Part shown: one piece after another, positions 1 through 64,000 of the stretch
How the letters are laid out: each line of letters starts with the position of its first letter
How positions within the stretch are numbered: the stretch's first letter is position 1
Assembly (NCBI GenBank): GCA_023954355.1
Contig: JAMLID010000005.1
Span: 38,092-102,091 of the forward strand
DNA from: Oligoflexia bacterium
Lineage (GTDB): Bacteria > Bdellovibrionota > UBA1018 > CAIPTA01
Length of the DNA stretch: 64,000 nucleotides
Reading direction: 5' to 3'
Position numbers and translations under genes: made by a program
Notes under the pieces: generated by a model
What the model was told of the DNA's origin: nothing
The model's input: only the letters and a program-made list of their open reading frames with translations
Database searches by the model: none

Positions 1-968
1 GCACCGTTCGCTATACAGAAGAAATTTTCGCAAAAGCTGAAGAAATGGGGATTCGTGCTTTTATTGGAAAATGTTTAATGGATAGAGAACATACCTATCC
101 TGGGCTTCGAGAAAAAACTCGCGATGCACTGAGAGAGAATGAAAAACTTTTTCAATCTTGGCATGGAAAAAATAAAGGTAAAATCCAATATGCGAACGCC
201 CCTCGCTTTGTACTTTCATGTACCGATCAATTACTACAAGAAATCCGAGATTTTTCTAATGAGCACAAACTTTTAATTCACACTCACTCCAGTGAAAATC
301 GTGCAGAAATAGAAGCAGTTCGAAGAATTTATGGAAAAGAAAATATCGAGGCACTTCACGACCTTGGATTAACAAATGAAAGACTCATTCTTGCCCACGG
401 AATTTGGCTTAGCGAGAGAGAAAAAGATATTCTCAAAGCTACAAAAACAAAAATTAGCCACTGCCCTAGCTCAAACTTAAAACTAGCTTCAGGAATATGC
501 TCAGTACCAGATTTAAGAGCACGTGATATTTGCGTAAGCCTTGGTGCCGATGGAGCTCCCTGCAATAATAGTTTAAATATGTTTAAAGAAATGCGTTTAG
601 CTTCTTTAATACAAAAGCCCATTCATGGACCTAAGTCTATGACAGCAAAAGAAATTTATCAAATGGCTACACTAGAGGGAGCAAATGCCTTAGGTAAGTT
701 AGATGAAATCGGTTCTTTAAGCGTAGGAAAAAAAGCAGACCTCATTCAACTCGACCTTGCTAGAGTCAATACCAATATAGATCTCGCTTCATCAGAAAGT
801 GATTCTGTTTTCTCAGCACTTGTTTATGCCGCTGATCGTGAGAATGTTCTCTCTACTTGGGTAGAAGGGCAATGCGTATACCAAAAATCAAAGGCTACCG
901 ACGAATGGGAAAAAGAGATTCACCAAAGGGCCGCCAACGAAAGAAAACGCCTTTTAAAGAGAATATAA
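1..968 (+). CDS. Amidohydrolase-family protein (TRZ/ATZ/MtaD-like nucleoside or guanine deaminase). The 5' end is truncated by the window start.
   Basis: The reading frame is open from base 3 and the ORF-track M sits at 45. The protein is metal-dependent-hydrolase-like (HTHSSEN motif, C-terminal D..G...L). The true start lies upstream of the window. Confidence 0.6.
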   Translation, partial: TVRYTEEIFAKAEEMGIRAFIGKCLMDREHTYPGLREKTRDALRENEKLFQSWHGKNKGKIQYANAPRFVLSCTDQLLQEIRDFSNEHKLLIHTHSSENRAEIEAVRRIYGKENIEALHDLGLTNERLILAHGIWLSEREKDILKATKTKISHCPSSNLKLASGICSVPDLRARDICVSLGADGAPCNNSLNMFKEMRLASLIQKPIHGPKSMTAKEIYQMATLEGANALGKLDEIGSLSVGKKADLIQLDLARVNTNIDLASSESDSVFSALVYAADRENVLSTWVEGQCVYQKSKATDEWEKEIHQRAANERKRLLKRI

Positions 969-996
969 GGCCCCTGAGAGAGCCTAAACAAGAAAA

Positions 997-1025
997 TTGA
1001 CACATAGCAATATATTTACTATATT
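997..1025 (+). promoter_or_regulatory. Sigma70-like promoter: TTGACA, 17-nt spacer, TATATT.
   Basis: TTGACA at 997-1002, a 17-nt spacer, and TATATT at 1020-1025. It lies about 30 nt upstream of the gene that starts at 1057. Confidence 0.5.
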
Positions 1026-1056
1026 CCATCCTGATTTTTAACCGAAAGGAAAACTC

Positions 1057-1449
1057 ATGAAATATTCAATGCTTTTACTTGCGCTCAGCTTTTTACCCTA
1101 CTCATCCCTTGCCGCACCAACCATTTTGTATATCGATATCGCAGACTGCAAAATGGAAAACCAAGAAGAAGGCTCCTTTAAAATTATGGTGAATGGTAAT
1201 ACAGCAGATCAAGTAGGATCATCTGAAGGGATTCTCGTTTTTAGTGCGATTCCGCACCCAGAATACGAAGATGAGACAATCACTATGGCTGCCAGCACTA
1301 CCGTAACAAAGAAGACAGATGGTACATATGAACTAGTTCATATGTTTCTTTCTCCTGAAGATAATTTAGTCAAAATCATTCCTGGAAAAGAAACTAAAAA
1401 GAGAACCCCTAATGGCATTCTTAGCTGTAAGGGAAAAAGAGTCGAATAA
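1057..1449 (+). CDS. Hypothetical secreted protein, 130 aa.
   Basis: N-terminal signal peptide MKYSMLLLALSFLPYSSLAAP. A good RBS (AAAGGAAAA) precedes the ATG. Confidence 0.6.
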   Translation: MKYSMLLLALSFLPYSSLAAPTILYIDIADCKMENQEEGSFKIMVNGNTADQVGSSEGILVFSAIPHPEYEDETITMAASTTVTKKTDGTYELVHMFLSPEDNLVKIIPGKETKKRTPNGILSCKGKRVE

Positions 1450-1697
1450 AAGTATCCTGCAAAGCAGCGAAAATAGATCTAACCCTGTTTCAGATAAGGC
1501 GTTCTTTATATGCCTAATGACAAAAAGGGGTTGATCTAGGCATTAGTGACAGCATAGAAGCAAAATCGGCAATAGTTACGCCTGTATAGGCTCTTATCTC
1601 TATACCCAAAGAAGCGAAAAGCCCTAATGATGGCAAAACTACTAGTCTCTAGGCCAGGCTTGTAACTAATTTTTCTTCTTTCACACGTGTACTATAC

Positions 1698-1726
1698 TTG
1701 ACACCCTGGCGCTGAAAAGCTAAAAA
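1698..1726 (+). promoter_or_regulatory. Candidate promoter upstream of rplU-rpmA: TTGACA, 17-nt spacer, TAAAAA.
   Basis: TTGACA at 1698-1703, a 17-nt spacer, and a weak -10 (TAAAAA) at 1721-1726. It sits in the 350-bp intergenic region ahead of rplU. Confidence 0.3.
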
Positions 1727-1800
1727 AGCCTTTATTTCCCAATGAGGAGACGGCCTTTCATTATTGAAATTTTAGGCCTTTATAGTAAAGGAAACAAGCA

Positions 1801-2355
1801 ATGTACGCAGTATTTCACACCGGTGGAAAACAATATAAAGTAAAAAAGGGAGACACTCTACAAGTTGAATTGCTTCCTTTAGAGATGGGATCAAAAACAG
1901 ATTTTAAAGAAATTCTTTTAGTGGGCACTGGTGCTACCGTAAAAATCGGCCAGCCATTTGTTTCTTCTGCGACTGTAAGTGCAGAAGTTGTAGCGATTGA
2001 AAAGGGCCCTAAAGTGATCGTGTATCACAAGAAAAGAAGAAAACAGTCTGACAAAAAAACTGGCCATCGCCAGCCTTATACAAGACTTTTAATTACCTCT
2101 ATCGACAACGGTGCTGGTGAAACCGACACCTTATCTGATAGCGAAAGAACTCAGGTTCTTGCGAATACAGGTTTTGCGAAAAAAGATGCTTGGGCATTAG
2201 TAGAAGAAAGCGCAACAGAAGAGAAAACAGAAAAGAAAGTTGCTAAGAAGAAAGTAGCCCCAGTGAAAAAGGCGGCTCCTGCTAAGAAGAAAGCTCCAGC
2301 AAAAAGAGCTGCTGCTAAAAAACCTGCAGCAAAAAAAGTTTCTAAAAAAAGTTAA
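1801..2355 (+). CDS. rplU: 50S ribosomal protein L21 with an ~80-aa Lys/Ala/Pro-rich (histone-H1-like) C-terminal extension.
   Basis: N-terminus MYAVFHTGGKQYKVKKGDTL..GHRQPYTRL is the canonical L21 core of about 103 aa. It is followed by KKVAKKKVAPVKKAAPAKKKAPAKRAAAKKPAAKK repeats. An RBS (AAAGGA) is present. Confidence 0.9.
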   Translation: MYAVFHTGGKQYKVKKGDTLQVELLPLEMGSKTDFKEILLVGTGATVKIGQPFVSSATVSAEVVAIEKGPKVIVYHKKRRKQSDKKTGHRQPYTRLLITSIDNGAGETDTLSDSERTQVLANTGFAKKDAWALVEESATEEKTEKKVAKKKVAPVKKAAPAKKKAPAKRAAAKKPAAKKVSKKS

Positions 2356-2373
2356 CGAAAGAAGGAAGTAACA

Positions 2374-2634
2374 ATGGCATCGAAAAAAGCTGGTGGTAGT
2401 ACTAAAAACGGACGAGATAGTAATGCGAAAATGAGAGGCATTAAGCGTTTCGGTGGTGAAAACGTTCGCTCTGGAAACATTTTGGTTAGACAAGTGGGAA
2501 CACGTTTTCACGCTGGTAAAAATGTTGGCCTAGGTAGAGATTTTACCTTATTCGCTCTTATTGACGGCGTAGTAAAATTCGAAAACAAAGACAGAAAACG
2601 CTTAAAGGTTTCTGTTTATCCTGCTGCGATTTAA
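2374..2634 (+). CDS. rpmA: 50S ribosomal protein L27.
   Basis: [28 protein letters not shown] is the L27 signature. An RBS (GAAGGAAG) is present. Confidence 0.9.
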
Positions 2635-2659
2635 ACATCAGACCAGGAAAAGAATGAAG

Positions 2660-2691
2660 GCACCTGCGTATTAACGTCAGGTGCTTTTTTT
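2660..2691 (+). terminator. Rho-independent terminator downstream of rpmA.
   Basis: GCACCTG, loop, CAGGTGC, then TTTTTTT. Confidence 0.7.
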
Positions 2692-2715
2692 ATGGCTTTA
2701 GCCAATGGATAGAAA

Positions 2716-3753
2716 ATGAGATTCGTAGATGAAGCAAATATAAGTGTGAAAGCTGGTCATGGTGGTCCTGGCTCAGTACACTTTCGCCGAGAAACCATGG
2801 AACCCAGAGGCGGCCCTGACGGTGGTGATGGTGGTCGCGGAGGAAACATCTATCTCTATGTAGACACAAATCTAGCTACATTAATGGATTTTCGTTTTAA
2901 GAAAAAATATGTCGCTGAGAGTGGTGATCCAGGAAGTGGAAAGAAAAGAAATGGCAAAGATGGAGTCGACACGATTTTAAAAGTTCCTGTGGGAACTATC
3001 GTACGAGATTCCCAGACCGAAGAAATTCTTTTTGAGCTTACCGAAGCTACTGGAGAAAATATTCTACTCTGTCGAGGCGGTCGCGGGGGCAAAGGCAATG
3101 CCCACTTTGCCACGTCTACACACCAAACCCCTCGTTTTGCTCAACCCGGAGAAGAGGGAGAAGAAAAAGAAATCACCCTCGAACTAAAGCTCTTGGCCGA
3201 TGTAGGTCTAGTTGGATTCCCAAATGTAGGCAAATCTAGTTTCATCGCCTCTGTCTCTGCTGCCAGACCAAAGATTGCAGACTATGCTTTTACTACCCTA
3301 GTTCCTAACCTTGGTGTCGTGCGCTTGGATGATAGAAGAACTTTTGTAATCGCCGATGTTCCTGGTCTTATTGAGGGAGCCCATAAAGGGGTCGGTCTAG
3401 GTACTCGCTTTCTCAAACACCTAGAAAGAACAAAAATTTATCTACACATTATCGACGCCATTTCAGGAAGAGACCCCTCTAGTGATTATGAAATCATTCG
3501 TAATGAATTAAAACAGCATAATCCAGAGCTTCTAGCGAAAAAAGAAATCATTGTGATCAATAAAATAGACTCTCTCCAAGAAGATGAAGAAATCAATAAA
3601 TTCTGCACGCAACTAGAGAAAGAAAAAAAAGTATTTCGAAAAATTTCTGTAGCCACCAGGCAAGGACTCGATGAGTTGCTACAGTTAATCTCTGACCACC
3701 TCTATACTGATAAGTACGAGAACTACACTCAAAAACAAAGGCCTCTGGCATGA
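2716..3753 (+). CDS. obg: GTPase Obg/CgtA.
   Basis: MRFVDEANISVKAGHGGPGSVHFRRE and a Gly-rich N-terminal Obg fold. G1 motif GFPNVGKSS. DVPGLIEGA. Confidence 0.9.
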   Translation: MRFVDEANISVKAGHGGPGSVHFRRETMEPRGGPDGGDGGRGGNIYLYVDTNLATLMDFRFKKKYVAESGDPGSGKKRNGKDGVDTILKVPVGTIVRDSQTEEILFELTEATGENILLCRGGRGGKGNAHFATSTHQTPRFAQPGEEGEEKEITLELKLLADVGLVGFPNVGKSSFIASVSAARPKIADYAFTTLVPNLGVVRLDDRRTFVIADVPGLIEGAHKGVGLGTRFLKHLERTKIYLHIIDAISGRDPSSDYEIIRNELKQHNPELLAKKEIIVINKIDSLQEDEEINKFCTQLEKEKKVFRKISVATRQGLDELLQLISDHLYTDKYENYTQKQRPLA

Positions 3754-4343
3754 TCGATTTTTCGCAAAAGGTTCTCTTTGGCGGAAGTTTCGATCCCATA
3801 CATCTTGGACACATTGCTTTAGCTCAATCTATAAAATCACAAACAAAGTATAAAAATGTTATTTTTATCCCGGCCTACCAAAGCCCGGGGAAAAAAAATC
3901 CCTTAGCTCCAGCAAGTCTTAGACTAAAATGGGTTAAAGATGCGGTAATCCCTCTAGGATTTGAAGTTTGGGATTATGAAATAAAACGTGCTCAAGAAAG
4001 CTTCAGTATTTACACTGTGCAAGAGGTTTATTCTCACACCCAAGTGGATGTGCCCGTATTAGTGGGAGCGGATAGCTATGCTTCCTTAGAGAGCTGGAAA
4101 AACTATACCGAGCTTCGCGCTAAAGCATGTTTTCTTGTCGTGAATCGCCCAGGCTACGAACTGCAAAAAAAGTCCCCTAAAGACCAAATCCTCGAAATCC
4201 CTGAGAATTTTCTTAGTTCAACAAGTATCCGCCTAGACCTTAAAAAGGGGTTAATCCCCGAAAAAGCTCTACCAGAGCCCGTAGAGAGAGACATCCATAA
4301 TCTTATTTTGCTGAGCCAAAACCCTTATGTTAAAGATAACTAA
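3750..4343 (+). CDS. nadD: Nicotinate-nucleotide adenylyltransferase.
   Basis: GGSFDPIHLGH motif. It overlaps obg by 4 bp. Confidence 0.8.
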   Translation: MIDFSQKVLFGGSFDPIHLGHIALAQSIKSQTKYKNVIFIPAYQSPGKKNPLAPASLRLKWVKDAVIPLGFEVWDYEIKRAQESFSIYTVQEVYSHTQVDVPVLVGADSYASLESWKNYTELRAKACFLVVNRPGYELQKKSPKDQILEIPENFLSSTSIRLDLKKGLIPEKALPEPVERDIHNLILLSQNPYVKDN

Positions 4344-4753
4344 TGGACGTTAAGGCAATTGCACTATTGTGCGCAGAAAAGTGTTTAGAGAAAAAAGGAG
4401 AGAACGTAGTTGTTCTCGACTTAGAGAATAAGTCTTCTGTAGCAGACTATTTCGTTATCTGTAGTGGATACTCTGATCGTCAGGTTTCTGCTATCGCTGA
4501 ACATGTAGCTTCAGAGCTAAAAGAAAGCGGAAACACCCCCATCTCTAAAGAGGGGATAAGTGAAGGCCGCTGGAGCTTGATTGACTTTGGGCCTGTTATT
4601 GTCCATGTCTTTCAAGACAGCCTGCGCGACTTTTATAGCCTAGAGTCGTTATGGAAGGATGCTCCAAGAATTCGAATCCCTGGTACTGATAATGATTCTA
4701 GTGATGATATGTACCGCAACGAATTTGATCCGAATACTGCCCGATTCTCTTAA
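4343..4753 (+). CDS. rsfS: Ribosomal silencing factor RsfS (iojap) with an acidic C-terminal tail.
   Basis: VVLDL..KSSVADYFVICSGYSDRQVSAIAEHV..IVHVF matches RsfS. It has about 30 extra C-terminal residues. Confidence 0.8.
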   Translation: MDVKAIALLCAEKCLEKKGENVVVLDLENKSSVADYFVICSGYSDRQVSAIAEHVASELKESGNTPISKEGISEGRWSLIDFGPVIVHVFQDSLRDFYSLESLWKDAPRIRIPGTDNDSSDDMYRNEFDPNTARFS

Positions 4754-4819
4754 GAAAATTCTCAGCATCTACCTTAAGGGAAATTGCTATTCTGCGCGTT
4801 AAAATGATAAATATTTGCT

Positions 4820-6244
4820 ATGAATATTCCATCTACAAACGAGCAAGAACAAGCATCCGATAAGCCACTTAAAAATCTGCCAGATATGGCGACTCTGGTG
4901 AGCCTTTGTAAAAGAAGAGGATTCATTTTTCCCTCATCGGAAGTTTATGGTGGAATCAATTCTTGCTGGGATTATGGCCCTCTAGGTATTGAGATTAAGC
5001 TAGCTGCCAAACAAGCATGGTGGAGCTCTATGACCCACCAGCATGACGACGTAGATGGTATTGATGCCTCCATTCTCATGCATCCTAGAGTTTGGGAAGC
5101 CAGTGGGCATGTAGAGAACTTTAATGACCCACTAGTAGATTGCAAAAAATGTAAAGCAAGGCATAGGGCAGATCACTTAAAGCCTGTAAAAGAATTAGAA
5201 GCAAAACTAGGACACTTACCTACCTTAGAAGAAATGGCTAGCGTTCTAAGTGCAGCAAACTGCCCTAGTTGTGGTAGTGCTAATACACTTACCGCTCCAA
5301 GACTTTTTAATATGATGTTTAAAACTCATATGGGCCCAGTTGCTGATGATGCAAACACTGTTTATTTACGACCAGAAACTGCACAAGGCATTTTTGTAAA
5401 CTTTAGAAACGTACAAGAAACAATGAGAAGAAAACTTCCTTTTGGAATCGCGCAAATTGGAAAAGCCTTTCGTAATGAAATCACCCCAGGAAACTTTACC
5501 TTTCGTACAAGAGAGTTTGAACAAATGGAGATGCAATACTTTGTAGCCCCAGGCACAGACTCTGAACACTTTGAACGCTGGAAAGAAGAGCGCATTCAGT
5601 GGCATGTAGATAATGGATTAAGAAAAGAAAAGCTTCGCTTTCATCCGCATGGAGAAAATGAACTAGCTCACTATGCAAAACAAGCAGGTGATATTGAGTA
5701 CGAGTTTCCTATCGGCTGGTCAGAGCTAGAAGGCATTCACAATAGAACTGACTTTGACCTCAAAAGGCATACTGAATTTTCTGGTAAAAGCCTTCAGTAT
5801 ACAGATGAAAAAAATAATAAGTATATTCCCTATGTAATAGAGACATCAGTAGGCTGCGATCGTTTTGTACTTTCTCTACTTTGTGATGCTTATCGGTTTA
5901 ATGATGAACGTGTAGTAATGCAATTTATGCCAAAATACGCCCCTTATAAGTTAGCCGTATTTCCTTTAATGAAAAAAGATGAGCTTATGGCACCGTCAGA
6001 GAAAATTTTTAATGATTTAAGAAAAGAATTCAGAACTGATTTTGACGTTTCTGGATCAATTGGTAAACGCTACCGAAGACACGAAGAAATTGGAACACCT
6101 TTCTGTCTTACTGTTGATTACGACAGTCTGATTGATAAATGCGTAACCATTCGTCATAGAGACACCATGAAACAAGAACGTATCTCCTGGGAAAAAATAT
6201 CTGAATACGTAAACCATGCTTTTTCGCATTGGAAACCTATCTAA
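4820..6244 (+). CDS. glyQS: Glycine--tRNA ligase (dimeric alpha2 type).
   Basis: [24 protein letters not shown] and class-II aaRS motifs. 474 aa. Confidence 0.85.
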
Positions 6245-6258
6245 ATTTGGAGCAAATC

Positions 6259-8946
6259 ATGAGCAAAAAATATGTATATTCCTTTGGCCAAAGAAAATGC
6301 GAAGGCGACGGTAGTCAAAAAATGCTTCTTGGAGGCAAGGGCGCAAACCTAGCTGAAATGATGCAAATGAAATTGCCTGTACCTCCAGGCTTTACCATCT
6401 CAACCGAAGTTTGCACTCATTACTACCAGAATAAAAAATCATATCCTGAGTCACTTACAACAGAAGTAAAAGCTGCTGTAAAGCAAATGGAAGAAGAACT
6501 AGCAGAAACAAAAATGAAATTTTCTGATGCAAAAAATCCTTTGCTCGTCTCTGTTCGCTCAGGTGCTCCGGTTTCTATGCCAGGCATGATGGATACTGTA
6601 TTGAATTTAGGCTTGAACGACCAATCTATTCAAGGCTTAATTGAGCAATCAAAAGACCCACGTTTCTCTTATGATTCTTACCGACGCTTTATTATGATGT
6701 ATTCAGACGTTGTATTAGGCGTAAACACTTCATTTTTTGAAACTGCTTTAGAAGAAAAGAAATTAGACATGGGAGTAGAGTTAGACACTGAACTCGATGT
6801 CGATAGCTTAAAGTCTCTTGTAAAAACATTTAAAAGCATTGTTCTTGAACATACGGGAAAAGTTTTTCCAGAAGATCCTTGGGATCAACTCTGGGGCGCT
6901 GTAGGAGCTGTATTTGGTTCATGGAAAAATCCTCGTGCCAACACCTATAGAAGAATCAATGGAATATCTGAAGAAATCGGAACTGCCGTAAACGTACAAG
7001 CCATGGTTTATGGAAATATGGGAGACGATTGCGCAACCGGTGTTGCTTTCACAAGAGACCCCTCCACGGGCGAAAAGAAGTTTTTTGGTGAATTTCTCAT
7101 CAACGCGCAGGGTGAAGACGTAGTAGCAGGAATCAGAACACCTCAGCCAATCAACCAAGAAAGTATTAACGACTCAAATAAAGATTTACCAACTTTAGAG
7201 AAAACGCTGCCTTCGGCTTATAAAGACCTAGTAGCTCTGTATCAAAAATTAGAATCACACTACAAAGATATGCAAGATATCGAGTTTACTATTCAAAAAG
7301 GCAAACTCTTTATGTTGCAAACAAGAAATGGAAAACGCACAGCTGCTGCAGCAATCAAAATTGCCGTCGACATGGTAAACGAAAAGCTAATCGATAAAAA
7401 AACCGCAATTTCTCGTGTAAGCCCCTCTCAACTAGACCAGCTTTTACATCCACGCCTAGACCCGAAAGCAAAAAAAGATATTATTGCTAAAGGGCTTCCA
7501 GCATCACCAGGAGCCGTTAGCGGAAAAATAGTTTTTGATCCAGATGTAGCCGAAAAATGGGTTAAAGAAAAAAATGAAAAGGTCATTCTTGTTCGAATCG
7601 AAACTTCTCCAGAAGATATTCACGGAATGCACGTCGCTGAAGGCATTCTTACTGCTCGTGGAGGAATGACATCTCACGCGGCCGTAGTTGCCAGAGGAAT
7701 GGGTAAAACCTGTGTAGCTGGATGTGGTGCTCTAAAAATTTCGTATGAAAAGAAAACACTAGACGTAGGTGGAAAAATCTACCAAGAGGGTGAATGGTTC
7801 ACTCTAGATGGAACACAAGGTGAAGTTATCGCAGGCAAAGTAGAAACTGTAACACCAGAGCTTACAGGATCTTTTCACGAGCTTATGACTTGGGCCGACG
7901 AGGTTCGTAAACTAAAAGTCAGAACCAATGCGGATACACCAACAGACGCTAAAATCGCTAGAAAATTCGGTGCTGAAGGGATTGGACTCTGTCGTACTGA
8001 ACATATGTTCTTTGACCCTGAACGTATCGAAGCTGTTCGTCATATGATTTTAGCAGATTCAACTAAAGAAAGAGAAAATGCACTTAAAAAACTTCTACCT
8101 ATGCAAAGAGGAGATTTTTATCAACTCTTTCAAGAAATGCAGGGACTACCTGTAACGATTAGACTCTTAGACCCACCTCTTCACGAATTCTTACCTCACA
8201 AAAAAGAAGATATGGCTTCACTTGCTAAAGAGATGGATGTTTCACTAGAAGCACTCCAAAGAAGAACGGAATCGTTGCATGAGTTTAATCCTATGCTAGG
8301 TCACAGAGGCTGCCGTTTAGGAGTTTCTTTTCCAGAAATTTATAAAATGCAAGTGCGGGCCATAGTAGAAGCGGCTTGTGAGTTAAAAAAGAAAACATCA
8401 GCAGTGGCTGAACCTGAAATTATGATTCCACTAATCAGCGACTGGAAAGAACTTCAATACATTCGAAACTACTGTGAAGAAGAGATTAAAGCTGTATTTT
8501 CAGAAATGAAAGTTGAGGTTCCCTATACAATCGGAACCATGATCGAGCTGCCAAGAGCTGCCCTAACCGCAGATAAAATTACTGACCCAACATTAGGGAA
8601 TGCAGAATTCTTTTCTTTTGGAACTAACGATCTGACGCAAACGACATACGGATTATCAAGAGATGATTCTGCTTCGTTCCTAGGAACATATGTAGAGAAA
8701 AAAGTCTTCCCTACTGACCCATTTGTATCCATTGATACCGATGGAGTAGGAACATTGATGAAAATTGCTACTGACCACGGCAGAAAAGTACGTGGCCCCA
8801 AATTAAAAGTAGGCATTTGTGGCGAGCAAGGTGGTGACCCTAAATCTATTCACTTTTGTCACTCTATAGGACTTGACTATGTAAGCTGTAGTCCATTTCG
8901 TGTGCCTGTGGCTCGTTTAGCAGCAGCTCAAGCTACATTGAAATAA
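6259..8946 (+). CDS. ppdK: Pyruvate, phosphate dikinase.
   Basis: MSKKYVYSFG...GGKGANLAEM, the phosphohistidine region GGMTSHAAVVARGMGK, and a PEP-utilizing C-terminal domain. The start was chosen at the ATG with a GGAG RBS. Confidence 0.9.
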   Translation: MSKKYVYSFGQRKCEGDGSQKMLLGGKGANLAEMMQMKLPVPPGFTISTEVCTHYYQNKKSYPESLTTEVKAAVKQMEEELAETKMKFSDAKNPLLVSVRSGAPVSMPGMMDTVLNLGLNDQSIQGLIEQSKDPRFSYDSYRRFIMMYSDVVLGVNTSFFETALEEKKLDMGVELDTELDVDSLKSLVKTFKSIVLEHTGKVFPEDPWDQLWGAVGAVFGSWKNPRANTYRRINGISEEIGTAVNVQAMVYGNMGDDCATGVAFTRDPSTGEKKFFGEFLINAQGEDVVAGIRTPQPINQESINDSNKDLPTLEKTLPSAYKDLVALYQKLESHYKDMQDIEFTIQKGKLFMLQTRNGKRTAAAAIKIAVDMVNEKLIDKKTAISRVSPSQLDQLLHPRLDPKAKKDIIAKGLPASPGAVSGKIVFDPDVAEKWVKEKNEKVILVRIETSPEDIHGMHVAEGILTARGGMTSHAAVVARGMGKTCVAGCGALKISYEKKTLDVGGKIYQEGEWFTLDGTQGEVIAGKVETVTPELTGSFHELMTWADEVRKLKVRTNADTPTDAKIARKFGAEGIGLCRTEHMFFDPERIEAVRHMILADSTKERENALKKLLPMQRGDFYQLFQEMQGLPVTIRLLDPPLHEFLPHKKEDMASLAKEMDVSLEALQRRTESLHEFNPMLGHRGCRLGVSFPEIYKMQVRAIVEAACELKKKTSAVAEPEIMIPLISDWKELQYIRNYCEEEIKAVFSEMKVEVPYTIGTMIELPRAALTADKITDPTLGNAEFFSFGTNDLTQTTYGLSRDDSASFLGTYVEKKVFPTDPFVSIDTDGVGTLMKIATDHGRKVRGPKLKVGICGEQGGDPKSIHFCHSIGLDYVSCSPFRVPVARLAAAQATLK

Positions 8947-8951
8947 GCTTA

Positions 8952-10034
8952 ATGGACTCGGTAGAAGTCTTTCATAAAAGCGATGACTATCTATCTAGTC
9001 TTGAACAGGCTATACAATCTGCCCAAGACTCTATCTATATTGAAATGTATATTTTTGAGTGGGACGATGCAGGCAAATATCTTCTACAATTATTATCGGC
9101 AGCTAACAAAAGAGACGTAAGAATATTTATTCGTATTGATGGTATTGGCTCGTTACAAAGTAGCATCAGGCTAAAGATTTTTTGTAAAAAACATAATCTT
9201 GCTTTAGAAGTTTATCATCCGTCTCCATTCGCTACTCTAAACACAAAAAAACAAAATCTTTTTTATTATTGGAAAATTTTTCTATATCGATGGCGAATTC
9301 TCAACAGAAGAACGCACAGAAAAATTATCCTTATCGACAATCATATTGCCTACATCGGTGGCCGCAACATTCACAACCAAGCATTTAGTCGATTTGCAGG
9401 AGAGTCCGCATGGGAAGATAGCTCGATACTACTTAAAGGCAAGATCTGTGAGTCCATTTTCGAAATTTTTTGGTTTTATCCTTTTCGAACTCTTCCAATT
9501 GATAATTTACTTTTCAATTACTCTCTTCAGCTTCGGCGTAAGCGCTGGAAGTTTATTCGAGATAAAATCAAATCTGCACAAAAAAGAATTTGGATATCTT
9601 CTCCCTACTTAATGCCCACACCACAACTTCAATTTGCACTTAGAAAAGCTAGCAAGAAAGGAATAGATGTAAAAATTATAACAACAGAACTCACTGATGT
9701 TCTTATTAGTAAGTTAGCCGCAGAGGGTTTATTTAAAAAATTGCTTAAATGGAATGTTCACTTATTTTACTATCGTGAAAAAATATACCATCGCAAGCTA
9801 TTAGTAATCGATGATATGGCAATTTCTGGATCAGCTAATCTCAACTCTAGAAGCCTTTTGCACGATTTAGAGGTCGAGTGGATTGCCGACAATGGAAATG
9901 AATCTAGCTTTATTAAGCAATATGAATCTGACCTGAAGCACTCTAGAGAAGTTAACAGAAAAGAACTAGAGAGCTCTTCTTTTTTGAAAAATTTTGCTTC
10001 TTGGTTAGCAAGCTGGTTATCGTATTGGTTATGA
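8952..10034 (+). CDS. Phospholipase-D family protein (ClsB-like cardiolipin/phospholipid synthase).
   Basis: Two HKD motifs: HRKIILID..GGRNI and HRKLLVIDD..SGSANLNSRS. Confidence 0.75.
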   Translation: MDSVEVFHKSDDYLSSLEQAIQSAQDSIYIEMYIFEWDDAGKYLLQLLSAANKRDVRIFIRIDGIGSLQSSIRLKIFCKKHNLALEVYHPSPFATLNTKKQNLFYYWKIFLYRWRILNRRTHRKIILIDNHIAYIGGRNIHNQAFSRFAGESAWEDSSILLKGKICESIFEIFWFYPFRTLPIDNLLFNYSLQLRRKRWKFIRDKIKSAQKRIWISSPYLMPTPQLQFALRKASKKGIDVKIITTELTDVLISKLAAEGLFKKLLKWNVHLFYYREKIYHRKLLVIDDMAISGSANLNSRSLLHDLEVEWIADNGNESSFIKQYESDLKHSREVNRKELESSSFLKNFASWLASWLSYWL

Positions 10035-10732
10035 AGACATATCAAGCACTAAGCTACAATATTCATAAAGGAGTTCCTCCCTTTGGGCTTAAGTCAGATA
10101 TTAGTAAAATTAAACAAGCACTTAAGACGCTGCCGATTGATTTTTTGTGCGTACAAGAAATCGTAGGAGAAAAAATTAAAAGCTCAACGAAAATAGAAAG
10201 GCAGCTTGAAGAGCTGGCCGACAAATACTGGACTCACCATAGCTATGGAAAAAATGCCGTTTTTCCCAACCGGCATCATGGAAACGCAATTCTCTCTTCT
10301 TATCCAATTTCTGAGTCAACTAACATAAACCTCTCTCAGCATCCATTAGAACAAAGAGGTTTTTTGCATACCGTAATTCCTATAGAAGAAAATAACTTTC
10401 ACTTATGTACAACTCACTTAGACTTATTGCCCATCACGAGAAATCAACAATACCTTGCGATTCTCGAATATTTAAAAACTCTCCCTGAAGAAGATCCCCT
10501 GCTGATAGTTGGTGATTTCAATGAAGTCTTTGATGAAGACTTAGAGATTTTTAAAACTATTGGATTAAGAGAACAAAGAAAACCCAGCTTTCCCTCGTTC
10601 TTCCCTACTTTCCCTCTAGATCGATGCCTCTTTCGCCACCTAAATATCCAGCAAATACAAATACTAGAAGGTAGACCTTGGAGCCAGCTATCGGACCACT
10701 TACCTTTAGTTGTTCCATTTCAATTTTCTTAA
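10031..10732 (+). CDS. Endonuclease/exonuclease/phosphatase (EEP) family protein, YbhP-like.
   Basis: YNIHKG near the N-terminus, and GDFNE..SDHLP C-terminal EEP motifs. It overlaps the upstream PLD gene with an ATGA overlap. Confidence 0.7.
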   Translation: MKTYQALSYNIHKGVPPFGLKSDISKIKQALKTLPIDFLCVQEIVGEKIKSSTKIERQLEELADKYWTHHSYGKNAVFPNRHHGNAILSSYPISESTNINLSQHPLEQRGFLHTVIPIEENNFHLCTTHLDLLPITRNQQYLAILEYLKTLPEEDPLLIVGDFNEVFDEDLEIFKTIGLREQRKPSFPSFFPTFPLDRCLFRHLNIQQIQILEGRPWSQLSDHLPLVVPFQFS

Positions 10733-10893
10733 GTGTCATAGCAATTTTTTAAACCCTGCGACACAATAAAAAAACACATAAAATCAATTAGTTAAATCAT
10801 TTTATCCTCAGGGCTTTTTGCTTGCCTAGACTAAATCACTCCATTACACTGATTCTTGTTTCAAGCACAGCGAGCAGAAGAAGGTGGGGAAAA

Positions 10894-13800
10894 ATGCAGG
10901 TTCGACGTTTAGAGCTTCAAGGATTTAAATCATTTAAAGACAAAACAGTCATCCATTTTGAAGATGGAATCACAGGAATCGTTGGACCTAATGGTTGTGG
11001 AAAATCAAACGTAGTCGATGCTTTTTTCTGGGTTATGGGAGAACAAAATGCCCGTCACCTTAGAGGGCAATCAATGGATGATTTGATCTTTAGTGGTGCA
11101 GACAAAGCACCTCCTGCGAGCTGGGCAGAAGTAACCATGGTCTTAGACATGCCATCAGACTTAAGTGGTCCAAATGCTCCTGCAGGTGCGAGCCTAGCTG
11201 ACCCCAGCTTAGATGGAAAACTTCCTACCAGAGAAGTAGCAATCACTAGACGACTCTATAGAACTGGTGAAAGTGATTATTTTATTAATAAAAATCCATG
11301 TCGCCTTAGAGATATCCAAGAGTTGTTTATGGATACCGGAGTAGGTGCTCGTGGCTATAGTATTATCCAGCAAGGGATGATTGCAAAAATTGTTCAAGCA
11401 AAACCCGAAGACCGAAGAACAATGATCGAAGAAGTTGCTGGAATCGTAAAATACAAAGCTCGCCGAAAAGAATCTATGCGCAAGCTTGAGTACACAAACC
11501 AAAATCTTTTACGAGTAACTGATGTTATCAATGAGCTTGAGATACAGAAAAAGCAAATGGAACGTCAGGCTGAGAAAGCAAAAAAATATAAAGAGTGGAA
11601 CGATAGGCTGCAACAAATCGAAGTTCAATTCAATGCTTTGAAATGGCAAGATGCAACCTTAAAACAAGGAAGCATCAATAACGAGATCACCGCTCTATCT
11701 GCCGAAGATGCCACATTAACAACGGCTCGCGAAACTGCTGAAACAGAGATCTCACAAAAAAGACTTGAGCTAGCGCAGGCATCAAACGTATCTGAAGAAT
11801 TTCAAAAAGCTTGGATGGAAGCTGGAAAAAAACTTAACGATGCAGAAAACGACTTAAAATATTCACAGAAGAATCTAGATGATAGTAAAAACGCCCAAGA
11901 ACAATTACAAAAAAATCTTCTCGAAGAAGAGAACTTAGTAGCTGAAGTAAATGCTTTACACGAGGCAATCCTTGCAGAAACAGAAAGCTTAACCCAAGAC
12001 CTTCAAGCTGCTGAAGAAAAGAAGTCTACCCTAGAAACATCTTTACTAGAGAAAAAACATCTATTAGATAGCGAGCTTAAATCATTAGAAGCTGCCAAAA
12101 AAAGCGTTTATCAAAATGAATCTGAGAGAGAAAAAACAAAAAACAAAATCGATTTCGCTAAAGAACGTATACAAATAGCTTTAGAACGCCTTTCTTCTTT
12201 CGAAACAGAAAAAGCGCAAATTGATGCTACTTACGAAGATTTAACTAATGAACTTAACTCTGCCTCAAGCGAAGTAGAACAAGTACGTCTTAAAATTCAA
12301 AACAACAAAGAAAACCAATTAAAGCTAGCTGAAGAATTGGCTATAAAAAACAAAACGCTTTCAGAAGAAAGAAAAGAAAAAAATGAGCTTAACTCTAACC
12401 TTGCTAGAGCTAAGACAACTTTAGAGACCCTTGAAGAGCAAAAAAGACGACATGATGGTGCCTCTAAAGGGGTAAAATCTATTTTCCAAAAATATTTAGC
12501 TGAAAAACCCGAGCTAGCAAATTCAATCAAAGGAACAGTAAGTGACTTTCTTACTGTGCAAAATGGCTTAGAAACCGCAGTAGAAGCTATTTTAGGAAAA
12601 TATGTCGACTTGGTCGTAGGTACTGACTCTCATACACTAGAAACTATCAGTACAAAGCTTCGTGAAGACAGTTCAGGTCGCGCTGCTTTTCTAAATCTAT
12701 CAGAGTCTCTGGCGCAACCAGAGATGATCTCTTCTATTCAGTGCCCAGAAGAACACCAAGCAGATTATATGGGATCATTTTATGACCTGTTTGAACTCAG
12801 CCTTTCTGGTTTAAAAGAGCATTTACAAAACTTATTAGGCCCCGTTTTTGTTACAAAAAATAGTGAAACAGCTAAAGCACTAGCGACTACTAATCCTAGA
12901 GCCACTTTCGTTTCTACTACAGGGGAAATTTGCCGTGGTAATTGGTATTTAGAGGGTGGTGATCAATCAACCATTTCTGGTGCTAGTGTAACCAGAGTAC
13001 GCGAAATAGAGTCACTGCAAGCTCAAGTGCAAGAACTAGAAAACTCAATTCTAAGTAAACAAGAACTTATTACAGAACTAGAAATGCAGATTTTAGCTTT
13101 AAACGAGCAAAATAATGAGTATGCAGGCACTCTGCAAAACGCTCAAAGCGAACTCACGAATGCATCATCTAAGCAAGCCACTCTTCAAGCTCGCAAAAAT
13201 GAATTTGATAAAACACTAAATAAAATTGCTCAAGAAGGCCAAAAGCTGAATGACGATTTAAATCGCTTTAGAACAGAAGAAACCGATGCTCACTCTATAC
13301 TGGATAAGCTAATTTCTTCGGAAAGCGAACTAATTCAAGAAGTCACAAGGCTTGAAGCAATCGTGCAAGAAAGAAATACAGAGCTTGAAACTCTCTCTAA
13401 AGAAACAGTGGATTCTCGCGTACGATTTCAAAACCTAAATGACCAAAAGCTGTCTATTGACAGACGACTCTCTCAAAGCGAAACAAATTTGCGCCAGAAC
13501 CGTAATCGCTTAGACAGCACTCGCCATCAAATTCAAGTAAAGCAAGAAGAACAAAAAATAACAGAAGAAAAAATCCAAGAAATTAGCGGCCAGCTTGATG
13601 CATTACGCTCATCACTAATCGATAGCGAATCTACCTACAGACAAGCAAAAGAACGATATGACTTACTCAACCACGAAGTTGAAGAGCTTAGATCAGCTGC
13701 CCAAGGCTTTGCTTCTAACGAAAGAGCCCTAAAAGATCGCTTGTTAGACAAACGACTTGAGCAACAAAAAGTTGAAGGTGAGTTAGAGTCTCTTAATCAA

Positions 13801-14553
13801 AATACCTTTGAACGCTATGGGCTTGTTCTTGCTGAGTACTGCGTAATGCCTGAGGTCTTAGAGCTCATCCAAGCCTTACGTGATTCTGGAGAGATCGCCA
13901 TTCAAGAAACGCAAAACGAAGTACACTTGCTTAGAGAAAAAATTCGAAAACTTGGCCCAGTAAATCATGCAGCAGTAGAAGAATACGACGCTATCGTAGA
14001 GCGCTATAATCTACTTTCTACGCAGAAAGCCGACCTCGAAGTGGCGATGGCCGACCTACAAACCACTGTTGATAAAATAAACTTTGTGTCTAAAGAGCGC
14101 TTTGAGCGTGCCTTTACTGAAGTAAACACACACTTCAAGAAAGTCTTCCCTGTGATCTTTGGCGGAGGTCATGCTCATTTGACCTTGACGAATCCTGAAG
14201 ACTTATTAGAAACGGGCGTAGACATTACGGCTCAGCCTCCAGGTAAAAAAGCACAAAACATTAACCTACTCTCTGGAGGAGAAAAAACGCTTACCGCAAT
14301 TAGCTTACTCTTCTCTATTTTCTTGGTTAAGCCAAGTCCGTTCTGTCTACTTGACGAGGTGGATGCACCACTTGATGATGCAAACATCGGACGCTTCAAT
14401 GCTCTTTTACGAGAAATGTCGAAGCGCTCTCAGTTCATCATCATTACCCACAATAAGCGCACTATGGAGCTTAACGATAAGCTCTATGGCGTTACCATGG
14501 AAGACGCGGGTATTTCTAAGATGGTTAGTATCCAGTTGAGCGCAAACGTTTAA
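10894..14553 (+). CDS. smc: Chromosome segregation protein SMC.
   Basis: MQVRRLELQGFKSF..GPNGCGKSN Walker A, long coiled coils with a hinge, and C-terminal LSGGEKTLTAISLLFSIF..LDEVDAPLD. A strong RBS (AAGGTGGGG) is present. Confidence 0.9.
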   Translation: MQVRRLELQGFKSFKDKTVIHFEDGITGIVGPNGCGKSNVVDAFFWVMGEQNARHLRGQSMDDLIFSGADKAPPASWAEVTMVLDMPSDLSGPNAPAGASLADPSLDGKLPTREVAITRRLYRTGESDYFINKNPCRLRDIQELFMDTGVGARGYSIIQQGMIAKIVQAKPEDRRTMIEEVAGIVKYKARRKESMRKLEYTNQNLLRVTDVINELEIQKKQMERQAEKAKKYKEWNDRLQQIEVQFNALKWQDATLKQGSINNEITALSAEDATLTTARETAETEISQKRLELAQASNVSEEFQKAWMEAGKKLNDAENDLKYSQKNLDDSKNAQEQLQKNLLEEENLVAEVNALHEAILAETESLTQDLQAAEEKKSTLETSLLEKKHLLDSELKSLEAAKKSVYQNESEREKTKNKIDFAKERIQIALERLSSFETEKAQIDATYEDLTNELNSASSEVEQVRLKIQNNKENQLKLAEELAIKNKTLSEERKEKNELNSNLARAKTTLETLEEQKRRHDGASKGVKSIFQKYLAEKPELANSIKGTVSDFLTVQNGLETAVEAILGKYVDLVVGTDSHTLETISTKLREDSSGRAAFLNLSESLAQPEMISSIQCPEEHQADYMGSFYDLFELSLSGLKEHLQNLLGPVFVTKNSETAKALATTNPRATFVSTTGEICRGNWYLEGGDQSTISGASVTRVREIESLQAQVQELENSILSKQELITELEMQILALNEQNNEYAGTLQNAQSELTNASSKQATLQARKNEFDKTLNKIAQEGQKLNDDLNRFRTEETDAHSILDKLISSESELIQEVTRLEAIVQERNTELETLSKETVDSRVRFQNLNDQKLSIDRRLSQSETNLRQNRNRLDSTRHQIQVKQEEQKITEEKIQEISGQLDALRSSLIDSESTYRQAKERYDLLNHEVEELRSAAQGFASNERALKDRLLDKRLEQQKVEGELESLNQNTFERYGLVLAEYCVMPEVLELIQALRDSGEIAIQETQNEVHLLREKIRKLGPVNHAAVEEYDAIVERYNLLSTQKADLEVAMADLQTTVDKINFVSKERFERAFTEVNTHFKKVFPVIFGGGHAHLTLTNPEDLLETGVDITAQPPGKKAQNINLLSGGEKTLTAISLLFSIFLVKPSPFCLLDEVDAPLDDANIGRFNALLREMSKRSQFIIITHNKRTMELNDKLYGVTMEDAGISKMVSIQLSANV

Positions 14554-14758
14554 TTGCTCTGCTCGCATATTACACTTTGCTAGCAACTTAGTAGAGGAAG
14601 TGGTGTGCTAGTTTTTAAAACCTATAGGCGCTAAAGAGTTTTTTAGAGCCTCCATATATTTTTTAATCAATAAAATCAAATACTTAACCTCTATTATTTT
14701 TTCTTCCACTCATTCAAGCTTTTTTCCCCTATGGTCGATGAAGCGGTACCACGGGGGA

Positions 14759-15259
14759 ATGTCTAGCAATGAAGCCGGACATGCAAAATATTTTTTGAAA
14801 AACCGATTGCTTAAACTTAGCCAAATATTCACTCTAGCTATCACGCTAGTAGTATTCCCCAGCACAGCACTCTCAGCCTCTGACTTGAATGTCTGCGCCC
14901 CTCTTGCACAAAATATCGAATCTATAAAAGTACTCTTAGAACTCTCTAGTAGACGCAATATGGACTGGATGGAGATTGAAACCAAAATAAACTCCCTTGC
15001 CAGTAGCTGTGAAAATAAAAGCACTACTCTATCAGGAGCCAAGCAAGAACTAAAAGCACTCGAACCTAGAATGGAAAGCTTTTCTAAAATTCACAAAATA
15101 CTAGTGATCCAGGTTCCCTTTGTTCAATCTCGCCTTATCGATTTAGCAGAAAAAAAATGCTCTAAAGAACTAGAATCTTTTGGCATAGAACTTAAGCAAG
15201 CACCTGAAAAGCTTCAGGTCCTAAAAGCAACACTCGCTAAAAGTTGTGGCGGTGTCTAA
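14759..15259 (+). CDS. Hypothetical protein, possibly exported.
   Basis: ORF with a GGGGGAA RBS and a hydrophobic segment IFTLAITLVVFPSTALSA. There is no recognisable domain. An antisense ORF (14710-15042) overlaps it. Confidence 0.4.
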   Translation: MSSNEAGHAKYFLKNRLLKLSQIFTLAITLVVFPSTALSASDLNVCAPLAQNIESIKVLLELSSRRNMDWMEIETKINSLASSCENKSTTLSGAKQELKALEPRMESFSKIHKILVIQVPFVQSRLIDLAEKKCSKELESFGIELKQAPEKLQVLKATLAKSCGGV

Positions 15260-15330
15260 AAAGCTTCTCTCAAAATAAAGCGCAAAAAAAAGCCCCAGCA
15301 ACGACGCATTACTGGAGCTCTTTTAGAAAA

Positions 15331-15858
15331 TTAAATACGACAAAAGTCTGCTGACTTCTCTAATGCTGAGCGATTGCTATATCCATCTGCTTTATAGCGA
15401 TTGTAAGCCTCATCAATACAACCTAAATCTCTCTCGCTTAAGTTATGACTCATTTCTAAAGCTTTTGTAAGTGACGATGAATTCGAGTAACCGTCTTTTG
15501 TTAATCCAGCATAAAAATACTTAATCACCTCAATCGAAGCGCCTAATGATCTTGCTTGTGAGCAATAGGTTTTTGCTTTTTCTAAAGAAGATGAATTTGA
15601 GTAACCATCTTTTCTATAAGATTCATAAGCAAAATCCATGCACTCTCTTGGGTTCACTACCTCACCTCTAAGAGTAGAAAGAGCTTTCTCTAAATCAAAT
15701 TTTACAGAATCAAGAATCGCAGGATTTTGATCATAATATCTAAGTTCGAGATCGATTCTGTTCAATAAATCGTACAAATCAGCTTTATTCGCAGCGTTTG
15801 CGAAAGATGCTGGTAAAAAACTAGTTAACAATAATGCTCCAATGGCAAATAACTTCAT
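15331..15858 (-). CDS. Secreted protein with three tandem ~38-aa Cys-framed repeats (KDGYSNSSSLEKA).
   Basis: Signal peptide MKLFAIGALLLTSFLPASFANA. Repeats are C-x-DFAYESYRKDGYSNSSSLEKAKTY-C, ...AGLTKDGYSNSSSLTKALE..., and C-IDEAYNRYKADGYSNRSALEKSADF-C. A GGGAGG RBS is present. The stop of the upstream EEP gene abuts it. Confidence 0.65.
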   Translation of the reverse strand: MKLFAIGALLLTSFLPASFANAANKADLYDLLNRIDLELRYYDQNPAILDSVKFDLEKALSTLRGEVVNPRECMDFAYESYRKDGYSNSSSLEKAKTYCSQARSLGASIEVIKYFYAGLTKDGYSNSSSLTKALEMSHNLSERDLGCIDEAYNRYKADGYSNRSALEKSADFCRI

Positions 15859-15871
15859 GGTTCCTCCCTTA

Positions 15872-16687
15872 TTACTTTAGTTCTACTAAAATTCCTGCGT
15901 GATCAGACAACCAAAGACCATTTCTCTCATGGTCTAGCACTACAGTTGCTTCTGCTGAAAGCCTTCCAAACTCTAAGGCCCAATCAATTGTTTTCGACGG
16001 TATATTTTCACCATAAATTCTGCGAATCGGATTAAACGCACCAACAGTGGGTTTTTTCACCTTAAAAGAAGATTTTAATCCATGAGAAAACAATACTCTC
16101 ATCTCTTCTGTATCATCATCAGCATTAAAGTCGCCCAAAACCAACCAGCGATTACATAGAGATTGCTGTTGTCTTAGGTAGTTTACGATCCAATCTGCTT
16201 CTTTTACGCGCACAGCAGAATTCTGATAGCTTAAATGAAGAGATAAAAGCCCTAAACAGTCCGTCTCTGTTTTCCAAATTGCACCTTGCACTCGGCGATC
16301 TACTCCACCGTCGAAGAAAAATTTCTCGTGTATCCATTTAAGAGGCTTTTCTTTAGCACCTATCCAGTATCCATAAGACTCGCCATCTGCCCCTGTCATT
16401 TCGTGCAGATAGTTTTGATAAGGATACAGCTTTAGGATATGCGAACTATCTTTGCTGCTTGTATAGTTTTCGGTCCCTTGGGCTTCTTGAAAAACAACCA
16501 CATCTGGCAGAACCTCATGAATATAAGAAGAAAGTTCTTTTATCCGCTTTTCTCGAAAAGTACTTTCCCACTTTCCCTGTAACTGATCAAAAACATTCAG
16601 ATTAAATACCTTCGTAGGCAAAGCAGATGCAGACCATATGGGTTGTAATAAATAAAGAAGAGAAAATGTGCGGATAATTTTGTTCAT
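15872..16687 (-). CDS. Secreted endonuclease/exonuclease/phosphatase (EEP, sphingomyelinase/nuclease-like) family protein.
   Basis: Signal peptide MNKIIRTFSLLYLLQPIWSASA. EEP motifs LGDFNADDD..SDHAGILVELK. Confidence 0.65.
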   Translation of the reverse strand: MNKIIRTFSLLYLLQPIWSASALPTKVFNLNVFDQLQGKWESTFREKRIKELSSYIHEVLPDVVVFQEAQGTENYTSSKDSSHILKLYPYQNYLHEMTGADGESYGYWIGAKEKPLKWIHEKFFFDGGVDRRVQGAIWKTETDCLGLLSLHLSYQNSAVRVKEADWIVNYLRQQQSLCNRWLVLGDFNADDDTEEMRVLFSHGLKSSFKVKKPTVGAFNPIRRIYGENIPSKTIDWALEFGRLSAEATVVLDHERNGLWLSDHAGILVELK

Positions 16688-16747
16688 AGGCACTTCTACC
16701 CTGTGAATCCTGAAGGCAACAAGAAAAAATTTTGCTATGATAGTGTT

Positions 16748-17455
16748 ATGAAAAAGAATACACACAAAAGTTGCGCATCATTATTTTTCACAATCTCTAT
16801 TAGCTTTTTATTCGCGAGCACTGGAATCAGCGCACAAAAATCTCCCTCTGCAACAAAAGTAAATTTTTCTTTCGCGAAGTTCCAAAAAAAATTTGCGAAT
16901 ACAGGTTCTGTAGATGCCCATTTTGAACAAGAAGTATATCAAGCAGCCCTCGCCCAAACAAAAAGCTCAAAAGGAACACTTTTATTATCTAAGCCTGGTT
17001 ATATTCGGTGGGAGATTATAGAGCCCGATAAAAACCTAATGGTCTCTGATGGTCTAAAATTATACTACTACAATCCCGAAGCCGGCGTAGAAGGAAAAGG
17101 ACAGGTCATTATACGTTCTGCTAAAGAAATCGAACGCCAGCCTATCTACCGCATTCTCACTGGTAAAGTAGATCTTAAAGCTGATTTTAAAGTGCTTAAA
17201 ATGGAAGAAAAACCTCTTCTCTCTAATTCTAAAGAAATGACCTATTGGATAGAACTAGAACCCAAAAAGGCTGAAGCTGGCCTAGCGAAAATTCAGCTAA
17301 CAATTCTCAAAAATTATGAGCTACATGAGCTAATTTCTGAGAATTCCGGGGGAAACCGCACACGAATCACCTTGCAAAAAATGACGCTCGGGGATAAATT
17401 GCCAAAAAATTTGTTCCAATTTAAACCCCCAGAAGGAGCCGAGCTCCTTAAATAA
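16748..17455 (+). CDS. lolA: Outer-membrane lipoprotein carrier protein LolA.
   Basis: Signal peptide, then ..F.Q...A......G.L.L.KPG..RWE....D....VSDG..L..Y.P, which is the LolA signature. Confidence 0.7.
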   Translation: MKKNTHKSCASLFFTISISFLFASTGISAQKSPSATKVNFSFAKFQKKFANTGSVDAHFEQEVYQAALAQTKSSKGTLLLSKPGYIRWEIIEPDKNLMVSDGLKLYYYNPEAGVEGKGQVIIRSAKEIERQPIYRILTGKVDLKADFKVLKMEEKPLLSNSKEMTYWIELEPKKAEAGLAKIQLTILKNYELHELISENSGGNRTRITLQKMTLGDKLPKNLFQFKPPEGAELLK

Positions 17456-17469
17456 AAATGAGGTAAACA

Positions 17470-17961
17470 ATGCCATCTTTCGACGTTGTTTCAGAAGTGA
17501 ATTTGCAAGAAATCGACAATGCGGTAAACCAGACCAATAAAGAAATTTCTCAGCGCTACGATTTCAAAGGATCTAAAACAAATTTAGAGTGGAAAGCAAA
17601 AGAGAAGCAAATCATCATCGTTGCCGATGATGATTATAAGCTTACAGCGGCTACTGATATTTTGCAGTCTAAGCTTGTGAAACGCTCTATCCCTTTAAAA
17701 AACCTTAAATATAAGACAATTGAGCAAGCAACGGGTGGACAAGTTCGACAAGCAATAGAGATTCAACAAGGCCTTGATAAAGAAGCCTCAAAAAAAATCA
17801 CGCAAAAAATTAAAGATTCAAAATTAAAAGTGCAAGCACAAATTATGGAAGATCAAGTTCGTGTTAGCTCAAAAAGTATTGATGACTTACAAGCAACTAT
17901 TAGCTTGTTAAAATCAGCTGATATTGAATTGGGTCTACAATTTGTAAATATGCGAAACTAA
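17470..17961 (+). CDS. yajQ: YajQ-family nucleotide (c-di-GMP)-binding protein (UPF0234).
   Basis: [32 protein letters not shown] is the canonical YajQ N-terminus. Confidence 0.85.
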
Positions 17962-17964
17962 TCC

Positions 17965-19359
17965 ATGACAACCAAGCTTAACCCAGAAAAAATAAATCAC
18001 TCAAACACGCTTCAATCTAGTGTGTACTTTGTTTCGCTCGGTTGCCCCAAAAACCTTGTCGATTCACAAGTAATGCTAGGATTGCTCAAGTCAAACAAGT
18101 TTCAAATCACAGAAGAAGCAGAAACTGCTGATACTATAATTATCAACACCTGCTCTTTTATCGATTCTGCTAAAAAAGAATCTATTGATACCATTTTTGA
18201 AATGTCTCGCTTTCGAGAAGAGGGAGCACTAAAAAATTTAGTCGTGAGCGGCTGCATGGTTCAGCGTTACGCTAAAGAGCTTGAAGTTGAAATGCCTGAA
18301 GTTGACCTTTTTATTGGAACAGGTGAATACCACCGCGTAGTTGAGCTTTTACAGAAAAAAGCTCTTGGTAAACTTAAAACGAAAACATTTGTAGATATCC
18401 CTACCTTCATCCATACAGCCGAAACTCCAAGAATCAACACAGGGCTTAACCACTCGGCATTTCTGAAAATTTCTGAGGGTTGTGTACGTAACTGCTCTTT
18501 TTGTATTATTCCTGAATTACGTGGCCACAAAGTACGTTCTCGATCAGTAGACTCATTAGTATCTGAAGCAAAAAAGCTAGTATCAGATGGAGTAAAAGAA
18601 CTGAATCTGGTAGCGCAAGATCTCACTCACTATGGCATTGACAATAATTATAATGAGACATTAGCCGATTTACTCAGAGCGCTGGTACAAATTAAAGATT
18701 TACATTGGATTCGATTACACTACGCTTACCCAGATAACTTCACCGACGAAGTGATTGACATTATCGCTAAAGAAGAAAAAATTGTTAAATATTTAGATAT
18801 GCCCATTCAATATGGTGACGACAAAGTATTAAAACTGATGAATCGAAGAATCACCACTCAACAAATTCGCGAACGTATTGAGTCTCTTCGAAAAAAATGT
18901 CCAGAAATGGTGTTTAGAACAAATATTATTGTTGGTCACCCTGGAGAAACAGAAGAGAGTTACCAAAATACGAAACAATTTTTAGCTGACCTTGAGTTAG
19001 ATCATGTCGGTGTTTTTAAATATTCTTTAGAAGAAGGTACCCCGTCTTTTAGACTAGCTGAGAAAATTGGCTCTGTTCCAGAAGAACAAAGCCAAAAAAG
19101 ATATAATGAACTTATGGAGCTGCAACAGTCTATTTCGTGGAAAAAAAATAAAGCCATGGTAGGAAAAACCATATACGTACTAGTAGAAGGACTATCGAGA
19201 GAAAGTGATCTCTTACTTCAAGGACGCTGGGCTGGCCAAGCACAAGAAATCGACGGCGTAATTCTAATCAACGATGGAGATGCCAAGGTAGGTGAAATGG
19301 TAAAAGTAGAAATCACCGAAGCACTTCCCTATGATTTATTGGGAAGGATTGTGCCTTGA
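17965..19359 (+). CDS. rimO: Ribosomal protein S12 methylthiotransferase RimO.
   Basis: VYFVSLGCPKNLVDSQ (MTTase N-terminal domain), radical-SAM CxxxCxxC (EGCVRNCSFC), and a TRAM domain. Confidence 0.85.
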   Translation: MTTKLNPEKINHSNTLQSSVYFVSLGCPKNLVDSQVMLGLLKSNKFQITEEAETADTIIINTCSFIDSAKKESIDTIFEMSRFREEGALKNLVVSGCMVQRYAKELEVEMPEVDLFIGTGEYHRVVELLQKKALGKLKTKTFVDIPTFIHTAETPRINTGLNHSAFLKISEGCVRNCSFCIIPELRGHKVRSRSVDSLVSEAKKLVSDGVKELNLVAQDLTHYGIDNNYNETLADLLRALVQIKDLHWIRLHYAYPDNFTDEVIDIIAKEEKIVKYLDMPIQYGDDKVLKLMNRRITTQQIRERIESLRKKCPEMVFRTNIIVGHPGETEESYQNTKQFLADLELDHVGVFKYSLEEGTPSFRLAEKIGSVPEEQSQKRYNELMELQQSISWKKNKAMVGKTIYVLVEGLSRESDLLLQGRWAGQAQEIDGVILINDGDAKVGEMVKVEITEALPYDLLGRIVP

Positions 19360-20327
19360 GCTCATCAGCAGAATCTTTTCGCCAACCACTTCAGCAGAAC
19401 GTAAATGACCCATCTATTTTAGAATATTTAAAATCTTACGGATTTCCTGTTCCTCCAGATATTCGCTATGAGTGGAAAAAAATTGATACCAAAGGTAAAA
19501 AAGACCGAGTAAGCGTTTTTTCTTTATATCTATCACCGATTCATACATTTGGAACAATTGTGTGTGTTCATGGCTTTGGTGAACATAGTGGAAATTATGC
19601 AAACCTAGCGAATGACTTTATTAAAAATCATTATTCAGTTTTATTTATAGACCTAAGGGGACATGGTCTTTCAGAAGGCCCAAGAGGGCATGCTGATCAC
19701 GCGAATACCTATGCCGAAGATCTAGAGACAGCCCTAAATCTTTGGCTGGCCACAAGCATACCAAATCATCCACTGTTTTTATGGGGCCATAGTATGGGCG
19801 CCCTAGCCAGCTTACAACTCATCAGTAGAGAAAAAATCGAGAGAAAGTTTTCTGCTGCTGTACTTACCAGTCCGTTTTTAGGATTCCCTGAAGTTAAAGG
19901 ATTTCAGAAACTTTTATTCAATATGGCTCCACTTATGGGGAAAATCACTCCTACAATGCCTGTTGCTCATAATATATCACCTAAAACACTTTCTCATGAT
20001 GAAGAGTACTTAGCGCTTCGAAACGAAGACCCTTTAATCTCTAAAGTTGCCACACCTCAATGGCTATGCTCTATGAAAACAGCCATTCATGAAATTCATC
20101 AACAGACAAAATCTTTTCAAGAAAAGACTCCTACCTTGCTCTTACTTGCTGGACATGAATTAGTAACAAACCTATCACAATCTAGATCATTCGCCATTGA
20201 AGCTTACATAGGAACAAGACATAAAGTGATTGAGTTTCCTCACTGCTATCACGAATTAGAAAAAGAGCCCTCCATCAGAGATCGCATAGTAAAAGAATCG
20301 ATCTCTTGGATAAACTCGCATAAGTAA
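19356..20327 (+). CDS. Alpha/beta hydrolase (lysophospholipase/monoacylglycerol-lipase-like).
   Basis: VHGFGEHSGNY and the GHSMGA nucleophile elbow. A TTG start is implied. It overlaps rimO by 4 bp. Confidence 0.7.
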   Translation: MSSSAESFRQPLQQNVNDPSILEYLKSYGFPVPPDIRYEWKKIDTKGKKDRVSVFSLYLSPIHTFGTIVCVHGFGEHSGNYANLANDFIKNHYSVLFIDLRGHGLSEGPRGHADHANTYAEDLETALNLWLATSIPNHPLFLWGHSMGALASLQLISREKIERKFSAAVLTSPFLGFPEVKGFQKLLFNMAPLMGKITPTMPVAHNISPKTLSHDEEYLALRNEDPLISKVATPQWLCSMKTAIHEIHQQTKSFQEKTPTLLLLAGHELVTNLSQSRSFAIEAYIGTRHKVIEFPHCYHELEKEPSIRDRIVKESISWINSHK

Positions 20328-20345
20328 GCTGCACGGCTACGAAAA

Positions 20346-21425
20346 TCATCTTGCCTTTTGATCTTCAGGCAAATCTCTCCAACTCTTACCCTCTTTAGCA
20401 CCTGGGCTTAGTTGTGTTTTTTGCACAGCACTTGAATGATCTTTATAAGTTTTTGAAAAAATATGAGTTCCATCATTTTTCGAAACAAAATATAGATAAT
20501 CCGATTCTGCCGGATTCAATACGGCCAGCACAGCGTTTTTTCCCGGACTCGCAATTGGCCCAGGAGGTAATCCATAATTCGTATAAGTATTGTAGGGATT
20601 GTTTTCTTTTAAATCTTTGAATCGAATGTTTCCATCCCAACTACCCTGACTTACCCAACGCCCATAAATTACTGTAGGGTCTGTTTGTAATCGCATTCGT
20701 TTTACTAGACGATTTTCAAATACACTAGCAATCAGTGGGCGCTCAAATCCTGCACCGGTTTCTTTTTCTACAATACTAGCTAAAATCAATATCTCATAAG
20801 CTGTCATTGATTTTCCTACTGATATCGTAGCTGTTCGTAATTGACTCTGAAGGCTTGACCATACCTGCGTAAAGTGCCGAATAAAGAATCCTAAAATTTC
20901 TTCTTCTGTATGCACCTTTTGTAAATGATAGGTGTCCGGAAATAAAAACCCCTCTAGTGAACTGGGCTTGGTTGGTAATAAAAACTCTTGAGGGAGCTGC
21001 TCAATAAGCTGAGGGTCTCGAATCAGTCGCAAGTATTGCTCTTTTTTTCCAAAACCCTTGGACTCCAGAAGCTCTGCAATTTGAAAAATATTATATCCCT
21101 CGGGGATAGTAACTTTATATTCTAAGGGCTTACCGGTAGAGAGCACTCTAAAGAGCTCTGGTACAGACATTCCTTCGTATAAGCCAAACTCGCCTCTTTG
21201 AAGCTTGGCTCCCGGCCTTAGGTATCTGCCGTACCAGCGAAGCGCTCTCTCGCTATAAATGATCTTTTCGTCCTCGAGTTTTCTCGCAATAGAAGAATAG
21301 TTATCTCCCTTTTGAATAATAAAGACTTTTTCGGATCCTCTTTTTTGCCAATATCCCAGCTGGACACTTAAAAATAGGCCAAGAAGAGCGAAAAAAAAGA
21401 GTAGAAAAAAACCTTTTTTAAACAT
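20346..21425 (-). CDS. mltG: Endolytic murein transglycosylase MltG (YceG-like).
   Basis: N-terminal TM helix, then ..NPYNTYTNYGLPPGPIASPG..YLYFV, which is the MltG signature. Confidence 0.8.
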   Translation of the reverse strand: MFKKGFFLLFFFALLGLFLSVQLGYWQKRGSEKVFIIQKGDNYSSIARKLEDEKIIYSERALRWYGRYLRPGAKLQRGEFGLYEGMSVPELFRVLSTGKPLEYKVTIPEGYNIFQIAELLESKGFGKKEQYLRLIRDPQLIEQLPQEFLLPTKPSSLEGFLFPDTYHLQKVHTEEEILGFFIRHFTQVWSSLQSQLRTATISVGKSMTAYEILILASIVEKETGAGFERPLIASVFENRLVKRMRLQTDPTVIYGRWVSQGSWDGNIRFKDLKENNPYNTYTNYGLPPGPIASPGKNAVLAVLNPAESDYLYFVSKNDGTHIFSKTYKDHSSAVQKTQLSPGAKEGKSWRDLPEDQKAR

Positions 21426-21513
21426 TTTTCTCCTCCTTGAAAAAAACTAATGATTTTAAAAGGTTAATCCATGACTTTTCGCCTTTGCAAGCATTTCAGC
21501 ATGTAAAAGGATT

Positions 21514-21542
21514 TGACATAGCTAACGCGTAGTGTTAGTATA
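21514..21542 (+). promoter_or_regulatory. Sigma70 promoter: TTGACA, 17-nt spacer, TAGTAT, upstream of carD/cdnL.
   Basis: TTGACA at 21514-21519, a 17-nt spacer, and TAGTAT at 21537-21542. It is about 40 nt ahead of the ATG. Confidence 0.55.
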
Positions 21543-21583
21543 CAGCCGGTTCACAAATTACTATTTAAGGGAAATACGAGATA

Positions 21584-22081
21584 ATGGAAAATCTAACATT
21601 CAAAGTTGGAGACAGTGCTGTCTACCCATCTCACGGAGTGGGAATCATTCAAAGAATCGAAGAAAAAGTTATCTCAGGAAATAAAAAAAGTTTTTACGTT
21701 TTACAGGTTGTAGAAAATGGCATGACTATTATGGTGCCGACAGACAATACAGCTGGAGTTGGATTAAGAGCCCTTGTTTCTAAAGACGAAGTTGATGAAG
21801 TTTACGGTATTTTACGAAATAAGCGCGTGAAAATTGATAGAACCACTTGGAATAGACGCTACAGAGAATACATGGAAAAAATCAAAACCGGCTCTGTGCA
21901 CGAAATTGCTGAAGTTTTAAGAAACTTATACCTTTTAAAAAATTCTAAAGACCTTTCTTTTGGTGAAAAGAAAATGTTTGATACAGCTAAAAATCTTCTA
22001 GTTAAAGAAATCTCCATGTCAAATGACATTAGTGAAGCAGAAGTAGAAGAAGCTGTTACCAAAGCCCTTGGCAGTGCTTAA
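21584..22081 (+). CDS. carD: CarD/CdnL-family RNA-polymerase-binding transcription factor.
   Basis: FKVGDSAVYPSHGVGIIQRIEEK is the CarD_CdnL_TRCF N-terminal domain. 165 aa. Confidence 0.85.
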   Translation: MENLTFKVGDSAVYPSHGVGIIQRIEEKVISGNKKSFYVLQVVENGMTIMVPTDNTAGVGLRALVSKDEVDEVYGILRNKRVKIDRTTWNRRYREYMEKIKTGSVHEIAEVLRNLYLLKNSKDLSFGEKKMFDTAKNLLVKEISMSNDISEAEVEEAVTKALGSA

Positions 22082-22105
22082 AAAATACACTAAGCTCAAG
22101 GCCCT

Positions 22106-23599
22106 ATGACAAGCTTAGACATAAAATCCATACTTTCTAAAGAAGCAGGCCCACACCCAACAGAAACCAGAGTTCGATTTGCTCCTTCCCCTACAGGATA
22201 CTTGCATGTAGGTGGAGCACGCACTCATTTGTTTAATTGGCTTTATGCACGTAAAACAAAGGGCAAACTCATTCTTCGAGTAGAAGACACAGACCAAGTT
22301 CGTTCAACTCGTGAATCCGAAGAAATGGTTTTAAAGGATATCGCTTCGCTAGATCTTAATCCAGATGAAGGCCCTGGATTTGGTGGTGACTATGGTCCTT
22401 ATCGCCAATCAGAACGCCAAGAAATTTTTCAAATGTTAGCGGTCTCACTTCTTGCTAAGAAAAAGGCTTATCGTTGCTTTTGCACAGAAGAAGAGTTGGA
22501 TAGTAAAGCGAAAGCAGCAAAAGCAGCTAACAAGCCCCCTCATTATGACGGTACTTGCACCCATATTAGTGAAGAGCAAAGCCAAAAAAGAGCCGAAGCC
22601 GGTGAAAAGTTTTCTATACGAATGACCGCTCCTCAGAAAGACTATCATTTTGAAGATGCGCTAAGGGGCACAGTCACTTTTAAACCTGGCATGGTTGGTG
22701 ACTTCGTAGTGCTTCGCTCTAATGGAATGCCTGTATACAACTTCTCTGTCGTTGTGGATGACTATTTCATGCGCATCACTCATGTTATTCGAGGCGATGA
22801 TCATCTTTCGAATATGATTAGGCAATTAATGATCACCGAAGCTTTTGGTTGGAAAATACCTAAATTCGCCCATATCTCAATGATTCTTGGGATGGATAAA
22901 AAGAAGCTTTCTAAACGAGAAGGGGCTTCTTCTGTTCATGACTATCTAAATGCAGGCTTTCTTCCAGAAGCACTGATCAATTTCCTAGCACTACTGGGCT
23001 GGTCTCCTTCAGACGGCAAAGAAATTCGCCCTTTAGATGAAATTGTAAACGACTTTGATCTGGAGAGATTAAATAAATCTCCAGCAGTATTTGATGATGA
23101 AAAGCTCCTTTGGATGAATGGTGAATATATTCGAGCCATGAGTACAGAAGACTTACTGCCTAGAGTGCTGCCTTTCTTAGAAAAGTCGGGCTATAACGTA
23201 GCTACTAAGCCAAAAGAATGGTTACTAAAAGTACTTGCTGCCGTCCAAGGCAATTTAAAAGTACTTGCCGATATCAATGCCCATGTAGACATTTTTTTCG
23301 ATACGAAATTTACTTTCGAGCAAGACGCTAAAACCATGATGCAAGCAAGTGAAGCAAAAAAAGTAGTCCAAGTTTTTCGCCAAGAAATTGAAAAAATTGG
23401 TGAAATCCAATCAGAGTCTGATCTGCAAAAAGTACAAACTGCTGTGAAAGAACAAACAGGCACAAAAGGGAAGAACCTATTCATGCCTATGAGAGCAGCT
23501 GTTACTGGAAAGCTTCACGGACCAGAGCTTAAATTCGTTATGCCACTTATTGGACAAAAAGAAACACTTCGAAGAATCGATCTTTCGTTAGATTTATAA
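22106..23599 (+). CDS. gltX: Glutamate--tRNA ligase.
   Basis: RVRFAPSPTGYLHVGGARTHLFNW (HIGH region), and KLSKRE for KMSKS. Confidence 0.9.
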   Translation: MTSLDIKSILSKEAGPHPTETRVRFAPSPTGYLHVGGARTHLFNWLYARKTKGKLILRVEDTDQVRSTRESEEMVLKDIASLDLNPDEGPGFGGDYGPYRQSERQEIFQMLAVSLLAKKKAYRCFCTEEELDSKAKAAKAANKPPHYDGTCTHISEEQSQKRAEAGEKFSIRMTAPQKDYHFEDALRGTVTFKPGMVGDFVVLRSNGMPVYNFSVVVDDYFMRITHVIRGDDHLSNMIRQLMITEAFGWKIPKFAHISMILGMDKKKLSKREGASSVHDYLNAGFLPEALINFLALLGWSPSDGKEIRPLDEIVNDFDLERLNKSPAVFDDEKLLWMNGEYIRAMSTEDLLPRVLPFLEKSGYNVATKPKEWLLKVLAAVQGNLKVLADINAHVDIFFDTKFTFEQDAKTMMQASEAKKVVQVFRQEIEKIGEIQSESDLQKVQTAVKEQTGTKGKNLFMPMRAAVTGKLHGPELKFVMPLIGQKETLRRIDLSLDL

Positions 23600-23678
23600 C
23601 TTTGATAGCGCGTCCCTCTTGTATTTTATGCGAAAGCGAGTATTGTGCCGGCAAACCAAAACCCGGAGGATATTCGCG

Positions 23679-24158
23679 ATGATGAAATTAGCTGTATTAC
23701 TAGCTACCCTTATTAGTGCAAACGCTATGGCAACCCCAAAAGTAGGTGACTACGCAAAGTTTGATGCTGTTGCTCAAAAAGATGGTCAATCTATGGGCCT
23801 TACTATCGAACTAGCAATCACAAACTACAACCAAAGCAACAACCAATACCTTCAAAAACAAGTGATCACCATTTCTGGTGGGCAGTCACAAGTTAGCGAA
23901 GACTGGAAGCCTGCTGATGATTTCTTATCAGATGCAACCATTAACGCTGTTCTAAATAACTGTGCCCAAGCTGGTGGTACATTACAAACAGTTCAGTCTC
24001 CTGCTGGTTTATTCAATGCTTGCGCTGTTCCTTTTGACAACCAAGAAGAAAGAGGTACCGCATGGATTACCGCTGTTCCTTTTGGAATCGTAAAAATGGA
24101 AAGCTATAGCAAAACCGAAGGCCTAACCATTACTTCAGTACTTTCTAGCTATCGCTAA
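23679..24158 (+). CDS. Hypothetical secreted protein.
   Basis: A GGAGGA RBS 8 nt before the ATG. Signal peptide MMKLAVLLATLISANAMA. Confidence 0.55.
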   Translation: MMKLAVLLATLISANAMATPKVGDYAKFDAVAQKDGQSMGLTIELAITNYNQSNNQYLQKQVITISGGQSQVSEDWKPADDFLSDATINAVLNNCAQAGGTLQTVQSPAGLFNACAVPFDNQEERGTAWITAVPFGIVKMESYSKTEGLTITSVLSSYR

Positions 24159-24182
24159 TCGCTATCATAGCTAAAACAAGAA

Positions 24183-24216
24183 AACCCCTGAGAATTTAAA
24201 TTCTTAGGGGTTTTTC
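24183..24216 (+). terminator. Rho-independent terminator.
   Basis: AAACCCCTGAGAAT, ttaa, ATTCTTAGGGGTTT, then a T-run. Confidence 0.65.
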
Positions 24217-24340
24217 TTTGTTTGCCCCACAGCACAGCTCGTGCGCTAATTCTTGCGATCTTGCTCCAACACAGCACCTTCTTCTCGATCACTCGACTCA
24301 TTTTGACGTAAAACAAAAAGAGACAGAAAGAGAGGCAAAT

Positions 24341-25048
24341 ATGAAAAAGCTTATCCTTATTTTTTTAGTGGTTGCATCCGTTGGTTGTGCTTCCAAAAAA
24401 GTAAAACCAATAGATGAAACTTTAGACATTAAAGCAACTATGGGCAATACCGAAATCGGTATGAACGATAATGAAGAAGCGATTATACAAGAAAGTATTG
24501 CTGTTGAAGATGAACTTCGTCGCTTGAGCTGGCAAAATTACGAAACAGAAAGAAAGTTAAAAGCTGAGCGTGAAGATCTCATCCACTGTAGAACAGAGCT
24601 AGCCGATCCAAGACTTGGCGGAAACAAAACATTAGAAGATATTCCAGAGTTACAAATCAGCGAAGACTTAAGCAAAGTTCAACAGAAGCTAGGAATCACT
24701 CAAAAAGGGCGAATAAAAGTGGTCAAAAAAGAATTTTTGACCGACAGAATGGAAAAAGAAACTCGCTATAAAGAATCCCTAGAAAACTTGCTAACTGTGA
24801 TTGAAAAGTCAGCCAAAAACTGTAATCGAGAGTTAGGTTATATTCGAGTACAACACGGGCTACCTTCAGAGCGATTTCCAGCTATTGGATACTTTGGACC
24901 TCAGGGAAACTTTATTGTCACCAGAGCGTCTGAAAAAACACTAGACGATGCCTTTCGCATTCTGGCAGAGCAAACAAGAAAAGGTAAAAAACTAGAGGTA
25001 AAAGAGAAAATTGCATCCCCTCTACCTGAAGAAGAAATAGATAATTAA
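24341..25048 (+). CDS. Hypothetical lipoprotein with a coiled-coil region.
   Basis: MKKLILIFLVVASVGCASKK lipobox, with an AGAGAGG RBS. No known domain. Confidence 0.6.
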   Translation: MKKLILIFLVVASVGCASKKVKPIDETLDIKATMGNTEIGMNDNEEAIIQESIAVEDELRRLSWQNYETERKLKAEREDLIHCRTELADPRLGGNKTLEDIPELQISEDLSKVQQKLGITQKGRIKVVKKEFLTDRMEKETRYKESLENLLTVIEKSAKNCNRELGYIRVQHGLPSERFPAIGYFGPQGNFIVTRASEKTLDDAFRILAEQTRKGKKLEVKEKIASPLPEEEIDN

Positions 25049-25057
25049 GCCATTTTT

Positions 25058-25099
25058 AGCAAAGAGAAAGCTGATTACACTTTCTCTTTGCTATTTTCT
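25058..25099 (+). terminator. Rho-independent terminator (perfect 13-bp stem).
   Basis: AGCAAAGAGAAAG, a 9-nt loop, CTTTCTCTTTGCT, then ATTTTCT. Confidence 0.65.
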
Positions 25100-25116
25100 A
25101 AGATACGGTGCGCGCT

Positions 25117-25590
25117 ATGAAAATAGCGATTCGTAAAATCTCAAAAGACGAGTATTTAGCTTGGAAAAAATCCTCTGTAGAAAATTATGCAAAAGAAAAA
25201 ATGAATGGCGAGGGATACTCTGAAGAAGACGCCAAAGAGTTAGCAGAAAATTCATTCAAGAGACTTTTACCTGAAGAAGAAAATACCCAGAATCAATATC
25301 TTTATTCCATTATAGAAATCAAAACAAAGGCCGTAGTGGGAACCCTCTGGTGGGGATTCCAAAACCTTGGGAAAGAAAAACTCCCCTGGGTGTATGATAT
25401 AGTTTTAAACCCAGAGTTTAGGTCAAAAGGCTATGGTAAAATGACCATGCTTCTCTTAGAAGAAGACGTAAAAAAAGCGGGCTTTCAAAAAATTGGACTA
25501 CATGTATTTGGACACAATCAAGTAGCCCGATCTCTATATGAGTCTTTAGGCTATCATGTTACCAATTTGACCATGCAGAAATCCTTGTAG
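25117..25590 (+). CDS. GNAT-family N-acetyltransferase.
   Basis: GYGKMTMLLLEEDVKKAGFQKIGLHV..N..A..LY..LGY is the acetyl-CoA-binding motif region. Confidence 0.7.
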   Translation: MKIAIRKISKDEYLAWKKSSVENYAKEKMNGEGYSEEDAKELAENSFKRLLPEEENTQNQYLYSIIEIKTKAVVGTLWWGFQNLGKEKLPWVYDIVLNPEFRSKGYGKMTMLLLEEDVKKAGFQKIGLHVFGHNQVARSLYESLGYHVTNLTMQKSL

Positions 25591-25594
25591 CTCT

Positions 25595-26620
25595 CTAAAC
25601 TAATACTCCAACAGATTGTCTATCTTCTATTAAAAGATTTCCAAAATAACAATTGGTAAGTGAGAACGAAACACCCGCGCCTAATTCTACGGGCTCAGAT
25701 TTTTGCAATGAATTGAGTTTTTGAAAATAGTGATAGAGATCATCATTACTATCAATTAACCTCTCTACTTTTCCTAAAAGCATACTGGTTACTAATCTAG
25801 GCAACTTCATTACTTTATTGAGACGCATTCCTTTTTCAAACCAGGTCAGTGACGACAAGCCCAAAAACAGAGACCAAGCACAAAAAAGTCTATACCCTCT
25901 TTCTGCCACAGGAATCGATAGAATATATCTAATAGCTCCATCAGCATGGGTAGCTAAGCTTGTGAGAACAGCCTTACGAGAAGGAACCAAGTAGCGACCT
26001 TCTTGCTCATCTTTTAACTGATCTTTTAAAATATTTACCTTTTGCAGAAAAAGACCAAAGTGTAAGGCATTTCGATAATCTTCTCTAGATTCGGTTTTTG
26101 CTCCTTTTAAGTGAAGATTCAATAAATTTGTCAAAAGCTCGCCTATGATCCCAGCAACGAAGAAGCAATACTGATTTAACTCTGCTATAGAGTGTAAGCG
26201 AAATATTTTTCCTTCAGATTTTTCTTTTAAAAAAGCTCTCATACCTCGCGACATGCTAAGTACGGTTGATTTAATCGTTGTTTGTACTTCTAGCGGAAAC
26301 TGGTGAAATGCATCGAAGACAGCTTTGCTATCTAGCAATAAATCTTTCTCTTCTGCTGGTATATTATCCGGGAACTGTTTAGCCCACTTCGTAACATACG
26401 GTGAATCAGGTGAACGATGTAAAAAATCCTCAAAGTCAGTAAAGGCAGCTTCTCTTAATACGCTTGATTGCCATGGACTATCTTCAACTGTATCTAAAAC
26501 TCGGCAAAGCAAATACGATACCGTGACCCAATCACGAAGCTCACCCTCTAATCGTTCGATGCAAAAAGCAAACGATCGACTCACACGATTTAAGTGGTTC
26601 TGCATTCTAGCTCTGTCCAT
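25595..26620 (-). CDS. Squalene synthase (farnesyl-diphosphate farnesyltransferase, eukaryote/FDFT1-like single-enzyme type).
   Basis: NRVSRSFAFCIERLEGELRDWVTVSYLLCRVLDTVED, YCFFVAGIIGELLTNL and GLFLQKVNILKDQLKDEQEGR track the SQS signature blocks. Confidence 0.75.
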   Translation of the reverse strand: MDRARMQNHLNRVSRSFAFCIERLEGELRDWVTVSYLLCRVLDTVEDSPWQSSVLREAAFTDFEDFLHRSPDSPYVTKWAKQFPDNIPAEEKDLLLDSKAVFDAFHQFPLEVQTTIKSTVLSMSRGMRAFLKEKSEGKIFRLHSIAELNQYCFFVAGIIGELLTNLLNLHLKGAKTESREDYRNALHFGLFLQKVNILKDQLKDEQEGRYLVPSRKAVLTSLATHADGAIRYILSIPVAERGYRLFCAWSLFLGLSSLTWFEKGMRLNKVMKLPRLVTSMLLGKVERLIDSNDDLYHYFQKLNSLQKSEPVELGAGVSFSLTNCYFGNLLIEDRQSVGVLV

Positions 26621-26693
26621 GGCGGTATCCTAACCTAGGCAAGAGGGAAATACATGGAAAAAACTTAGGTTAAATCGTAATCTAAAAATATCC

Positions 26694-27632
26694 ATGAAAA
26701 TTGAACAAAAAATACCCGTCAATATTCATTATTTACTCGTAAATGAAGCCTGCCCCGCTGATTTGTTTATTTTTTTCCGAGGGCAATATGCTCCTCTACG
26801 AAAAGCTCAAGAAGCATTAGAGCCAAAAATTATTGAGAAAATTCTTCTTACTAAATCACCTTTTTTCTATGTGAATCCAAGCGACTGGCCACAATGGAAA
26901 AAATGGATTGACGCTAGATATAAAAAAAACACAAGTAGCTCTTCAGATACTGCATCTAAAAAAAACACAGAAGAAGACTCTCTTTTTGGAAATAAACGAG
27001 CAGAGTTTCTAAGTTACGCAAGAAAAACTCTTCACCCTAGAGACTCTTCTTCCTCTCGAACAGAACAGCAAATGGACCATGCACTAAATGCGATTGAAAA
27101 AGTTATTCGAACACCTTTATTGGATTGGTATTTTAATCAATTTCACGAACCACCTGATTTATTTCAACATAATGCTAGGGTTACATTTGGTGTTGCAACC
27201 TTTTGCCTTATAAACAGTATCAAAACTGATTACGCTCTTGAAGAACTCATCCACTCTTGCATCATCCATGAGCTTGAGGGAGATCCAAAAGAAACCTCTA
27301 AAAAAGTCGCTTCACAAACGACCCTTCAGATTATGGAAAAAAAGAAATACTCTGTGCCAAAAAAGGTTTTAGACCTGATCAAAATTCAAGATGAACTCTA
27401 TTCAGGAAAAGGATCACCGAAAAACTTAAAAGGAGAAGATGTACCGTATGCTATTCGTATATTTTCTTTATTTAACCTTTTTGACCATTACAGAGTTAAT
27501 ACATCCGGCACAAGAAGATCGCGCTTTGACAGAGTTAAAAAAAGCATGGAATCTCGCAAGGATGATTTCGACCCTGTGCTATGGACACTTTTCTGGTCTT
27601 ACTGGGAAGAACAAGTGGAAGGAATCTCATGA
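26694..27632 (+). CDS. Degenerate HD-GYP-like domain protein (HD changed to HE, GYP to GSP), likely non-catalytic.
   Basis: HNARVTFGVATF..CIIHELEG....YSGKGSPKNLKGEDVPYAIRIFSLFNLFDHY aligns to the HD-GYP core (H..RVA...HD.GK...WDGSGYP.GLKGE.IP..ARI..VADVFDAL) with the metal-binding residues substituted. The N-terminal half is Ser/Lys-rich and low-complexity. Confidence 0.55.
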   Translation: MKIEQKIPVNIHYLLVNEACPADLFIFFRGQYAPLRKAQEALEPKIIEKILLTKSPFFYVNPSDWPQWKKWIDARYKKNTSSSSDTASKKNTEEDSLFGNKRAEFLSYARKTLHPRDSSSSRTEQQMDHALNAIEKVIRTPLLDWYFNQFHEPPDLFQHNARVTFGVATFCLINSIKTDYALEELIHSCIIHELEGDPKETSKKVASQTTLQIMEKKKYSVPKKVLDLIKIQDELYSGKGSPKNLKGEDVPYAIRIFSLFNLFDHYRVNTSGTRRSRFDRVKKSMESRKDDFDPVLWTLFWSYWEEQVEGIS

Positions 27633-29077
27633 GTCAAGAACTAAAAATAGACTTTTTCCAAACAACTCAACATATATCTCCAGCAATTTTTTCAACACTA
27701 GAAAAATTCTCTCACAAGCTTTTGGATCCATTCTCTAAAGTAATCAGTGAGCAAAAATCTTCATCTTCAGCTGTTTTTGTGAGAAAAGAAATCACAATAG
27801 AAAATCAAATTGTAGCTGTATTAGAATGTGAAGCAACTAATTTAGATTGGCTTCTTAACGTAATTAAACTCGACCTAGAAAAAAATATTGAACTAGCAAA
27901 AATCTCTGTAGAAAGAGAATCTGAATTAATTTTAAAAAAAGATATTTCTTATCTGTCTGAGATCTCAGAATCATCTGATAATAATTTAGAAAACTGCCTA
28001 CGTGAAATCTTAAGATTAGCGCAATCACATGTTTGGGTCGAGTCAGCGTCTATATTCGGTATACGTGATGGTTATACACTAGAAGGACTAATGGGAGTTG
28101 GTGGTGGAAAAAATCAACCTGAGTGGACTATGGATATGTCTACTATAGCAGGAAAAACCGCTGCAGAAAGAAAGCTATATCTATCTGAAAATCCAGCAAA
28201 AGATCCTTTCTTTAAAACTAAAGAAAATTCCGTTTTACCAAGAAACTTATTATGCATACCCCTTATTTTTTCAGATACTCTTGTAGGGGTTATCAATTTT
28301 TCAAACTCTATAGGTAGTCATTTCACTGAAGAAAAGATTACTATTGCAAAAAAGTTCGCTGACCTTACTGCAAGAATTTTAGAAAGAATTTTTTTAAAGC
28401 AAAGAATGCAATCGTTTGAAAAAACATCAGGCAATTTGGGCAAATATCTTTCGAATAAAGTTGCACGCTCAATGTCTGAAAAAGACTCTCTGGCTCTTGG
28501 AGGTGCAGAAAAACGAGTTGTTTGTTTATTTTCTGATATTAGAAACTACACTTCAATTTCAGAGGATATTTCTCCTCAAGACTTAGTCAGTTTACTTAAT
28601 TTTTATTTTGAGCGTATGCACGAGGTCATAGAAAAATACGAAGGTACGCTAGATAAAATTGTCGGTGATCTTGTTATGGCTGTTTGGAATATTCCCTACG
28701 ACCAGCCAGACCCAGAACTCATGGCGATGAAAGCAGCCTTAGAGATGCAAAAAGAAATGATGAAGTCGGTTCGACCAGAATGGGCCAAACGTGGCGTAGA
28801 AAAAGTAGGTATTGGTATTGGAGTAAACGCAGGGCAGGCTATTGTAGGTAACCTTGGATCAAGTCGATTTATGAATTATACCGTTGTTGGTGATACCGTA
28901 AACACAGCACAGCGACTTGAGTCGAAGGCTCGCTCTGGCGAAATATGGATGGCAGAATCTATTTTTTCTTTTGTAAATGGAAAAATTGAAAAACCCTTGC
29001 GTAAGGAAGTCGACATCCGACTCAAAGGCAAAGACCAAAGCATTAATGCCTTTGTTTACCAGCCTTACTCCTATTAA
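27629..29077 (+). CDS. GAF-domain class III nucleotidyl (adenylate/guanylate) cyclase.
   Basis: GAF signature (LCIPLIFSDTLVGVINFSN). CHD motifs VVCLFSDIRNYTSISE, VGDLVMAVWN, GIGVNAGQAIVGNLGS and VVGDTVNTAQRLES. It overlaps the upstream gene with ATGA. Confidence 0.8.
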   Translation: MSQELKIDFFQTTQHISPAIFSTLEKFSHKLLDPFSKVISEQKSSSSAVFVRKEITIENQIVAVLECEATNLDWLLNVIKLDLEKNIELAKISVERESELILKKDISYLSEISESSDNNLENCLREILRLAQSHVWVESASIFGIRDGYTLEGLMGVGGGKNQPEWTMDMSTIAGKTAAERKLYLSENPAKDPFFKTKENSVLPRNLLCIPLIFSDTLVGVINFSNSIGSHFTEEKITIAKKFADLTARILERIFLKQRMQSFEKTSGNLGKYLSNKVARSMSEKDSLALGGAEKRVVCLFSDIRNYTSISEDISPQDLVSLLNFYFERMHEVIEKYEGTLDKIVGDLVMAVWNIPYDQPDPELMAMKAALEMQKEMMKSVRPEWAKRGVEKVGIGIGVNAGQAIVGNLGSSRFMNYTVVGDTVNTAQRLESKARSGEIWMAESIFSFVNGKIEKPLRKEVDIRLKGKDQSINAFVYQPYSY

Positions 29078-29157
29078 TTCTTGACGGTTTTACTTTAAAA
29101 CAAAAGCTCCAATGACAAAAATCTGCTTTTTTGTATACAGTACCTAATTTCAGCGAA

Positions 29158-29186
29158 TTGACAGAGCTCTACAAACTAGCTATGAA
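29158..29186 (+). promoter_or_regulatory. Sigma70-like promoter: TTGACA, 17-nt spacer, TATGAA.
   Basis: TTGACA at 29158-29163 and TATGAA at 29181-29186, about 25 nt ahead of the ATG at 29213. Confidence 0.45.
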
Positions 29187-29212
29187 ATGAACAAACAATA
29201 AAGGAGAAACCC

Positions 29213-29992
29213 ATGAAAAAAATCGCCTTACTACCTATTGCGCTTTTAACCGTAGCCGTGACAGCTTTTGCTTCGAACGCCATTGAGCAGCTCAACCAAG
29301 AAATCGTGAATTTGCTTGCCCCTTTTCAAAATGAAAAGACACAAGCAAGACTGGTTTTCAATAAAATTGAAACTAGCGACAAGCACGCTTTAAATCTTGA
29401 CTTAAACGCCTACTACCAAAAAGTAGGTAGCTTAACCTCACTACTCGTGAATCTTGATAAAATTTCTTACTCCTATAACGACGGAGTCAATCCAACCACT
29501 CACGTGAGAGGTAATCTTGGAATCGAGTTGAATAAGCTAGTTCCTCAAGAAGATTTGAATGAATTAATTCCTGGTGTAGAAGATTTATTACAAAGCTTAG
29601 CTAAAGAATATTTAGAAGTTTATGGCGATGCTGTTGATCTCTCTTTTGTTAACATAAACAAAATCCAAGATGAAAATGGAAATTATGTAAGTATCAGTGG
29701 AGACATTGTATTTTCTATAGATTTTACAAAGCTCCCTGAAGAAATCGACGCTAGTGAAATTCCTGTAAAGGCAGGTAACATTTCAGTTGGTCTAGATGTA
29801 CGACAAGGCTTGAACTTTGATGTATTGGTTGAGAGCAATCCAAGCTACAAAGGCTACGAAGAAGACAATCTGGGGCTTAAAGAAATTCTTGATCTATTGT
29901 TAAACAAAGATGAAGCGATTTTAGAGCAAATACAGTCTCTATTCAGTGAAATTGATCATTTTGCAGGAAACCTTGTAGAAGGTCAGCTCTAA
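29213..29992 (+). CDS. Hypothetical secreted protein, 259 aa.
   Basis: AAAGGAGAAA RBS. Signal peptide MKKIALLPIALLTVAVTAFA. No known domain. Confidence 0.6.
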   Translation: MKKIALLPIALLTVAVTAFASNAIEQLNQEIVNLLAPFQNEKTQARLVFNKIETSDKHALNLDLNAYYQKVGSLTSLLVNLDKISYSYNDGVNPTTHVRGNLGIELNKLVPQEDLNELIPGVEDLLQSLAKEYLEVYGDAVDLSFVNINKIQDENGNYVSISGDIVFSIDFTKLPEEIDASEIPVKAGNISVGLDVRQGLNFDVLVESNPSYKGYEEDNLGLKEILDLLLNKDEAILEQIQSLFSEIDHFAGNLVEGQL

Positions 29993-30016
29993 TTAAAATT
30001 CACGCTACTTTATATA

Positions 30017-30053
30017 AACCGGTAACAAAATAAAATTGTTACCGGTTTTTTCT
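30017..30053 (+). terminator. Rho-independent terminator.
   Basis: AACCGGTAACAA, aataaaa, TTGTTACCGGTT, then TTTTTC. Confidence 0.75.
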
Positions 30054-30086
30054 TTATAAAAATCCAAAACTTACCGATTTCTATTT

Positions 30087-30410
30087 ATGAAGATCGGTTT
30101 ACATATTCTCTGCTTAACTTTAGTGCTTACATTTTCTTCTATCAGCTATGCTCAAGAGGTAGAAATCACTCTCTACCGTTGGGATTTAGGTTATCTTGCT
30201 TCTCCTGAGCCCAGTACAAAACGAATCATAAGCGACCAAGACCTTAATACTTTTTTTAGCTCTAAAGACCTACAAACAATTGATAAATCAGAAGGACTCT
30301 ACCAAGGATGTTATTTAGTGAAAGTAGACACCTCTTCAGGTAGGTCTCCCTCTTCGGAAAAAGATTTTTCCTATCGTAAAAAATGCTTTATAGAAAAATC
30401 TGAATCTTAG
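30087..30410 (+). CDS. Hypothetical small secreted protein.
   Basis: Signal peptide MKIGLHILCLTLVLTFSSISYA. Confidence 0.5.
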   Translation: MKIGLHILCLTLVLTFSSISYAQEVEITLYRWDLGYLASPEPSTKRIISDQDLNTFFSSKDLQTIDKSEGLYQGCYLVKVDTSSGRSPSSEKDFSYRKKCFIEKSES

Positions 30411-30448
30411 AATCTATCCGATCACGAAACAATTTATTGCCATCAAAT

Positions 30449-31441
30449 CTATAGCTTTCCGATTTCTTTCAGCCATTGAATCGATTTCAATAAAGCTGTG
30501 TCTACAATTTTCGGACGATAACCTAGCTCTTTTTTCGCTTTTGCAGAACTGACATAAAGGTACCAACGACAAACTTGCTTTACCAAAAAAGGACTCATAT
30601 GAATATCAATGCCAACAGCATTCAATCCTTTAAGCCCTAAAGCCAGCCCTCCCATCGCCCAAAGCGGAACATACTGCTTGGGTGGCTTTCTTCCTAAAAG
30701 AATATTCATGCGAATAATTAAATCACCAAAGCCGATATTTTCTCCACCCAAGAGGTATCGCTCTCCCACTCTACCTTTTTCCCATGCGAGAAGATGACCA
30801 TTCACTACATCATCAATATCTACAAAATTGATTCCCCCATGAAAAAGGATTCGCGGATTATATTTATAAATTAAGCCAGCATAACCCTTTTCATATCTTC
30901 TTGTATCTCCCGGCCCTAATAAACTTCCAGGATTCACTATCGTTGCAGCTAGTCCTTTATCTACAAATTTTAAAAGCTCTTGTTCAGCTTCGTACTTAGT
31001 ATCGAAATAGGCAAGCCCAAGCGGTTTTGCATTAAAGACAGTGGTTTCATCTAAAAGTTCTTCTGGATCTTCATTCACTCCAATAGCCGCTGTAGAGCTT
31101 GTAAATATAAATCGTTTAACACCAAGATCATGTGCAGCCTGCGCAATATTTCTCGTACCCACCACATTCACTTGATGCATTTGTGAACGCTTTTCTGGAT
31201 TATAAGAAATCATTCCTGCACAATGAAAAATTGTATCAATGCCTTCACAGGCTTTTTGAAGAGAGCCTTGATTTTCTAGCGTACCAATAGCGAAGCTATC
31301 GGCTAAATCTGCCAGCTTATTTTGCTGCTCCGCACTTCTCACGAGTAAACGAACTTTATGCCCCTTGTTACGAATGGCTTTTGCGAGTTTTCCCCCAAGA
31401 AAACCGCTACCTCCTGTGATCAACACCTCTGTCATAGACAT
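30449..31441 (-). CDS. NAD-dependent epimerase/dehydratase (SDR family).
   Basis: VLITGGSGFLGGKL Rossmann motif, and YxxxK (YFDTKYEAE). The start is likely the ATG of MSMTEV. Confidence 0.75.
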   Translation of the reverse strand: MSMTEVLITGGSGFLGGKLAKAIRNKGHKVRLLVRSAEQQNKLADLADSFAIGTLENQGSLQKACEGIDTIFHCAGMISYNPEKRSQMHQVNVVGTRNIAQAAHDLGVKRFIFTSSTAAIGVNEDPEELLDETTVFNAKPLGLAYFDTKYEAEQELLKFVDKGLAATIVNPGSLLGPGDTRRYEKGYAGLIYKYNPRILFHGGINFVDIDDVVNGHLLAWEKGRVGERYLLGGENIGFGDLIIRMNILLGRKPPKQYVPLWAMGGLALGLKGLNAVGIDIHMSPFLVKQVCRWYLYVSSAKAKKELGYRPKIVDTALLKSIQWLKEIGKL

Positions 31442-31469
31442 CCCTTCTTTCACAGGGTACTAAATTTTT

Positions 31470-32315
31470 ATGACGAACAACATCGCTGATCTTGAATTTG
31501 TTGCCTTTGATACGGAAACAACTGGCCTTTCTCCATTTACAGAGTCTTTAGTCGAAATCGCGGCTGTGCGATTTAATCTAATCCAAGGCCCTCTAGAATA
31601 TTTTCAAACTCTAGTGAATCCTGGAAAAGAAATTCCCTGGCAAGCAACAAAAGTTCACGGGATCACCAACGAAATGGTATTCGAGGCTCCTCCTATTGAA
31701 AAAGTTTTACCTCCTTTTTTTCAGTTTTTAGGAAACTCAATTCCCGTAGCTCATAATGCAGGTTTTGATATTGGTTTTATTAGCCTCTATAGCTTGCGAC
31801 ACGAGATCATCCCCACTGAGCAACCGATTTTAGATTCCTGTATGTTTTCCAGAAGAGTGCTTACAGAGCAACCAAGCCATGGCCTTGAGGCATTGGTTAA
31901 TTCTTTACAAATTACAGCTGCCGGGGCCTCTCACCGTGCTCTAGCAGACACCAAACACTGCATGGAGCTTTTTCGCATCCTAGTAGGACGCTCTTGTGGA
32001 ATCAATGCCAGCTGGGAAGATTTACTTAAGGTTCATGGGAAAACCCATTCCTTCAATGAAGGCAGTCGACCTCTAGAAGAAAATGAGGCTAAATCGCATT
32101 TATTGCCATTATTTGAAGCCTTAAAAGAGCGCTCTTCCATATGGATAGAGTATGATGGGGGATTCGGCCCTCGAGAGGTTTCGCCCCTTATGGTATACGC
32201 TAAAGGCTCACAACAATACCTTGAGGCAACTTGTCATTTGGATGGCATTCGTAAGAGTTTTCGATTAGATAAGATCCGAGCAGTAAAAGGTAATTATTCG
32301 TTTATAGATAAGTAA
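31470..32315 (+). CDS. DnaQ/DEDDh 3'-5' exonuclease fused to a C-terminal WYL domain.
   Basis: Exo I FVAFDTETTGL, Exo II AHNAGFDIGF, Exo III HRALADTKHCMELF. The C-terminal stretch IWIEYDGG..PREVSPLMVY..GSQQYLEATCHLDGIRKSFRLDKIRAV fits the WYL consensus (WYL.A.C......R.FRLDRI). Confidence 0.6.
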   Translation: MTNNIADLEFVAFDTETTGLSPFTESLVEIAAVRFNLIQGPLEYFQTLVNPGKEIPWQATKVHGITNEMVFEAPPIEKVLPPFFQFLGNSIPVAHNAGFDIGFISLYSLRHEIIPTEQPILDSCMFSRRVLTEQPSHGLEALVNSLQITAAGASHRALADTKHCMELFRILVGRSCGINASWEDLLKVHGKTHSFNEGSRPLEENEAKSHLLPLFEALKERSSIWIEYDGGFGPREVSPLMVYAKGSQQYLEATCHLDGIRKSFRLDKIRAVKGNYSFIDK

Positions 32316-32373
32316 TGAATAAGGACAAATCTAAGATGAGCCTAATTTGGTGCGAGACAAAGAAGCCGACCGA

Positions 32374-32413
32374 GAAAATTCTCAATGTAGTATTATCTAC
32401 ATTGAGAATTTTC
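32374..32413. repeat. Perfect 17-bp inverted repeat with a 6-nt spacer (GAAAATTCTCAATGTAG tattat CTACATTGAGAATTTTC). It is intergenic, between the exo-WYL gene and tdh.
   Basis: Read directly from the sequence. It lies about 60 nt downstream of the exo-WYL stop and about 60 nt upstream of the tdh ATG at 32476. It could be a terminator or an operator. Confidence 0.7.
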
Positions 32414-32475
32414 GCAGAGAGGCTGAGGCAGTCGCAGCGCAAAAGAGGCCATCGATTATACCTAAAGGATTTTTC

Positions 32476-33606
32476 ATGAAGGCACTCACCCTAAAAGTCG
32501 ATAGAACAACTTGGACACAAACCACAGGTTATGAATTACAAGACATACCAACCCCCACCTTGGATTCTAGTGAACAGGCCCTCATTGAGCCTCTTTTTGC
32601 CGGAATGTGTGGTACAGATAAAGGCATTTGGTTTCGAAAAGCTTTTCGTGAATCCATTCTTTCACACTTAGAAAAAGACAAGCGCAATTTCTACGTCATG
32701 GGACACGAAATGCTCGGACGAGTCGTTGAGATTGGGCAGAATACTCGCAATATAAAAGTAGGAGACATCGTAAGCACAGAATCTCATATTTTCTGTGGTC
32801 ATTGCCCTATGTGTTTGCAGGCAACCAGCACGTCTCTGCGCTAACGAGAGAATCATTGGTGTAAATTGGGATGGTTTGCCGAAAAAGTAAAGCTGCCTAC
32901 AAACGTATTATGGCCTACTTCTTTAGAAAGAATCCGCGCAGAGGTTGCTGCCATCCAAGAGCCCTTTGGTAATGCTGTTCATGTGTGCACACCAAATATG
33001 CTAGGATCAGACCTCAATAATGCTGAGATGAAAGGGAAAAACATTGCTGTTTTTGGTTGTGGAACCATTGGAATGTTTGCCATCATGATTGCAAAAGCCA
33101 TGGGAGCGAAGAAGATTATTGGAATTGAACCAAACCCTACAAACCGCGAGAAAGCACTCGCCTGTGGTGCAGATCATGTGATTTCTCCTTCTGGAGACTC
33201 AGCTAAAGAAATCCAAGATTATTTTTCTTCTTACGGGGCAGATTATTGCTTAGAAATGAGCGGGTTTCCTTCTAGTGTAATTCAAGCCGTTCGTGGTGCC
33301 GCTCGTGGTGGACATATTGTTTTATTTGGCCTCTCTAGTGGCGATCTTACGATTCCACAATTTGAAGAAGTGATTACTGCGGGGAAACGAATTCACTCTG
33401 TTGTTGGACGAAGACTTTTCTCTACTTGGGAAATCACAAAAAAACTTCTAGAAGATCACTCTAATGGCATTCAAGAAATGGTTTGGAAAACTGTTTTAGA
33501 ATCAGGTAAGGGAACCATCATACCTTTTCAAGAATTTACGAAAGAAAAAATCGAGACCGCACTTCTTGAACACCCTAAGTTGCTATTAGAAATTAATAAG
33601 ATTTAA
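32476..33606 (+). pseudogene. tdh: L-threonine 3-dehydrogenase (Zn-ADH family) disrupted by two compensating frameshifts (about 32822 to 32876) that introduce an in-frame TAA.
   Basis: MKALTLKV..GMCGTDKGIW..MGHE..CGHCPMC, then a frame switch (QPARLCANERIIGVNWDG in frame +1), then back to GWFAEKVKLP...GCGTIGMFAIMIAKAMGA. The same frame carries TAA at 32842-32844. kbl is nearby. Confidence 0.7.
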
Positions 33607-33622
33607 AACCTCTAATCATTTA

Positions 33623-34549
33623 CTAAGCTTCAAGCTCGATCTTAAATGCTATATTTTCAATAATATCTAGCTGGTTTTCAGAAAGAGAAAAGTCGCTAAT
33701 CTCTAAATCTTCTTTCATATGAAACTCTGATCGAGTTCCGGTAATAGGAATCATGCCTCGCTGCTGACAAAATCGAAAAATAATCTGCTGAATAGATTTT
33801 CCTGTTTCTTCTATAATAGCTTGTACACTTTTATGTACTTTAGTCGTAGATATTTTCTCTTGAAATATTAAGTGCGGAATATTCCTATTTGACGGCCGCT
33901 CTACTTCTCCACCGATAAATTTCCAATTCGCTGTTAATAAAGAAAATCCTTGGTAGTAAATTTGATTTTTATGACAAAAGTGACGAAGCTCCTGATCCCA
34001 AGCTGTATCTGCATAACAACGATTCTGCACAAAAGTGGGTTTAACTTTAGCGCCTTCATAAAGCTCCATCAATTGTTCAAGAGTTACATTAGAAATACCT
34101 ATAAATCGGACTTTCTCTTGCTTTTTTAAATCCTCCATAACTTCCCAAACTTTCCAATCTGCCTTAGTAAGTTCAGTATGTTTACTAGGACCATGCAAGA
34201 GATAAGAATCTATATATCCTGTATGCAGGTGATGAAGAGAACTTTCAAAACTTTGAAACACTTGCTCTTGTAATGGAGCTTGTTCATCATAGGGTAAGCG
34301 ATGATCCTGTCCTCGAATATAGGTAAATTTTGTTTGGAGAAAGAGATCCTCTCTTTTAATTTTTAAATCGGTATACGTCTTTACTAAGGCTTTGCCTACC
34401 CCTTCTTCGTAGTAATGCTTTCTTTGATTTGCGGTGTCTATAGCCCTAAAACCTGCATTAATCGCATTATACGTACAAGATTCAGTTAAATCTTCTTTCC
34501 AGGCGGTACCATATATCAGACCAGGAAAGGCAGACACTTCTGAAGACAT
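33623..34549 (-). CDS. Aldo/keto reductase family oxidoreductase.
   Basis: GLIYGTAWKED..AGFRAIDTANQ..Y..E is the AKR N-terminal catalytic tetrad region. About 308 aa. Confidence 0.75.
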   Translation of the reverse strand: MSSEVSAFPGLIYGTAWKEDLTESCTYNAINAGFRAIDTANQRKHYYEEGVGKALVKTYTDLKIKREDLFLQTKFTYIRGQDHRLPYDEQAPLQEQVFQSFESSLHHLHTGYIDSYLLHGPSKHTELTKADWKVWEVMEDLKKQEKVRFIGISNVTLEQLMELYEGAKVKPTFVQNRCYADTAWDQELRHFCHKNQIYYQGFSLLTANWKFIGGEVERPSNRNIPHLIFQEKISTTKVHKSVQAIIEETGKSIQQIIFRFCQQRGMIPITGTRSEFHMKEDLEISDFSLSENQLDIIENIAFKIELEA

Positions 34550-34685
34550 AAATAAAATCTCACTTTCATTATAAAAACTAACACCCCATTTAATGAATTC
34601 CAAATATTGCTAGACGCAAAAATAATAAAAGTTCTGAGCTGCACCTCAGCTTGCCCGTCTTTGCAAAAAACGATACAAACTGCTT

Positions 34686-35879
34686 ATGAATACCGAATTT
34701 ACCATCCATTTAAAGCAAACACTTTCGACCCTAGAGCAACAAGGTCTTTATAAGAAAGAACGCTATATTGAAGGTCCGCAATCAAATAAGATTCGAGTGA
34801 ACAATACTGAGGTTTTAAACTTTTGTGCAAATAATTATTTAGGCCTCTCTTCTCACCCCTCTCTTATCCAAGCAGCGCATGAGGGATTAGACCAATTTGG
34901 TTATGGATTGAGTTCTGTACGATTCATTTGCGGAACCCAAACAATTCATAAAAAACTAGAAAGCTCGATCGCTAAATTCTTAGGCATGGATGATGCCATT
35001 TTATTTTCTTCTTGTTTCGATGCTAATGGTGGGGTCTTTGAGGCACTTCTTGGAGAAGAGGATGCTATCATCTCTGATGAACTAAACCATGCTTCTATTA
35101 TTGACGGCATTCGCCTTTGCAAAGCAAAACGTTTTCGCTATACCAACCGAAACTTAGAAAGCTTAGAGCAAAATCTTAAAGACGCTTCTTCTGCTCGTTT
35201 TAAATTAATTGTAACTGATGGTGCATTTTCTATGGATGGTACCTTAGCTCCAATTGATAAAATTTGTGATTTAGCACAAAAATATGGTGCTCTTGTTATG
35301 GTCGACGATTCTCATGCTACAGGTTTTATGGGAGAAAACGGCCGTGGTTGCCATGAACATTACAACTGCCTAGATCGAGTAGACATCATCACCTCTACTC
35401 TAGGCAAGGCCTTAGGCGGTTCTGCAGGTGGCTTCGTCGCCAGCTCGCAAACTGTGGTCGATATGCTTAGACAAAAAGCCCGCCCTTATTTATTTTCTAA
35501 TACACTTACACCTCCAGTGGTGAATGCATCCATTAAAGCCCTAGAGTTAGTTTCTGACTCAAATATCGGCGGCAAACTTCGCGCGCAATTAAAAGCTAAT
35601 ACGCAAAAATTTCGCACCGAAATGACGAAAGCCGGCTTTCATATTTATGAAGGAATACATCCTGTTGTTCCTGTAATTTTGGGGGAGGCTGAACTAAGCC
35701 AAAAGTTTGCTACTGAAATGCTTAATGAAGGTATTTATGTAGTCGGATTCTTCTTCCCCGTGGTGCCAAAAGGAAAAGCCCGAATTCGAGTACAACTTTC
35801 GGCCTCACATACAAACGAAGATATAGAAAAGGCACTTCAAGCTTTTATCAAAATTGGGAAAAAGCTTTCTGTCATTTAA
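34686..35879 (+). CDS. kbl: 2-amino-3-ketobutyrate CoA ligase (glycine C-acetyltransferase).
   Basis: PLP-dependent class-II aminotransferase fold. The TSTLGKALGG lysine is present. 397 aa. Confidence 0.85.
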   Translation: MNTEFTIHLKQTLSTLEQQGLYKKERYIEGPQSNKIRVNNTEVLNFCANNYLGLSSHPSLIQAAHEGLDQFGYGLSSVRFICGTQTIHKKLESSIAKFLGMDDAILFSSCFDANGGVFEALLGEEDAIISDELNHASIIDGIRLCKAKRFRYTNRNLESLEQNLKDASSARFKLIVTDGAFSMDGTLAPIDKICDLAQKYGALVMVDDSHATGFMGENGRGCHEHYNCLDRVDIITSTLGKALGGSAGGFVASSQTVVDMLRQKARPYLFSNTLTPPVVNASIKALELVSDSNIGGKLRAQLKANTQKFRTEMTKAGFHIYEGIHPVVPVILGEAELSQKFATEMLNEGIYVVGFFFPVVPKGKARIRVQLSASHTNEDIEKALQAFIKIGKKLSVI

Positions 35880-35880
35880 A

Positions 35881-36939
35881 ATGAATCTAAAAGCCATTCA
35901 TAAAGATTTACTCAAGTGGTATCTCAGTCATAAGCGAGAATTACCGTGGAGAATATCTCAAGACCCTTACCGCGTATGGATTTCAGAAATCATGCTTCAG
36001 CAAACAAGAGTAGAAGCAGTAATACCCTATTACGAAAGATTTCTCTCACACTTTCCAACCGTAAAAGACTTAGCAAATGCTCAAGAAGATCAAGTCACAA
36101 ACCTTTGGGTGGGGCTTGGCTATTATAGTCGTGCTAGAAACCTACATTCTTGTGCAAAAGAAGTCATGGATAGATTTCAAGGGAAGTTTCCAAACACAAA
36201 AGACGAACTACTCTCTTTACCAGGTATTGGTCCCTATACGGCCAGCGCGATCGCGAGTATTTGTTTTGAGCAAAAAATAGGTGCAATCGACGGCAATCTA
36301 GAAAGAGTAATAGCGCGATTACTCTCTCTGACAGTGAATCCCAAAAAAGAAGGCAAAGAGATAATCCAAGATTTTGCAAACAACCTAGTAAGCATAGGTG
36401 AGCCTGGTAGCATTAACCAAGCATTTATGGATTTATCTTCAGCCATTTGTAAGCCTAAAAATCCAAATTGTAATGATTGTCCCATACAAAAATACTGCTT
36501 AGGGTTTCAAAAAAATATCCAACAAACTATTCCTATAAAAGAAATAAAAAAAGAAAAAGTAGAGATACAAGCCTACGGTTTTATTCTCGTTCGCAACCAA
36601 AAAATCCTACTTGCTAAGCGTGCAAAAAAAGAATGGCTTGCTGGAATGTGGGATATCCCCTGGAATATTTCTTTAGAATCACAAAAAGAAATTTCTAAAA
36701 TAGTAAAAGAAAAAAAATCGTGTACTGTAAACCGCACAATTACCCACCATAAAATTGCATTTTCTGTCTATGCCCTGCCTAGCGCGCAAAACCTAGAAGA
36801 AAAAATTATTAAAAAAGTGAGCTCACCTGTTGAGTGCTATCGTTGGTTTCGGTTACAAGAATTAGAAGGAATCCATCTACCAAAGCCTACAGAAAAAGCT
36901 TTGGGCCAATTATGGAAACACTTGGAGGACACAAAATGA
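35881..36939 (+). CDS. mutY: A/G-specific adenine DNA glycosylase MutY.
   Basis: LLKWYLSHKRELPWR, the HhH-GPD region (LPGIGPYTASAI), the 4Fe-4S Cys cluster (C..C..C..C), and a C-terminal Nudix-like domain. Confidence 0.85.
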   Translation: MNLKAIHKDLLKWYLSHKRELPWRISQDPYRVWISEIMLQQTRVEAVIPYYERFLSHFPTVKDLANAQEDQVTNLWVGLGYYSRARNLHSCAKEVMDRFQGKFPNTKDELLSLPGIGPYTASAIASICFEQKIGAIDGNLERVIARLLSLTVNPKKEGKEIIQDFANNLVSIGEPGSINQAFMDLSSAICKPKNPNCNDCPIQKYCLGFQKNIQQTIPIKEIKKEKVEIQAYGFILVRNQKILLAKRAKKEWLAGMWDIPWNISLESQKEISKIVKEKKSCTVNRTITHHKIAFSVYALPSAQNLEEKIIKKVSSPVECYRWFRLQELEGIHLPKPTEKALGQLWKHLEDTK

Positions 36940-37445
36940 AAACACTACTTTGTTTATTTATGCTAATTCTTACCCCCTTTGCTCAGGCACACGAAGGATC
37001 ATGGTTTGCTGTAGGCCCAAGCTACGAAAATATCACCAGTGGAAATTCTGAAGGTGGGTGGTCAGTAAATGCAGAAGGTGGATACTGGTACTTAGGCAAC
37101 GTAGCTTACGGTGGACACTTTAAGGCAGCATTTTTCGGAGATGTTAATGGAAATGCGGCATCTGGCTTAAAAATTTATGATATGGGTGTTTTTTGGAAAG
37201 CAGCCTCTGAAGCTGGTTTTTATGGAAAACTCTTGGCTGGTCTAGCATTCGTAAATCACGATGGCACAAATACAGGCTTTCGCATGGGTGATGGAAAAAG
37301 TTTTTATATTGGTTTAGGTGGAGGATTCTTATTCCCGCTTACCGAAACTCTCAATATTGGACCTGAAGTGATCTATCGCCATTTGACTGCGAGAAACGGT
37401 GGAGACCAAATTAGTATAGGAATGCTCGTATCGTTCAGTCTTTGA
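36936..37445 (+). CDS. Small outer-membrane beta-barrel-like protein (Gly/aromatic-rich).
   Basis: Signal peptide MKTLLCLFMLILTPFAQA, followed by alternating Gly/aromatic beta-strand patterning. ATGA overlap with mutY. Confidence 0.5.
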   Translation: MKTLLCLFMLILTPFAQAHEGSWFAVGPSYENITSGNSEGGWSVNAEGGYWYLGNVAYGGHFKAAFFGDVNGNAASGLKIYDMGVFWKAASEAGFYGKLLAGLAFVNHDGTNTGFRMGDGKSFYIGLGGGFLFPLTETLNIGPEVIYRHLTARNGGDQISIGMLVSFSL

Positions 37446-38129
37446 TGTTTCTAAGATTTTGTCCCCACCTAGGATAGTTAGGTAGGGTAAAATTTTAGTG
37501 ATTAAGTCTCTATTATTTTCTACTCGAACGCCTTCTTGTTCTAATGAAGTCCAAGAAGCGCGTTCTGCACTAATTAAACCAAATCCTGAACTACTTGCTC
37601 GAGTGACATTGATAGAAAATCCGTGGAATACATACCCATCTTTCACTGTAATCGCCAGAGTTGCTAGCTTACCTCTAGCCGTCCACAAACTCGATTCGTT
37701 CGCTTTTGTCTGTACAGAGCGAACTCCTAGTACAGCTAATGCATGAGCTAATCCCATAAGCATTTCGTCAGTGAACCTACGCAAGAGATCTATACCTTCT
37801 AAATCACTTAGTTTTAAAATAGGAAAGCCAATAATTTGCCCTGGTCCATGATAAAGCGCACCACCACTGCGATCAGTTTTTAGAATTTGAATGCCTCTAT
37901 CTTCAATAAAATTTTTAGAAACCGCTATATCTTCTACACCACAAGAATCTGCACCTAATGTTATCGTCTCAGGAGATTCAAATGCCAAAAGACCCGAGTA
38001 ATTTTCAGCACTCAAGAGCCCTTGTAACCGCAAGGCACGCTCATAAGAATAGTTTGATCGATAAGAAAAGAATGCAGGTTTCAAACAAAGTCCCCTAAAT
38101 TTTATCCGATATGCTCTGTTTTCCATCAA
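37329..38129 (-). CDS. lipB: Octanoyltransferase LipB (lipoyl(octanoyl) transferase) with a ~40-aa C-terminal extension.
   Basis: GGALYHGPGQ and KLATLAI (catalytic Lys), FHGFSINV. The 3' end overlaps the convergent gene at 36936-37445 by 117 bp. Confidence 0.7.
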   Translation of the reverse strand: MMENRAYRIKFRGLCLKPAFFSYRSNYSYERALRLQGLLSAENYSGLLAFESPETITLGADSCGVEDIAVSKNFIEDRGIQILKTDRSGGALYHGPGQIIGFPILKLSDLEGIDLLRRFTDEMLMGLAHALAVLGVRSVQTKANESSLWTARGKLATLAITVKDGYVFHGFSINVTRASSSGFGLISAERASWTSLEQEGVRVENNRDLITKILPYLTILGGDKILETSKTERYEHSYTNLVSTVSRSQMAIDHFRSNIESFGKRE

Positions 38130-39213
38130 TAGTAGATGGCGCTTCTTTATAAAAAGCTGAGCTTAAATATCGTTCTGTAAAATAACCACCTAGAACTTTT
38201 ACCATCGCCATAATAGGCAGGGCCAAAAGCACTCCTAAAAAACCTAACAGCTCTCCGCCAGCTAATAAAGCTAAAATTATTGTTAGAGGAGATATCCCCA
38301 TTTGTTTTCCCACGATTTTCGGTGTCAACACAGTGTTATCTAATAAATTCGCAGTAAGATACACGCCAACCAGAGCAATGCATTGGGTTAACTGCGCACC
38401 TCCAATAAGAGCTAAAAAAAGCGAAAGTGCTAGCGATACAAGAGGACCCACAAAGGGAACCAAATTCATAAAACCACTAAATATTCCTAAAAGAAGTGCC
38501 ATCTCCATACCTATCGCACCTAAGGCAATGCTGTAGTAGGCAGCCAAAATGGCACAAACTAAAAATTGCCCACGGATTAACCCACCAAGAACAACAGACA
38601 ATCGCCTCATCACTTCTTTCACATCCTCAACGTAACGCCGAGGAACAATTTGTAGCAGTCGCTCATTCAGTAAGTAATAATCTTTCAAAATATAAAACGT
38701 GAGAATAGGTACTAGCAAAATAGTGAGTAAGGTACTTAGAGCCTTAACCGTTCCACTCATTACACTCTCTAAAATTCCAGCAGCGGGAAAATTACCGATC
38801 TCAGGAAAAATCGATGGTATTACATCTTTCCACTGAGAAAAAACATCATACCCTAAATACTTTTCTGACACTGGACCAACACGAACGGATAAAAAATCCA
38901 TGAGCAATGGTAGCTTTTCAAATAACTCGCGTACCTGCACAAATACACGAGGCACCATCATTAAAACAAATGCCATGATCGCACTGAATACTAAAATTAA
39001 TAAAAGAAAAATCGGACCAAGACGACCAAACCCTCTTTTTTCAGCAATACGAACAACAGGATTTAATAAAAAAGCGAAAAAATACGAAACAAAAATGGGA
39101 ATATAAATAGAACGAAGAAAGTAAATACTTATAAAAAACAGTAGTGCTACTGCCACTAATATTCTTTGTTGAACCACAGTCATTTCTCTTCTTGGGTTAA
39201 TCATCAAACTCAT
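38095..39213 (-). CDS. AI-2E family transporter (PerM/YdiK-like).
   Basis: About 8 TM helices and the ..GGELLGFLGVLLALP.. signature. A GGTGGGGG RBS is present. Confidence 0.8.
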   Translation of the reverse strand: MSLMINPRREMTVVQQRILVAVALLFFISIYFLRSIYIPIFVSYFFAFLLNPVVRIAEKRGFGRLGPIFLLLILVFSAIMAFVLMMVPRVFVQVRELFEKLPLLMDFLSVRVGPVSEKYLGYDVFSQWKDVIPSIFPEIGNFPAAGILESVMSGTVKALSTLLTILLVPILTFYILKDYYLLNERLLQIVPRRYVEDVKEVMRRLSVVLGGLIRGQFLVCAILAAYYSIALGAIGMEMALLLGIFSGFMNLVPFVGPLVSLALSLFLALIGGAQLTQCIALVGVYLTANLLDNTVLTPKIVGKQMGISPLTIILALLAGGELLGFLGVLLALPIMAMVKVLGGYFTERYLSSAFYKEAPSTIDGKQSISDKI

Positions 39214-39240
39214 CTGCCCCCACCACTACTTAGAATCGGT

Positions 39241-40194
39241 CTAATATAATTGAACGATATCTCCCTCTAAAAAGTTTCCCCCAGAGTGGAGCCTACCAAT
39301 CGATCCATCCTCACCAAAATATTGAGAAATTTCAATAGTACCTTTTAAATCGCCTGCGGTTCTTCCTAAAAAAAGTCCCGTTTCTGGATCAAAAATATCT
39401 TGCCCTTGGCTATTTACTTTCAAAATATCGCCTACATTTAAACCCGTCGCTCGTCCTGCGTTGATGTAAATTTTTGCTCCAGTAATTTTTGCTATTTTGC
39501 CTCTCCATTGAATACGGTCAATTTCTTTATTTAGAGAGGGCATTGCCTTTGATACGGCATCGTGAATTGCCATAGTTACTACATCATTACGATATTCTTC
39601 ATTGTCCTCACGATCGACCCCAAAAAGATTTAAACTAGATGACTCACTAAGACCTGTAGCCTCTCCCATGGCCACTTCTTTTGCCTGCTCAACATCAACC
39701 AATCTCAACTCAAGTGTTACTGAAGCCTTAGCAGCACTAGGACGTAATAATCCGACATCATCATCTTTTCTACGGAAAACAATTTTAGAAATTCTTCCAA
39801 GAATCACTAGAGATACACCCCACTTTTTTCCATTTTCAGAAACATGAGGAACATTAATTTTTTCTGAATCCAAATAAAAGTCTTGGCTTCTAAGCGCTAC
39901 ATCTCGCTCATCTACAATATTTAAACGATTTTGCTCTAGTAAAATTTCTCGCAATACATTTTTTGAATAAACTTCGAATCGTCCTTTAATAGGAGTGTCA
40001 TTCCAAAAAGGTAGAACCACAACTCTCTTTCTTAGAGGTGAAAATTTTTGAACAGCGCTTTCTATTCTTCTTTGTTCTGATGGTGATTGACTGTATACGC
40101 CACTCTCTTTCCGAAATCCGGTAGATCTTGTACAGCCACTTAGAACAACAACTAAAGTGATCAAAAGATAAATTAAACTATTTGATTTCATCAC
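39241..40194 (-). CDS. Hypothetical lipoprotein (LPP20/CsgG/LpoB-like features; function unknown).
   Basis: MMKSNSLIYLLITLVVVLSGC lipobox, with an AAGGTGGAG RBS. Weak resemblance to periplasmic LpoB/CsgG-fold lipoproteins. Confidence 0.55.
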   Translation of the reverse strand: MMKSNSLIYLLITLVVVLSGCTRSTGFRKESGVYSQSPSEQRRIESAVQKFSPLRKRVVVLPFWNDTPIKGRFEVYSKNVLREILLEQNRLNIVDERDVALRSQDFYLDSEKINVPHVSENGKKWGVSLVILGRISKIVFRRKDDDVGLLRPSAAKASVTLELRLVDVEQAKEVAMGEATGLSESSSLNLFGVDREDNEEYRNDVVTMAIHDAVSKAMPSLNKEIDRIQWRGKIAKITGAKIYINAGRATGLNVGDILKVNSQGQDIFDPETGLFLGRTAGDLKGTIEISQYFGEDGSIGRLHSGGNFLEGDIVQLY

Positions 40195-41368
40195 TTACTC
40201 CACCTTCTTGGATTTCTACTTTAGGCGTTTCAATTCTAACTGTTATTAATGGGCTTTTAATTTCGTAAGGATCATCAAGCATTTCTTCAATAGGCACTAC
40301 TACTAGTTCAGTCTTGGGAATCGATTGTAGTGCCTTAATAACTGCTTTATTATCCATGACAGGCTCTACTGCAAAATCAAATTTTCCTCGACGGATTCGA
40401 TAGTCTCGAACAGATTTAATATCTTTAACTGCAGAAAATAGCTCGCGAAACTTATTAAGTGCTAAAGGAGAATCTGGATTCTTTACACGTAAAACAAAAA
40501 ATGGGTCTGTACTAGAGGCATTAGCAACAACCTTACCCGCCTCTACAAAAGCAATTTGAAATAAAGAATCCACTTCATCTGGTAAAAGTTTTTTCATATC
40601 CGAAATATACTGGTCTCTTCTTGTTCTAGGCTCAGAAAAGTTAATAGTAGACTTAGTTAAAACCTGCCCATTAGAGACATCTATCATAGTCGCTGAAACA
40701 GCAATTTTCTGCTGTTTGCCTTTTTCTTCTTCCATATCAACTACAATATAGTCCATCGTGATACCCAGTGCGAGTCTAGCACCAGCTTTACTACCAATCG
40801 CCTTTAATACTTCTGTTGAAGCCAAATTTTCTTTCGATAAAATTTGAGAGTTTGAATTATCAATAAAGTCTACAGCGAATCCCCTTCTCTCTAATCTTTG
40901 CTCTGCCATCTTTCGAATGGGCTCAAAAAGCTCATTAAGGGATTTTTCTTTGTCTTGAGAAGTTTGAATATTTGATAAGTCCAAGGGACGCAATAAAATA
41001 ACTGCTTTACTATTTTCTTTCTCACCCATCGCTTCTGGGCTAAGTGCTAGTAAGTGCTTTACAATTTCTAAATCTAGTTCAGCTTGTACGGCAACCGTCG
41101 AAGATTTTTTTGATTCTAAAACTTTATAAGACTGAACAAAAGAAGATGCTTTAGGTAAAATTTCTTCGGCTAAAAATTCTTTAAGATTTTTATCTTTCTT
41201 GTTAGTGAAATTTTTTACCACACCCTGTCGCAGAGCCGCCGAAACAGCTTCACTAGTATCTTTGCCATAACCTATTACTGATGTAGAAGCTTCAACTTTA
41301 GTTAAAGACAAAAAAAGACCTAAGGCTAATAGCCCTAAAAAAAACCGTTTATTGAAATCCAAGAACAT
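40178..41368 (-). CDS. Hypothetical secreted protein, about 396 aa, with repeated LPP20/LpoB-like modules.
   Basis: Signal peptide MFLDFNKRFFLGLLALGLFLSLTKVEA. It overlaps the dnaE stop and the downstream lipoprotein start. Confidence 0.5.
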   Translation of the reverse strand: MFLDFNKRFFLGLLALGLFLSLTKVEASTSVIGYGKDTSEAVSAALRQGVVKNFTNKKDKNLKEFLAEEILPKASSFVQSYKVLESKKSSTVAVQAELDLEIVKHLLALSPEAMGEKENSKAVILLRPLDLSNIQTSQDKEKSLNELFEPIRKMAEQRLERRGFAVDFIDNSNSQILSKENLASTEVLKAIGSKAGARLALGITMDYIVVDMEEEKGKQQKIAVSATMIDVSNGQVLTKSTINFSEPRTRRDQYISDMKKLLPDEVDSLFQIAFVEAGKVVANASSTDPFFVLRVKNPDSPLALNKFRELFSAVKDIKSVRDYRIRRGKFDFAVEPVMDNKAVIKALQSIPKTELVVVPIEEMLDDPYEIKSPLITVRIETPKVEIQEGGVSDEIK

Positions 41369-44300
41369 CACTTCCGAAGATCTCCTTAACCTCTTGGATA
41401 AAACCATAGTCTGCTGAAAATTTTAAATCATCTGGAAACTGAAAGCGAGCGCGAACACCACTATCTGACACATATTCTATAACTCCTTTACACGCCCCTT
41501 TATTACGTACACACAGCGCTTTTAAGTCTTCTAATTGTTTTTTCGATGTTTTTTCTGGATTCAAACGAAAAACCACAGATTTTACACTTTGAATTTTTTC
41601 ACGAGAAGCCAACTCTAGAGGTTCAACTTGAATCGCCAAAATTTTGGCACCTCCATCACTCCCCTCAATATCTCCTTGTACAACTACTACGTTGCCAACA
41701 AATAAATAATCCTTACACTTCTCATAAGCGCGAGGAAAACACACAACCTCAATTTTACCACTTAAATCTTCTAAGGTGACAAAAGCCATACGATCACCTT
41801 TTTTTGTCATAATTTCTTTTGACGCTGAAATCATGCCACCTATTCTGGGCGCATTTGCCTGCTGTGCTTTTCTTGCCTTCCAATCCTTTGCTTGGTCTGG
41901 TTTTTTCTCAAACTTACCTTCAGCAGAAAGTTCGAAAATACGAGAAATCGTATAGCTAGCACACTCACGCAGTAGTGAAGTATATGGATCTAGAGGATGT
42001 CCACTAACATAAAAACCTAAAAGTTCTCTTTCCGATTCTAACCTTTCCATTTGGTTCCACTCTTGTTGAAAAGAAATCGCCGGTTCTGCAGAAAGTAAAT
42101 TTGGTCCATCGCTATCAGCAAATGATGCTGCAAATAGATTGGCTTGACCTAAGCTTTCAGTTTCTGCTTCTTTAATGGCCCAAGCACCAATCATCTCCAT
42201 AGCCTTAAATAAACCGTGTCGAGTAACTTGAGAGTTGTCAGCATATACAGAATCAAAAGCACCAGCTTTAATTAAAGCTTCTATCGTTTTCTTATTAACT
42301 TTTTTGCCAACCATTCTCTTGCAGAATTCTGGGAATGAACGAAATACACCTTTTTCTTTTCTCTCTTGTACAATTTCATCTACAGCAGCAGCACCACAAC
42401 CTTTAATAGCCTCTAGACCAAAGCGTATCGTTTTTGTTCCATTTGCTTCTACTACGTTAAACTCACCAACAGACTGATTGATATCTGGACCTAATACCTG
42501 AATTTGATGGTCCTTAGCATCACCAATATATTTAGCCAAGCGATCAGTATCAGACATTTCTGTAGTTAGTAGTGCTGCGTAGAACTCTGCTGGATAGTGC
42601 GCCTTTAAATACGCTGTTTGAAAAGAAACATAAGCATAAGCGGTCGCATGAGATTTATTAAAGCCGTATCCAGCAAATTTTTCGATTAAGTCAAAAATCT
42701 CTGTTGCTTTGTCTGAAGGAATTCCATTTTTCTCTGCTCTCTCGACAAAGCCCTTTTTCATCTTTGCCATTTCTTCGGGTTTTTTCTTTCCCATCGCTCT
42801 ACGCAACAAATCAGCTTCACCAAGAGAATAACCAGCCAGAACTCGTGCAGCTCGCATCACCTGCTCTTGGTAGATAATTACACCTAAAGACTCTCTTAAT
42901 ACTTCTTCTAGCTGAGGAACTGGATATTCAATCGTAACTCGACCGTGTTTTCTTTCAACGAAGTCATCAACCATTCCACTCTCTAAGGGCCCAGGTCGAT
43001 AAAGTGCGTTGATCCAAGTTAGCTCTTCAAGGTTCGATGGTCCTAGCTTTTTACATAGCTCTGACATCCCAGAACTCTCTACCTGAAACACTCCGTTCGT
43101 ATCCCCTTTTGCAATCAGTGCATAGGCTTCAGCGTCGTATACCCCAATATCTTCAATACGAAATACAGGCTCTTCTTTTTTTCTAAATCCATTTATAAGA
43201 TCAACAGCACGTTGAATATGAGTGAGAGTTTTTAAGCCTAGAAAGTCAAATTTAACTAGTCCAACTTTTTCCCCAGCATCTTTATCATATTGAATGACTA
43301 CGGCTCCGTCTTCATCCATCATAAGCGGAGCATAATTCGTTAGTGGTTTATCTGTGATAATTACACCACCAGCGTGCTTACCAAATGAACGAGTAAGCCC
43401 TTCTAGTTTTAATGCATGATTAAAAAGTTTGTCTACTGTGGGATTTTCATCTCGCATTTCATTGAAGCGAGGTTCTTTTTCTAAAGCCTCTCTCAAAGAG
43501 ATTCCTAGTTGTTCAGGAACAAGTTTGGCAATTTGATCAACTTCTCCATAGGGCATACCTAAAACACGCCCTACGTCTCGAATACATTGCTTTGTTTGTA
43601 ATCTACCGAAGGTAATAATTTGAGAAACTTGATCACGCCCGTATTTATCTTTTACGTAATCAATCACCTCACCTCGTTTATCCATACAGAAGTCGACATC
43701 AAAGTCAGGCATACTTATTCGTTCTGGATTGATAAATCTTTCAAAAAGCAAATTGTAAGGAATTGGATCGATATCGATAATCTGTAAAGCCCAAGCCACT
43801 AACGATCCAGCTCCTGATCCTCGCCCTGGACCCACAGGTATACCTTGTTTTTTAGCCCATTTAATAAAATCAGAAACGATTAAAAAATATCCAGAGAAGC
43901 CAGTTGCTTGAATCATTTTCACTTCATCTTGTAAACGATCTCTGTATTTTAATTCTAAGTGCTTCCAATCTTCAGACTGCTTTGTTGGTAAAAAACTTGG
44001 CTGATTAAAGCGCCATTCAAGCCCACGCTCTGATTCAAGAGCAAGATAATCTTCAGCTGTCTTTACGCTCTCTTCTTTAGGAATTTCAAATTTAGGTAAG
44101 TGATATATAGGCCTGCCTTTTTCATCAACGAACTTAAATTCTACAGAACACTGCTCAGCTATAAGATTGGTATTTTCTAGTGCCTCAGGGCAAAAAGCAA
44201 ATTGCTCTTTCATTGTCTCTGGGTCTTTAAACCAAAACTCTGTACATAGTGATCTTTTGTTTTCGTCAGAAACAGTTCGTCCCAACTGAGTTAGAACAAA

Positions 44301-44978
44301 AATCTCATGCGACATTGCATCTTCTTTTTCTAAATAGTGTACATCGGATGTTGCAACGGGACGAATGTTCATGGCCTTACCTTGAGCCATAAGCCATTCA
44401 TTTAATCGTTCTTGTTCAGCTAGATTATTTTCCTGAAGCTCTAAAAAAAGATTATCTTTAAAACAAGACTGTAACCACTCTAGCTCTTTTTGAGCTAAAT
44501 CTTCTCGCCCTTGCAAAAGATGATATCCCGTTTCTCCTTTAAGGCCACCCGTTAAGCAAATTAAATCACTAGAAGAATCTTGCACCCAAGATTTATCAAT
44601 CAAAGGCCTGTTCGAACTACGCCCCTCTAAATATGAGCGCGAAACTAATGATACTAAATTTTGAAATCCAGCTTTATTTTTCGCTAGCAATACTAACCTT
44701 GAGTAGGGAAAGCGATGGTTTTCATACCCTTCACTAACTTTAAGATAAAAGTCACAACCAAAAATCGGTTTTACACCCGCTTTTTTCGCATTATTAAAAA
44801 AATCTATAGCACCACAGAGATTGCCATGATCAGTCATAGCAAGTGCGCTCATTCCATACTCCAAGCATTTACTAAATACATTGGGCACTGCTTTTTTTGG
44901 ATTATCATTATAATCGATACGAACTGTACTCTCTAAAGCAGAATACGATGTATGAACATGTAGATGAGTAAAAGACAT
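41349..44978 (-). CDS. dnaE: DNA polymerase III alpha subunit.
   Basis: MSFTHLHVHTSYS PHP domain, polymerase core, OB fold. 1209 aa. Confidence 0.95.
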   Translation of the reverse strand: MSFTHLHVHTSYSALESTVRIDYNDNPKKAVPNVFSKCLEYGMSALAMTDHGNLCGAIDFFNNAKKAGVKPIFGCDFYLKVSEGYENHRFPYSRLVLLAKNKAGFQNLVSLVSRSYLEGRSSNRPLIDKSWVQDSSSDLICLTGGLKGETGYHLLQGREDLAQKELEWLQSCFKDNLFLELQENNLAEQERLNEWLMAQGKAMNIRPVATSDVHYLEKEDAMSHEIFVLTQLGRTVSDENKRSLCTEFWFKDPETMKEQFAFCPEALENTNLIAEQCSVEFKFVDEKGRPIYHLPKFEIPKEESVKTAEDYLALESERGLEWRFNQPSFLPTKQSEDWKHLELKYRDRLQDEVKMIQATGFSGYFLIVSDFIKWAKKQGIPVGPGRGSGAGSLVAWALQIIDIDPIPYNLLFERFINPERISMPDFDVDFCMDKRGEVIDYVKDKYGRDQVSQIITFGRLQTKQCIRDVGRVLGMPYGEVDQIAKLVPEQLGISLREALEKEPRFNEMRDENPTVDKLFNHALKLEGLTRSFGKHAGGVIITDKPLTNYAPLMMDEDGAVVIQYDKDAGEKVGLVKFDFLGLKTLTHIQRAVDLINGFRKKEEPVFRIEDIGVYDAEAYALIAKGDTNGVFQVESSGMSELCKKLGPSNLEELTWINALYRPGPLESGMVDDFVERKHGRVTIEYPVPQLEEVLRESLGVIIYQEQVMRAARVLAGYSLGEADLLRRAMGKKKPEEMAKMKKGFVERAEKNGIPSDKATEIFDLIEKFAGYGFNKSHATAYAYVSFQTAYLKAHYPAEFYAALLTTEMSDTDRLAKYIGDAKDHQIQVLGPDINQSVGEFNVVEANGTKTIRFGLEAIKGCGAAAVDEIVQERKEKGVFRSFPEFCKRMVGKKVNKKTIEALIKAGAFDSVYADNSQVTRHGLFKAMEMIGAWAIKEAETESLGQANLFAASFADSDGPNLLSAEPAISFQQEWNQMERLESERELLGFYVSGHPLDPYTSLLRECASYTISRIFELSAEGKFEKKPDQAKDWKARKAQQANAPRIGGMISASKEIMTKKGDRMAFVTLEDLSGKIEVVCFPRAYEKCKDYLFVGNVVVVQGDIEGSDGGAKILAIQVEPLELASREKIQSVKSVVFRLNPEKTSKKQLEDLKALCVRNKGACKGVIEYVSDSGVRARFQFPDDLKFSADYGFIQEVKEIFGSDVLGFQ

Positions 44979-44985
44979 TGCCTAC

Positions 44986-46548
44986 TTACTCCCACTCAAT
45001 TGTAGCCGGTGGTTTAGTAGAAATATCGTAAACTACTCGATTTACGCCTCTGACTTCGTTTACGATTCGGTTAGAAATTTTCGCTAATACCTCATGCGGA
45101 AACCGAAACCAATCCGCCGTCATACCATCTTGACTAACAACTGCCCGTAGTGCCACAGGATATTCATAGGTTCTTCCATCACCCATAACTCCCACCGTAG
45201 AGATTGGAATTAGAATCGTTCCGGCCTGCCAAATTTGATCGTATAGTTTTGCTGCGCGAATTTCTGAAATATAAATAGAATCTGCCTCGCGAAGTATATC
45301 TAACTTTTCTTTTGTTACCTCTCCCAAACAACGAACAGCTAATCCAGGGCCAGGAAAAGGATGCCTACCTAAAATCTCAGAAGATACGCCTAATTCTTTG
45401 CCTAATTTTCTAACCTCATCCTTAAATAGTTCGCGTAAGGGCTCAATTAAAGAAAGCTTCATATTTTCTGGTAATCCACCAACATTATGATGGCTTTTAA
45501 TTGTTGCACTAAAACCACCACGGCCAGGAGGAGGCATAGATTCGATCACATCCGGATAAAGAGTTCCCTGCACTAACCAATCTAAGGTTTTTTCTCCTAC
45601 TTCCTTTGCCAAGCGTTTTTCTTCTCTTTGAAAAATCTCAATAAATGTCTTACCAATTGCCTTTCGCTTCTGTTCTGGATCTGTAAGGCCAGATAAAGCA
45701 GTTAAAAAGTCTTTTTGTGCATCGATTAGAGACACCTTAAGCCCTGAGTTTTCAAAACTCTTCATCACCTCTTGAGATTCATTTTTTCTCTGTAATCCGC
45801 TATCTATATATAAACAATGCAATCTACCAGGAATTGCTTTTTCAACTAAAGTTGCGGCGACTGTTGAGTCAACCCCCCCAGATAAAGCACAAATTGCATG
45901 CGCTGTTGTGCCTACTTGCTTTTGGATTTCAGAAATTTTTTCTTGTGCAAAGTTTTTTAGGTTCCATTCTTTTTTTGGATTACAAATTTCAATAAAAGCA
46001 TTTAATAACTTAGCACCTTCTTCTGTATGAGAGACTTCGGGATGAAACTGAAGAGCATAAATATTCTTCGAACGGTTTTCCATAGAAGCTAAAGATCCAC
46101 TTTCACTTTTAGCAACAATCTTAAAACCATCAGGTAACTGATCAACTTCATCACCGTGACTCATCCAAGTATTTAATGGAGATTTTTTTACCTGGGCAAA
46201 GAGCGGGCTTGAACTTTCTAGAATTTGAATCGGAGTAAGACCATATTCTCGGACTTTCGCGGGGCTCACTTTGCCACCAAGATTTTGAGCAAGCCACTGC
46301 ATTCCATAACAAACACCCAATAGTGGTACGCCTAAATTTAAAACAGCACGATCACATTGAGGTGCTTGAGAATCAAAAACCGAATGAGGGCCACCCGATA
46401 AAATAATTCCTTTAGGGTTATGAGCTTTAATCTCATGAAAGGGAGCATTTGCAGGGAGAATTTCGGTATACACCCCCACCTCACGCACACGTCTTGCGAT
46501 TAACTGAGTAAACTGACTGCCAAAGTCTAAAATTATGATTCGATCCAC
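44986..46548 (-). CDS. guaA: GMP synthase (glutamine-hydrolysing).
   Basis: GATase (ILDFGSQFTQLIARRVRE..GVCYGMQ) and ATP-PPase (SGGVDSTV), with the C-terminal dimerisation domain ending ..IEWE. Confidence 0.95.
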   Translation of the reverse strand: MDRIIILDFGSQFTQLIARRVREVGVYTEILPANAPFHEIKAHNPKGIILSGGPHSVFDSQAPQCDRAVLNLGVPLLGVCYGMQWLAQNLGGKVSPAKVREYGLTPIQILESSSPLFAQVKKSPLNTWMSHGDEVDQLPDGFKIVAKSESGSLASMENRSKNIYALQFHPEVSHTEEGAKLLNAFIEICNPKKEWNLKNFAQEKISEIQKQVGTTAHAICALSGGVDSTVAATLVEKAIPGRLHCLYIDSGLQRKNESQEVMKSFENSGLKVSLIDAQKDFLTALSGLTDPEQKRKAIGKTFIEIFQREEKRLAKEVGEKTLDWLVQGTLYPDVIESMPPPGRGGFSATIKSHHNVGGLPENMKLSLIEPLRELFKDEVRKLGKELGVSSEILGRHPFPGPGLAVRCLGEVTKEKLDILREADSIYISEIRAAKLYDQIWQAGTILIPISTVGVMGDGRTYEYPVALRAVVSQDGMTADWFRFPHEVLAKISNRIVNEVRGVNRVVYDISTKPPATIEWE

Positions 46549-46762
46549 TGCAGATTATTACCATAAGCTCGTAAGAAAAAACCAAATATCTCGCGAAGAG
46601 CAGAGCATTAAATTTCTTTCAAAATCCCTAAATATCCTAGTTTTAGTTAACTATAATTTTTAGCAAAATGGATGTTCCGCTTGGCTGTCGAGATATCTGA
46701 CGTTTTTAAATTCACTCCAAATCTCATAAAATTAATTTAATATAATCAAATACTTACAATTA

Positions 46763-46791
46763 TTAACTGATTAAAATAGTATTGTATTTAA
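46763..46791 (+). promoter_or_regulatory. Candidate promoter (TTGTAT, 17-nt spacer, TATAAA) in an AT-rich 268-bp intergenic region.
   Basis: ttgtat ttaaggtctttacatgc tataaa, immediately before the ATG at 46817. The spacing to the start is very short, so confidence is low. Confidence 0.25.
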
Positions 46792-46816
46792 GGTCTTTAC
46801 ATGCTATAAAAGAACC

Positions 46817-47578
46817 ATGCGAACTCAACCCGAATTAGCGAAAATTTTGCTGTCTGAGTTAAAAATAAGAAGACAAAAGAATACTTCTTATTCTTTGCGT
46901 GCATTTGCTGCCTGGTTAGAACTTTCTCCATCCTCACTTTCAGAAATTATCGCGGGTAAGAGACAAGTTTCACCAAAGATGGCAAGAAAGCTTTCAGAGC
47001 GCTTGAAGCTTCCTTCCGAAAAGACTCATAAAATTATCAAGTCTATAGGTAAACGCTCTTGGTTACCTAAAAAATCTAACCAAAGTTATATTCAGCTTAA
47101 GAAAGACCAGTTTGAACTGATTACCTCTTGGGTACATTTTGCCATTTTATCTCTATTGAAGGTCGATTCTCCTGAAAAATCTATAAAGTGGATGAGTGAA
47201 AAGCTTTCTATTTCTGAAACACTTGCCCGAGAAGCAACTCAACGCTTAATAAGATTGCATTTAATCGCCGAAACCAGGCCTAATTATTTTGAGCGCACAT
47301 CAAATCCCATAAGCTCATCAGATGGCACTTTAGACTTGGCAATCCAAAAATCTCATCAAGAGACTTGCGATATCGCGCGAGACTCAGTCACTTCATTTCC
47401 TGTAGATGAAAGAGATTTCACTAGTATTACAATGGCGATTGATCCTAAAAAAATTCCAGAAGCTAAACAAATGATCAGAGCTTTTCGTGATCGTCTGTCC
47501 AGTGTTTTAGAAGACGGCGAAGTCAAAGATGTATATCGACTAAGTATCCAGCTTTTTCCACTGAGAGGAAAAAAATAA
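46817..47578 (+). CDS. HTH-domain protein of the TIGR02147/DUF4423-like family (putative regulator).
   Basis: N-terminal SLRAFAAWLELSPSSLSEIIAGKRQVSPKMARKLSERLKL is HTH-like. The family assignment is from memory of paralogous families in Fibrobacter/Bdellovibrio. Confidence 0.45.
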   Translation: MRTQPELAKILLSELKIRRQKNTSYSLRAFAAWLELSPSSLSEIIAGKRQVSPKMARKLSERLKLPSEKTHKIIKSIGKRSWLPKKSNQSYIQLKKDQFELITSWVHFAILSLLKVDSPEKSIKWMSEKLSISETLAREATQRLIRLHLIAETRPNYFERTSNPISSSDGTLDLAIQKSHQETCDIARDSVTSFPVDERDFTSITMAIDPKKIPEAKQMIRAFRDRLSSVLEDGEVKDVYRLSIQLFPLRGKK

Positions 47579-47579
47579 A

Positions 47580-48467
47580 ATGAAAATAATAGCGCTGACC
47601 ATAACTATTTTATTAACTCCTATCATCGTCCTAGCTGGCGATGTAGTAGGTAACGGAGGGCACGTAATCTCTTGTCTTGGCCAAGCGCCAATTACACTTG
47701 ACTATCACGAGCGAGAATATTTCAGCCCTGGATCACTAAATCACTTAGATGGAATGAGTCAGGATGAAGTTTTTCAATTTGCGCTCGCTAGATTAGGAAA
47801 TTCAGACTTCGCTTCGAAGCTTGAAAAAACCTGGTATGAAATAGGCGACACCAGCAAATGGATTCTAGTGCCACAACTTGAGTACATCACCGATCATGGT
47901 CTTTTTGTAAAGGTACCTAATGGCTGTAGTATAGTTCAAGCGGTTATTCGAGAAGGGCAAACCATCTATTTTAATAGCGATATAGCCTCGAAAATATCTA
48001 GTACCCAATTAGGTGTTTTAGCCTTACATGAGGTTATATATAAGCTTTCTAAAGAAAGTAAGGCAGCAGTAACATCAATGAAAGCAAGAGCTGCTGTTGC
48101 GACCTTATTATCGAAACGAATGCAACCAGACGATCATATTCAAATGATTGGCTATGAATTTAATTCTTTTGAGAGTCTTAAACTAGGAACTTTTTCAAGC
48201 ACTCAAAAAAATAAAAACACTAAGCTCGAGATTAATTTGATTTCAAAAAATTTAAAAAGAAAAGAGCTAACTTTTAGTATCGACAATAAAATAAAAGCGC
48301 TGATTAAAAATTCAACTAACTTAAGAAAGAATGAGATTTCATTTCATTGCAATGAAAAAAGTATTTGCTACCCAATAGGTGAAAGTAACTTAAAAGCTAT
48401 TAAACTCCATGGAGCAAATGAGTTTGATTTATTAATTGGGAAAAAAGAAATAAATTTTATTCAATAA
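47580..48467 (+). CDS. Hypothetical secreted protein, 295 aa.
   Basis: Signal peptide MKIIALTITILLTPIIVLAG. It starts 2 bp after the upstream gene. Confidence 0.55.
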   Translation: MKIIALTITILLTPIIVLAGDVVGNGGHVISCLGQAPITLDYHEREYFSPGSLNHLDGMSQDEVFQFALARLGNSDFASKLEKTWYEIGDTSKWILVPQLEYITDHGLFVKVPNGCSIVQAVIREGQTIYFNSDIASKISSTQLGVLALHEVIYKLSKESKAAVTSMKARAAVATLLSKRMQPDDHIQMIGYEFNSFESLKLGTFSSTQKNKNTKLEINLISKNLKRKELTFSIDNKIKALIKNSTNLRKNEISFHCNEKSICYPIGESNLKAIKLHGANEFDLLIGKKEINFIQ

Positions 48468-48471
48468 ATAA

Positions 48472-48512
48472 ACACCTAAGTACAAGCGGATGAGATTTGT
48501 GCACTTAGGTGT
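48472..48512. terminator. Hairpin with a 10-bp stem (ACACCTAAGT...ACTTAGGTGT) between convergent genes. Possible bidirectional terminator.
   Basis: Read from the sequence. The loop is 21 nt. The T-run is weak. Confidence 0.4.
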
Positions 48513-48534
48513 CTATTTAGTAGTTCATTTATAA

Positions 48535-48867
48535 TTATCTTACAAACTTACCACCGCGACATACATATCTAACCCATTGAGCAGCATCATTTTGGCCTGG
48601 CTCTAATACGTTGATCACTTCCCCTTCATTGCAAACAACTGTTTGTGTGGCACTAGAAGGTACATATCTACCGTTTGTACATGTGTATTCTACTCTTACA
48701 GAGCTGTCGTTATATGTAGGCTCGATAACAGTAATTTTGTGGCCTTCTTTACAAGCAACTGTACCGCTTTGATTTGGGATTGGGTTAACGTTCAACCCTG
48801 GCTCAGCTTCTGATGCAAATGCCTGCATAGATGAAATAAAAAGGGCTGCAATAAGTAATAGTTTCAT
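48535..48867 (-). CDS. Small secreted Cys-containing protein with an internal ~35-aa duplication.
   Basis: Signal peptide MKLLLIAALFISSMQAFA. Repeats VACKEGHKITVIEPTYNDSSVRVEYTCTNGRYV and VVCNEGEVINVLEPGQNDAAQWVRYVCRGGKFV. Confidence 0.6.
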   Translation of the reverse strand: MKLLLIAALFISSMQAFASEAEPGLNVNPIPNQSGTVACKEGHKITVIEPTYNDSSVRVEYTCTNGRYVPSSATQTVVCNEGEVINVLEPGQNDAAQWVRYVCRGGKFVR

Positions 48868-49057
48868 TTTAACTCCTTAGTTAAATAGCGTCTCATATAC
48901 TAACGCTTCTCGTTTGTGTTGCGCTGTTTAATAATAAAATAAAAGCATCTACGCAAGACTGCTGGTAGCTACTCGACTTGAAACTGTTCCATTAATATTT
49001 TGGAACACGAAAAAAATAATTTTTTTTAATTTTTAAAACCTCAAAGATACAAAAATT

Positions 49058-49477
49058 CTACAAAGCATCTCTAACACTACCCTCTTCGATCAAACCTTGC
49101 TCTGTATTGGTAAAATCAATCACCAAGCCATTTTGATAAGGAATGCTATATTTTAAATCGTCTTCTGTAGAAAACTCTTTATCCGGGCCAGCACTCACCC
49201 AGGAATATGCTTTCGAATAGGGTAAATCAATCACTTGAATTTGATACTCTGTTCCCCAGGCATCTACGAAACGATTTTTACTACCGAGAATATCGTAGAA
49301 TTCTTTTAATGTGGGTGGTTTTTTTCCTTCAAAAAGCTGCAAAGTTAAAAGAGAGAGTCTTTTTAATTGTAATTTTGTTTGTGCCTTGCCTGCATTTTTA
49401 TAAACAGAATGACCGATTAAAGTCATCTCGGCCCCTAAACACAAAAGGACCAATACTAAAAATACATAGCGTAGCAT
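49058..49477 (-). CDS. T2SS GspG-like pseudopilin-domain protein with a Sec-type leader in place of a prepilin leader.
   Basis: DAWGTEYQIQV..SAGPDKEFSTEDDLKYS resembles the GspG C-terminal core (DPWGNPY...S.GADG...DDI). The N-terminus MLRYVFLVLVLLCLGA is signal-peptide-like and has no G-FTLIE motif. Confidence 0.45.
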   Translation of the reverse strand: MLRYVFLVLVLLCLGAEMTLIGHSVYKNAGKAQTKLQLKRLSLLTLQLFEGKKPPTLKEFYDILGSKNRFVDAWGTEYQIQVIDLPYSKAYSWVSAGPDKEFSTEDDLKYSIPYQNGLVIDFTNTEQGLIEEGSVRDAL

Positions 49478-51436
49478 CTATAAAAATAGTTCCGGTCTCG
49501 AAACTAGTTTTTCCCATATGAGGTTATGAAAATCTACTTTTCCTACGGCCAATAGACCCGTGCCACCTGAAGATTGAAAGCTTGCATTCATACCGTTGGC
49601 GTATCCAAAACAATCATCAGCCTCTAAGGTAGTATCAGAAGCATCATCACCTAAATCAACTTTAACGCCTCCAGAATAAACCACTAAAAACTCTTCACTA
49701 TTCGCAGCAGCTTGAATATATTCACCATCTTTAAAAAACTGAAAGCGAAAGGTATCAATCAACTGCGCTTGCTCAATGGCTCGCAATTTAGAAAAAAGTG
49801 GGTGTCTACGGAAAAAACTCGTCAATCGTATCATTGCCTTTACTCTATCCGGTGAACCCATAGACTCAGCGAAACGATCAAAACCGTCTTTATTTAGTAC
49901 CAATACGATACAACCACCATCTGAAATAATTGAAGCAGTTCTTGGAACATCATCAATTAATGCAATTTCGCCAAACGCATCGCCTTCGCCTAAGTCTGCA
50001 AGAAAATGCGTCTTACCAGCAGGTTCTGCGTAATAGGCATTTGCAATCCCTTTAACTAGAACATAAAACTCGCTACCAACTTCTCCCTGATGCACAAGGT
50101 ATTCGCCTGACGCATAATATCTTGGGTTCATCTCATTTAAGAGCGCTAATCTTTCTTGATCATTCAAATAAGAAAAAAGAGGGATTTTCTCTAAAGCAGA
50201 CATTCTTTCTTCAAAACTAAGGCTATCTTTCTCTTTACCTTTTTCTACTACAACTTTATTTTTTCTAAAAAACGTTTGGTCTCTGAGAAATCCAACAACG
50301 AAAACCATTGCGGGAAAAACCAACGCACTCAAGAGCAGAAAAACTACAACTGAGGCCATTACTTGTAGCGTAAGATCTTCTTGCCCTGTTAAATCAGTAA
50401 CGACTTTTTCAGACAATACATCCCAAAACATTCTCGTAAAATCTAGCCATGCCAATAACCAAATAAATGAAACCAAAATACCAATGAGCATCTCTTTGCT
50501 TAAGCTGCCTTTTGTTTTAAAAATTTGTCTAAGGCCAGAAGATATAGATTCTGATAACTTATTGCGAACAAAAAGCGTGTGTATGAATGTTGCCCCATCA
50601 AAAGGCAAAAAAGGAGCTGCAAAAATTAGTGTTGCAAAGCTAATCCCGGCTACACAAAAGTAAACATTTTGCAGACTCAAAACATCTAACTGAAGTAATC
50701 CCACAGGGATAACCAATGTTGATAAAGAAGCTAGTATCCCAACAAGACTCAATAAAACTCTGGAGCGAACCCCTTCTAATTGCACTTCACGAAAGTCTGC
50801 CGTCGGAAAAACAAAACCCCAGTAAAAAGAAAATCGATGCTTTATGGTAGATCGCCCCAGACTCTCTACTAATGCTCCTTGAAATAAAGACCTCATCCAA
50901 ATCGCAACAGTTGCCGCCAAATAGATACAGATAAATAAATGTGAATAAGAAAAAACAATAAATGCCCCTTCATTGAGGTCTTCGTAGGGGAAATACAGTA
51001 AGCCTACCGTCGATAATATGGCAGCTAAAAAAATAATAAGACCCGGGCCACCCCATCGAATCAACCTGGCAAAAACACCGAAGCACAAAGCCGAAAATGC
51101 ATCTAAACCAGCAATTTCAATTTTTTTCTTATCTAACTCTAACTCCAAGGTAGCAGTATCGGATTCAATTTTTCTTCCGGTAATCGTGTTCACGTCTAAA
51201 ATCTGTAGTTTTTTTAATTTCGCTAAAACTGCTACACAAATTTTTATATGAGATTTTTTGGCAATTCCTATATTTGGCAACAAAAGCGCTAATAGTGTTT
51301 CTGATTCGTTTTGTTTTAAAAACTTAACTACTTCAAATTCTTCTATGGTTAATAGCTCTTGTTTTCTATTTTCCGGATTATAGATAACCACATGTTCGTC
51401 ATCGTATTGTCCTAACTCAAAAGGCTTCAACTGCAT
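49478..51436 (-). CDS. Polytopic membrane protein with tandem C-terminal cyclic-nucleotide-binding domains (one canonical, one degenerate).
   Basis: About 8 hydrophobic helices. cNMP motif GDAFGEIALIDDVPRTASIIS. The second CAP-like domain lacks the FGE..RTA motif. 652 aa. Confidence 0.7.
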   Translation of the reverse strand: MQLKPFELGQYDDEHVVIYNPENRKQELLTIEEFEVVKFLKQNESETLLALLLPNIGIAKKSHIKICVAVLAKLKKLQILDVNTITGRKIESDTATLELELDKKKIEIAGLDAFSALCFGVFARLIRWGGPGLIIFLAAILSTVGLLYFPYEDLNEGAFIVFSYSHLFICIYLAATVAIWMRSLFQGALVESLGRSTIKHRFSFYWGFVFPTADFREVQLEGVRSRVLLSLVGILASLSTLVIPVGLLQLDVLSLQNVYFCVAGISFATLIFAAPFLPFDGATFIHTLFVRNKLSESISSGLRQIFKTKGSLSKEMLIGILVSFIWLLAWLDFTRMFWDVLSEKVVTDLTGQEDLTLQVMASVVVFLLLSALVFPAMVFVVGFLRDQTFFRKNKVVVEKGKEKDSLSFEERMSALEKIPLFSYLNDQERLALLNEMNPRYYASGEYLVHQGEVGSEFYVLVKGIANAYYAEPAGKTHFLADLGEGDAFGEIALIDDVPRTASIISDGGCIVLVLNKDGFDRFAESMGSPDRVKAMIRLTSFFRRHPLFSKLRAIEQAQLIDTFRFQFFKDGEYIQAAANSEEFLVVYSGGVKVDLGDDASDTTLEADDCFGYANGMNASFQSSGGTGLLAVGKVDFHNLIWEKLVSRPELFL

Positions 51437-51455
51437 ACAACACCCAATACTTTAT

Positions 51456-52943
51456 TTATGATCCCATCCAATAATTTGGAGCTTCTTTTGTAATATCAAC
51501 ATTATGCGGATGGCTTTCTCGTAAACCCGCTGAAGATATTTTTACAAATCTAGCTTTCTCGTACAAGGCCTCTATAGTTTCAGCGCCAACATAACCCATT
51601 CCCGATCGCAAGCCTCCGAGAAGCTGGTGTACTACCGCTGAAATAGTTCCTCTATAGGGAACTCGTCCCTCAATTCCCTCTGGAACCAATTTAGAATCAT
51701 CCGTATTTGATTGCGCATAGCGATCTTTTGATCCGAGCCTCATTGCAGCTAAAGATCCCATTCCACGATAAACTTTATACGAGCGGCCTTGAAATAGAAC
51801 CAACTCACCAGGAGACTCATCTGTACCGGCAAATAAATTCCCTATCATCACACATGAGGCGCCAGCAGCTAACGCTTTAACTACATCGCCTGAGAATTTG
51901 ATTCCGCCATCTGCAATAACAGGAATATTTGCTTTTCTAGCTACAGAGACCGCATCCATAACTGCAGACAACTGTGCAACGCCAATCCCTGCAACAACTC
52001 TTGTTGTACAAATCGAACCAGGACCAATGCCAACCTTTACTGCATCTGCACCAGCATCAATTAGTGCTTTTGTTCCATCGGCTGTAGCTACGTTTCCTGC
52101 AATAATATCGATTTGAGAAAATTGTTTTTTTAATTTTTCTACTAACTTTAAAATCCCTTGAGAATGCCCATGCGCACTATCGACAAAAAGTGCATCTACG
52201 CCAGCTTCTGCTAAAGCACTCGCGCGATCTAATACATCTTCACTAACGCCAATCGCAGCACCTACCACTAATCGCCCGAATTTGTCTTTATTAGAATTTG
52301 GGTATTTCATGGATTTCTCAATATCTTTAATAGTGATTAATCCTTTAAGACGGTTTTTATCATCCACTACTAAAAGTTTTTCAATGCGGTGTTTGTGCAA
52401 TAATTTTTTTGCTACATCTCTATCTGTACCTACAGGACAAGTTACTAGCTTTTCACTCGTCATATAGTCAGAGATAGGCGCTGACTCATCTTCTAAAAAT
52501 CGCACATCTCGGTTCGTTACTATTCCCACAAGAGTCCCGTTAGCTTTGCCATCTTTGGTCACTGGCACACCAGAAATTTTATATGTGGCCATTAACTTGA
52601 GAGCATCTCTTACCGGCTGATCAGGAGAAGTAGTGATCGGATCTAAAATCATCCCACTCTCACTTTTCTTCACTCGTGAAACTTCGAACGACTGCTCTTC
52701 GATCGTCATATTTTTATGAATCACGCCTAGTCCGCCTTCTTGAGCTAATGAAATAGCCGTAGCAGACTCAGTCACTGTATCCATTGCTGCAGAAAGAATC
52801 GGAACACTAAGAGAAAGATTTTTTGTAAGCTTTGTTTTTAAACTAACTTCGTTAGGCAATACTGAGCTTGGCCCAGGTAAAAGAAGTACATCATCAAAAG
52901 TTAATGTTTCACGAAAAGAGGTAGGCTTATCTTGGGTGTTCAT
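51456..52943 (-). CDS. guaB: IMP dehydrogenase.
   Basis: LTFDDVLL.P, tandem CBS domains, and the catalytic loop [11 protein letters not shown]. Confidence 0.95.
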
Positions 52944-53133
52944 GACTTACATTAGCACAACAAAATAGTTCTAGTCGACTATAAGCTTGGTTAAAATTTT
53001 CCTTAGATCTCATTCTTTACTTCATCTTTTGAAGTTAGGGTGTGGTTTCAATTTAGAAGCGTTATGAGAAAGACACTAAACACAAGCGAACACCTACACT
53101 CTAGCGTAGGCGCTTTTCGCAGATCAGCAAACG

Positions 53134-53661
53134 TTACTGCTGTATCTCGAAAGATTTTCGATATTCCGCCACATACGAATGGTAGTTTTTCCAGCCTTGC
53201 TGGATCATTTCTTCTTTTTCACTCTCCGTTAATGCACGAACAGCTTTTGCCGGAGAACCTAAAATCAAATGGCCAGAAGGATACTTTTTACCTGGAGGAA
53301 GCAAAGCTCCAGCTGCAACCACACAGTGATCTCCTACCTCTACACCATCTAAAAGAATTGCACCCATTCCAATTAAGCAATCATTCCCTACCGTACAGCC
53401 ATGCAATAGCGCCTTATGGCCTATAGTTACTCGATCACCTATCGTTAATGGAAAACGCCCGTTCGTTACATGCAGAACACTGCCATCTTGAACATTGGTA
53501 TACTCACCTATTTTTATCCAATGAACATCTCCACGAGCCACCGCTTGAAACCAAATACTAGAATGTGCACCCATCGTCACATCACCAAGAACATCAGCAG
53601 TTGGTGCAATCCAAGCCGTAGCATCGAGCTTAGGTTTTTTTCCAAAACAATTCGCAATCAT
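53134..53661 (-). CDS. Gamma-class carbonic anhydrase / hexapeptide-repeat protein (YrdA/PaaY-like).
   Basis: Left-handed beta-helix hexapeptide repeats, with His ligands in the ..HV..HGC pattern. Confidence 0.75.
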   Translation of the reverse strand: MIANCFGKKPKLDATAWIAPTADVLGDVTMGAHSSIWFQAVARGDVHWIKIGEYTNVQDGSVLHVTNGRFPLTIGDRVTIGHKALLHGCTVGNDCLIGMGAILLDGVEVGDHCVVAAGALLPPGKKYPSGHLILGSPAKAVRALTESEKEEMIQQGWKNYHSYVAEYRKSFEIQQ

Positions 53662-55088
53662 AAAAGAGATAACTCTCCCTTCAGTGCATAGGTATTTGCA
53701 TCTGTAATTTTCACTGGCAAAATACGCCCTTCTAATTGAGAGGGTTTTAAATCACTACCTTCTAGTGAAAAGTTTACGATTCTCCAACCAGCTGTTCTTC
53801 CGGTAGCAAGATTTGCATTCGTTTTCGATTCTCCCTCACAAAGTACTTCTTCTACTTTACCTACTTGCTCGGTATTTTTGCGTGCTTGAATCTCTGCTTG
53901 AACCTCAGAGAGAATCGCATGCCGCCTTTTCTTTTCTTGGTCAAGAATTGGGTCTCCCAATGATAAAGCCGCGGTACCAGGACGCGCAGAATACATATAT
54001 GCATAAAGAGAGTCGAATTCGACTTGCTTGACTAGATCTAAAGTTTGCTCAAAGTCTTCTTCTGTTTCTGTAGGAAAACCCACAATTAAATCTGTGGTAA
54101 TGGCAATACCAGGAACTCTTCGTCTTAGCTCAGCTAAACGTGCCTTATAAAGCTCTATAGGAACATATCTTTTCATTTTCTTTAAAACCGTAGGTGAACC
54201 GCTCTGTACGGGTAAATGAAGATGGGGCACTAAGCGATTTAAATTTGCATGGCAATCAATCATTTCTTCGTCAAAATCTTTCGGATGAGATGTCGTATAG
54301 CGAATACGCTGAATACCTTTAGGTCGACCACCCTCACCTCTAGGATGAGTTGTTCCATTCGCTTCCATTTCATCTGCCATTTTTTGTAATGCTATCAAGA
54401 GCGCAGGAAAAGTTTGCCCTACTTTTTTTCCTCCAAGGGATTTTCCGTAAGAGTTTACATTTTGACCAAGAAGGGTAATTTCTACAATTCCTAAAAGCGC
54501 TAAGCGCTTTACGTCTTGAACGATTTCTTCAAGCCTACGACTTTTTTCTCGACCCCTCGTAAATGGAACAATACAGTACGTACAAAAATTATCACAACCC
54601 TTCATAATATTTACAAAAGCCGTAGATTTTCCAGGTAACACTTTTGTTTCTATCGAGTAGTCATTAGAGGGATCGAATCCCACTTGCATGATTTTTTCTT
54701 CCCCATGATTTAAGCGATAGAGAATTTCAGGCAGTTGATCAATTGAATCAGTGCCCATCACAAAATCTAAATGAGGAGCTCCTTGAAACACTTCTTTTTT
54801 GTCTTGCTGAGCTACACATCCAGCAAAGCCAATCTTTAGGTTGGGATTTTTCTTTTTACCGTCTTTTTTTAAAAGCCCCATAGACGAATAGGCCTTCTGC
54901 TCAGATTTATCTCGAATCGAACAGGAATTAAAAATCACAAGATCAGCATCTTCAATCTGTTCTGCTGGGTTATAGCCTTCGGTAACCAATAAAGAAGCCA
55001 TACGATCGGTATCGTGCATATTCATCTGACAGCCAAAAGTTTTAATAAAATATTTACCTTTGGTGTCTTGTGCGAGGGTATTTTCCAT
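53658..55088 (-). CDS. miaB: tRNA-2-methylthio-N6-dimethylallyladenosine synthase MiaB.
   Basis: KYFIKTFGCQMNMHDTDRM, radical-SAM CDNFCTYC, and a TRAM domain. The start was chosen at MENTLAQD. Confidence 0.85.
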   Translation of the reverse strand: MENTLAQDTKGKYFIKTFGCQMNMHDTDRMASLLVTEGYNPAEQIEDADLVIFNSCSIRDKSEQKAYSSMGLLKKDGKKKNPNLKIGFAGCVAQQDKKEVFQGAPHLDFVMGTDSIDQLPEILYRLNHGEEKIMQVGFDPSNDYSIETKVLPGKSTAFVNIMKGCDNFCTYCIVPFTRGREKSRRLEEIVQDVKRLALLGIVEITLLGQNVNSYGKSLGGKKVGQTFPALLIALQKMADEMEANGTTHPRGEGGRPKGIQRIRYTTSHPKDFDEEMIDCHANLNRLVPHLHLPVQSGSPTVLKKMKRYVPIELYKARLAELRRRVPGIAITTDLIVGFPTETEEDFEQTLDLVKQVEFDSLYAYMYSARPGTAALSLGDPILDQEKKRRHAILSEVQAEIQARKNTEQVGKVEEVLCEGESKTNANLATGRTAGWRIVNFSLEGSDLKPSQLEGRILPVKITDANTYALKGELSLL

Positions 55089-55137
55089 GGATGCGTTATA
55101 CCAAAAATTCAAAAATAAAAAAGAAAGAGACTAAAAA

Positions 55138-56376
55138 TTATCTCCCCAAGGGCTCCCAAGAGCTGCGGGCTTTCTCTAATAATTCCAAGGCACTAGAGCC
55201 ATCCTCTGGTCCACAGGCATAAGAAACTAAAAAGCGAATATGAGAAATTTCCTCGGCTAGAACTTTCTTTAAGCGCTCAACAACTCTTTGCGCCCCTTCA
55301 CGACCACAGTCATCCATTAAGATAGCGAGTTCTCCACTTTCAGAAATCCAAAAAATAGAGTCACTTGTTCGAAAAAGAACTCTCTGCAGTGCTTTGTTAA
55401 TTTTAGGATAATCTTCGTCTAGGGCTTTATACCCGGGCTCAGCTCGCAATAAAACGAGAGAGATCTTTGATAAAGCACCTATCGCAGAAAAAAGGCGGTT
55501 ATTAATCACTAAATCTAACTCATCTACTCGAGACAAAATAGGTAAAGCGATAGAAAACTTCCACCCGCCATCTACGCCATCCGTATCCGTAGCCCAAATA
55601 AAACCATAGTGAGCAATAAGAATTTCTTTAGCAATAGCAAGCTCTACTCCAAGCCCCTCTTTCACTCTAGTGTCTGCATCTCTCCAAGGAGAAAATGGCT
55701 CAAATAGCTCTTCAAATGTTTCTGGCGTTTCTCCCACTGAGGATTGAGAAGATTGAACGCTAAGAATTAAATACATTCCCGTTTTTTGTTCTCGAAGAGA
55801 AACAATTCCTCTAGGAATCTCAGATTCACTTTCTAAAGATAATTTAATGTGTATTTTTCCAGGGTTTGTTTTATTTAACCCCTCTAGACGAGAAAACTTC
55901 AAGGCATTATAAACCAAAGCATCGAACACATGGGCTAATCTTCTAGCATCTCCGCAAACCCTTGGCAAATCTTCTTCTAACTCAAGAGAAAAAACAAAAT
56001 CTTGTTTTTCAATTTCTGGCTTTAATACTTCTTCGCGAGATCGAACAAAATGATCTAGATCTAATTCAGTTAGACGAACACGTATAGTGCCTGCATCGGC
56101 TCTAGAAATTTCTAGTAAGTTTTCTACAGTACGTTTTAATCGATGCGTATTTCTCTTAAGCATCGGTAAAAATTCATTCTCCTTTGGATATCTCTCTTCT
56201 AAAATAGAGATCGCATTTATCATTCCCGTAAGAGGAGTATTTAGTTCATGAGAAATAATCGAGAGTAGATTAGAGCGATAACGATCAAATTCTTGAGAGT
56301 TTTCTTTCGTTTCTTTATTTACTTTTTTTACTACTTTCTTTGTTTTTGTTTTTTTCGATGATGGATTTTTAGACAT
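55138..56376 (-). CDS. Cytoplasmic histidine kinase fused to a degenerate GGDEF-like C-terminal domain.
   Basis: H-box SHELNTPL, N-box FDALVYNALKFS, and G2 GLGVELAIAKEIL. The C-terminal SLVLL..RTSDSIFWISESGELAILM..VSYACGPEDG aligns to GGDEF (GGDEF changed to ESGEL). It has a Lys-rich N-terminus. Confidence 0.6.
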   Translation of the reverse strand: MSKNPSSKKTKTKKVVKKVNKETKENSQEFDRYRSNLLSIISHELNTPLTGMINAISILEERYPKENEFLPMLKRNTHRLKRTVENLLEISRADAGTIRVRLTELDLDHFVRSREEVLKPEIEKQDFVFSLELEEDLPRVCGDARRLAHVFDALVYNALKFSRLEGLNKTNPGKIHIKLSLESESEIPRGIVSLREQKTGMYLILSVQSSQSSVGETPETFEELFEPFSPWRDADTRVKEGLGVELAIAKEILIAHYGFIWATDTDGVDGGWKFSIALPILSRVDELDLVINNRLFSAIGALSKISLVLLRAEPGYKALDEDYPKINKALQRVLFRTSDSIFWISESGELAILMDDCGREGAQRVVERLKKVLAEEISHIRFLVSYACGPEDGSSALELLEKARSSWEPLGR

Positions 56377-56689
56377 TTTCAATTTCCATTCGAACGGCCC
56401 ACGCATCTCCCGTTGGGTCATCTTCTACTAACTGCACTTGATCTATTAAATCTTCGTTAATTTCGACAATTTTTCCCCCTTCAGGGGCTAGTAAAGCAAC
56501 CGAAGCGCTTCGACTTTTTAGCTCACCGATCCAGCCACCAGACTCCACCTCATCATCGACTTCAATCAGCTCTAATTCATCGGGAGAGCCAATAGATTCT
56601 ATGGCTAGCTGGGTAAAGCCCAAGATATAGAAGTTTCCTTCTTTTCGCATCCATAAAAGTCCATTTTGATACTCTACTAAATCGGCCAC
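56369..56689 (-). CDS. Glycine-cleavage H-protein-like (GcvH-fold) small protein.
   Basis: GGWIGELKSRSASVALLAPEGGKIVEINEDL..DPTGDAW resembles the GcvH lipoyl-domain core. Whether the modification lysine is conserved is unclear. Confidence 0.4.
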   Translation of the reverse strand: MADLVEYQNGLLWMRKEGNFYILGFTQLAIESIGSPDELELIEVDDEVESGGWIGELKSRSASVALLAPEGGKIVEINEDLIDQVQLVEDDPTGDAWAVRMEIENV

Positions 56690-56991
56690 TATTTTTTGTC
56701 TTTCTTGCTAGCTTTAGACCCTTTAGGTTCTAGCTTAACTCGCGCTTCTATTTTTAAAGTATAATTATCAAAAGCATCCTTTAAAATTTTTTGAAAATCT
56801 ATTTGCGAGAGAACTCTTGCCACTTCTTTAGCAAAAATATCCAATGCGCTTTCTCTCATTTTTTCTATATTTGCAAAGAGAACTCGTCTTACATCCGAAG
56901 GGACTTTGATTTCACCCACGCCACCAATGGGCACTTTTCTCAGAACATCCCCTAACAAACCCTGCGCACTTTTTTGAATTCTCTTTTTCAT
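56689..56991 (-). CDS. Hypothetical protein, 100 aa, with a Lys-rich C-terminus.
   Basis: ORF tightly packed in the operon, with start and stop overlapping its neighbours. No known domain. Confidence 0.45.
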   Translation of the reverse strand: MKKRIQKSAQGLLGDVLRKVPIGGVGEIKVPSDVRRVLFANIEKMRESALDIFAKEVARVLSQIDFQKILKDAFDNYTLKIEARVKLEPKGSKASKKDKK

Positions 56992-57446
56992 TTTTTACTC
57001 GCTGGCTTTTTCTTTTTCTTCTTCTTTTTAACTCTGTCTTCAAATGCTTTCATCATAGAAGGTAATTGCGTTCCTGTTAAAGTATTCACGATAGCTTTTG
57101 GTACTAACAAAGGGAATCCCACATCTACAGTATACGTAGCCTCAACTTGGTCATCTCCTACAGCTTTTAGTGCCCATGATCCGTCGTTTGATTTAAAGAA
57201 CTCTCCCTCTACCATGGTCCACTTTAAGCTCTTTTTTGGGCTTTCTGTGTGCTTTAATGTATAAGTAACTTTTTTGCCAAACATACTTACTACATACTGA
57301 GCGTATGTGTCTTTTCCTGATTTTTTAGTGATTTCTATCGATTCTAAGCCTTCGACAAACTCAGGGTATTCTTCGTAATTCGTAATTACATCCCACAGAT
57401 CGTCTATAGAAACATCGAATACTGTCGTGTGTTTTGCTCCAGCCAT
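56988..57446 (-). CDS. SRPBCC (START/Bet v1/polyketide-cyclase-like) family protein with a poly-Lys tail.
   Basis: SRPBCC-type pattern, with the C-terminus KKKKKKKKPASKK. Confidence 0.55.
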   Translation of the reverse strand: MAGAKHTTVFDVSIDDLWDVITNYEEYPEFVEGLESIEITKKSGKDTYAQYVVSMFGKKVTYTLKHTESPKKSLKWTMVEGEFFKSNDGSWALKAVGDDQVEATYTVDVGFPLLVPKAIVNTLTGTQLPSMMKAFEDRVKKKKKKKKPASKK

Positions 57447-57456
57447 TTAATCCTCC

Positions 57457-58422
57457 CTAAAACTTTGGCTTAATATCAAACCTATGTGTCGCGTGAATTT
57501 CTCTTACAGTCCCAGATTCAGATCTCATTACAATTGAATGCGTTGTTGCACCATTTGCTGTGAATTTTACTCCATCTAAAAAGTTTCCTTGGGTTACACC
57601 TGTTGCTGAAAACATCACATTGCCCTTAGCTAACTCTTCTAAGGCCCAAACCTTATGAATATCTTTAATGCCCATCTTTTGTGCTCTAGCTATTTCTTCA
57701 TCATTACGAAACTTTAATCGACCTTGGAAGTTTCCCCCGATACAGCGAATCGCAGCTGCTGCAATTACTCCTTCTGGTGCCCCGCCACTTCCCATAAGTA
57801 CATCTACCCCAGAGCCCTGCATAGCTGCAGAAATTGCCGCAGAAACATCTCCATCGCCAATCAACCATATTCTAGCACCCGATCTACGCACTTCAGAAAT
57901 TAAGTCTGCATGTCTTGGTCTATCTAAAATAACTACGGTTAAATTTTCCACTGAAGTTTTCTTTGCTTTAGCGATTTCTATTAAATTTTGCGTCGGCGAC
58001 ATAGAGAGATCAATGGCATTGGCAGCATCAGGACCAACGGCGATTTTCTCCATATACGTATCTGGCGCATGCAAAAAGTTACCTTCTTCCGCAATAGCAA
58101 TTACAGAAATAGAATTGGCTCCACCCTTTGCACAAATGGTTGTTCCCTCAAGCGGATCGAGAGCGAGGTCTAATTTTGCTCCCTTACCTGAGCCCACTTT
58201 TTCGCCTATATAAAGCATGGGAGCTTCGTCTCGCTCACCTTCTCCAATCACTACTCGTCCATCAAAGTCGATAGAGTTGAACATTTTTCTCATTGCTGTG
58301 ACAGCTGCTTGGTCAGCCTCTTTTTCATCGCCTCTACCCATGAGACGGGCACTTGCTAGCGCAGCCATTTCTGTAACTCTTACAAATTCTAATGCATAGT
58401 TTCTGTCCATTTTTTTCCTCAT
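57457..58422 (-). CDS. glpX: Fructose-1,6-bisphosphatase class II.
   Basis: ALEFVRVTEMAALASARLMGRGDK..APMLYIGEKVG is the GlpX signature. Confidence 0.9.
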   Translation of the reverse strand: MRKKMDRNYALEFVRVTEMAALASARLMGRGDEKEADQAAVTAMRKMFNSIDFDGRVVIGEGERDEAPMLYIGEKVGSGKGAKLDLALDPLEGTTICAKGGANSISVIAIAEEGNFLHAPDTYMEKIAVGPDAANAIDLSMSPTQNLIEIAKAKKTSVENLTVVILDRPRHADLISEVRRSGARIWLIGDGDVSAAISAAMQGSGVDVLMGSGGAPEGVIAAAAIRCIGGNFQGRLKFRNDEEIARAQKMGIKDIHKVWALEELAKGNVMFSATGVTQGNFLDGVKFTANGATTHSIVMRSESGTVREIHATHRFDIKPKF

Positions 58423-59120
58423 GTCTGATCGCGTAAAAAACTCACCAAACGGTAGTCTAAACAGTCCATGTGCTCAAGTATTTTTCGAAACTTTGTTACC
58501 ATCTTAGGATCCGGGGTACGATCTTTCTTCACGACAACTTTACTTCCGCCAAGCCGATCCATGGTTCCCGTGGATACACCTTTTTGGTCTTCCCACTCCC
58601 AAAAGTCTTGCCCTAGGCAAAAAAGTGCTCGATCAACTCCTCCGCGTTTATTGTTCCACAAAAAGAGATCTGCCCCAGAATCACCATGGTACCAAAAAGA
58701 CAATCCTTCAAAAAAAGCTTCAGGCGCTGCGCGTTCATCCACGAGCCTCATGGATGAACCTATGTGAAAAGGATCTAAAAACTCTTGGATTTCTTCTTGT
58801 CTTTCATCAGATACGCTTTGAAAAATGAAGCCTACCGACCATGCACTTACGCGACTCACACGAAGTTCAACCAAAAAGGGTGCACCGCCTAAAGAGAGTT
58901 CTGCCTTGCACTCGTAGCCTATGGGAAACAAGAGTGATTCTCCCATCTCTAATAGGCTAATTCCCAAGCCATGGAGAGAAATATCACGCACAGCAAATAC
59001 TTTTTCAAAGTCTTCAAAAACGAATTTCATTTTTTCTTTAGGCAAGGGAAAACGAGGAACCGTTCGTTGATCAATGGCGATTTGTTTCATATATAAAAAT
59101 TTTAACAGAAAGTTTTCCAT
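58419..59120 (-). CDS. PilZ-domain protein (c-di-GMP receptor).
   Basis: RxxxR (QRTVPRF) and D.S.GG (VRDISLHGLGI) PilZ motifs. ATGA overlap with glpX. Confidence 0.6.
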   Translation of the reverse strand: MENFLLKFLYMKQIAIDQRTVPRFPLPKEKMKFVFEDFEKVFAVRDISLHGLGISLLEMGESLLFPIGYECKAELSLGGAPFLVELRVSRVSAWSVGFIFQSVSDERQEEIQEFLDPFHIGSSMRLVDERAAPEAFFEGLSFWYHGDSGADLFLWNNKRGGVDRALFCLGQDFWEWEDQKGVSTGTMDRLGGSKVVVKKDRTPDPKMVTKFRKILEHMDCLDYRLVSFLRDQT

Positions 59121-59159
59121 CCACGTAGTATTCTTAAGCTGAATATCGCGCACCGAGTT

Positions 59160-60200
59160 ATGATTGAAACTTTATTGAGCCTATTTTTTCTTTTGTTATT
59201 TGCTGAATTTGCCTCAGCAAATTTTAAGCGACTAGCCCCTGTGCTGGAGGCCTGGGATCTTTCACGAAAAGATGCGCAACTAAACCAGACAAAAGACAAA
59301 ACTAACCCATTTCCGTGGATAGGAGGGTGGGAAAAACTCGCCGCCCTCGTCTGGGCGCTTGGAGTAAGTGCCCCACTACTCTCATTCTCTTTAGCGTGTT
59401 ATCTGTTTTTACCCGATCCCAAAGAATCGGCCAATATTATCTTAGGCGCTGTGATGGGTAGCAATATCGCCGGCCTAACCCTCGCATTTGGATTTATTCT
59501 GCTCACAGGACAAATTAAATTTTTCCGAATCCGTTCTATTAATAGCCCTGTTTTTTTATTAATTGCCACTATCGTTTTTGCACACACTTGCTTTGACCAA
59601 AATATCACACCAATAGAAGGTAGCATTCTTTTACTTATTTTCGTCGCCTATGGATTTTACTTTCGTAACTTTTCGAGTGAATGGAAGTACTATGAAAGAG
59701 CCTTTACCGATCGCACCTTAGTGGAATCCTCTGAGGGATTTCTCCCCGTGCTCGCAGTTGTTTGTTTAGGTGTTGGGTTCTTCTTTATCTCGCTTGTCTG
59801 CTCTTATAAATTTGTTTTCGCTCTTGATTCTATGGTTGATCGAGGGCAACGAGATGCACTCAAGCTGGGAGCTCATCTTGTAGGTTTTGCTCTTTCGATT
59901 CCCTGGATTGCTCGATCATTTTTATCTTCAGGCGAAAGCGACTCTAAAAGAGCAATGGCACTGAGTTCCATTAGCCATTCTTGTCTATTGAATGTTTTGC
60001 TTCTTCCCGCAGCCGCGTCTTTTCTTGGCGCATATTCATTAAATATTTCACTCACTTCAACTTATTTACCTGTATTACTAATCTGTACCGGCGTTTATGC
60101 CTCTACACTCTTAATTGAAAAAGAAAACGGGGGGAAGCTTAGCTTAGCTCTTGTGATGTTTTATATTTTTTATTTAGGATTTGGTCTAATCTATCCTTAG
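59160..60200 (+). CDS. Multi-pass membrane protein, CaCA (Na+/Ca2+ exchanger, YrbG)-like.
   Basis: About 10 TM segments. GAVMGSNIAGLTLAFG and ISHSCLLNVLLL resemble the CaCA alpha-repeat GNVIGSNIFNIL. Confidence 0.4.
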   Translation: MIETLLSLFFLLLFAEFASANFKRLAPVLEAWDLSRKDAQLNQTKDKTNPFPWIGGWEKLAALVWALGVSAPLLSFSLACYLFLPDPKESANIILGAVMGSNIAGLTLAFGFILLTGQIKFFRIRSINSPVFLLIATIVFAHTCFDQNITPIEGSILLLIFVAYGFYFRNFSSEWKYYERAFTDRTLVESSEGFLPVLAVVCLGVGFFFISLVCSYKFVFALDSMVDRGQRDALKLGAHLVGFALSIPWIARSFLSSGESDSKRAMALSSISHSCLLNVLLLPAAASFLGAYSLNISLTSTYLPVLLICTGVYASTLLIEKENGGKLSLALVMFYIFYLGFGLIYP

Positions 60201-60207
60201 AGCAAGA

Positions 60208-60813
60208 ATGGAAACAAATAAACTACCACAAAACGATGCCCTTACTTTTGACAACGCCCCAAATAGGCTGACTGTCTTAAGAATGCTTGCTGTGCCTGTA
60301 GTGGTTTATTTTCTAACTTGGAAGACCTTCCAAGGAGATATAGTAGCCTGTGTAGTTTTTTGCTTAGCCGCAATTACGGATTGGTTCGATGGATACTTAG
60401 CTAGAGCCTATAAAGCAATCACCATTTTCGGGAAACTAATGGATCCTCTAGCAGACAAATTTCTCGTTGTAGTGACACTAATCATGTTGCAAGAGTTAGA
60501 GAGAATTCATCCTTTTTTGGTAATGGTTTTGATTTGTCGAGAAATGGGAATCACCTCATTGAGAGCCCTTGCGAGTGCCGAAGGAGTCATTATCGCTGCC
60601 GGAGCAGGAGGCAAATGGAAGGCCGCTCTTCAAATGGTGGCAATCCCTTTTCTTATTTTAGATAAGACATTATGGGGATTTTTACCTTCAGCTCAAGTAG
60701 GAACGATATTAATGTATATTTCTGTGGCACTGTCTTTAAGCAGCGCTCTCTCGTATGCGTGGAACTTTTTTCGCGAACTTAAGGCAAAATTCAGAGCGAA
60801 AAACTCTTCATAA
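60208..60813 (+). CDS. pgsA: CDP-diacylglycerol--glycerol-3-phosphate 3-phosphatidyltransferase.
   Basis: PNRLTVLRM..DWFDGYLAR....GKLMDPLADK is the CDP-alcohol phosphatidyltransferase motif. Confidence 0.85.
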   Translation: METNKLPQNDALTFDNAPNRLTVLRMLAVPVVVYFLTWKTFQGDIVACVVFCLAAITDWFDGYLARAYKAITIFGKLMDPLADKFLVVVTLIMLQELERIHPFLVMVLICREMGITSLRALASAEGVIIAAGAGGKWKAALQMVAIPFLILDKTLWGFLPSAQVGTILMYISVALSLSSALSYAWNFFRELKAKFRAKNSS

Positions 60814-60830
60814 TAAAAACAGGGGGACTA

Positions 60831-61181
60831 ATGGAAAAAAGAAAAGGCAGTTGTCACTGCGGAAAAGTGCAATTTGAGGCCTCAGGAAGCTTTGAAGAAG
60901 TAATAAGCTGCAATTGCTCTATTTGTCAGAAAAAAGGCAGTCTCTTAGCTTTCGTAGGAGAAAAAGATTTTCACTTAATCTCAGGCGCTGATGCATTGGT
61001 TAATTACCAATTTGGCAAAAAGAGCATTGACCATATGTTTTGCTCAAATTGCGGGATCAGTTCGTTCTCATCAGGGACAGCCCCTGATGGGCAAAAAATG
61101 AAGGCAATCAACGTTCGTTGCCTTGAAGGTACAAATATAGAAGACTTAAGAGTCAAAACCTTTGATGGGAGATCACTATAG
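60831..61181 (+). CDS. GFA-family (glutathione-dependent formaldehyde-activating enzyme/CENP-V-like) zinc protein.
   Basis: GSCHCGKV.F.....CNCSIC.K.G..........C..CG is the GFA Cys pattern. Confidence 0.75.
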   Translation: MEKRKGSCHCGKVQFEASGSFEEVISCNCSICQKKGSLLAFVGEKDFHLISGADALVNYQFGKKSIDHMFCSNCGISSFSSGTAPDGQKMKAINVRCLEGTNIEDLRVKTFDGRSL

Positions 61182-61270
61182 TCATTTTTATGCATAAAGT
61201 CATTTCAAACTAACAACACCTGCCTGTTCATCTAGTTTGAAGTTAGAGCGAACTCACACGCTTTAAGTAC

Positions 61271-61299
61271 TTGACCTTCTTTCTAGAAAGACTTAGAAC
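61271..61299 (+). promoter_or_regulatory. Candidate tRNA promoter (TTGACC, 17-nt spacer, TAGAAC) with a 14-bp perfect palindrome in the spacer.
   Basis: TTGACC at 61271-61276. TCTTTCTAGAAAGA palindrome at 61278-61291. TAGAAC at 61294-61299. The tRNA 5' end follows 18 nt later. Confidence 0.35.
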
Positions 61300-61317
61300 G
61301 ATAGCTCAGCTGCGACT

Positions 61318-61394
61318 GCGGGATTAGCTCAGTTGGCTAGAGCGCGTCCTTGCCAAGGACGAGGTCGCCAGTTCGAATCTGGTATCCCGCTCCA
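61318..61394 (+). tRNA. tRNA-Gly (anticodon GCC), with CCA encoded.
   Basis: GCGGGAT acceptor, TAGCTCAGTTGG D-loop, CCTTGCCAAGG anticodon arm, GGTCGCCAGTTCGAATCTGG T-arm, ATCCCGC-T-CCA. Cloverleaf checked by eye. Very similar to E. coli tRNA-Gly-GCC. Confidence 0.9.
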
Positions 61395-61402
61395 AAATCA
61401 AA

Positions 61403-61440
61403 AGACTACAATCCGAAGGGTTGTGGTCTTTTGTATTTTT
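61403..61440 (+). terminator. Rho-independent terminator after the tRNA.
   Basis: AGACTACAATCC, gaag, GGTTGTGGTCT (11 bp with one bulge), then TTTGTATTTTT. Confidence 0.6.
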
Positions 61441-61582
61441 GGGAGTTGGATATCCGTTTTGAGAACTAAGAACCTTTAGGTACGGGCTCTTCCCCATTAA
61501 CAGGGGCAGCCTAAAAATTGATAAGACAAAAGCTTTTAACTGCATAGGACTCTGACTCGCAAGCGATAAATAGGAGAAAACC

Positions 61583-62008
61583 ATGAGTACGCTCACTGAA
61601 AACCTAACTCTAGCACAAAAACACGCAATGTCTATTCGACCTCGAGCAGGGGGATTTCCAGTATTAGCAGAAGTGCTTCGCCAAGCTGGGGTAACATTAA
61701 ATCGTTGGTTCTTACACTCTTGTCAGTCAATATACATCATGAAAGATGGTTCTGTAGTCCAACAAGGAACCCCTCTTGTTACTGGAACTCTCGAAATCCC
61801 TAAGTTTGATCGTGAGGCCTTAATTACCGCAATTAGAACAGACCAAGAAGGAAGAAGCACATTTGCTGAATTCCTTCTTTCAACGTGGAAAGCAGGTATC
61901 GTTAGCTACGAAGTAGATTTTGTAAATCGCAAAGTTGCTTACTTTGGGATTGAGGGTGATTCTTACATAGAAGAATACCCCACCGTCGAATTAAAAATTC
62001 AAGGTTGA
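61583..62008 (+). CDS. Hypothetical cytoplasmic protein (possibly DUF1398-like).
   Basis: ORF preceded by an AGGAGAAAA RBS. The family guess is from motif memory only. Confidence 0.45.
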   Translation: MSTLTENLTLAQKHAMSIRPRAGGFPVLAEVLRQAGVTLNRWFLHSCQSIYIMKDGSVVQQGTPLVTGTLEIPKFDREALITAIRTDQEGRSTFAEFLLSTWKAGIVSYEVDFVNRKVAYFGIEGDSYIEEYPTVELKIQG

Positions 62009-62014
62009 AGCCAT

Positions 62015-62443
62015 CTACTTCAAATCAAATTTTCTAAGAAACCTCAATTCTTCCTCAATACTATTAGTTTCTTGAATATCTTCAGGAATAATTCTAATTA
62101 AATCCCAAAAAGTATTTTTTCGAATTAAATAAACAAGAATGAAATCATTTGTGGAAAATTTATTTTTATATTTAGCACAACTGTGATGATCTACTGTAAA
62201 TTCAAATATATCTTTTTTTTCTATTTTGCCTTTTATCGCTTTCTCTATCTTCATTCTATACTTATAAGAAAATGCGTTTTTAGAATCCTTATCTACATTA
62301 ATAAACTTACCATATAAAATGAGATCTGCCTTTGCATGGGCCTGCTGAGAACTAGGATAATCGTATACTATTGAATTTCTACAAGCTTTGGCAGGTTGGT
62401 TTGGAATTAAGCTTAAAAAAGTTGAGAGCAAAACTATACGCAT
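62015..62443 (-). CDS. Hypothetical secreted protein.
   Basis: Signal peptide MRIVLLSTFLSLIPNQPAKA. Convergent with the preceding gene. Confidence 0.45.
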   Translation of the reverse strand: MRIVLLSTFLSLIPNQPAKACRNSIVYDYPSSQQAHAKADLILYGKFINVDKDSKNAFSYKYRMKIEKAIKGKIEKKDIFEFTVDHHSCAKYKNKFSTNDFILVYLIRKNTFWDLIRIIPEDIQETNSIEEELRFLRKFDLK

Positions 62444-62542
62444 ATTTACCCATAATCCAGATTGCCCCAGTTATAATAACAGAAGACACTCTTTTCTTGT
62501 AAGCATTTATTTTTTGACTTTAGCCACAGCGTTGAGCAGAAG

Positions 62543-63382
62543 ATGATTTGTATGGGCATGGATGAAATTCAAGATTTAAAAAAGACTCCTAATGTATCTT
62601 ATTGGCGTATCCGCCTGGCTGAAAAAATAGAATCCGAAATTATTCAGTATCTAATCGTAATTGTTATTTTACTCAACGCTATTGTTTTAGGACTAGAAAC
62701 CTCAACAGAAATAATGGCGAAATGGGGCAATCTTCTGGTCACCCTTGATAAGGTCTGTTTGCTAATTTTTATTATAGAAATCTTCGCCAAAGCATTAGTG
62801 TACCAGTTTCGCTTTTGGCGTAGCTCATGGAACATCTTCGACCTAGCTGTAATTTTAGTTGCTATAGTTCCCGGAGCCGGGCCATGGGCGGTCTTAAGAA
62901 CTTTGAGAGTTCTAAGAGTGCTGCGCTTACTTACTGTTATTCCTGCTTTACGAAAGGTTGTTGCCGCATTTTTACACTCTATTCCTGGCCTTGCAGGGGT
63001 GGGTGCAGTAATGGCTATCTTTTTCTATACTGCTGCCGTACTTGCTACACGTCTTTTTGGAACAGATTTTCCCGATTGGTTTGGCAGCCTGGGCAGAAGC
63101 CTTTACACATTATTTCAAGTAATGACATTAGAAAGCTGGTCCATGGGCATTGTTAGACCGGTAATGGAAAAACACCCCATGGCATGGCTATTTTTTGTTC
63201 CATTTATTATCATCGCGACATTCACTATCTTAAATCTTTTTATTGGTATTATCGTATCTACAATGCAAGAGCTTTCTATACCTCAACCGCAAAAGCGAGA
63301 TGATAACATAAACCCAGATTCATTAATCGAAAAGATAGAAACAGACTTAAAAGATCTACGCTCATTGCTTAAAAAGAAATAA
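62543..63382 (+). CDS. Bacterial voltage-gated sodium channel (NaChBac/BacNav family).
   Basis: S4 voltage sensor LRTLRVLRVLRLLTVIPALR, and selectivity filter LFQVMTLESWSMGIVRP, nearly identical to the NaChBac/NavAb TLESW filter. Six TM helices plus a C-terminal coiled coil. Confidence 0.85.
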   Translation: MICMGMDEIQDLKKTPNVSYWRIRLAEKIESEIIQYLIVIVILLNAIVLGLETSTEIMAKWGNLLVTLDKVCLLIFIIEIFAKALVYQFRFWRSSWNIFDLAVILVAIVPGAGPWAVLRTLRVLRVLRLLTVIPALRKVVAAFLHSIPGLAGVGAVMAIFFYTAAVLATRLFGTDFPDWFGSLGRSLYTLFQVMTLESWSMGIVRPVMEKHPMAWLFFVPFIIIATFTILNLFIGIIVSTMQELSIPQPQKRDDNINPDSLIEKIETDLKDLRSLLKKK

Positions 63383-63459
63383 ACGCAGCCCGAGAACAAG
63401 TACCAAACTCCGTCGAACAAGGCCCTATTCAATCTTCTCAGATAGTTTTACTGTTATAA

Positions 63460-63891
63460 TCAATCGCTCATTCTCGACTTAATCTTAAACGTCAGTACTA
63501 CTTTCTTATCGTTAATTTTAAAAGTAACGGGAACAAGATCGTTCTCCTTGAACTCTTTAGTCGCGTTGAACAACATGATATGATTACCGCCTTGCTCAAA
63601 GGTGAACGAAGATTTTTTTTCTATCCGAAAACTCTCTACCTTATTCATCTGCATCATTCCATCTGCCATTTTAGTTTCGTGAAGCTCTACTGTTTTAAAA
63701 CCTTCGGCACTTATTATTTTAACTAAAACATCTTGGTTAGATTCATTTTTCAGTACTCCATACCCGGCTGTAGCAATAGAGCCCTTCATAGGGTTGTAAA
63801 TGATACCTTCGGATATTGTCATTTCTGTTTTTGCTTGCGCATGGGTGGTAAAAATAAAAATTATTAGAAAGTTCAATAGTGTTTTTTTCAT
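63460..63891 (-). CDS. PCu(A)C-family periplasmic copper chaperone (DUF461).
   Basis: Signal peptide, then AGYGVLKN..D..L......G...VELHE......MM.M..V......GG.HIML, which is the PCuAC signature. Confidence 0.65.
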   Translation of the reverse strand: MKKTLLNFLIIFIFTTHAQAKTEMTISEGIIYNPMKGSIATAGYGVLKNESNQDVLVKIISAEGFKTVELHETKMADGMMQMNKVESFRIEKKSSFTFEQGGNHIMLFNATKEFKENDLVPVTFKINDKKVVLTFKIKSRMSD

Positions 63892-64000
63892 AAATTCTCC
63901 TTAATCGTTTTTAAAACAAGCTCTGGTGATCTAGGACTAGTAATTGTTGTTTTTACGAGCCCATTTTTATCTAAAAAGAAAAGGTTGTCTGAATGTGCGA

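Follow-up and report, generated by a model that had tools for sequence, protein, structure and literature searches.

A gene for a degenerate HD-GYP protein overlaps the start of a gene for a predicted class III adenylate cyclase in the 64,000 nucleotides of DNA that we analysed (the window), and the same pair occurs at every related locus that we examined. The first gene, ORF1 (26694-27632, forward strand), encodes 312 aa with a Bd1817-like architecture and a divergent HD-GYP domain, in which HD is replaced by HE and GYP by GSP. The second, ORF2 (27629-29077, forward strand), encodes 482 aa of a GAF-sensor cyclase. In our opinion, the chances are about even that the two proteins constitute a cAMP module confined to Bdellovibrionota, in which ORF1 is an obligate partner, or regulatory subunit, of the cyclase that does not hydrolyse c-di-GMP. 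The two genes are linked in function far more strongly than could be known to the first-pass annotation, which was made from this sequence alone. Literature searches for the gene pair or for annotated Bdellovibrio cyclases returned nothing that describes the pair, and we found no account in the searchable literature of a degenerate HD-GYP protein paired with an adenylate cyclase.

The proposal that the genes are translationally coupled through a 4-bp overlap is well borne out. The letters ATGA at 27629-27632 (forward strand) hold the ORF1 stop codon and, overlapping it, the start codon of ORF2, and a Shine-Dalgarno-like GGAAGGA lies at 27617-27623 on the same strand, inside the 3' end of ORF1 and 5 nt upstream of the ORF2 start. 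Relatives conserve this arrangement: among 15 junction sequences from related loci, most have GGAGG at the equivalent site and 13 keep an NTGA overlap, and the genes overlap by 4 nt at the loci L017 and L018 too. The overlapping stop and start codons would keep synthesis of ORF1 in step with that of the cyclase. A longer ORF2 that starts at the upstream ATG at 27581 was considered and dropped, since the conservation of the NTGA junction favours 27629. It could also be argued that the two reading frames are a single gene split by a frameshift, which is ruled out by the conserved two-gene layout with equal overlap and by the homologue searches, in which no fused form turned up. A scan for promoters and terminators did no better on the real sequence than on shuffled sequence, and Rfam gave no riboswitch or other family near the operon; there is only one tRNA in the window.

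How strict is the pairing? It was tested in both directions, and the same two genes were found at every related locus with enough sequence, about 18 in number. Starting from homologues of ORF1, the cyclase orthologue follows at once at L001-L007, at L010-L016 and, as a partial case, at L008. Starting from cyclase orthologues, a gene of the HD_5 type lies directly upstream in four cases of four (L017-L020), and this reverse lookup took in the most distant cyclase orthologues, at 37-43% identity. The ORF1 family comprises about 50 clusters, all of them from Bdellovibrionota; a metagenome scan with an alignment of close members returned 4 loci, and a word-index search with a profile of mixed close and distant members added two distant members. 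Ten long relatives were inspected for a fusion of HD-GYP and cyclase in one chain (a Rosetta stone) and none has it, their extensions being REC, PilZ, HDOD or unannotated.

One may object that the adjacency is nothing but inherited gene order and that ORF1 and ORF2 are functionally independent. Indeed, several loci are syntenic with the window more widely, sharing lipoprotein-like, GNAT, SQS_PSY, epimerase and RNase_T-WYL genes, and this counts in favour of the objection. However, the pair is kept where all flanking genes are different (L004, L006, L014, L016, L017, L018 and L020), it is present as two paralogous copies in one MAG (L005 and L006), and it persists down to 24% identity for ORF1 (the most distant paired homologue, P0039 at L014) and to 31-37% for ORF2. 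The stop-start overlap is kept as well, and among the loci examined neither family had a member without its partner. We regard functional independence as extremely improbable. A whole HE-type HD-GYP family occurs only beside one orthologous group of GAF-adenylate cyclases, with the overlapping codons conserved, and this offers a clean and testable case for degenerate HD-GYPs, which are a common protein class.

Judged by its residues, ORF2 is a catalytically competent GAF-linked class III adenylate cyclase. It had been described at first as a GAF-sensor class III cyclase with the catalytic Asp, Asn and Arg intact, and Pfam and PDB matches, an AF2 model (pLDDT 85.8) and Foldseek all agree with this description. 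The catalytic domain (28514-29041, forward strand; residues 296-471) matches Guanylate_cyc (PF00211) with 94.1 bits. Its metal-binding Asp residues are D303 (in FSDIR) and D347 (in VGDL), and both align to those of CyaB, CyaC and Cya2, so that the second Asp is in place. The transition-state residues are N425 and R429, both in VNTAQR. As to the substrate, the rule for class III enzymes is that Lys with Asp or Thr denotes an adenylate cyclase and Glu with Cys, Gly or Ser a guanylate cyclase. In a residue-level alignment, K343 and T418 of ORF2 fall on the Lys/Thr pairs of two adenylate cyclases, CyaB (3r5g) and CyaC (1wc0), where Glu and Gly are found in the guanylate cyclase Cya2. Because of this Lys/Thr pair we call ORF2 an adenylate cyclase rather than an unspecified cNMP cyclase. 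D303, D347, K343, T418, N425 and R429 are invariant across 32 ORF2 orthologues. A response to bicarbonate is typical of Thr-type cyclases.

The GAF domain of ORF2 (27983-28387, forward strand; residues 119-253) scores above the cutoffs of all three profiles that match it (GAF_2 37.4 bits, GAF 30.2 bits, GAF_3 28.5 bits), and the model has a GAF-like fold at residues 120-232. The subtype of GAF domains that binds cNMPs carries an NKFDE signature; looking by eye for this pattern in the ORF2 orthologue alignment, we see no obvious instance. The segment ahead of the GAF domain (27629-27970, forward strand) has no Pfam domain and is modelled as an alpha/beta module (residues 1-68) followed by a long helix (69-114). 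The module is specific to this orthologous group, with H29, D33 and S40 conserved, and the next-best cyclases, of the FHA-GAF-cyclase type, cover just about 63% of the ORF2 query. In its sensor-helix-cyclase layout ORF2 is like the GAF-regulated or class IIIb cyclases (Anabaena CyaB1/CyaB2, Spirulina CyaC, 1WC0, and P. aeruginosa CyaB, 3R5G), with which it has both metal Asp residues, the Lys/Thr pair and the Asn and Arg in common, at about 30-34% identity in the catalytic domain. Unlike those enzymes, it has an N-terminal module and long helix of its own and an obligate upstream partner gene. We expect ORF2 to work as a dimeric GAF-regulated adenylate cyclase.

The partner gene is more demanding to interpret. 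The HD-GYP scaffold with HE and GSP substitutions, first recognised in ORF1 by its motifs, is certainly there: we find H159-N-A-R-V, I-H192-E193-L-E-G (HD to HE), S237-G-K-G-S241-P (GYP to GSP) and LKGEDVPYAIRI, and Foldseek matches the fold, an HD fold with the GYP-loop insertion. The closest full-length relative with a solved structure is Bd1817 of Bdellovibrio bacteriovorus (PDB 3TM8/3TMB/3TMC/3TMD), found by Foldseek over 319 columns (3tmc/3tm8, E 7e-7), so the Bdellovibrio HD-GYP structures that the first-pass annotation mentioned proved to be relevant. When the PDB was searched with the ORF1 sequence alone, the matches were confined to the GYP-loop region of two proteins, V-cGAP3 (E 0.011) and PA4781 (E 0.69). 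Bd1817, to which ORF1 is only about 12% identical, was missed, and a comparison of structures was needed. Bd1817 is an "unconventional" HD-G-P protein and the prototype of the DUF3391-HD-GYP architecture (PMC3188283; bioRxiv 10.1101/2021.11.05.467447), and it is itself reported to lie far from the DUF3391 consensus. It was the first HD-GYP protein with a solved structure, and its deletion gave no detectable phenotype. ORF1 is clearly nearer to HD-GYP structures than to HDOD proteins (e.g. SadB), which are degenerate HD-related signalling domains, and no member of the ORF1 family matches Pfam HDOD within the E-value limit of 1.0.

ORF1 and Bd1817 share their phylum, are similar in length (312 and 308 aa) and have the same order of parts, i.e. 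a beta-rich domain at the N-terminus, a helical linker with a variable insert, and a C-terminal HD-GYP domain. The N-terminal domain of ORF1 (26694-26918, forward strand; residues about 1-75), delimited by secondary structure, conservation and Foldseek coverage, has a set of residues conserved in the family (L14, P21, to some degree C22, D23, F28-R29-G30, W68, W71 and R75), and it is possible that it serves for signal input or for docking. By profile it aligns weakly to the N-terminal domain of Bd1817 (chain residues 21-104, domain E 4.2), and none of 26 family members matches Pfam DUF3391 (PF11871) at E <= 1. The Ser/Lys-rich stretch, earlier taken for a low-complexity N-terminus, turned out to be a disordered insert (26922-26993, forward strand; residues about 77-100) that sits in the model between the folded N-terminal domain and the linker helices. 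The model falls below pLDDT 50 at residues 80-97, the alignment columns are gapped and variable, and the insert varies across the family in both length and sequence. The linker region (26994-27137, forward strand; residues about 101-148) ends in an invariant W145-Y-F. The modelled helices span 92-112, 121-138 and 141-148, and K101, R102, E104, W145, Y146 and F147 are invariant in the family alignment.

The C-terminal HD-GYP-like domain of ORF1 (27138-27629, forward strand; residues about 149-312) was compared position by position with canonical relatives through a MAFFT alignment and with Bd1817 through its published metal-ligand list (PMC3188283). The frequencies given here refer to 49 ORF1 family members. 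In place of the HDxGK dyad with its bridging Asp, ORF1 has IHELEG, with E193 for the Asp and no Lys; not one of the 49 sequences has Asp at this position, and 86% have Glu. The His of the HP motif, a ligand of the second metal (M2), is replaced by S207 (Ser in 82% of the family, His in 2/49). Q232-D233-E234 stands where canonical HHE would be, although position 232 is His in 24/49 members, so that one of the two His residues of HHE survives in about half of the family. Compared with the canonical c-di-GMP/cGAMP phosphodiesterases (PmGH 4MCW, PA4781 4R8Z, V-cGAP3 5Z7C, DvhD 9RBZ and RpfG), ORF1 is altered at the HD Asp, the HP His, both His residues of HHE, the GYP Tyr, the KPG lid and RxxK. 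Bd1817 shares with ORF1 the loss of the GYP Tyr and an Asn for Asp as the fourth M1 ligand (N265 in Bd1817, N261 in ORF1), but it retains HD, the third His H212, the ligands H237-E238 and the lid, and binds two Fe ions, whereas ORF1 has HE, Ser for H212, Q-D for H-E, and a lid that is about 19 residues short.

These states bear directly on the idea that ORF1 is a cyclic-dinucleotide sensor, i.e. a catalytically inactive HD-GYP that has kept the ability to bind c-di-GMP or a different cyclic dinucleotide and relays this to the cyclase, so that c-di-GMP would feed into cAMP signalling. Known contacts of HD-GYP domains with c-di-GMP come from KPG in the lid, from the two residues of RxxK and from the Tyr of GYP (bioRxiv 10.1101/2021.11.05.467447), and ORF1 lacks all three sets. 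The lid segment with KPG falls within the missing residues. R314 and K317 of PmGH, the RxxK pair that in canonical HD-GYPs lies after the DxFD helix, align to T270 and T273. S241 replaces the Tyr, at a position that is Phe in 25/49 members and otherwise A, L, G, R, N, V, Q and others; only P0029, among the family sequences inspected, has Tyr there. The sensor idea draws some strength from the HD-GYP fold together with obligate pairing with a cyclase, from a conserved pocket (H159, H192, E193 and R162), from R274 and R275, which lie one and two residues past the aligned RxxK position, and from the YajQ/DUF520 and cNMP-binding membrane proteins also encoded in the window. Moreover, cross-talk in the opposite sense is established in Bdellovibrio, where cAMP activates the EAL enzyme Bd1971 (PMC6717892). 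Nevertheless, no family member offers positive evidence of dinucleotide binding, and we consider this first proposal quite improbable. Going by the aligned residues, ORF1 appears to be without the features needed to bind or cut c-di-GMP, and we do not expect it to hydrolyse that molecule.

The claim that ORF1 is non-catalytic is plausible, and yet the first metal site is retained. H159, H192, N261 and D264 align with H150, H183, N265 and D268 of Bd1817, and the whole M1 site (H159, H192, E193 and N261, with D264 orienting H159) equals that of Bd1817 residue for residue, except for the change from D to E. In the family H159 is conserved in 94%, H192 in 98%, E193 in 86%, N or D at 261 in 92% and D264 in 86%, and the overall range for the site is 78-98%. 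Such conservation does not seem to be obviously required for structural docking; therefore the pocket may have kept the ability to bind a metal or a ligand, or even to catalyse.

Could ORF1 then be a phosphodiesterase with a remodelled HE metal site, mononuclear or water-bridged binuclear, that hydrolyses the cAMP made by ORF2? The operon would in that case join a maker and a breaker of cAMP and shape short local pulses. The one-to-one match with the M1 site of Bd1817 and the strong conservation of an intact classical H...H(D/E)...(D/N) site are what one would like to see, without the lid the pocket would admit a smaller substrate, and no cAMP-specific phosphodiesterase has yet been assigned in Bdellovibrio (PMC6717892). 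On the contrary side, the bridging Asp is absent from all 49 sequences and the third His is lost, and a tight overlap that lasts through deep divergence would sooner be expected of subunits of a complex than of antagonistic enzymes. We also know of no HD-GYP that hydrolyses cAMP. Further, the losses in at least three members (P0047, P0048 and P0052) include the first His. In P0052 the residues H159, H192, E193, N261 and D264 are all lost and the GYP loop is retained; its gene lies upstream of the cyclase P0252, which has every catalytic residue. Because this ligand-less protein still adjoins an intact cyclase, the metal site seems dispensable for pairing, although P0052 is a single case and could be a decaying lineage. 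We hold a cAMP-hydrolysing ORF1 to be unlikely; if it is an active HE-type enzyme after all, bacteria would have a cAMP phosphodiesterase of a new kind.

We return to ORF1 as a partner of the cyclase. It would have descended from an HD-GYP phosphodiesterase of the Bd1817 type, lost the second-site His, the KPG lid, the Tyr and, as far as the alignment shows, RxxK, and been kept as an obligate partner. We infer a physical complex: most likely ORF1 contacts the cyclase directly and tunes cAMP synthesis. A signal would be received by the N-terminal domain, which is conserved, by what is left of the H/H-E/N pocket, or by the two together. The best-conserved element of the family is the GYP loop (27387-27434, forward strand; residues 232-247, QDELYSGKGSPKNLKG), with G238 in 100% and E234, G240 and P242 in 98% of members. 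We propose this loop (DEL-SG-G-P) as the likely contact surface, by analogy with RpfG, in which the GYP motif is required for binding of GGDEF proteins (PMC3749722; PMC3188283). Degenerate HD-GYPs have also been reported or proposed to act by regulating partner enzymes (PMC12570481). RpfG with its GGDEF partners, and NosR (HG-GTP), are cases of an HD-GYP scaffold serving as a protein-protein regulator of a cyclase-fold enzyme, and we believe that ORF1 may be alike; the sole NCBIfam match of ORF1 is the NosR family model, far under its cutoff (37.5 vs 400 bits). Pei and Grishin reportedly concluded in 2001 that the GGDEF domain is a homologue of the class III cyclase domain, and because the two share the cyclase fold, we extend the RpfG analogy to ORF1 and ORF2. 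Unlike RpfG, ORF1 has no REC domain, its partner is a class III adenylate cyclase and not a GGDEF diguanylate cyclase, and the two are hard-wired in one operon with overlapping codons. The analogy also hinges on a DxD motif of the GGDEF partners.

In its most specific form the proposal is that the HD-GYP scaffold became a dedicated subunit of a class III adenylate cyclase, docking through the GYP loop as RpfG does on GGDEF, and that at L014 one such partner serves two cyclases with complementary half-sites, comparable to mammalian C1/C2. This we offer only tentatively. If it is true, it would be the first case in which a pseudo-phosphodiesterase, as partner protein, controls a class III cyclase of bacteria, and it would give a functional clue for the orphan proteins of the Bd1817 type. 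Even the complex by itself, if confirmed, would carry the idea of HD-GYPs as protein-binding regulators beyond diguanylate cyclases to the making of cAMP, bring in a new way of controlling class III cyclases in bacteria, and place a second node, after Bd1971, in the cAMP/c-di-GMP wiring of predatory bacteria.

Two other genes mentioned in the first-pass annotation are found elsewhere in the window. A YajQ/DUF520 protein is encoded at 17470-17961 (215 bits), and a cNMP_binding protein of 652 aa at 49478-51436 on the reverse strand, with about 6-7 hydrophobic segments ahead of the domain.

The two genes are same-strand ORFs that together occupy 26694-29077. ORF1, a protein of the HD-GYP fold (26694-27632, 312 aa), matches the NCBI entry 'MAG: hypothetical protein [Oligoflexia bacterium]' at 100%, and ORF2, a GAF-containing class III cyclase, likewise matches 'MAG: GAF domain-containing protein [Oligoflexia bacterium]' at 100%. 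These identities place the window, of about 38% G+C, in a metagenome-assembled genome of Bdellovibrionota. The ORF2 frame is open from 27566 and offers two ATG codons, 27581 and 27629, the second of which overlaps the ORF1 TGA as ATGA (27629-27632) and is preceded 5 nt upstream by GGAAGGA. Among the 15 loci examined for the junction between an ORF1 homologue and the cyclase, 13 have NTGA, one TGATG and one TAGtATG, most with a GGAGG-like motif 5' of it; the 4-nt overlap is found in two further loci (L017 and L018) as well. The stretch gtGGAGGc.. (window 27610-27632; equivalent junctions in L001-L016) encodes the conserved C-terminal peptide ..VEAxS of ORF1 homologues and doubles as a Shine-Dalgarno-like motif for the downstream cyclase, thus the VEAxS codons may be under double constraint.

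The pair is obligate. A genome scan, a metagenome scan and exact-protein look-ups gave 16 loci with an ORF1 homologue, a count of what the indexed collections returned, and a cyclase orthologue lies directly 3' at every locus with enough downstream sequence; in L009, the sole locus where no cyclase was detected, the sequence stops about 400 bases past the ORF1 homologue. Two paralogous pairs occur in one MAG (L005, L006). The pair is kept among unrelated neighbours (L004, L006, L014, L016) and even where the ORF1 homologue is only 24% identical (P0039 of L014). Conversely, an HD_5-type gene lies directly upstream in four of the four cyclase orthologues looked up in reverse (L017-L020), which include the three most distant, at 37-43% identity; these upstream genes are the ORF1 family members P0052, P0041 and P0028 and one new sequence. 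Deep reciprocal adjacency with a stop/start overlap is the signature of two proteins acting as one unit, and the notion that mere synteny explains the pairing is, in our opinion, effectively excluded. Where named, both families come solely from MAGs of Bdellovibrionota, Oligoflexia or Bacteriovoracia, the ORF1 sample being made of MAGs and metagenomes only.

ORF2 appears to be an intact adenylate cyclase. By Pfam, residues 119-253 match GAF/GAF_2/GAF_3 and residues 296-471 match Guanylate_cyc (94 bits); the closest catalytic domains of solved structure come from Synechocystis (Cya2), P. aeruginosa (CyaB) and Spirulina (CyaC). Aligned residue by residue, ORF2 has its two metal-binding Asp at D303 (FSDIR) and D347 (VGDL), and N425 and R429 (VNTAQR) for the transition state. 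Its substrate pair, K343/T418, is the Lys/Thr of the adenylate cyclases CyaB and CyaC; Glu/Gly stands there in Cya2, a guanylate cyclase. None of the six residues varies in 32 orthologues, and every sequence feature checked is that of a class III adenylate cyclase; the first-pass annotation was right to call the catalytic Asp, Asn and Arg intact, the second metal Asp included. The AlphaFold model (pLDDT 85.8) begins with a small alpha/beta module (1-68), from which a long helix (69-114) leads to the GAF domain (120-232); a second long helix (234-272) and a low-confidence stretch (266-290) come before the cyclase domain (293-477). The structure that matches it best over the full length is a phytochrome-cyclase chimera, and the layout is the ordinary sensor-helix-cyclase one. 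The orthologues form a group with a sharp edge: about 78 clusters exceed 300 bits, and the FHA-GAF-cyclases that come next reach 189.

ORF1 has the HD-GYP fold and the overall build of Bd1817, the unconventional HD-GYP protein of Bdellovibrio bacteriovorus. Its own match to Pfam HD_5 is marginal (28.4 vs 27.2 bits, C-terminal half of the profile only), HD_5 is matched in all 26 family members scanned, and the top Foldseek matches are Bd1817 entries that span the whole protein (317-319 columns). In Bd1817, linker helices (79-146) join an N-terminal domain (1-78) to the HD-GYP domain (147-308) (PMC3188283). The model of ORF1 places strands and one helix in residues 1-75; a Ser/Lys-rich disordered insert (pLDDT < 50 at 80-97) follows, then helices as far as 148, and the HD-GYP-like domain makes up the rest. 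Hence the reading as a divergent HD-GYP holds, while the supposed low-complexity N-terminus is really a linker insert, since structured residues precede it. Variable inserts of DUF3391-type proteins occupy the equivalent place (bioRxiv 10.1101/2021.11.05.467447); DUF3391 itself was not detected by Pfam in the 26 members.

We aligned the active site of ORF1 with its family and with canonical full-length relatives from an exhaustive profile search, and read it against the published Bd1817 ligands: H150, H183, D184 and N265 at the first metal site (M1), with D268 orienting H150, and D184, H212, H237 and E238 at the second (M2). ORF1 keeps H159, H192, N261 and D264; its bridging Asp is Glu (E193), H212 is replaced by S207 and H237-E238 by Q232-D233. 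It is short of about 19 lid residues between HDxGK and HP. The c-di-GMP-contacting R314 and K317 of the canonical PmGH align to T270 and T273, with R274-R275 directly after, and the GYP Tyr is S241, which together with E193 bears out the earlier reading of HD to HE and GYP to GSP. Over 49 family sequences, conservation is 94% at H159, 98% at H192, 86% at E193 (Asp in none), 84% at D233, 98% at E234, 100% at G238, 98% each at G240 and P242, 78% at N261 (Asp in 7) and 86% at D264; S207 is Ser in 82% and His in 2 of 49, position 232 is His in 24 and Gln in 23, and position 241 is Phe in 25 and otherwise anything. By these alignments the family is a distinct 'HE' branch of HD-GYP. Selection acts on its classical first metal site; it has lost the second, together with the lid and the known contacts to c-di-GMP.

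ORF1 does not qualify as a functional HD-GYP phosphodiesterase, for it lacks the Asp of HD, the His residues of M2, the GYP Tyr and the contacts to c-di-GMP. Because the M1 ligands are strongly conserved in most members, two alternatives stay alive. That ORF1 is a modified phosphodiesterase whose substrate is the product of the cyclase is unlikely in our opinion, and that its pocket senses a ligand is less likely still. The latter includes the original proposal of a c-di-GMP sensor; no residue speaks specifically for c-di-GMP.

The family member P0052 has lost H159, H192, E193, N261 and D264, retains W145/F147, R162, the DEL-SG-G-P loop, the RR motif and the C-terminal helix, and still lies upstream of a cyclase (P0252) with all catalytic residues intact. 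Since P0052 pairs without metal ligands, what is common to all partners is the GYP-loop region, not the metal site. GGDEF domains and class III cyclases have a common fold. [quoted passage not shown] On account of the loop kept in P0052, the RpfG precedent and this kinship of folds, we rank first, at about an even chance, the reading that ORF1 is a regulatory subunit that does not hydrolyse c-di-GMP and binds the cyclase. It would probably touch ORF2 through the GYP loop and receive its input at the N-terminal domain or in what remains of the pocket; we infer this interface and the pocket geometry from alignments. As a side observation, H159 was lost independently in three divergent members (P0047, P0048 and P0052; to V, C or S), and E193 is Lys or Arg in P0047 and P0048 (exhaustive profile search); of the three, the one whose context was seen is P0052, which lies beside an intact cyclase.

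A degenerate signalling enzyme serving as a partner's regulator is already known; new here are the partner class and a well-delimited family. The literature searched returned no paper on the coupling of an HD-GYP-like gene with one for a class III cyclase. For Bdellovibrio, four annotated adenylate cyclases are called the 'subject of ongoing study' and the cAMP phosphodiesterases are stated as unidentified (PMC6717892).

In L014 (ENA ERZ28669879 contig), P0039 (5986-6951) is followed by two tandem cyclases, 6953-8398 and 8400-9857, whose defects complement each other. In the first, both metal Asp are gone (FVVIQ; ITP for VGD) but Lys, Thr, Asn and Arg remain; in the second, both Asp are present along with Lys and Thr, but Asn has become Glu and Arg has become Trp. 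Such a pattern would be expected of an obligate heterodimer whose subunits share one active site, and may be likened to the mammalian C1/C2 arrangement.

Regarding the neighbourhood, a squalene/phytoene-synthase-family gene (SQS_PSY, 102 bits; 25595-26620, minus strand) diverges 73 bp upstream of ORF1. It recurs in most close loci (L002, L003, L005, L007-L009, L011-L013, L015, L019) and is absent from L001, L004, L006, L014, L016-L018 and L020; this adjacency may be just local synteny or a shared control region. Four small plus-strand proteins flank the operon (23619-24158, 24218-25048, 29213-29992, 30087-30410), with hydrophobic, signal-peptide-like N-termini by eye and no Pfam match. Three are conserved, with identities of about 31-71%, in related loci of Bdellovibrionota; 30087-30410 has a single weak match (31% over 75 residues, L004). 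An RNase_T-type 3'-5' exonuclease fused at its C-terminus to WYL, a domain that binds ligands and is common among defence and regulatory proteins, lies at 31470-32315 (plus strand) and is syntenic with the operon in L001-L003, L005, L013 and L015.

Two further proteins named in the first-pass annotation are indeed present. YajQ/DUF520 (215 bits) is encoded at 17470-17961 (plus strand), followed after 4 nt by a MiaB/RimO-like radical-SAM methylthiotransferase (UPF0004, Radical_SAM, TRAM; 17965-19359, plus strand), a second of which lies at 53658-55112 (minus strand). The cNMP-binding membrane protein (49478-51436, minus strand; 652 aa) has some 6-7 hydrophobic segments (residues 108-386) and then cNMP_binding (439-524, 82 bits), and is a candidate membrane receptor for cAMP from cyclases such as ORF2. 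IMP dehydrogenase (51456-52943) directly adjoins it, and GMP synthase (44986-46548) is about 3 kb off. Finally, an AI-2E family transporter (38095-40194, minus strand; 189 bits) adjoins a weak CsgG-like lipoprotein (26.5 bits) and a 409-aa protein with no Pfam match (40178-41407), the cluster lying upstream of the DNA polymerase III alpha gene.

Follow-up and report, generated by a model that had tools for sequence, protein, structure and literature searches.

Nearly everything known about WYL domains concerns sensors on transcription factors that govern DNA-damage responses and phage defence, and the PIF1 helicase is the only WYL domain fused to an enzyme for which there is biochemistry. The gene described here, from the genome of an Oligoflexia bacterium (GCA_023954355.1), joins a WYL domain to a DEDDh 3'-5' exonuclease and raises the question of what a WYL domain does on a nuclease. 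It could tether single-stranded DNA (ssDNA) or it could gate catalysis, and the fusion offers a system for asking which of the two applies within one polypeptide. The first-pass annotation of this DNA had proposed gating, with a ligand-sensing WYL domain on a nuclease triggered, for example, by damage or phage. We analysed the gene, here termed exo-WYL, in a stretch of 64,000 nt of contig JAMLID010000005.1 (38,092-102,091, forward strand). We refer to this whole stretch as the window and give all positions in its own numbering.

Domain architecture and predicted structure

The exo-WYL gene occupies positions 31470..32315 on the plus strand, stop codon included, and its open reading frame encodes 281 residues with both Pfam domains. 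The ATG at 31470 coincides with the N-termini of the homologues in an alignment of 46 sequences (35-67% identity). With a GC content of 42.5%, the gene is compositionally ordinary in a window that is AT-rich (GC 38.9%). exo-WYL is a genuine, well conserved chromosomal gene.

The DEDDh (DnaQ-like) 3'-5' exonuclease domain spans residues 11-168 (31500..31973, plus strand), which matched Pfam RNase_T with E=1.3e-31. Its catalytic residues are invariant in all 46 homologues, namely D14 (31509-31511) and E16 (31515-31517) of Exo I, D100 (31767-31769) of Exo II, and H155 (31932-31934) and D160 (31947-31949) of Exo III. With the catalytic residues intact, metal-dependent 3'-5' exonuclease activity is predicted for the protein. 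A structured, mostly helical linker follows (residues 169-209; 31974..32096), which includes a conserved 'HG...SF' segment and is as a whole the least conserved region of the protein, where identity is 45% among clade members and 18% against distant ones. The WYL domain, an Sm-like helix and five-stranded barrel, covers residues 210-273 (32097..32288). It scored 37.4 bits against the gathering cut-off of 21.8 for Pfam WYL (PF13280; E=2.5e-9), and the family profile matched PafBC (6sj9) with E=9.8e-18. Neither an HTH nor a WCX extension was matched by Pfam in exo-WYL, and the protein ends 8 residues past the WYL domain. With RNase_T and WYL both above the Pfam cut-offs, the fusion that the first-pass annotation had recognised by its motifs is borne out.

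We built an AlphaFold2 model on the alignment of the 46 homologues. The model of the whole protein had a pLDDT of 94.3 and a pTM of 0.90, and the latter implies that the two domains are predicted in one fixed arrangement, rigidly coupled to each other. The linker was modelled as the end of a helix (157-174) and two further helices (182-189 and 195-198), with pLDDT values of at least 93. In the WYL domain, a helix (209-220) is followed by strands 224-228, 234-245, 248-255, 260-265 and 269-273, and a helix and five strands were also obtained when the C-terminal 91 residues were modelled alone. When the WYL domain model was compared with the PDB, the top 28 matches were all WYL proteins (PafBC, CapW, DriD and BrxR; TM-score 0.58-0.70), with Hfq next. 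Among the sequence and structure matches to exo-WYL, no PDB entry contained both domains.

The exonuclease domain combines a profile match above the curated threshold with an RNase H-like exonuclease fold. The nearest relatives of residues 1-190, in both sequence and structure, are PolC-exo, the N-terminal exonuclease of DinG, epsilon, Cas2-DEDDh and ExoX, and the PolC proofreading domain is the closest of these. All five have the same fold and DEDDh active site as exo-WYL, but none has a WYL domain.

The fold itself leaves room for a different substrate, as RNase T, ERI1 and REXO2 also adopt the DEDDh fold, RNase_T is the name of the Pfam family, and the Sm/Hfq fold is the best structural match after the WYL proteins. 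Sm-like domains often bind RNA. Furthermore, WYL1 is reported to bind ssRNA (PMC6547453). exo-WYL might accordingly be an RNA 3'-5' exonuclease comparable to RNase T, Orn or ERI1, with the Sm-like WYL domain binding ssRNA. We consider this improbable. All of the best matches are to DNA exonucleases, whose E-values improve on that of RNase T by 10 to 30 orders of magnitude, the Rv2179c-like RNase family scored below its cut-off, and no RNA-processing genes are found among the neighbours.

The closeness to the PolC proofreading domain points to another candidate role, in which exo-WYL would be the epsilon subunit of this lineage and the WYL domain would replace the polymerase-binding C-terminal tail. 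The database name 'DNA polymerase III subunit epsilon' agrees with such a replicative proofreader, exo-WYL scores above the threshold of the generic TIGR00573 dnaq domain model, and dnaE lies ~9 kb away from exo-WYL in all clade members. Judged by eye against the usual ligand patterns, three of the nine metal ligands in the PHP domain of the DnaE encoded in the window appear to be substituted. The PHP domain thus looks partly degenerate, and the genome probably requires a DnaQ-type proofreader from some locus. However, exo-WYL scored far below all the curated dnaQ equivalog cut-offs, with 81.4 versus 222.7 for TIGR01406, 80.8 versus 196 for PRK05711, 87.7 versus 245 for PRK06309 and 85.5 versus 236 for PRK06310. 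No QxxLxF-type clamp motif could be seen by eye in exo-WYL, which also appears to lack the flexible C-terminal tail of epsilon: at the place of the clamp motif and tail of epsilon, residues 175-273 are folded as linker and WYL domain (pLDDT >90). Moreover, the family is distributed patchily across phyla, unlike a core replisome subunit. We regard a proofreading role as very improbable; were exo-WYL the proofreader of its lineage, or a damage-licensed nuclease, it would represent a new wiring of genome maintenance.

Putative single-stranded DNA contacts and the proposed role of the WYL domain

We aligned the C-terminus of the window's protein to the C-domain of DriD (PDB 7tzv) by HMMER and counted conservation in the 46 homologues. 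DriD contacts ssDNA through Y168, S172, R178, R189, Y192, R204, W206 and R207 (PMC10853764). Six of these eight residues map onto conserved residues of exo-WYL: Y168 onto Y228 (46/46), R178 onto R235 (45/46), Y192 onto Y250 (37/46), R204 onto K/R262 (basic in 46/46), W206 onto F264 (46/46) and R207 onto R265 (46/46). The positions aligned with the other two, F232 for S172 and S247 for R189, are not conserved. The conserved basic and aromatic ligand residues of WYL domains, that is, the Y of the WYL motif and the FRxxR motif, are thus present in exo-WYL.

PIF1 provides a second set of residues. The WYL-4x variant of TePif1 (R470A/C494A/R501A/R504A) lost high-affinity ssDNA binding, and the isolated PIF1 WYL domain binds ssDNA (bioRxiv 10.1101/163188). 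When placed by motif rather than by an alignment with TePif1, R470, C494, R501 and R504 correspond to R235, C255, R265 and K/R268 of exo-WYL, so that the basic and Cys residues of the PIF1 WYL domain are conserved here as well, each in at least 45 of the 46 homologues. Among the matches that we retrieved, the liganded WYL structures all hold ssDNA (DriD 7tzv and 8tp8; CapW 9c5g), and PafBC is activated by ssDNA (PMC11804915).

The WYL domain could also act without any contact to nucleic acids, as a module for dimerisation or protein docking. In regulators, WYL domains form part of dimer interfaces, many DEDDh enzymes (RNase T and TREX, for example) act as dimers, and multi-chain entries occur among the PDB matches of exo-WYL. 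Yet it is the basic and aromatic contacts to nucleic acids that are invariant in the family, not a hydrophobic interface, and the ssDNA binding of the isolated PIF1 domain speaks against such a module too. We attach very little weight to this explanation.

DEDDh exonucleases act on a single-stranded 3' end. The simplest reading is therefore that the "ligand" of the WYL domain is the substrate strand, and what the first-pass annotation had called ligand sensing is more simply understood as substrate binding, the conserved residues being the ssDNA contacts of DriD and PIF1. We favour, with a probability of roughly 0.55, the view that exo-WYL is a stand-alone ssDNA 3'-5' exonuclease that uses its WYL domain as a substrate tether, as in PIF1, and that has a role in repair or recombination. 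The DEDDh active site would hold the 3' terminus and degrade ssDNA from the free 3' end, while the WYL barrel, fixed by the helical linker, would hold the same strand 5'-ward of the active site. Such tethering would be expected to raise the substrate affinity, and probably the processivity, of an otherwise distributive DnaQ-type nuclease. In the cell, the enzyme would probably serve repair or recombination by trimming 3' ssDNA tails, flaps or gaps. We infer each of these elements, namely DNA as the substrate, the grip of the WYL domain on the strand being digested, a change in affinity or processivity, and a function in repair.

The PIF1 helicases of Thermotoga elfii (TePif1), Deferribacter and Sulfurihydrogenibium likewise carry a C-terminal WYL domain without HTH or WCX on an enzyme that acts on ssDNA, and the WYL domain of TePif1 forms an accessory high-affinity ssDNA site, which engages the strand threaded through the motor on its 5' side (bioRxiv 10.1101/163188; PMC9964779). 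They differ from exo-WYL in that the catalytic partner is an SF1B helicase instead of an exonuclease, and there is no sequence relationship beyond the WYL domain. Exonuclease I of E. coli (SbcB) is a DnaQ-fold exonuclease with extra domains, among them a small beta-barrel, that hold ssDNA and confer processivity, and it provides a functional analogy for the role of the WYL domain. A two-domain superposition with exonuclease I (PDB 1fxx) was rejected, as the alignment was limited to the exonuclease domains. If exo-WYL is a tethered repair exonuclease, it would be a modest addition to the ExoI/ExoX class.

DriD, PafBC, CapW and BrxR have the same WYL fold as exo-WYL, but they are HTH-WYL-WCX transcription factors whose output is transcription, whereas the output domain of exo-WYL is a nuclease. 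In regulators, the WYL domain is an allosteric sensor, of ssDNA in DriD and PafBC and, as reported, of c-di-GMP in one Lactiplantibacillus factor (PMC11880434). exo-WYL might correspondingly be a sensor-effector with an exonuclease that stays inactive in the absence of a signal and is turned on allosterically once the WYL domain binds one, be it free ssDNA arising from damage or phage replication or a nucleotide second messenger. Two domains that are confidently predicted to pack rigidly (pTM 0.90) would permit allostery. On the other hand, exo-WYL is without a WCX domain, and its conserved WYL residues are non-sequence-specific ssDNA contacts, for which "ligand" and "substrate" look the same at the level of sequence. 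The genomic surroundings of the gene bear on the same choice.

Genomic context and selection

In the window, exo-WYL is preceded by an SDR/epimerase gene and followed by tdh (Zn-ADH type), an aldo-keto reductase gene, kbl, mutY and an unknown gene, with the SDR/epimerase and reductase genes on the minus strand. The divergent orientation of the SDR gene had been noted previously and is confirmed. The reading frame of tdh may be interrupted in the region 32800-32880. Onward from the mutY side, the order continues with a lipoate-protein ligase gene (minus strand), a gene for an AI-2E-type transporter, two unknown genes and dnaE (minus strand). The same block, minus the reductase gene, surrounds the homologues at 66%, 58% and 43% identity (P0006 contig, L038 and L039). 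Among these housekeeping neighbours mutY lies three genes downstream of exo-WYL, and the synteny of the block is kept down to 43% identity. Additionally, a GAF-cyclase gene is located 2.4 kb upstream of exo-WYL, both in the window and in the P0006 contig.

The distance between exo-WYL and tdh varies among the relatives. The stop codon of exo-WYL overlaps the start codon of tdh by 4 nt (ATGA) in the P0006 contig and L038, and the two genes are separated by 62 nt in L039, by 42 nt in the 93%-identical L051 and by 160 nt in the window. The first-pass annotation had described the gene as standing alone, which holds for this genome with its 160-nt spacer but not for the relatives. The conserved block and the short gaps or overlaps indicate that, in the window's Bdellovibrionota clade, exo-WYL is a vertically inherited core gene, probably co-transcribed with tdh-kbl-mutY.

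Between the window and L051, dN/dS was 0.025 over the whole gene; the exonuclease domain gave 0.018 and the WYL domain 0.024, with synonymous sites near saturation. Purifying selection is thus equally strong on both domains. Since the closest relatives of the exonuclease domain are all DNA enzymes and mutY is a conserved neighbour, ssDNA as the substrate and a role in repair or recombination are favoured. At this locus, exo-WYL looks like a housekeeping or repair gene and not like a phage-defence switch.

Outside this clade, the loci have other housekeeping neighbours, which are unrelated to those of the window. Obscuribacterales-like loci encode a secreted TPR protein, a phosphoribosyltransferase and a GATase next to exo-WYL, the loci of Ignavibacteriales and Zixibacteria a histidine ammonia-lyase, and those of Bdellovibrio spp. 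an outer-membrane protein, a signal-peptidase-like protein and a GGDEF response regulator. A search for a partner gene common to the clades was negative, and every recurrent neighbour is confined to a single clade, which suggests that the exo-WYL protein works on its own. In a sub-clade at 38-39% identity (P0114/L041 and P0107/L049), exo-WYL is embedded with 4-nt overlaps in an operon that encodes an McrC-like protein (DUF2357 + PDDEXK_7), exo-WYL, a Cas4-like/RNase_H_2 protein and then an SF1 helicase. An integrase fragment is found near the L049 operon. PADLOC recognised no known system in this gene arrangement.

The operon of this sister sub-clade, with its nearby integrase fragment, can be counted in favour of a gated exonuclease, as can the GAF-cyclase gene upstream of exo-WYL in the window and the P0006 contig. 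Against it stand the housekeeping neighbours and vertical gene order, both here and in most clades, as well as the outcome of the defence searches. With PADLOC-DB 2.0, no cas or defence genes were found near exo-WYL (neighbours SDR, tdh, AKR, kbl, mutY, lipoate ligase and dnaE), and no CRISPR array is present within the window. The PADLOC model PDC-S48 and its CRISPR-associated 'DEDDh' and 'WYL' models resemble exo-WYL at the level of domains (E=2e-28 for the exonuclease and E=3e-10 for the WYL domain), but each match covers a single domain (positions 5-186 of 411 in the PDC-S48 profile), and no match was obtained at the level of a system. Furthermore, the two-domain protein was found neither in the phage collection nor in the one plasmid match that we inspected.

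We consider a sensor-effector unlikely, albeit less so than the other alternatives to a tethered exonuclease; if true, no enzymatic output of a WYL sensor would have been known before it, apart from the helicases. In a broader form of the same idea, to which we assign an equally low likelihood, the family as a whole would be a self-contained ssDNA sensor-effector that was later recruited into an undescribed nuclease-helicase defence operon, as in L041 and L049. For the window's own locus, where the block with tdh, kbl, mutY and dnaE is present in every clade relative, the defence and ligand-gating interpretation of the first-pass annotation is not supported.

Distribution of the family and the downstream hairpin

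PF00929 and PF13280 occurred together in 117 of the 120 best homologue clusters (90% identity), with protein lengths of 270-295 aa, and the architecture was found in at least 8 phyla. tblastn matches in species-representative genomes that spanned both domains came from MAGs with the labels Bdellovibrionales/Bdellovibrio, Planctomycetaceae/Planctomycetia, Obscuribacterales, Eisenbacteria, Krumholzibacteriota, Ignavibacteriales, Zixiibacteriota and Cloacimonadota. Custom HMMs for the exonuclease and the WYL domain confirmed both domains in 16 of those loci. Searches with the C-terminal half contributed less. The WYL half alone gave 41 matches at E<=1e-3 in the representative search, about 20 of which were proteins of 255-316 aa with a C-terminal WYL domain, and it is too short as a query for counting family members. 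Likewise, a profile of the linker and WYL domain returned just short WYL fragments of at most 165 aa and was uninformative for counting the architecture.

Mobile elements were searched as well. In the phage collection, matches were limited to the exonuclease domain, and 0 records covered at least 80% of the query. Among plasmids, 95 records covered at least 80% of the query, including Enterococcus megaplasmids. One of the 95, an Enterococcus megaplasmid match, was inspected and rejected as a different protein of 600 aa that combines an exonuclease with NUMOD and has no WYL domain.

Database names, where given, are 'DNA polymerase III subunit epsilon' or 'exonuclease domain-containing protein [Bdellovibrionota]'. 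In the literature that we searched (WYL with exonuclease, DnaQ, DEDDh or epsilon; Bdellovibrio dnaQ), we found no description of a DEDDh-WYL fusion, and exo-WYL is a common, widespread family for which that literature describes neither experimental work nor a function. The first-pass annotation had allowed that the architecture might turn out to be a common epsilon variant with a known function. The architecture is indeed common and its neighbours are mostly housekeeping genes, with one defence-like sub-clade, but the family has no such function assigned and fails the dnaQ equivalog cut-offs. In Bdellovibrionota, Obscuribacterales, Zixibacteria, Krumholzibacteriota and further, largely uncultured phyla, recognising it would correct a common mis-annotation as 'DNA polymerase III epsilon'.

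The large perfect hairpin reported earlier after the gene was recovered by our inverted-repeat search as a perfect 17-bp palindrome with a 6-nt loop at 32374..32413, inside the 160-nt spacer between exo-WYL and tdh. The RNA fold of the spacer had a z-score of -6.4 against shuffled sequences. The hairpin received no call as a T-run terminator or promoter and had no Rfam match, and we found no second copy within the window and no exact copy in the metagenome contigs. We rejected a conserved regulatory element, as the hairpin is missing, together with its whole extra segment, from the 93%-identical L051; it is also missing from L038 and the P0006 contig. The hairpin is a lineage-specific insertion outside the conserved gene unit, and it may serve as a weak terminator in both directions or represent a small palindromic element that was inserted here.

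An operon carrying exo-WYL in a distant sub-clade

The exo-WYL protein, a DEDDh 3'-5' exonuclease fused to a C-terminal WYL domain, has relatives in a sister sub-clade (38-39% identity) that are encoded at two loci, L041 and L049, within a tightly packed operon of four genes (L041:142-6460 and L049:62-6398). The order is the same at both loci: a McrC-like gene (DUF2357 and PD-(D/E)xK), exo-WYL, a Cas4-like gene with RNase_H_2/DUF2779, and an SF1 helicase gene (AAA_11/AAA_12). An integrase fragment lies near the operon in L049. The search of the operon against PADLOC, a collection of anti-phage defence system models, matched no system. We consider the operon a candidate for a new nuclease-helicase module for defence or repair.

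A 600-aa protein of Enterococcus megaplasmids, encoded on the Enterococcus faecium plasmid NZ_CP011282.1 (L048:5851-7653), with IS elements on both sides, also carries an N-terminal DEDDh exonuclease. Its architecture differs from that of exo-WYL: it lacks a WYL domain, shows a weak TPR match and ends in a NUMOD-like motif at the C-terminus. Full-length matches of this kind were obtained in up to 95 plasmid records, the architecture being read from NZ_CP011282.1 alone.

Sequences flanking exo-WYL in the window

The start codons of exo-WYL and the divergent SDR gene are separated by just about 17-34 nt (31436-31469), and no sigma-70-like promoter was detected within 31200-32700. The promoters must therefore be located within the adjoining genes or belong to a different class. 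Further upstream, at 2.4 kb, a gene for a GAF-domain adenylate/guanylate cyclase (27581-29077, + strand) is likewise found at the corresponding place in the P0006 contig, which bears a homologue of 66% identity.

Downstream, a 160-nt spacer (32316-32475) contains a 17-bp palindrome and folds as an extended, imperfect hairpin (z=-6.4 against shuffled sequences). The hairpin spacer is missing in the 93%-identical relative L051, where only 42 nt separate the genes. Neither a second copy elsewhere in the window nor an exact copy in the metagenome contigs turned up. It looks like a small palindromic element that was inserted.

The following tdh-like gene for a Zn-dependent dehydrogenase (32476-33606, + strand) is interrupted by an in-frame stop at 32842-32844. 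At about 32815-32870, the +1 frame carries the Tdh-like sequence RQPARLCANERIIGVNWDG, so that two frameshifts, separated by about 55 nt, must compensate for each other. Either the gene has recently become a pseudogene or the assembly is wrong at this point.

Between tdh and kbl, an aldo-keto reductase gene (33623-34603, - strand) is encoded on the strand opposite to both. Compared with the P0006 contig and with L038 and L039, the loci of the 58%- and 43%-identical homologues, only the window genome has this gene at the junction; kbl directly follows tdh in all three, although P0006 carries at this point a different, unannotated ORF of 478 aa.

The PHP domain of DnaE

We viewed the PHP-domain metal sites of DnaE (dnaE, 41349-44978, - strand) by eye against known patterns. 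About three of the nine canonical metal-binding positions appear substituted, as we read GCDFY, RLVLLA and LTGGLKG where E, H and C positions were expected. If correctly judged, these substitutions mean that the PHP proofreader may be inactive, in which case a DnaQ-type proofreader would be needed.

Follow-up and report, generated by a model that had tools for sequence, protein, structure and literature searches.

Does the broken reading frame of a tdh-type dehydrogenase gene in an Oligoflexia bacterium record a mutation of the organism, a site of translational recoding or an error of the assembled sequence? The window, i.e. the whole stretch of 64,000 nucleotides analysed (G+C content 38.9%), stems from a metagenome-assembled genome (MAG) and represents a population consensus. 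An ATG at 32476 opens a frame-1 ORF for a medium-chain (zinc-type) dehydrogenase, which ends according to the ORF list and the translation at a TAA (32842-32844). The predicted product is cut to 122 aa. Up to the break, frame 1 reads ...CGHCPMCLQ, ...ESHIFCGHCPMCLQ, and directly after the TAA it is open again and runs to a stop codon at 33604-33606. The +1 register encodes QPARLCANERIIGVNWDG. A preliminary description of the locus had reported both the interrupted and regained frame and the content of the +1 register, and translation bears this out. The TAA itself arises when the conserved Ala-Asn codons, GCT AAC, are read in the wrong frame.

In the NCBI annotation, the ORF 32866-33606 with a TTG start at 32866 is identical to MCO5142003.1, a 246-aa "zinc-binding dehydrogenase" encoded on a contig of 115,856 nt. 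This C-terminal ORF is the sole protein of the tdh locus in the public annotation, which carries no flag for a frameshifted tdh there. The N-terminal fragment (32476-32844) is absent from the protein collection searched.

Reading frames and indels of tdh

The break was analysed by a codon-by-codon line-up of the window with 11 orthologue DNAs, namely the locus L001 and ten others. L001 (Logan run SRR25621603) contains the DNA of the closest orthologue, P0001, which has 84% amino acid identity and encodes CPMCLQGNQHVCANERIIGVNWDGVFAEKIKLP in a single frame. The stretch from ESH to KLP comprises exactly 41 codons in all 11 orthologue DNAs, from 84% down to 41% identity, and 120 nt in the window. 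Relative to the closest orthologue and the ten further DNAs, tdh carries three indels within 55 bases, of -1, +2 and -4, with a net change of -3 (Table 1). The first indel follows the last frame-1 codon, CAG at 32818-20, and damages a codon that is GGN in all orthologues compared. The second could equally be placed at 32833-34. The third removes the third base of a Gly codon and a whole Val, Ile or Cys codon, and frame 1 is back from the TTT at 32875. The preliminary description had proposed two compensating shifts about 50 bp apart. The orthologue DNAs instead place three indels at other positions, and the disruption occurs in none of the relatives compared. In the 30-odd orthologues used in the comparison, tdh is intact.

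Table 1. Features of the tdh locus and of the two genes that follow it (window coordinates).
Feature	Coordinates	Strand	Content	Evidence
tdh N-terminal part (M1 to Q115)	32476..32820	+	frame 1; catalytic Zn ligands C45, H77, E78; structural-Zn C107, C110, C113	translation, 13-homologue alignment, alignment to 2d8a
Lesion 1	32821..32822	+	Gly codon remnant GC, one base lost (CAG GGC to CAG GC)	11 orthologue DNAs
N Q H V (AAC CAG CAC GTC)	32823..32834	+	third frame only	homologous to the NQHV of the orthologues
Lesion 2	32835..32836	+	2 extra bases TC, tandem duplication within GTCTCTGC	orthologue codon comparison
C A N E R I I G V N W D G (TGC...GAT GG)	32837..32874	+	second frame only	translation, alignments
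Frame-1 TAA	32842..32844	+		ORF list, translation
Lesion 3	32874..32875	+	4 bases lost at the junction (GGN GTN TTT to GG TTT)	orthologue codon comparison
tdh C-terminal part (FAEKVKLP...INKI, stop)	32875..33606	+	frame 1; NAD-binding GCGTIG	
Aldo/keto reductase gene, between tdh and kbl	33623..34603	-	convergent	ORF list, family search
kbl (glycine C-acetyltransferase)	34686..35879	+	intact	625 bits against a cut-off of 460, NF005394

The codons between the outer indels had been claimed to resemble TDH, and this similarity holds. The shifted frames yield 18 residues, which are those of the closest orthologue, except for the damaged Gly codon and the lost Val. The lesion exceeds chance similarity. 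All nucleotide mismatches between the window and L001 in the aligned stretch are at third codon positions. The peptide QPARL, which had been taken for TDH sequence, results from reading the NQHV codons out of register. It is the third frame that encodes the conserved GNQHV. Reconstructions of the gene were ranked with a profile built from 13 homologues. The three-indel reconstruction scores 682.3 bits, or 693.2 bits with the Gly and Val restored, followed by the earlier two-shift model (672.6 bits), read-through in frame 1 (640.3 bits) and skipping of the segment as in a bypass (627.1 bits). The three-indel model exceeds the two-shift model by 9.7 to 20.6 bits. On the codon line-up and the profile scores, the two-shift model was dropped. 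The lesions fall in the structural-zinc lobe of the protein, whose four cysteines are not encoded in one frame. The fourth (TGC 32837-39) follows two indels and lies inside the second-frame stretch.

All conserved residues remain encoded, and after about 55 nt the original frame returns. Such an arrangement could point to programmed recoding, with ribosomal frameshifting or bypass producing the full-length enzyme from the mRNA, and the preliminary description had listed a recoding site among its options. Recoding would however need three separate -1 shifts, taking the ribosome from frame 1 to frames 3, 2 and back to 1. The sites concerned (CAG-GC, GTC-TC-TGC and GG-TTT) contain no slippery heptamer of the type X XXY YYZ and no long homopolymer at 32818-32824, 32832-32839 or 32870-32878. 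The local fold is not significant (z-score -1.18). A bypass would drop invariant residues, and its profile score is the lowest of the models. The arrangement occurs in no relative, all of which encode the stretch in one frame. With three -1 shifts needed, slippery sites absent and a TAA that would stop translation first, recoding is effectively excluded, and we consider its probability exceedingly low.

Alternatively, tdh might now specify two functional polypeptides, i.e. the 122-aa N-terminal product and the 246-aa C-terminal product initiated at the TTG. The call of the 246-aa ORF as a protein in the NCBI annotation favours such a split, but the N-terminal fragment has no counterpart in the protein collection. 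The split would also lie within the structural-zinc lobe, and the fourth cysteine, the invariant R-I-I-G and the D-G would be lost. Contigs with full-length homologues lack the split, and short homologues such as P0099 and P0106 are located on contigs of 1.0-1.5 kb. Two functional polypeptides are thus very improbable.

Identity and neighbourhood of the gene

The best NCBIfam families of the reconstructed protein are two TDH equivalogs (NF003808 / TIGR00692; 223.8 and 219.8 bits), and the next-best family reaches 149.8 bits. The equivalog cut-offs of 380 and 458.35 are not reached. Because of this score, the gene is assigned to a divergent subgroup of a Bdellovibrionota type, with products of about 386 aa and N- and C-terminal extras. 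Among PDB sequences, each of the five top matches is an L-threonine 3-dehydrogenase (189 to 145 bits), and a generic Zn-ADH follows at 107 bits. The residues C45, H77 and E78 and the motif G196-C-G-T-I-G201 are invariant in a 14-sequence alignment and align with 2d8a. The four structural-zinc cysteines are also conserved in the alignments with homologues and 2d8a. Given the family and structure matches, the conserved residues and the gene order, the gene is the positional orthologue of tdh and is treated here as the functional tdh type of its clade, despite the score below the cut-offs. The NCBIfam and PDB matches and the gene order in relatives agree with the initial identification as a tdh-type dehydrogenase partnered with kbl. 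The window contains no tdh paralogue.

The order SDR (minus strand), exonuclease, tdh, kbl and mutY is kept in Bdellovibrionota relatives. In most related loci, including those of Nitrospina and a Patescibacteria MAG, kbl follows tdh within 6 to about 150 nt. Downstream of tdh, an intact kbl and a convergent aldo/keto reductase gene separating it from tdh had both been described, and both are recovered here (Table 1). The kbl product is annotated as MCO5142005.1 and aligns over its full length with 65-73% identity to Bdellovibrionota relatives and 54-56% identity to Nitrospina and Patescibacteria. The true start of the reductase is probably inside the longest ORF. Among the fetched loci, the reductase insert is common to the window and L001 only. 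The insertion is older than the split of the two lineages. The tdh of L001 is intact despite the shared insertion. The insertion was therefore rejected as an explanation for the damage to tdh.

The junction between tdh and kbl (33607-34685 of the window) is a recurrent insertion point, and unrelated genes occupy it in other relatives. The junction ORFs encode 416 aa in locus L003 (3194-4988), 351 and 205 aa in L016 (4158-5938) and 221 aa in L006 (7152-7844).

The spacer of 160 nt between the exonuclease gene and tdh (32316-32475) is conserved relative to positions 1-168 of L001 about like coding sequence. It overlaps a 54-codon ORF (32315-32479), and no Rfam families were found in this upstream region. 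In more distant relatives, the exonuclease-tdh spacer is much shorter, at roughly 10-40 nt. The region may represent a leader or regulatory element specific to the sub-lineage. The spacer also holds a perfect 17-bp inverted repeat at 32374-32413, which consists of GAAAATTCTCAATGTAG, 6 nt and CTACATTGAGAATTTTC and is unique in the window. The homologous spacer of L001 is without the right arm and shows a 15-nt gap. Since this arm is missing in L001, the hairpin constitutes a lineage-specific inverted duplication. It is possibly a terminator or operator.

A lipB-like octanoyltransferase gene on the minus strand (37329-38129) is without the PCG motif around residues 183-193. In E. coli LipB, this motif holds the catalytic cysteine. 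The motif is kept in four of six aligned relatives. The window has I---SAE, a 3-residue deletion, and locus L005 is also without the motif (DHNG). A hidden compensated frameshift was considered for this gene and rejected, because no frame restores PCG. The motif is lost instead.

Origin of the indels

The sequence of the window appears very accurate by several measures outside tdh. Stop-to-stop ORFs account for 95% of the window, and three long ones (1243, 1209 and 905 aa) run without a break. No frameshift is visible at the 85 homopolymers of at least 7 nt or elsewhere in the window outside tdh. Five suspicious pairs of adjacent ORFs belong to different Pfam families with full-length domain matches. 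When the ORFs of 19 related loci were compared with the window by tblastn, each gave one HSP in one frame over 24.5-40.2 kb. In ten neighbouring genes, the columns conserved among orthologues were scanned for runs of disagreement. Only tdh came out as frameshifted, and the short runs in two other neighbouring genes are not shifts. The long ORFs, the homopolymers, the tblastn matches and the neighbour scan rule out a generally error-prone assembly, including one from indel-prone long reads. No other assembly of the species was found among GTDB species representatives, JGI metagenome contigs or the encoding-contig index. The 90% clusters of Kbl and of the C-terminal TDH fragment have one member each.

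The preliminary description regarded the restored frame as an argument against an artefact, and this reasoning does not hold. Restoration of the frame is without effect on the protein and cannot have been selected, because the TAA at 32842 precedes the third indel and every intermediate is a null allele. A net change by a multiple of three is expected by chance in one third of cases. The clustering of the indels carries more information. If the three indels were independent, their confinement to 55 of the 1131 nt would have p=0.0068, and a single local cause is therefore required. The same clustering weighs against an old pseudogene in which frameshifts were gathered independently. Several lesions in one gene and the insertion between tdh and kbl would be consistent with gradual decay, but beyond the lesions tdh has no other stops or shifts and its conserved positions are unsubstituted in the 14-sequence alignment and the orthologue DNAs. 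The gene has a dN/dS of 0.054 relative to L001, and kbl is intact. Gradual decay was rejected on the clustering, the undamaged rest of the gene and the dN/dS, and we give an old pseudogene a very slim chance.

A real and very recent lesion is a stronger contender. One complex event, for example the synthesis of an error- or slippage-prone repair patch, could have made all three indels, and we consider this somewhat less than evenly probable. In the dominant genotype, the product would then be cut to 122 aa and kbl would be orphaned. The surroundings of the lesion are cleanly assembled, with correct homopolymers, and an artefact of this kind would be hard to make in a short-read assembly. All changes are of a slippage type, with the contraction of a G-run, a tandem duplication of TC and a loss of 4 nt in a G/T-rich repeat. 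Several small changes within tens of bases are documented to arise from one replication or repair event (PMC5453318; bioRxiv 10.1101/2023.08.09.552703). The lineage-specific inverted duplication at 32374-32413, 460 nt upstream, indicates past template-switch-like events at the locus. The reductase insertion uncouples tdh transcriptionally from kbl, yet L001 combines this insertion with an intact tdh. Further points weigh against a recent event. Lesions of natural pseudogenes very rarely stem from a triple-indel event. TDH is the sole known source of the substrate of Kbl, and kbl is nevertheless intact. With an intact kbl and no other decay in tdh, the event must be extremely young.

A hairpin or template-switch origin of the indels is not supported. 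The TC insertion lengthens a stem from TCT/AGA to TCTCT/AGAGA. The outer sites form the pairing GGCAACC/GGTTTGCC, and the MFE z-score is -1.18. In a simulation, a fold at least as good as that of the observed sequence was reached by 17.9% of random triple-indel mutants, and the test is without signal for a recent event of this type (z-score -1.2). An inverted match of 8 nt to 32936-43 does not exceed chance expectation.

We prefer to read the three indels as a local consensus or assembly error of the MAG, to which we give slightly better than an even chance. The choice between artefact and real mutation is roughly even and leans towards the artefact. As written, the sequence encodes a dead copy of tdh, a gene normally located directly upstream of kbl, in which three slippage-type indels scramble the structural-zinc lobe and the TAA ends the product at 122 residues. 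The indels would originate from a local error in the consensus. Reads mis-aligned over co-occurring strain variants are a candidate cause, as is an uncorrected patch remaining after polishing. The organism itself would have an intact tdh of the ordinary kind, encoding about 377 residues, and we infer that the indels are absent from its DNA. All changes are indels, with no substitutions, and they form a tight cluster in a MAG, which is a population consensus. The rest of tdh and kbl are undamaged, and tdh is intact in all relatives examined. Clustered indels are the usual mark of a local consensus problem. Against a consensus error stand the apparently very high accuracy of the rest of the window and the nature of the three sites, none of which is a long homopolymer. 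Short-read de Bruijn assemblers seldom invent indels. All readings other than the consensus error and the real single event jointly retain only a small probability.

Significance and comparison with known systems

Under either reading, the disrupted gene is an ordinary one from a known family. Both readings are in line with current knowledge, and the biological weight of the finding is small. If the indels are an artefact, their chief value is a warning for annotation. Metabolic reconstructions of the MAG would wrongly score the degradation of threonine to glycine as absent or partial. The 246-aa fragment MCO5142003.1 should be represented as a full-length tdh or as a pseudogene. If the indels are real, tdh would be a pseudogene of very recent origin that has left kbl orphaned, and the locus would capture pathway loss at its first step. 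It would also provide a small natural case, from a wild population of Oligoflexia, of clustered multi-indel mutation in a bacterium.

The closest known system by best family and structure matches is the Zn-dependent MDR Tdh (EC 1.1.1.103; 2d8a, 2dfv, 3gfb, 2dq4 and 5kia). The reconstruction shares with known Tdh the catalytic Cys/His/Glu, the four-Cys zinc lobe and the GxGxxG NAD site. The locus also resembles the classical tdh-kbl operon, as the tdh of relatives is directly upstream of kbl. Compared to curated Tdh equivalogs, however, the gene in the window scores below the cut-offs, its ORF is broken and a reductase gene lies between tdh and kbl.

The two main readings each have a known parallel. 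In collapsed consensus assemblies, indels are introduced where allelic variants lie close together and displace the read alignments (PMC8445201). The frameshifts described there resemble the tdh lesion in that the differences are clustered, consist of indels only and lie in a population consensus sequence, within an ORF that is otherwise conserved. The published case concerns a diploid eukaryote and long reads, whereas the window is elsewhere without such errors. The parallel for a real event is found in multi-site mutation clusters produced by short template switches or by repair-associated frameshift mutagenesis. The three tdh indels differ from those clusters by being without significant inverted-repeat templating, and they resemble them in that all changes fall within tens of bases.

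What the first reader, a model, noticed from the sequence alone, without database searches (positions are those of the whole stretch)
49058..51436. guaB-linked operon: membrane protein with tandem cNMP-binding domains, then a pseudopilin-like protein with a Sec leader
Directly downstream of guaB (19-nt gap, same strand) lies a 652-aa polytopic membrane protein. Its C-terminus carries one canonical CAP-type cNMP-binding domain (FGEIALIDDVPRTASI) and one degenerate copy. Its stop abuts the start of a 139-aa protein whose C-terminal half resembles the GspG pseudopilin core (DAWGTEYQ...SAGPDKEFSTEDDL) and whose N-terminal helix resembles the pilin stem. However, that protein has a classical signal peptide rather than a G/FTLIE prepilin leader. 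Neither the cNMP-gated membrane module nor the soluble pseudopilin-like protein is a standard type II secretion or pilus component. The GAF cyclase at 27629 could supply the ligand.
Basis: partly seen in the sequence, partly recalled or inferred. Interest (0 to 1): 0.6.

Follow-up and report, generated by a model that had tools for sequence, protein, structure and literature searches.

The report
Dead site-2 protease with pseudopilin-like partner
Between the two GMP-synthesis genes guaB and guaA lies a conserved, uncharacterised gene pair: a cyclic-nucleotide-binding membrane protein built on a site-2 protease core that has lost its zinc site, and a small exported protein derived from the type II secretion pseudopilin GspG that cannot be processed like a pilin.

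Summary
On the minus strand, guaB (51456-52943) is followed after 19 nt by a 652-aa protein X (49478-51436). The stop codon of X abuts the start of a 139-aa protein Y (49058-49477).

X has four parts:
- a small N-terminal alpha/beta domain;
- a six-helix membrane core;
- one canonical cNMP-binding domain;
- one degenerate cNMP-binding copy.

The membrane core is homologous to M50/site-2 proteases. This rests on profile-profile probability 99.1% to HExxH-bearing relatives, whose own profile hits the M. jannaschii S2P structure at E 6e-8. In X, however, HExxH has become R-S-L-F-Q, with the Arg invariant. Only the Asp of the LDG motif survives, so X is a pseudoprotease.

Y keeps the DPWG...SAGPD...T.DD core and the calcium-ligand residues of GspG. 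None of 19 family members has a prepilin leader or the Glu5-type residue. The N-terminus looks more like a membrane anchor than a cleaved Sec leader.

Y follows X in 16 of 17 Bdellovibrionota loci and in three distant relatives, one of them a Myxococcota MAG. The guaB/guaA position was seen only in Bdellovibrionota.

My inference, not shown here, is that X is a cNMP-gated holder of Y's transmembrane helix. I rate it a new variant of known kinds, of moderate to good interest.

The parts
51456..52943 (-). guaB (IMP dehydrogenase), the upstream gene; 19-nt gap to X
   Evidence: Pfam IMPDH 2e-162 and TIGR01302 9e-194. The gap was read directly. guaB lies upstream of the X homologue in every Bdellovibrionota locus that has upstream DNA.
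49478..51436 (-). X: 652-aa inner-membrane protein made of an N-terminal alpha/beta domain, an S2P-like pseudoprotease core, CNB1 and a degenerate CNB2
   Evidence: ORF. About 65 full-length homologues at 32-55% identity, all from Bdellovibrionota/Oligoflexia MAGs. AF2 pLDDT 84.2, pTM 0.74.
51167..51436 (-). X residues 1-90: cytoplasmic domain of three strands plus three helices, possibly PqqD/RRE-like
   Evidence: AF2 secondary structure E7-10, E15-19, E26-30, H31-42, H48-52, H61-76. The domain is shared with HExxH-bearing relatives. The only whole-domain PDB profile hits are the lasso-peptide RRE proteins TfuB1 (E 0.036) and TbiB1 (E 1.4). This is weak evidence.
50252..51124 (-). X residues 105-395: six-helix membrane core with a beta-hairpin after the second helix; M50/S2P homologue
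50879..50893 (-). R182-S-L-F-Q186: occupies the columns of the HExxH zinc-binding and catalytic motif
   Evidence: Column-for-column alignment with HE..H of relatives and in the hhalign output. R182 is invariant in 36 of 36 sequences.
50594..50614 (-). P275-F-L-P-F-D280-G281: remnant of the S2P NxxPxxxLDG motif (third zinc ligand Asp kept)
   Evidence: Aligned with NLNPLLELDGYY of relatives. P275 and D280 are invariant.
49853..50209 (-). CNB1 (residues 410-528): canonical cyclic-nucleotide-binding domain with cassette F488GEIALIDDVPR499TAS502
49481..49846 (-). CNB2 (residues 531-652): degenerate CNB-homology domain without the cassette Glu and Arg
   Evidence: hhalign of CNB1 against CNB2: probability 95.4%, E 2e-8. 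Relatives L015, P0111 and P0113 have two Pfam CNB hits in the same positions.
49058..49477 (-). Y: 139-aa GspG-derived protein with an N-terminal hydrophobic helix and no prepilin leader; its start abuts the stop of X
   Evidence: Family alignment A3. GspG links.
49400..49468 (-). Y residues 4-26: hydrophobic N-terminal segment (signal anchor or Sec leader) interrupted by Glu17 and His23
   Evidence: mean Kyte-Doolittle hydropathy (KD) of the best 19-residue window is 2.24. Family members have uncharged runs of 18-28 residues. 0 of 19 have the G-[FM]-T-L-[IL]-E motif. The NCBI record starts the gene at Met18, which removes this segment.
49151..49276 (-). Y residues 68-109: GspG core (D72-A-W74-G75 ... 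S95-A-G97-P-D99 ... T104-E-D106-D107), including the calcium-site residues
   Evidence: PDB profile alignment to PulG 1t92. hhalign to P0092. Invariant columns. GspG calcium ligands D117, T122 and D125 (PMC3396595, PMC13081927) correspond to Y D99, T104 and D107.
44986..46548 (-). guaA (GMP synthase), the downstream boundary of the conserved block; here separated from Y by three extra genes
   Evidence: guaA lies downstream of X-Y in related loci.

Best explanation
X and Y form a two-protein inner-membrane module.

Shown: X is a site-2-protease (M50) homologue whose zinc and catalytic motif HExxH has been replaced by R-x-x-x-Q/R/K, while the Asp of the LDG motif is kept. It is flanked on the cytoplasmic side by a small N-terminal alpha/beta domain and, at the C-terminus, by one ligand-competent and one degenerate cyclic-nucleotide-binding domain.

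Shown: Y is derived from the major pseudopilin GspG. Its beta-sheet core and calcium-loop residues are kept. It has an N-terminal hydrophobic helix, but no prepilin-peptidase site and no Glu5.

Inferred: Y inserts N-in/C-out, which is the topology of S2P substrates. X, unable to cut, uses the former substrate groove to hold Y's transmembrane helix, as pseudoproteases do with clients. The invariant membrane-embedded Arg182/Asp280 pair would replace the metal site. Binding of cAMP or cGMP to CNB1 would then shift the cytoplasmic domains that gate that groove, in the way CBS or PDZ domains gate active S2Ps. That shift would couple cytoplasmic second-messenger level to the state, stability or availability of the periplasmic GspG-like domain, or carry a signal in the opposite direction.

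The position between guaB and guaA gives co-expression with guanine-nucleotide synthesis in Bdellovibrionota, but it is not part of the core module.
For: S2P homology of X:
- An exhaustive profile search of the membrane domain finds 116 relatives.
- 7 of 10 relatives sampled carry sub-threshold Pfam Peptidase_M50 hits.
- hmmalign places R182/S183/Q186 in the H/E/H columns and P275/D280 in the NxxPxxxLDG columns.
- hhalign of A5 against A7 gives probability 99.1%, E 7.8e-19.
- The A7 profile hits MjS2P 3b4r at E 6.4e-8, and the only other hits are RseP and SpoIVFB.

CNB domains.

GspG origin of Y. The calcium ligands match those described in PMC3396595 and PMC13081927.

Coupling of X and Y:
- The stop and start codons abut in the window.
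- Y follows X in 16 of 17 Bdellovibrionota loci.
- Y also follows X in three distant pseudo-S2P+CNB relatives whose membrane domains are very divergent from X's (membrane-profile E 1e-10 to 1e-6 in a search of 1.84 billion representatives). One of these is a Myxococcota MAG. The gaps there are 2-4 nt.
- A fourth distant locus is cut after 50 codons of a Y-like start.
- The one HExxH-bearing CNB relative examined has no Y.

Precedent for an S2P pseudoprotease that stabilises other proteins: Arabidopsis EGY3 (PMC10978774).
Against: - No direct evidence of X-Y contact. No complex prediction or co-variation analysis was possible.
- One family member (L006) lacks Y, so X can exist alone.
- An Opitutales relative also has no Y-like gene downstream.
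- X itself does not reach any Pfam or NCBIfam M50 threshold.
- Whether Y's N-terminus is cleaved is unknown. If it is removed by signal peptidase, the 'held helix' would be only a leader peptide.
- The ligand (cAMP or cGMP) and the output are unknown.
- The inference that only dead variants have Y rests on one active counter-example.
Confidence: 0.4

Rival explanations
1. X and Y are co-expressed but do not touch. X is a cNMP-sensing pseudoprotease that scaffolds or regulates other membrane proteins, or an active S2P elsewhere in the genome. Y is an independent periplasmic calcium-binding protein.
For: L006 and the Opitutales relative have X without Y. Non-prepilin GspG-like proteins also occur in other architectures, for example fused to Sel1 repeats, so they may not need an X-type neighbour, although their gene neighbourhoods were not examined. 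EGY3-type pseudoproteases act on unrelated clients.
Against: Y sits immediately downstream of X, with abutting or overlapping stop and start codons or gaps of at most ~20 nt. This holds across lineages whose X proteins are barely alignable. That pattern is typical of subunits made in fixed ratio.
Confidence: 0.25
2. X is still a protease with a non-canonical active site. On cNMP binding it cuts Y's anchor and releases a soluble GspG-like domain into the periplasm, as in regulated intramembrane proteolysis.
For: The overall S2P architecture, the conserved Asp280 and several invariant membrane residues (Y164, W326, W330, D332) are kept. Y has the N-in/C-out single-pass topology of S2P substrates. 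Relatives with intact HExxH plus tandem CNB domains exist (P0117).
Against: Both zinc-ligand histidines and the catalytic Glu are replaced in all 36 aligned family members and in many distant relatives (H to R, E to S/A/T, H to Q/R/K). No known M50 enzyme works without them.
Confidence: 0.1
3. The module belongs functionally to guanine-nucleotide metabolism. X would sense cGMP or another guanine-derived nucleotide and feed back on transport, or on GuaB/GuaA.
For: The pair lies between guaB and guaA in every Bdellovibrionota locus with flanking DNA. An Opitutales relative lies directly after purA. The cassette has Thr after the Arg (PRTAS), as in cGMP-binding PKG and CNG sites (from general knowledge, not tested).
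Against: The distant X-Y pair with sequenced flanks on both sides, L085, has no gua or pur neighbours, and neither does L049 in the 2.4 kb upstream and 4.5 kb downstream that are available; L050 is too short to tell. HCN channels also have R-T-A and prefer cAMP. X has no transporter or enzyme domain.
Confidence: 0.1
4. Y is a working (pseudo)pilin subunit that enters a type II secretion or type IV pilus filament by an unusual route. X would be its dedicated, non-cleaving 'prepilin peptidase-like' chaperone or loader.
For: Y has a GspG-type core with calcium-site residues. Its long N-terminal hydrophobic helix is followed by a conserved helical stretch (LRRLxxLTL), like the pilin stem.
Against: There is no Gly(-1), no N-terminal Phe/Met and no Glu5 in 0 of 19 proteins. 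These residues are needed for processing and for subunit packing in all known filaments. No secretion or pilus genes lie nearby. Y is about 20 residues shorter than GspG between the helix and the DPWG strand.
Confidence: 0.07
5. X is a cyclic-nucleotide-gated channel or transporter that merely reuses an S2P-like helical bundle.
Against: The membrane domain has no similarity to channel or transporter families. The PDB profile search gives only a K2P match at E 0.17, which is noise. The homology to S2P is specific. No pore-type motif is present.
Confidence: 0.05

Closest known systems
Site-2 proteases / peptidase family M50 (M. jannaschii S2P 3B4R, SpoIVFB, RseP)
   Same: Homologous six-helix membrane core with a beta-hairpin after the 'HExxH' helix. 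The Pro and Asp of the NxxPxxxLDG motif are conserved. Cytoplasmic regulatory domains are appended, as with the CBS domain of SpoIVFB.
   Different: HExxH is replaced by R-S-L-F-Q, so the protein cannot be a zinc protease. It has tandem CNB domains instead of CBS or PDZ domains, and an extra N-terminal alpha/beta domain. It does not reach the Pfam or NCBIfam thresholds.
Intramembrane pseudoproteases (Arabidopsis EGY3 among S2Ps; iRhoms among rhomboids)
   Same: The intramembrane protease fold is retained and the catalytic motif is lost. The presumed role is client binding or stabilisation rather than cleavage (PMC10978774, PMC3149277).
   Different: This one is bacterial, is fused to second-messenger sensor domains, and has a dedicated, genetically linked single-pass partner.
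Major pseudopilin GspG/PulG/EpsG of type II secretion (PF08334, TIGR01710)
   Same: The DPWG...S-x-G-P-D-G...T-x-D-D-I core is shared. The calcium-ligand positions D117, T122 and D125 are conserved as D99, T104 and D107. An N-terminal hydrophobic helix is followed by an amphipathic helix.
   Different: There is no class III signal (no G/F-T-L-I-E, no N-methylation site, no Glu5). The alpha-beta loop is shorter. Y is not encoded with gsp genes; its partner is X.
Cyclic-nucleotide-regulated membrane proteins (MloK1/SthK channels, SLC9C1, CNB-fused MFS and ABC transporters)
   Same: C-terminal cytoplasmic CNB domain(s) regulate a membrane domain. The cassette carries G-E...R-T-A.
   Different: The membrane domain is neither a channel nor a transporter. 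The second CNB has lost its ligand-binding residues.
PqqD-like RiPP recognition elements (lasso-peptide B1 proteins TfuB1, TbiB1)
   Same: Three strands followed by three helices. These are the only full-domain PDB profile hits for the N-terminal domain.
   Different: The E-values are not significant (0.036 and 1.4). There is no Pfam PqqD hit and no RiPP genes nearby.

Membership tests
Peptidase M50 / site-2 protease | HExxH zinc-binding and catalytic motif in a transmembrane helix | tested here: not met
   X has W-M-R182-S-L-F-Q186 in exactly these columns. R182 is invariant and no His or Glu occurs there in 36 family members.
Peptidase M50 / site-2 protease | NxxPxxxLDG motif supplying the third zinc ligand (Asp) | tested here: inconclusive
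   P275, D280 and G281 are kept and invariant, but Asn is replaced by Ala and Leu by Phe. The Asp is present without its metal partners.
Peptidase M50 / site-2 protease | Homology of the membrane core (sequence profile) | tested here: met
   hhalign of A5 against HExxH-bearing relatives (A7): probability 99.1%, E 7.8e-19, 245 columns. The A7 profile hits 3b4r at E 6.4e-8, and RseP and SpoIVFB are the only other hits. X alone gives no Pfam PF02163 hit at E<=1.
Peptidase M50 / site-2 protease | S2P fold (helical core plus membrane-reentrant beta-hairpin) | tested here: inconclusive
Cyclic-nucleotide-binding domain (PF00027) | Beta-roll with a phosphate-binding cassette containing G-E and R-[ST]-A | tested here: met
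Type II secretion major pseudopilin GspG | Class III signal peptide: G(-1), F/M(+1), T-L-[IL]-E with Glu5 (PF07963 N_methyl) | tested here: not met
   0 of 19 Y-type proteins match the motif. There is no N_methyl Pfam hit. The true pseudopilin P0092, found by the same profile, does have it.
Type II secretion major pseudopilin GspG | T2SSG globular domain (PF08334 / TIGR01710) | tested here: inconclusive
   The window's Y gives no Pfam hit and TIGR01710 E 0.017 (15 bits against a cutoff of 88.85). At family level, 7 of 11 members hit PF08334 (best 1.1e-5), and PDB GspG chains are hit at E 2e-5 to 2e-3. Only about 40 C-terminal residues align.
Type II secretion major pseudopilin GspG | Calcium-binding loop G-x-D-G-x-x-[GN]-[TN]-x-D-D | tested here: met
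   The family consensus S-A-G-P-D-G-x-x-G-T-x-D-D-I fits the motif. The window's Y has G97-P-D99-K-E-F-S-T104-E-D106-D107, with all three side-chain ligand positions kept and two non-ligand deviations. Calcium binding itself was not tested.
Type II secretion major pseudopilin GspG | Encoded with gsp or pil assembly genes | tested here: not met
   The neighbours are guaB, guaA, miaB, dnaE and similar genes in all loci.
PqqD-like RRE domain | Winged-helix of three strands plus three helices, with sequence or fold similarity to PqqD or B1 proteins | tested here: inconclusive
   The AF2 topology fits. The profile against PDB gives TfuB1 E 0.036 and TbiB1 E 1.4 as the only whole-domain hits. There is no Pfam hit. 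No separate fold search of this domain was possible.

The most novel reading that the evidence does not exclude
A second-messenger-gated intramembrane 'pseudo-protease receptor': an S2P that has given up catalysis and now reversibly captures the transmembrane stem of a pilin-fold protein. If so, cAMP/cGMP levels would control the display, release or oligomerisation of a periplasmic GspG-like domain without prepilin peptidase or an assembly ATPase. This would be a previously undescribed way both to use the pilin fold and to transmit a cyclic-nucleotide signal across the inner membrane. It appears conserved in Bdellovibrionota and was also seen in one Myxococcota MAG.
Probability: 0.2. Interest if true: 0.8.

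Novelty: new variant of a known kind. Interest (0 to 1): 0.58.

Why it matters
Bacterial intramembrane pseudoproteases are essentially unstudied. The known examples (iRhoms, EGY3) are eukaryotic or plastid proteins. This one comes with a built-in ligand sensor and a genetically defined candidate client, which makes it a tractable system for asking how a dead intramembrane protease handles a transmembrane helix.

It also shows that the GspG pseudopilin fold, calcium site included, has been recruited outside filament systems with a non-prepilin N-terminus.

The family lies in a housekeeping operon across predatory or predator-related Bdellovibrionota. Cyclic-nucleotide signalling is important in these organisms, but few receptors are known. 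On the practical side, current annotation ('cyclic nucleotide-binding domain-containing protein' and 'hypothetical protein', the latter with a probably wrong start) misses all of this.

Tried and rejected
- A profile of the X membrane domain against PDB sequences found nothing (best hit a K2P channel, E 0.17). The link to S2P needed intermediate HExxH-bearing relatives.
- The afdb50 fold library was unavailable.
- The single-sequence search with Y found only itself. Family members had to be taken from the loci of X homologues.
- The promoter and terminator scan gave fewer promoter-like sites than the shuffled controls and nothing decisive. A terminator-like hairpin lies upstream of guaB (53089-53114, minus strand), and a weak one inside the 3' end of X.
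- The literature search for an M50+cNMP fusion found nothing.
- The N-terminal-domain PDB search was topped by spurious repeat matches to designed beta-trefoils.
- The Archangium, Myxococcales, Opitutus and Actinomycetota hits of the genome scan match only the CNB region and do not carry the X membrane domain. The exceptions are L015 and L059, which are weak.
- I considered a lipoprotein signal in Y and rejected it. The Cys13 context V-L-L-C does not fit a lipobox, and the Cys is not conserved.
Full report
**1. What is in the sequence**

On the minus strand the window carries three consecutive genes:
- guaB at 51456-52943 (Pfam IMPDH 2e-162, TIGR01302 9e-194);
- a 652-aa ORF at 49478-51436, called X here;
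- a 139-aa ORF at 49058-49477, called Y here.

The guaB stop is followed by 19 nt and then the ATG of X. The TAG of X is immediately followed by the ATG of Y. The identical X protein is in NCBI as 'cyclic nucleotide-binding domain-containing protein' from an Oligoflexia MAG. Y is annotated there as a 122-aa hypothetical protein starting at Met18.

**2. Conservation and context**

X has about 65 full-length homologues at 32-55% identity, all from Bdellovibrionota/Oligoflexia MAGs.

In contigs carrying these homologues the gene order miaB - hexapeptide transferase - guaB - X - Y - guaA - dnaE recurs. A scripted check with HMMs of Y and with the window's guaB, guaA, miaB and dnaE gave three results:
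- Y lies immediately downstream of X in 16 of 17 distinct loci that have downstream DNA. L006 (39% identity) has X but goes straight on to guaA.
- guaB is upstream wherever upstream DNA is present.
- guaA is downstream wherever downstream DNA is present.

The window differs only in having three extra genes between Y and guaA (46817-48867).

The Y proteins are only 18-33% identical to each other. They share invariant D72, W74, G75, G97, D99 and D106.

**3. The cyclic-nucleotide-binding part of X**

Residues 439-524 match Pfam cNMP_binding at E 2.8e-23. The phosphate-binding cassette FGEIALIDDVPRTAS is invariant across the family.

Residues 531-652 are a second, degenerate copy. Family profiles of the two halves align at hhalign probability 95.4%, E 2e-8, over 102 columns. 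The cassette helix is shortened and its Glu and Arg are absent (CFGYA-N). More distant relatives (L015, P0111, P0113) have two canonical Pfam CNB hits at the same positions.

**4. The membrane domain of X is a dead site-2 protease**

X alone hits no membrane-protein family. A profile of residues 100-400 finds nothing in PDB sequences.

An exhaustive HMMER search with that profile (A5) over 1.84 billion representatives found 116 proteins at E<=1e-3. Fifteen of them (E<=1e-30) are the family itself. The rest have many architectures.

Seven of ten distant hits sampled carry sub-threshold Peptidase_M50 matches (E 4.6e-6 to 5e-3). One of them, P0117, combines this with two CNB domains.

Aligning all hits to the profile shows two correspondences:
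- X's W-M-R182-S-L-F-Q186 sits column for column under x-x-H-E-x-x-H of these relatives.
- X's A-A-P275-F-L-P-F-D280-G sits under N-L-N-P-L-L-E-L-D-G.

A profile of 15 HExxH-bearing relatives (A7) aligns to A5 with hhalign probability 99.1%, E 7.8e-19, over 245 columns. A7 itself hits the M. jannaschii S2P structure 3b4r at E 6.4e-8. Its only other PDB matches are RseP and SpoIVFB.

Both zinc-ligand histidines and the catalytic Glu are replaced in all 36 aligned family members (H to R, invariant; E to S/A/T/G; H to Q/R/K). They are also replaced in a large share of the 600-710-aa distant hits of which the three scanned against Pfam (P0111, P0113, L015) carry CNB domains. X therefore cannot be a zinc metalloprotease. 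The retained, invariant Asp280 opposite an invariant membrane-embedded Arg182 suggests a salt bridge replacing the metal site. That is my inference; I could not inspect the model coordinates.

Pseudoprotease members of intramembrane protease families are known from eukaryotes: EGY3 lacks HExxH and stabilises other proteins (PMC10978774), and iRhoms are the rhomboid example (PMC3149277). My literature searches found no bacterial example of an S2P-type pseudoprotease, nor any M50+cNMP fusion.

**5. The N-terminal domain of X**

Residues 1-90 are modelled as three strands followed by three helices. They align with the N-terminal regions of the HExxH-bearing relatives.

The only PDB profile hits covering the whole domain are the lasso-peptide leader-binding proteins TfuB1 (E 0.036) and TbiB1 (E 1.4). 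The top of the hit list is repeat-driven noise. A PqqD/RRE-like peptide-binding domain is therefore a lead, not a finding.

**6. Y is derived from the major pseudopilin GspG but is not a prepilin**

Y alone gives only TIGR01710 E 0.017. The family-level evidence is stronger:
- The family profile retrieves proteins with Pfam T2SSG: P0090 (which itself lacks a prepilin motif) at E 2.8e-7 in a 5.8-billion-sequence database, and P0092, a true pseudopilin with N_methyl plus T2SSG and G|MTLVE.
- The first five PDB hits are all GspG/PulG/EpsG chains (E 2.1e-5 to 2.1e-3).
- 7 of 11 members hit Pfam T2SSG.
- hhalign to P0092 gives 96.9%, E 1.7e-10.

The match covers only the DPWG strand through the C-terminal loop, about 40 residues.

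That loop is the GspG calcium site. In E. coli GspG (3G20, PGPDGVPNTEDD) and in OutG and PulG, the side-chain ligands are D117, T122 (S122 in PulG) and D125 (PMC3396595, PMC13081927). In Y these positions are D99, T104 and D107. D99 is invariant, D107 is nearly invariant, and T104 is always Ser or Thr in the family.

None of 19 Y-type proteins has the G-[FM]-T-L-[IL]-E leader or an equivalent Glu5. Their N-termini have one to three basic residues, then an uncharged hydrophobic run of 18-28 residues in the other Bdellovibrionota members (mean hydropathy 1.7-2.8 over 19 residues), and then a conserved helical stretch (LRRLxxLTL). This is the length of a membrane anchor rather than of a Sec h-region. 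It mirrors the pilin stem.

The window's Y has Glu17 and His23 inside this segment. A polar residue, often His, recurs at the Glu17 column in the family. The three distant Y proteins have shorter runs (12-18 residues) and could be cleaved leaders.

I conclude that Y is exported N-in/C-out. Whether the helix is removed remains open. The NCBI start at Met18 would delete this conserved segment and is probably wrong.

**7. The X-Y pair is the conserved unit**

Three distant pseudo-S2P+2xCNB proteins were examined. Their membrane domains match the X profile only at E 1e-10 to 1e-6.
- P0113 (locus L049) is followed after 2 nt by a 160-aa protein with MWGTPFAY...LSAGPDKMFQTDDDI (Y-HMM E 1.3e-10).
- P0111 (locus L050) is followed after 2 nt by a 121-aa protein with DMWGYYYMY...SSAGPDPNDASDDI (Y-HMM E 7.3e-7).
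- P0124 (locus L085, a Myxococcota MAG) is followed after 4 nt by a 135-aa protein with DQWGSPYQL...SCGPDKQCNTDDDI.

A fourth locus (L084) ends 50 codons into a Y-like start.

L085, the one of these pairs with sequenced flanks on both sides, has no gua genes nearby, and none is seen in the DNA available around L049; L050 is too short to tell. The guaB/guaA position therefore appears to be a lineage feature of Bdellovibrionota. An Opitutales relative of X, with no Y, lies directly after purA.

The single HExxH-bearing CNB relative whose locus I could read (P0117) has no Y. It is followed by a small Cys-rich protein and preceded by an FHA-GGDEF protein. With n=1, this is only a hint that Y goes with the dead variants.

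**8. Mechanism**

Shown: the domain identities, the loss of the catalytic motif, the retention of a ligand-competent cassette, the GspG origin of Y together with its lack of a prepilin signal, and the tight, widely conserved X-Y gene coupling.

Inferred: Y's single N-in/C-out helix is the kind of substrate S2Ps bind. X, unable to cut, would hold it. The CNB tandem, sitting where CBS or PDZ domains gate active S2Ps, would make that interaction depend on cAMP or cGMP. This would couple cytoplasmic nucleotide signalling to a periplasmic calcium-stabilised pilin-fold domain, or the reverse.

I put about 0.85 on the identity statements and about 0.3-0.4 on the direct-binding, gated-holder mechanism. 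Section 9 covers what was checked and did not help; the rival mechanisms are assessed in the Rival explanations section.

**9. Other context**

A GAF-adenylate/guanylate cyclase exists at 27581-29077. It overlaps an HD_5-domain protein at 26694-27632. It is 20 kb away and not syntenic with X-Y in the loci examined, so it is only a candidate ligand source.

The rest of the window that I sampled is housekeeping: obg, proS-like, ppdK, smc, gltX, dnaE and glpX. I found no type II secretion or type IV pilus genes among the ORFs scanned.

**10. Verdict**

It is a phylum-wide, unannotated two-gene module that combines a cNMP-sensing S2P pseudoprotease with a non-prepilin GspG-like partner. Each part belongs to a known kind. 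The dead S2P with CNB domains, the pseudopilin fold without a class III signal, and their conserved pairing are new as far as my searches show.

Noticed in passing
window 46817-48867: Three genes lie between Y and guaA that are absent from this position in the related loci. They are a DUF4423/TIGR02147 HTH protein (46817-47578, plus strand), an adjoining 295-aa protein with an N-terminal signal-like segment and no family (47580-48467, plus strand), and a 110-aa secreted-looking protein made of two Cys-containing ~35-residue repeats (48535-48867, minus strand). This looks like a small insertion into the guaB-X-Y-guaA block.
   Followed up: partly
window 49426-49477 (Y codons 1-17): The NCBI record for the identical MAG protein starts Y at Met18 (122 aa). 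That start removes the hydrophobic N-terminal segment conserved in all family members, so it is probably a mis-called start. The first ATG abuts the stop of X.
   Followed up: yes
window 26694-29077: An HD_5-domain protein (26694-27632) overlaps the start of a GAF + class III nucleotide cyclase (27581-29077). This is a possible phosphodiesterase/cyclase pair and a candidate source of the CNB1 ligand, but it is not linked to X-Y in other genomes.
   Followed up: partly
L015 1965-5527 (Opitutales MAG JAJFLR010000113.1): A 650-aa relative of X (24% identity, two canonical CNB domains) lies directly downstream of purA (adenylosuccinate synthetase) and has no Y-type gene after it. This is a second association of the family with a purine-nucleotide biosynthesis gene.
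   Followed up: partly
L051 3937-8144: The HExxH-bearing, tandem-CNB relative P0117 (977 aa) is preceded by an FHA-GGDEF protein and followed by a 67-aa Cys-rich (zinc-ribbon-like) protein instead of a Y-type protein. This suggests that the active and dead branches have different partners.
   Followed up: no
proteins P0090, P0091, P0093, P0097, P0098, P0100: GspG-like domains without a prepilin leader occur more widely, including 260-265-aa versions fused to a C-terminal Sel1 repeat. Their N-termini and first helix resemble the distant Y proteins of L049, L050 and L085.
   Followed up: no
Y alignment A3, column of window Glu17: A polar residue (His in 4 of 11 sequences, otherwise Glu, Gln, Asn, Ser or Thr in most) recurs in the middle of the hydrophobic N-terminal helix of Y. 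It could pair with the invariant Arg182/Asp280 in the membrane core of X. This is not tested.
   Followed up: no
window 17965-19359 and 53658-55112: The window holds two UPF0004 + radical SAM + TRAM methylthiotransferase paralogues (MiaB/RimO type). The second belongs to the conserved miaB-hexapeptide-guaB block.
   Followed up: no
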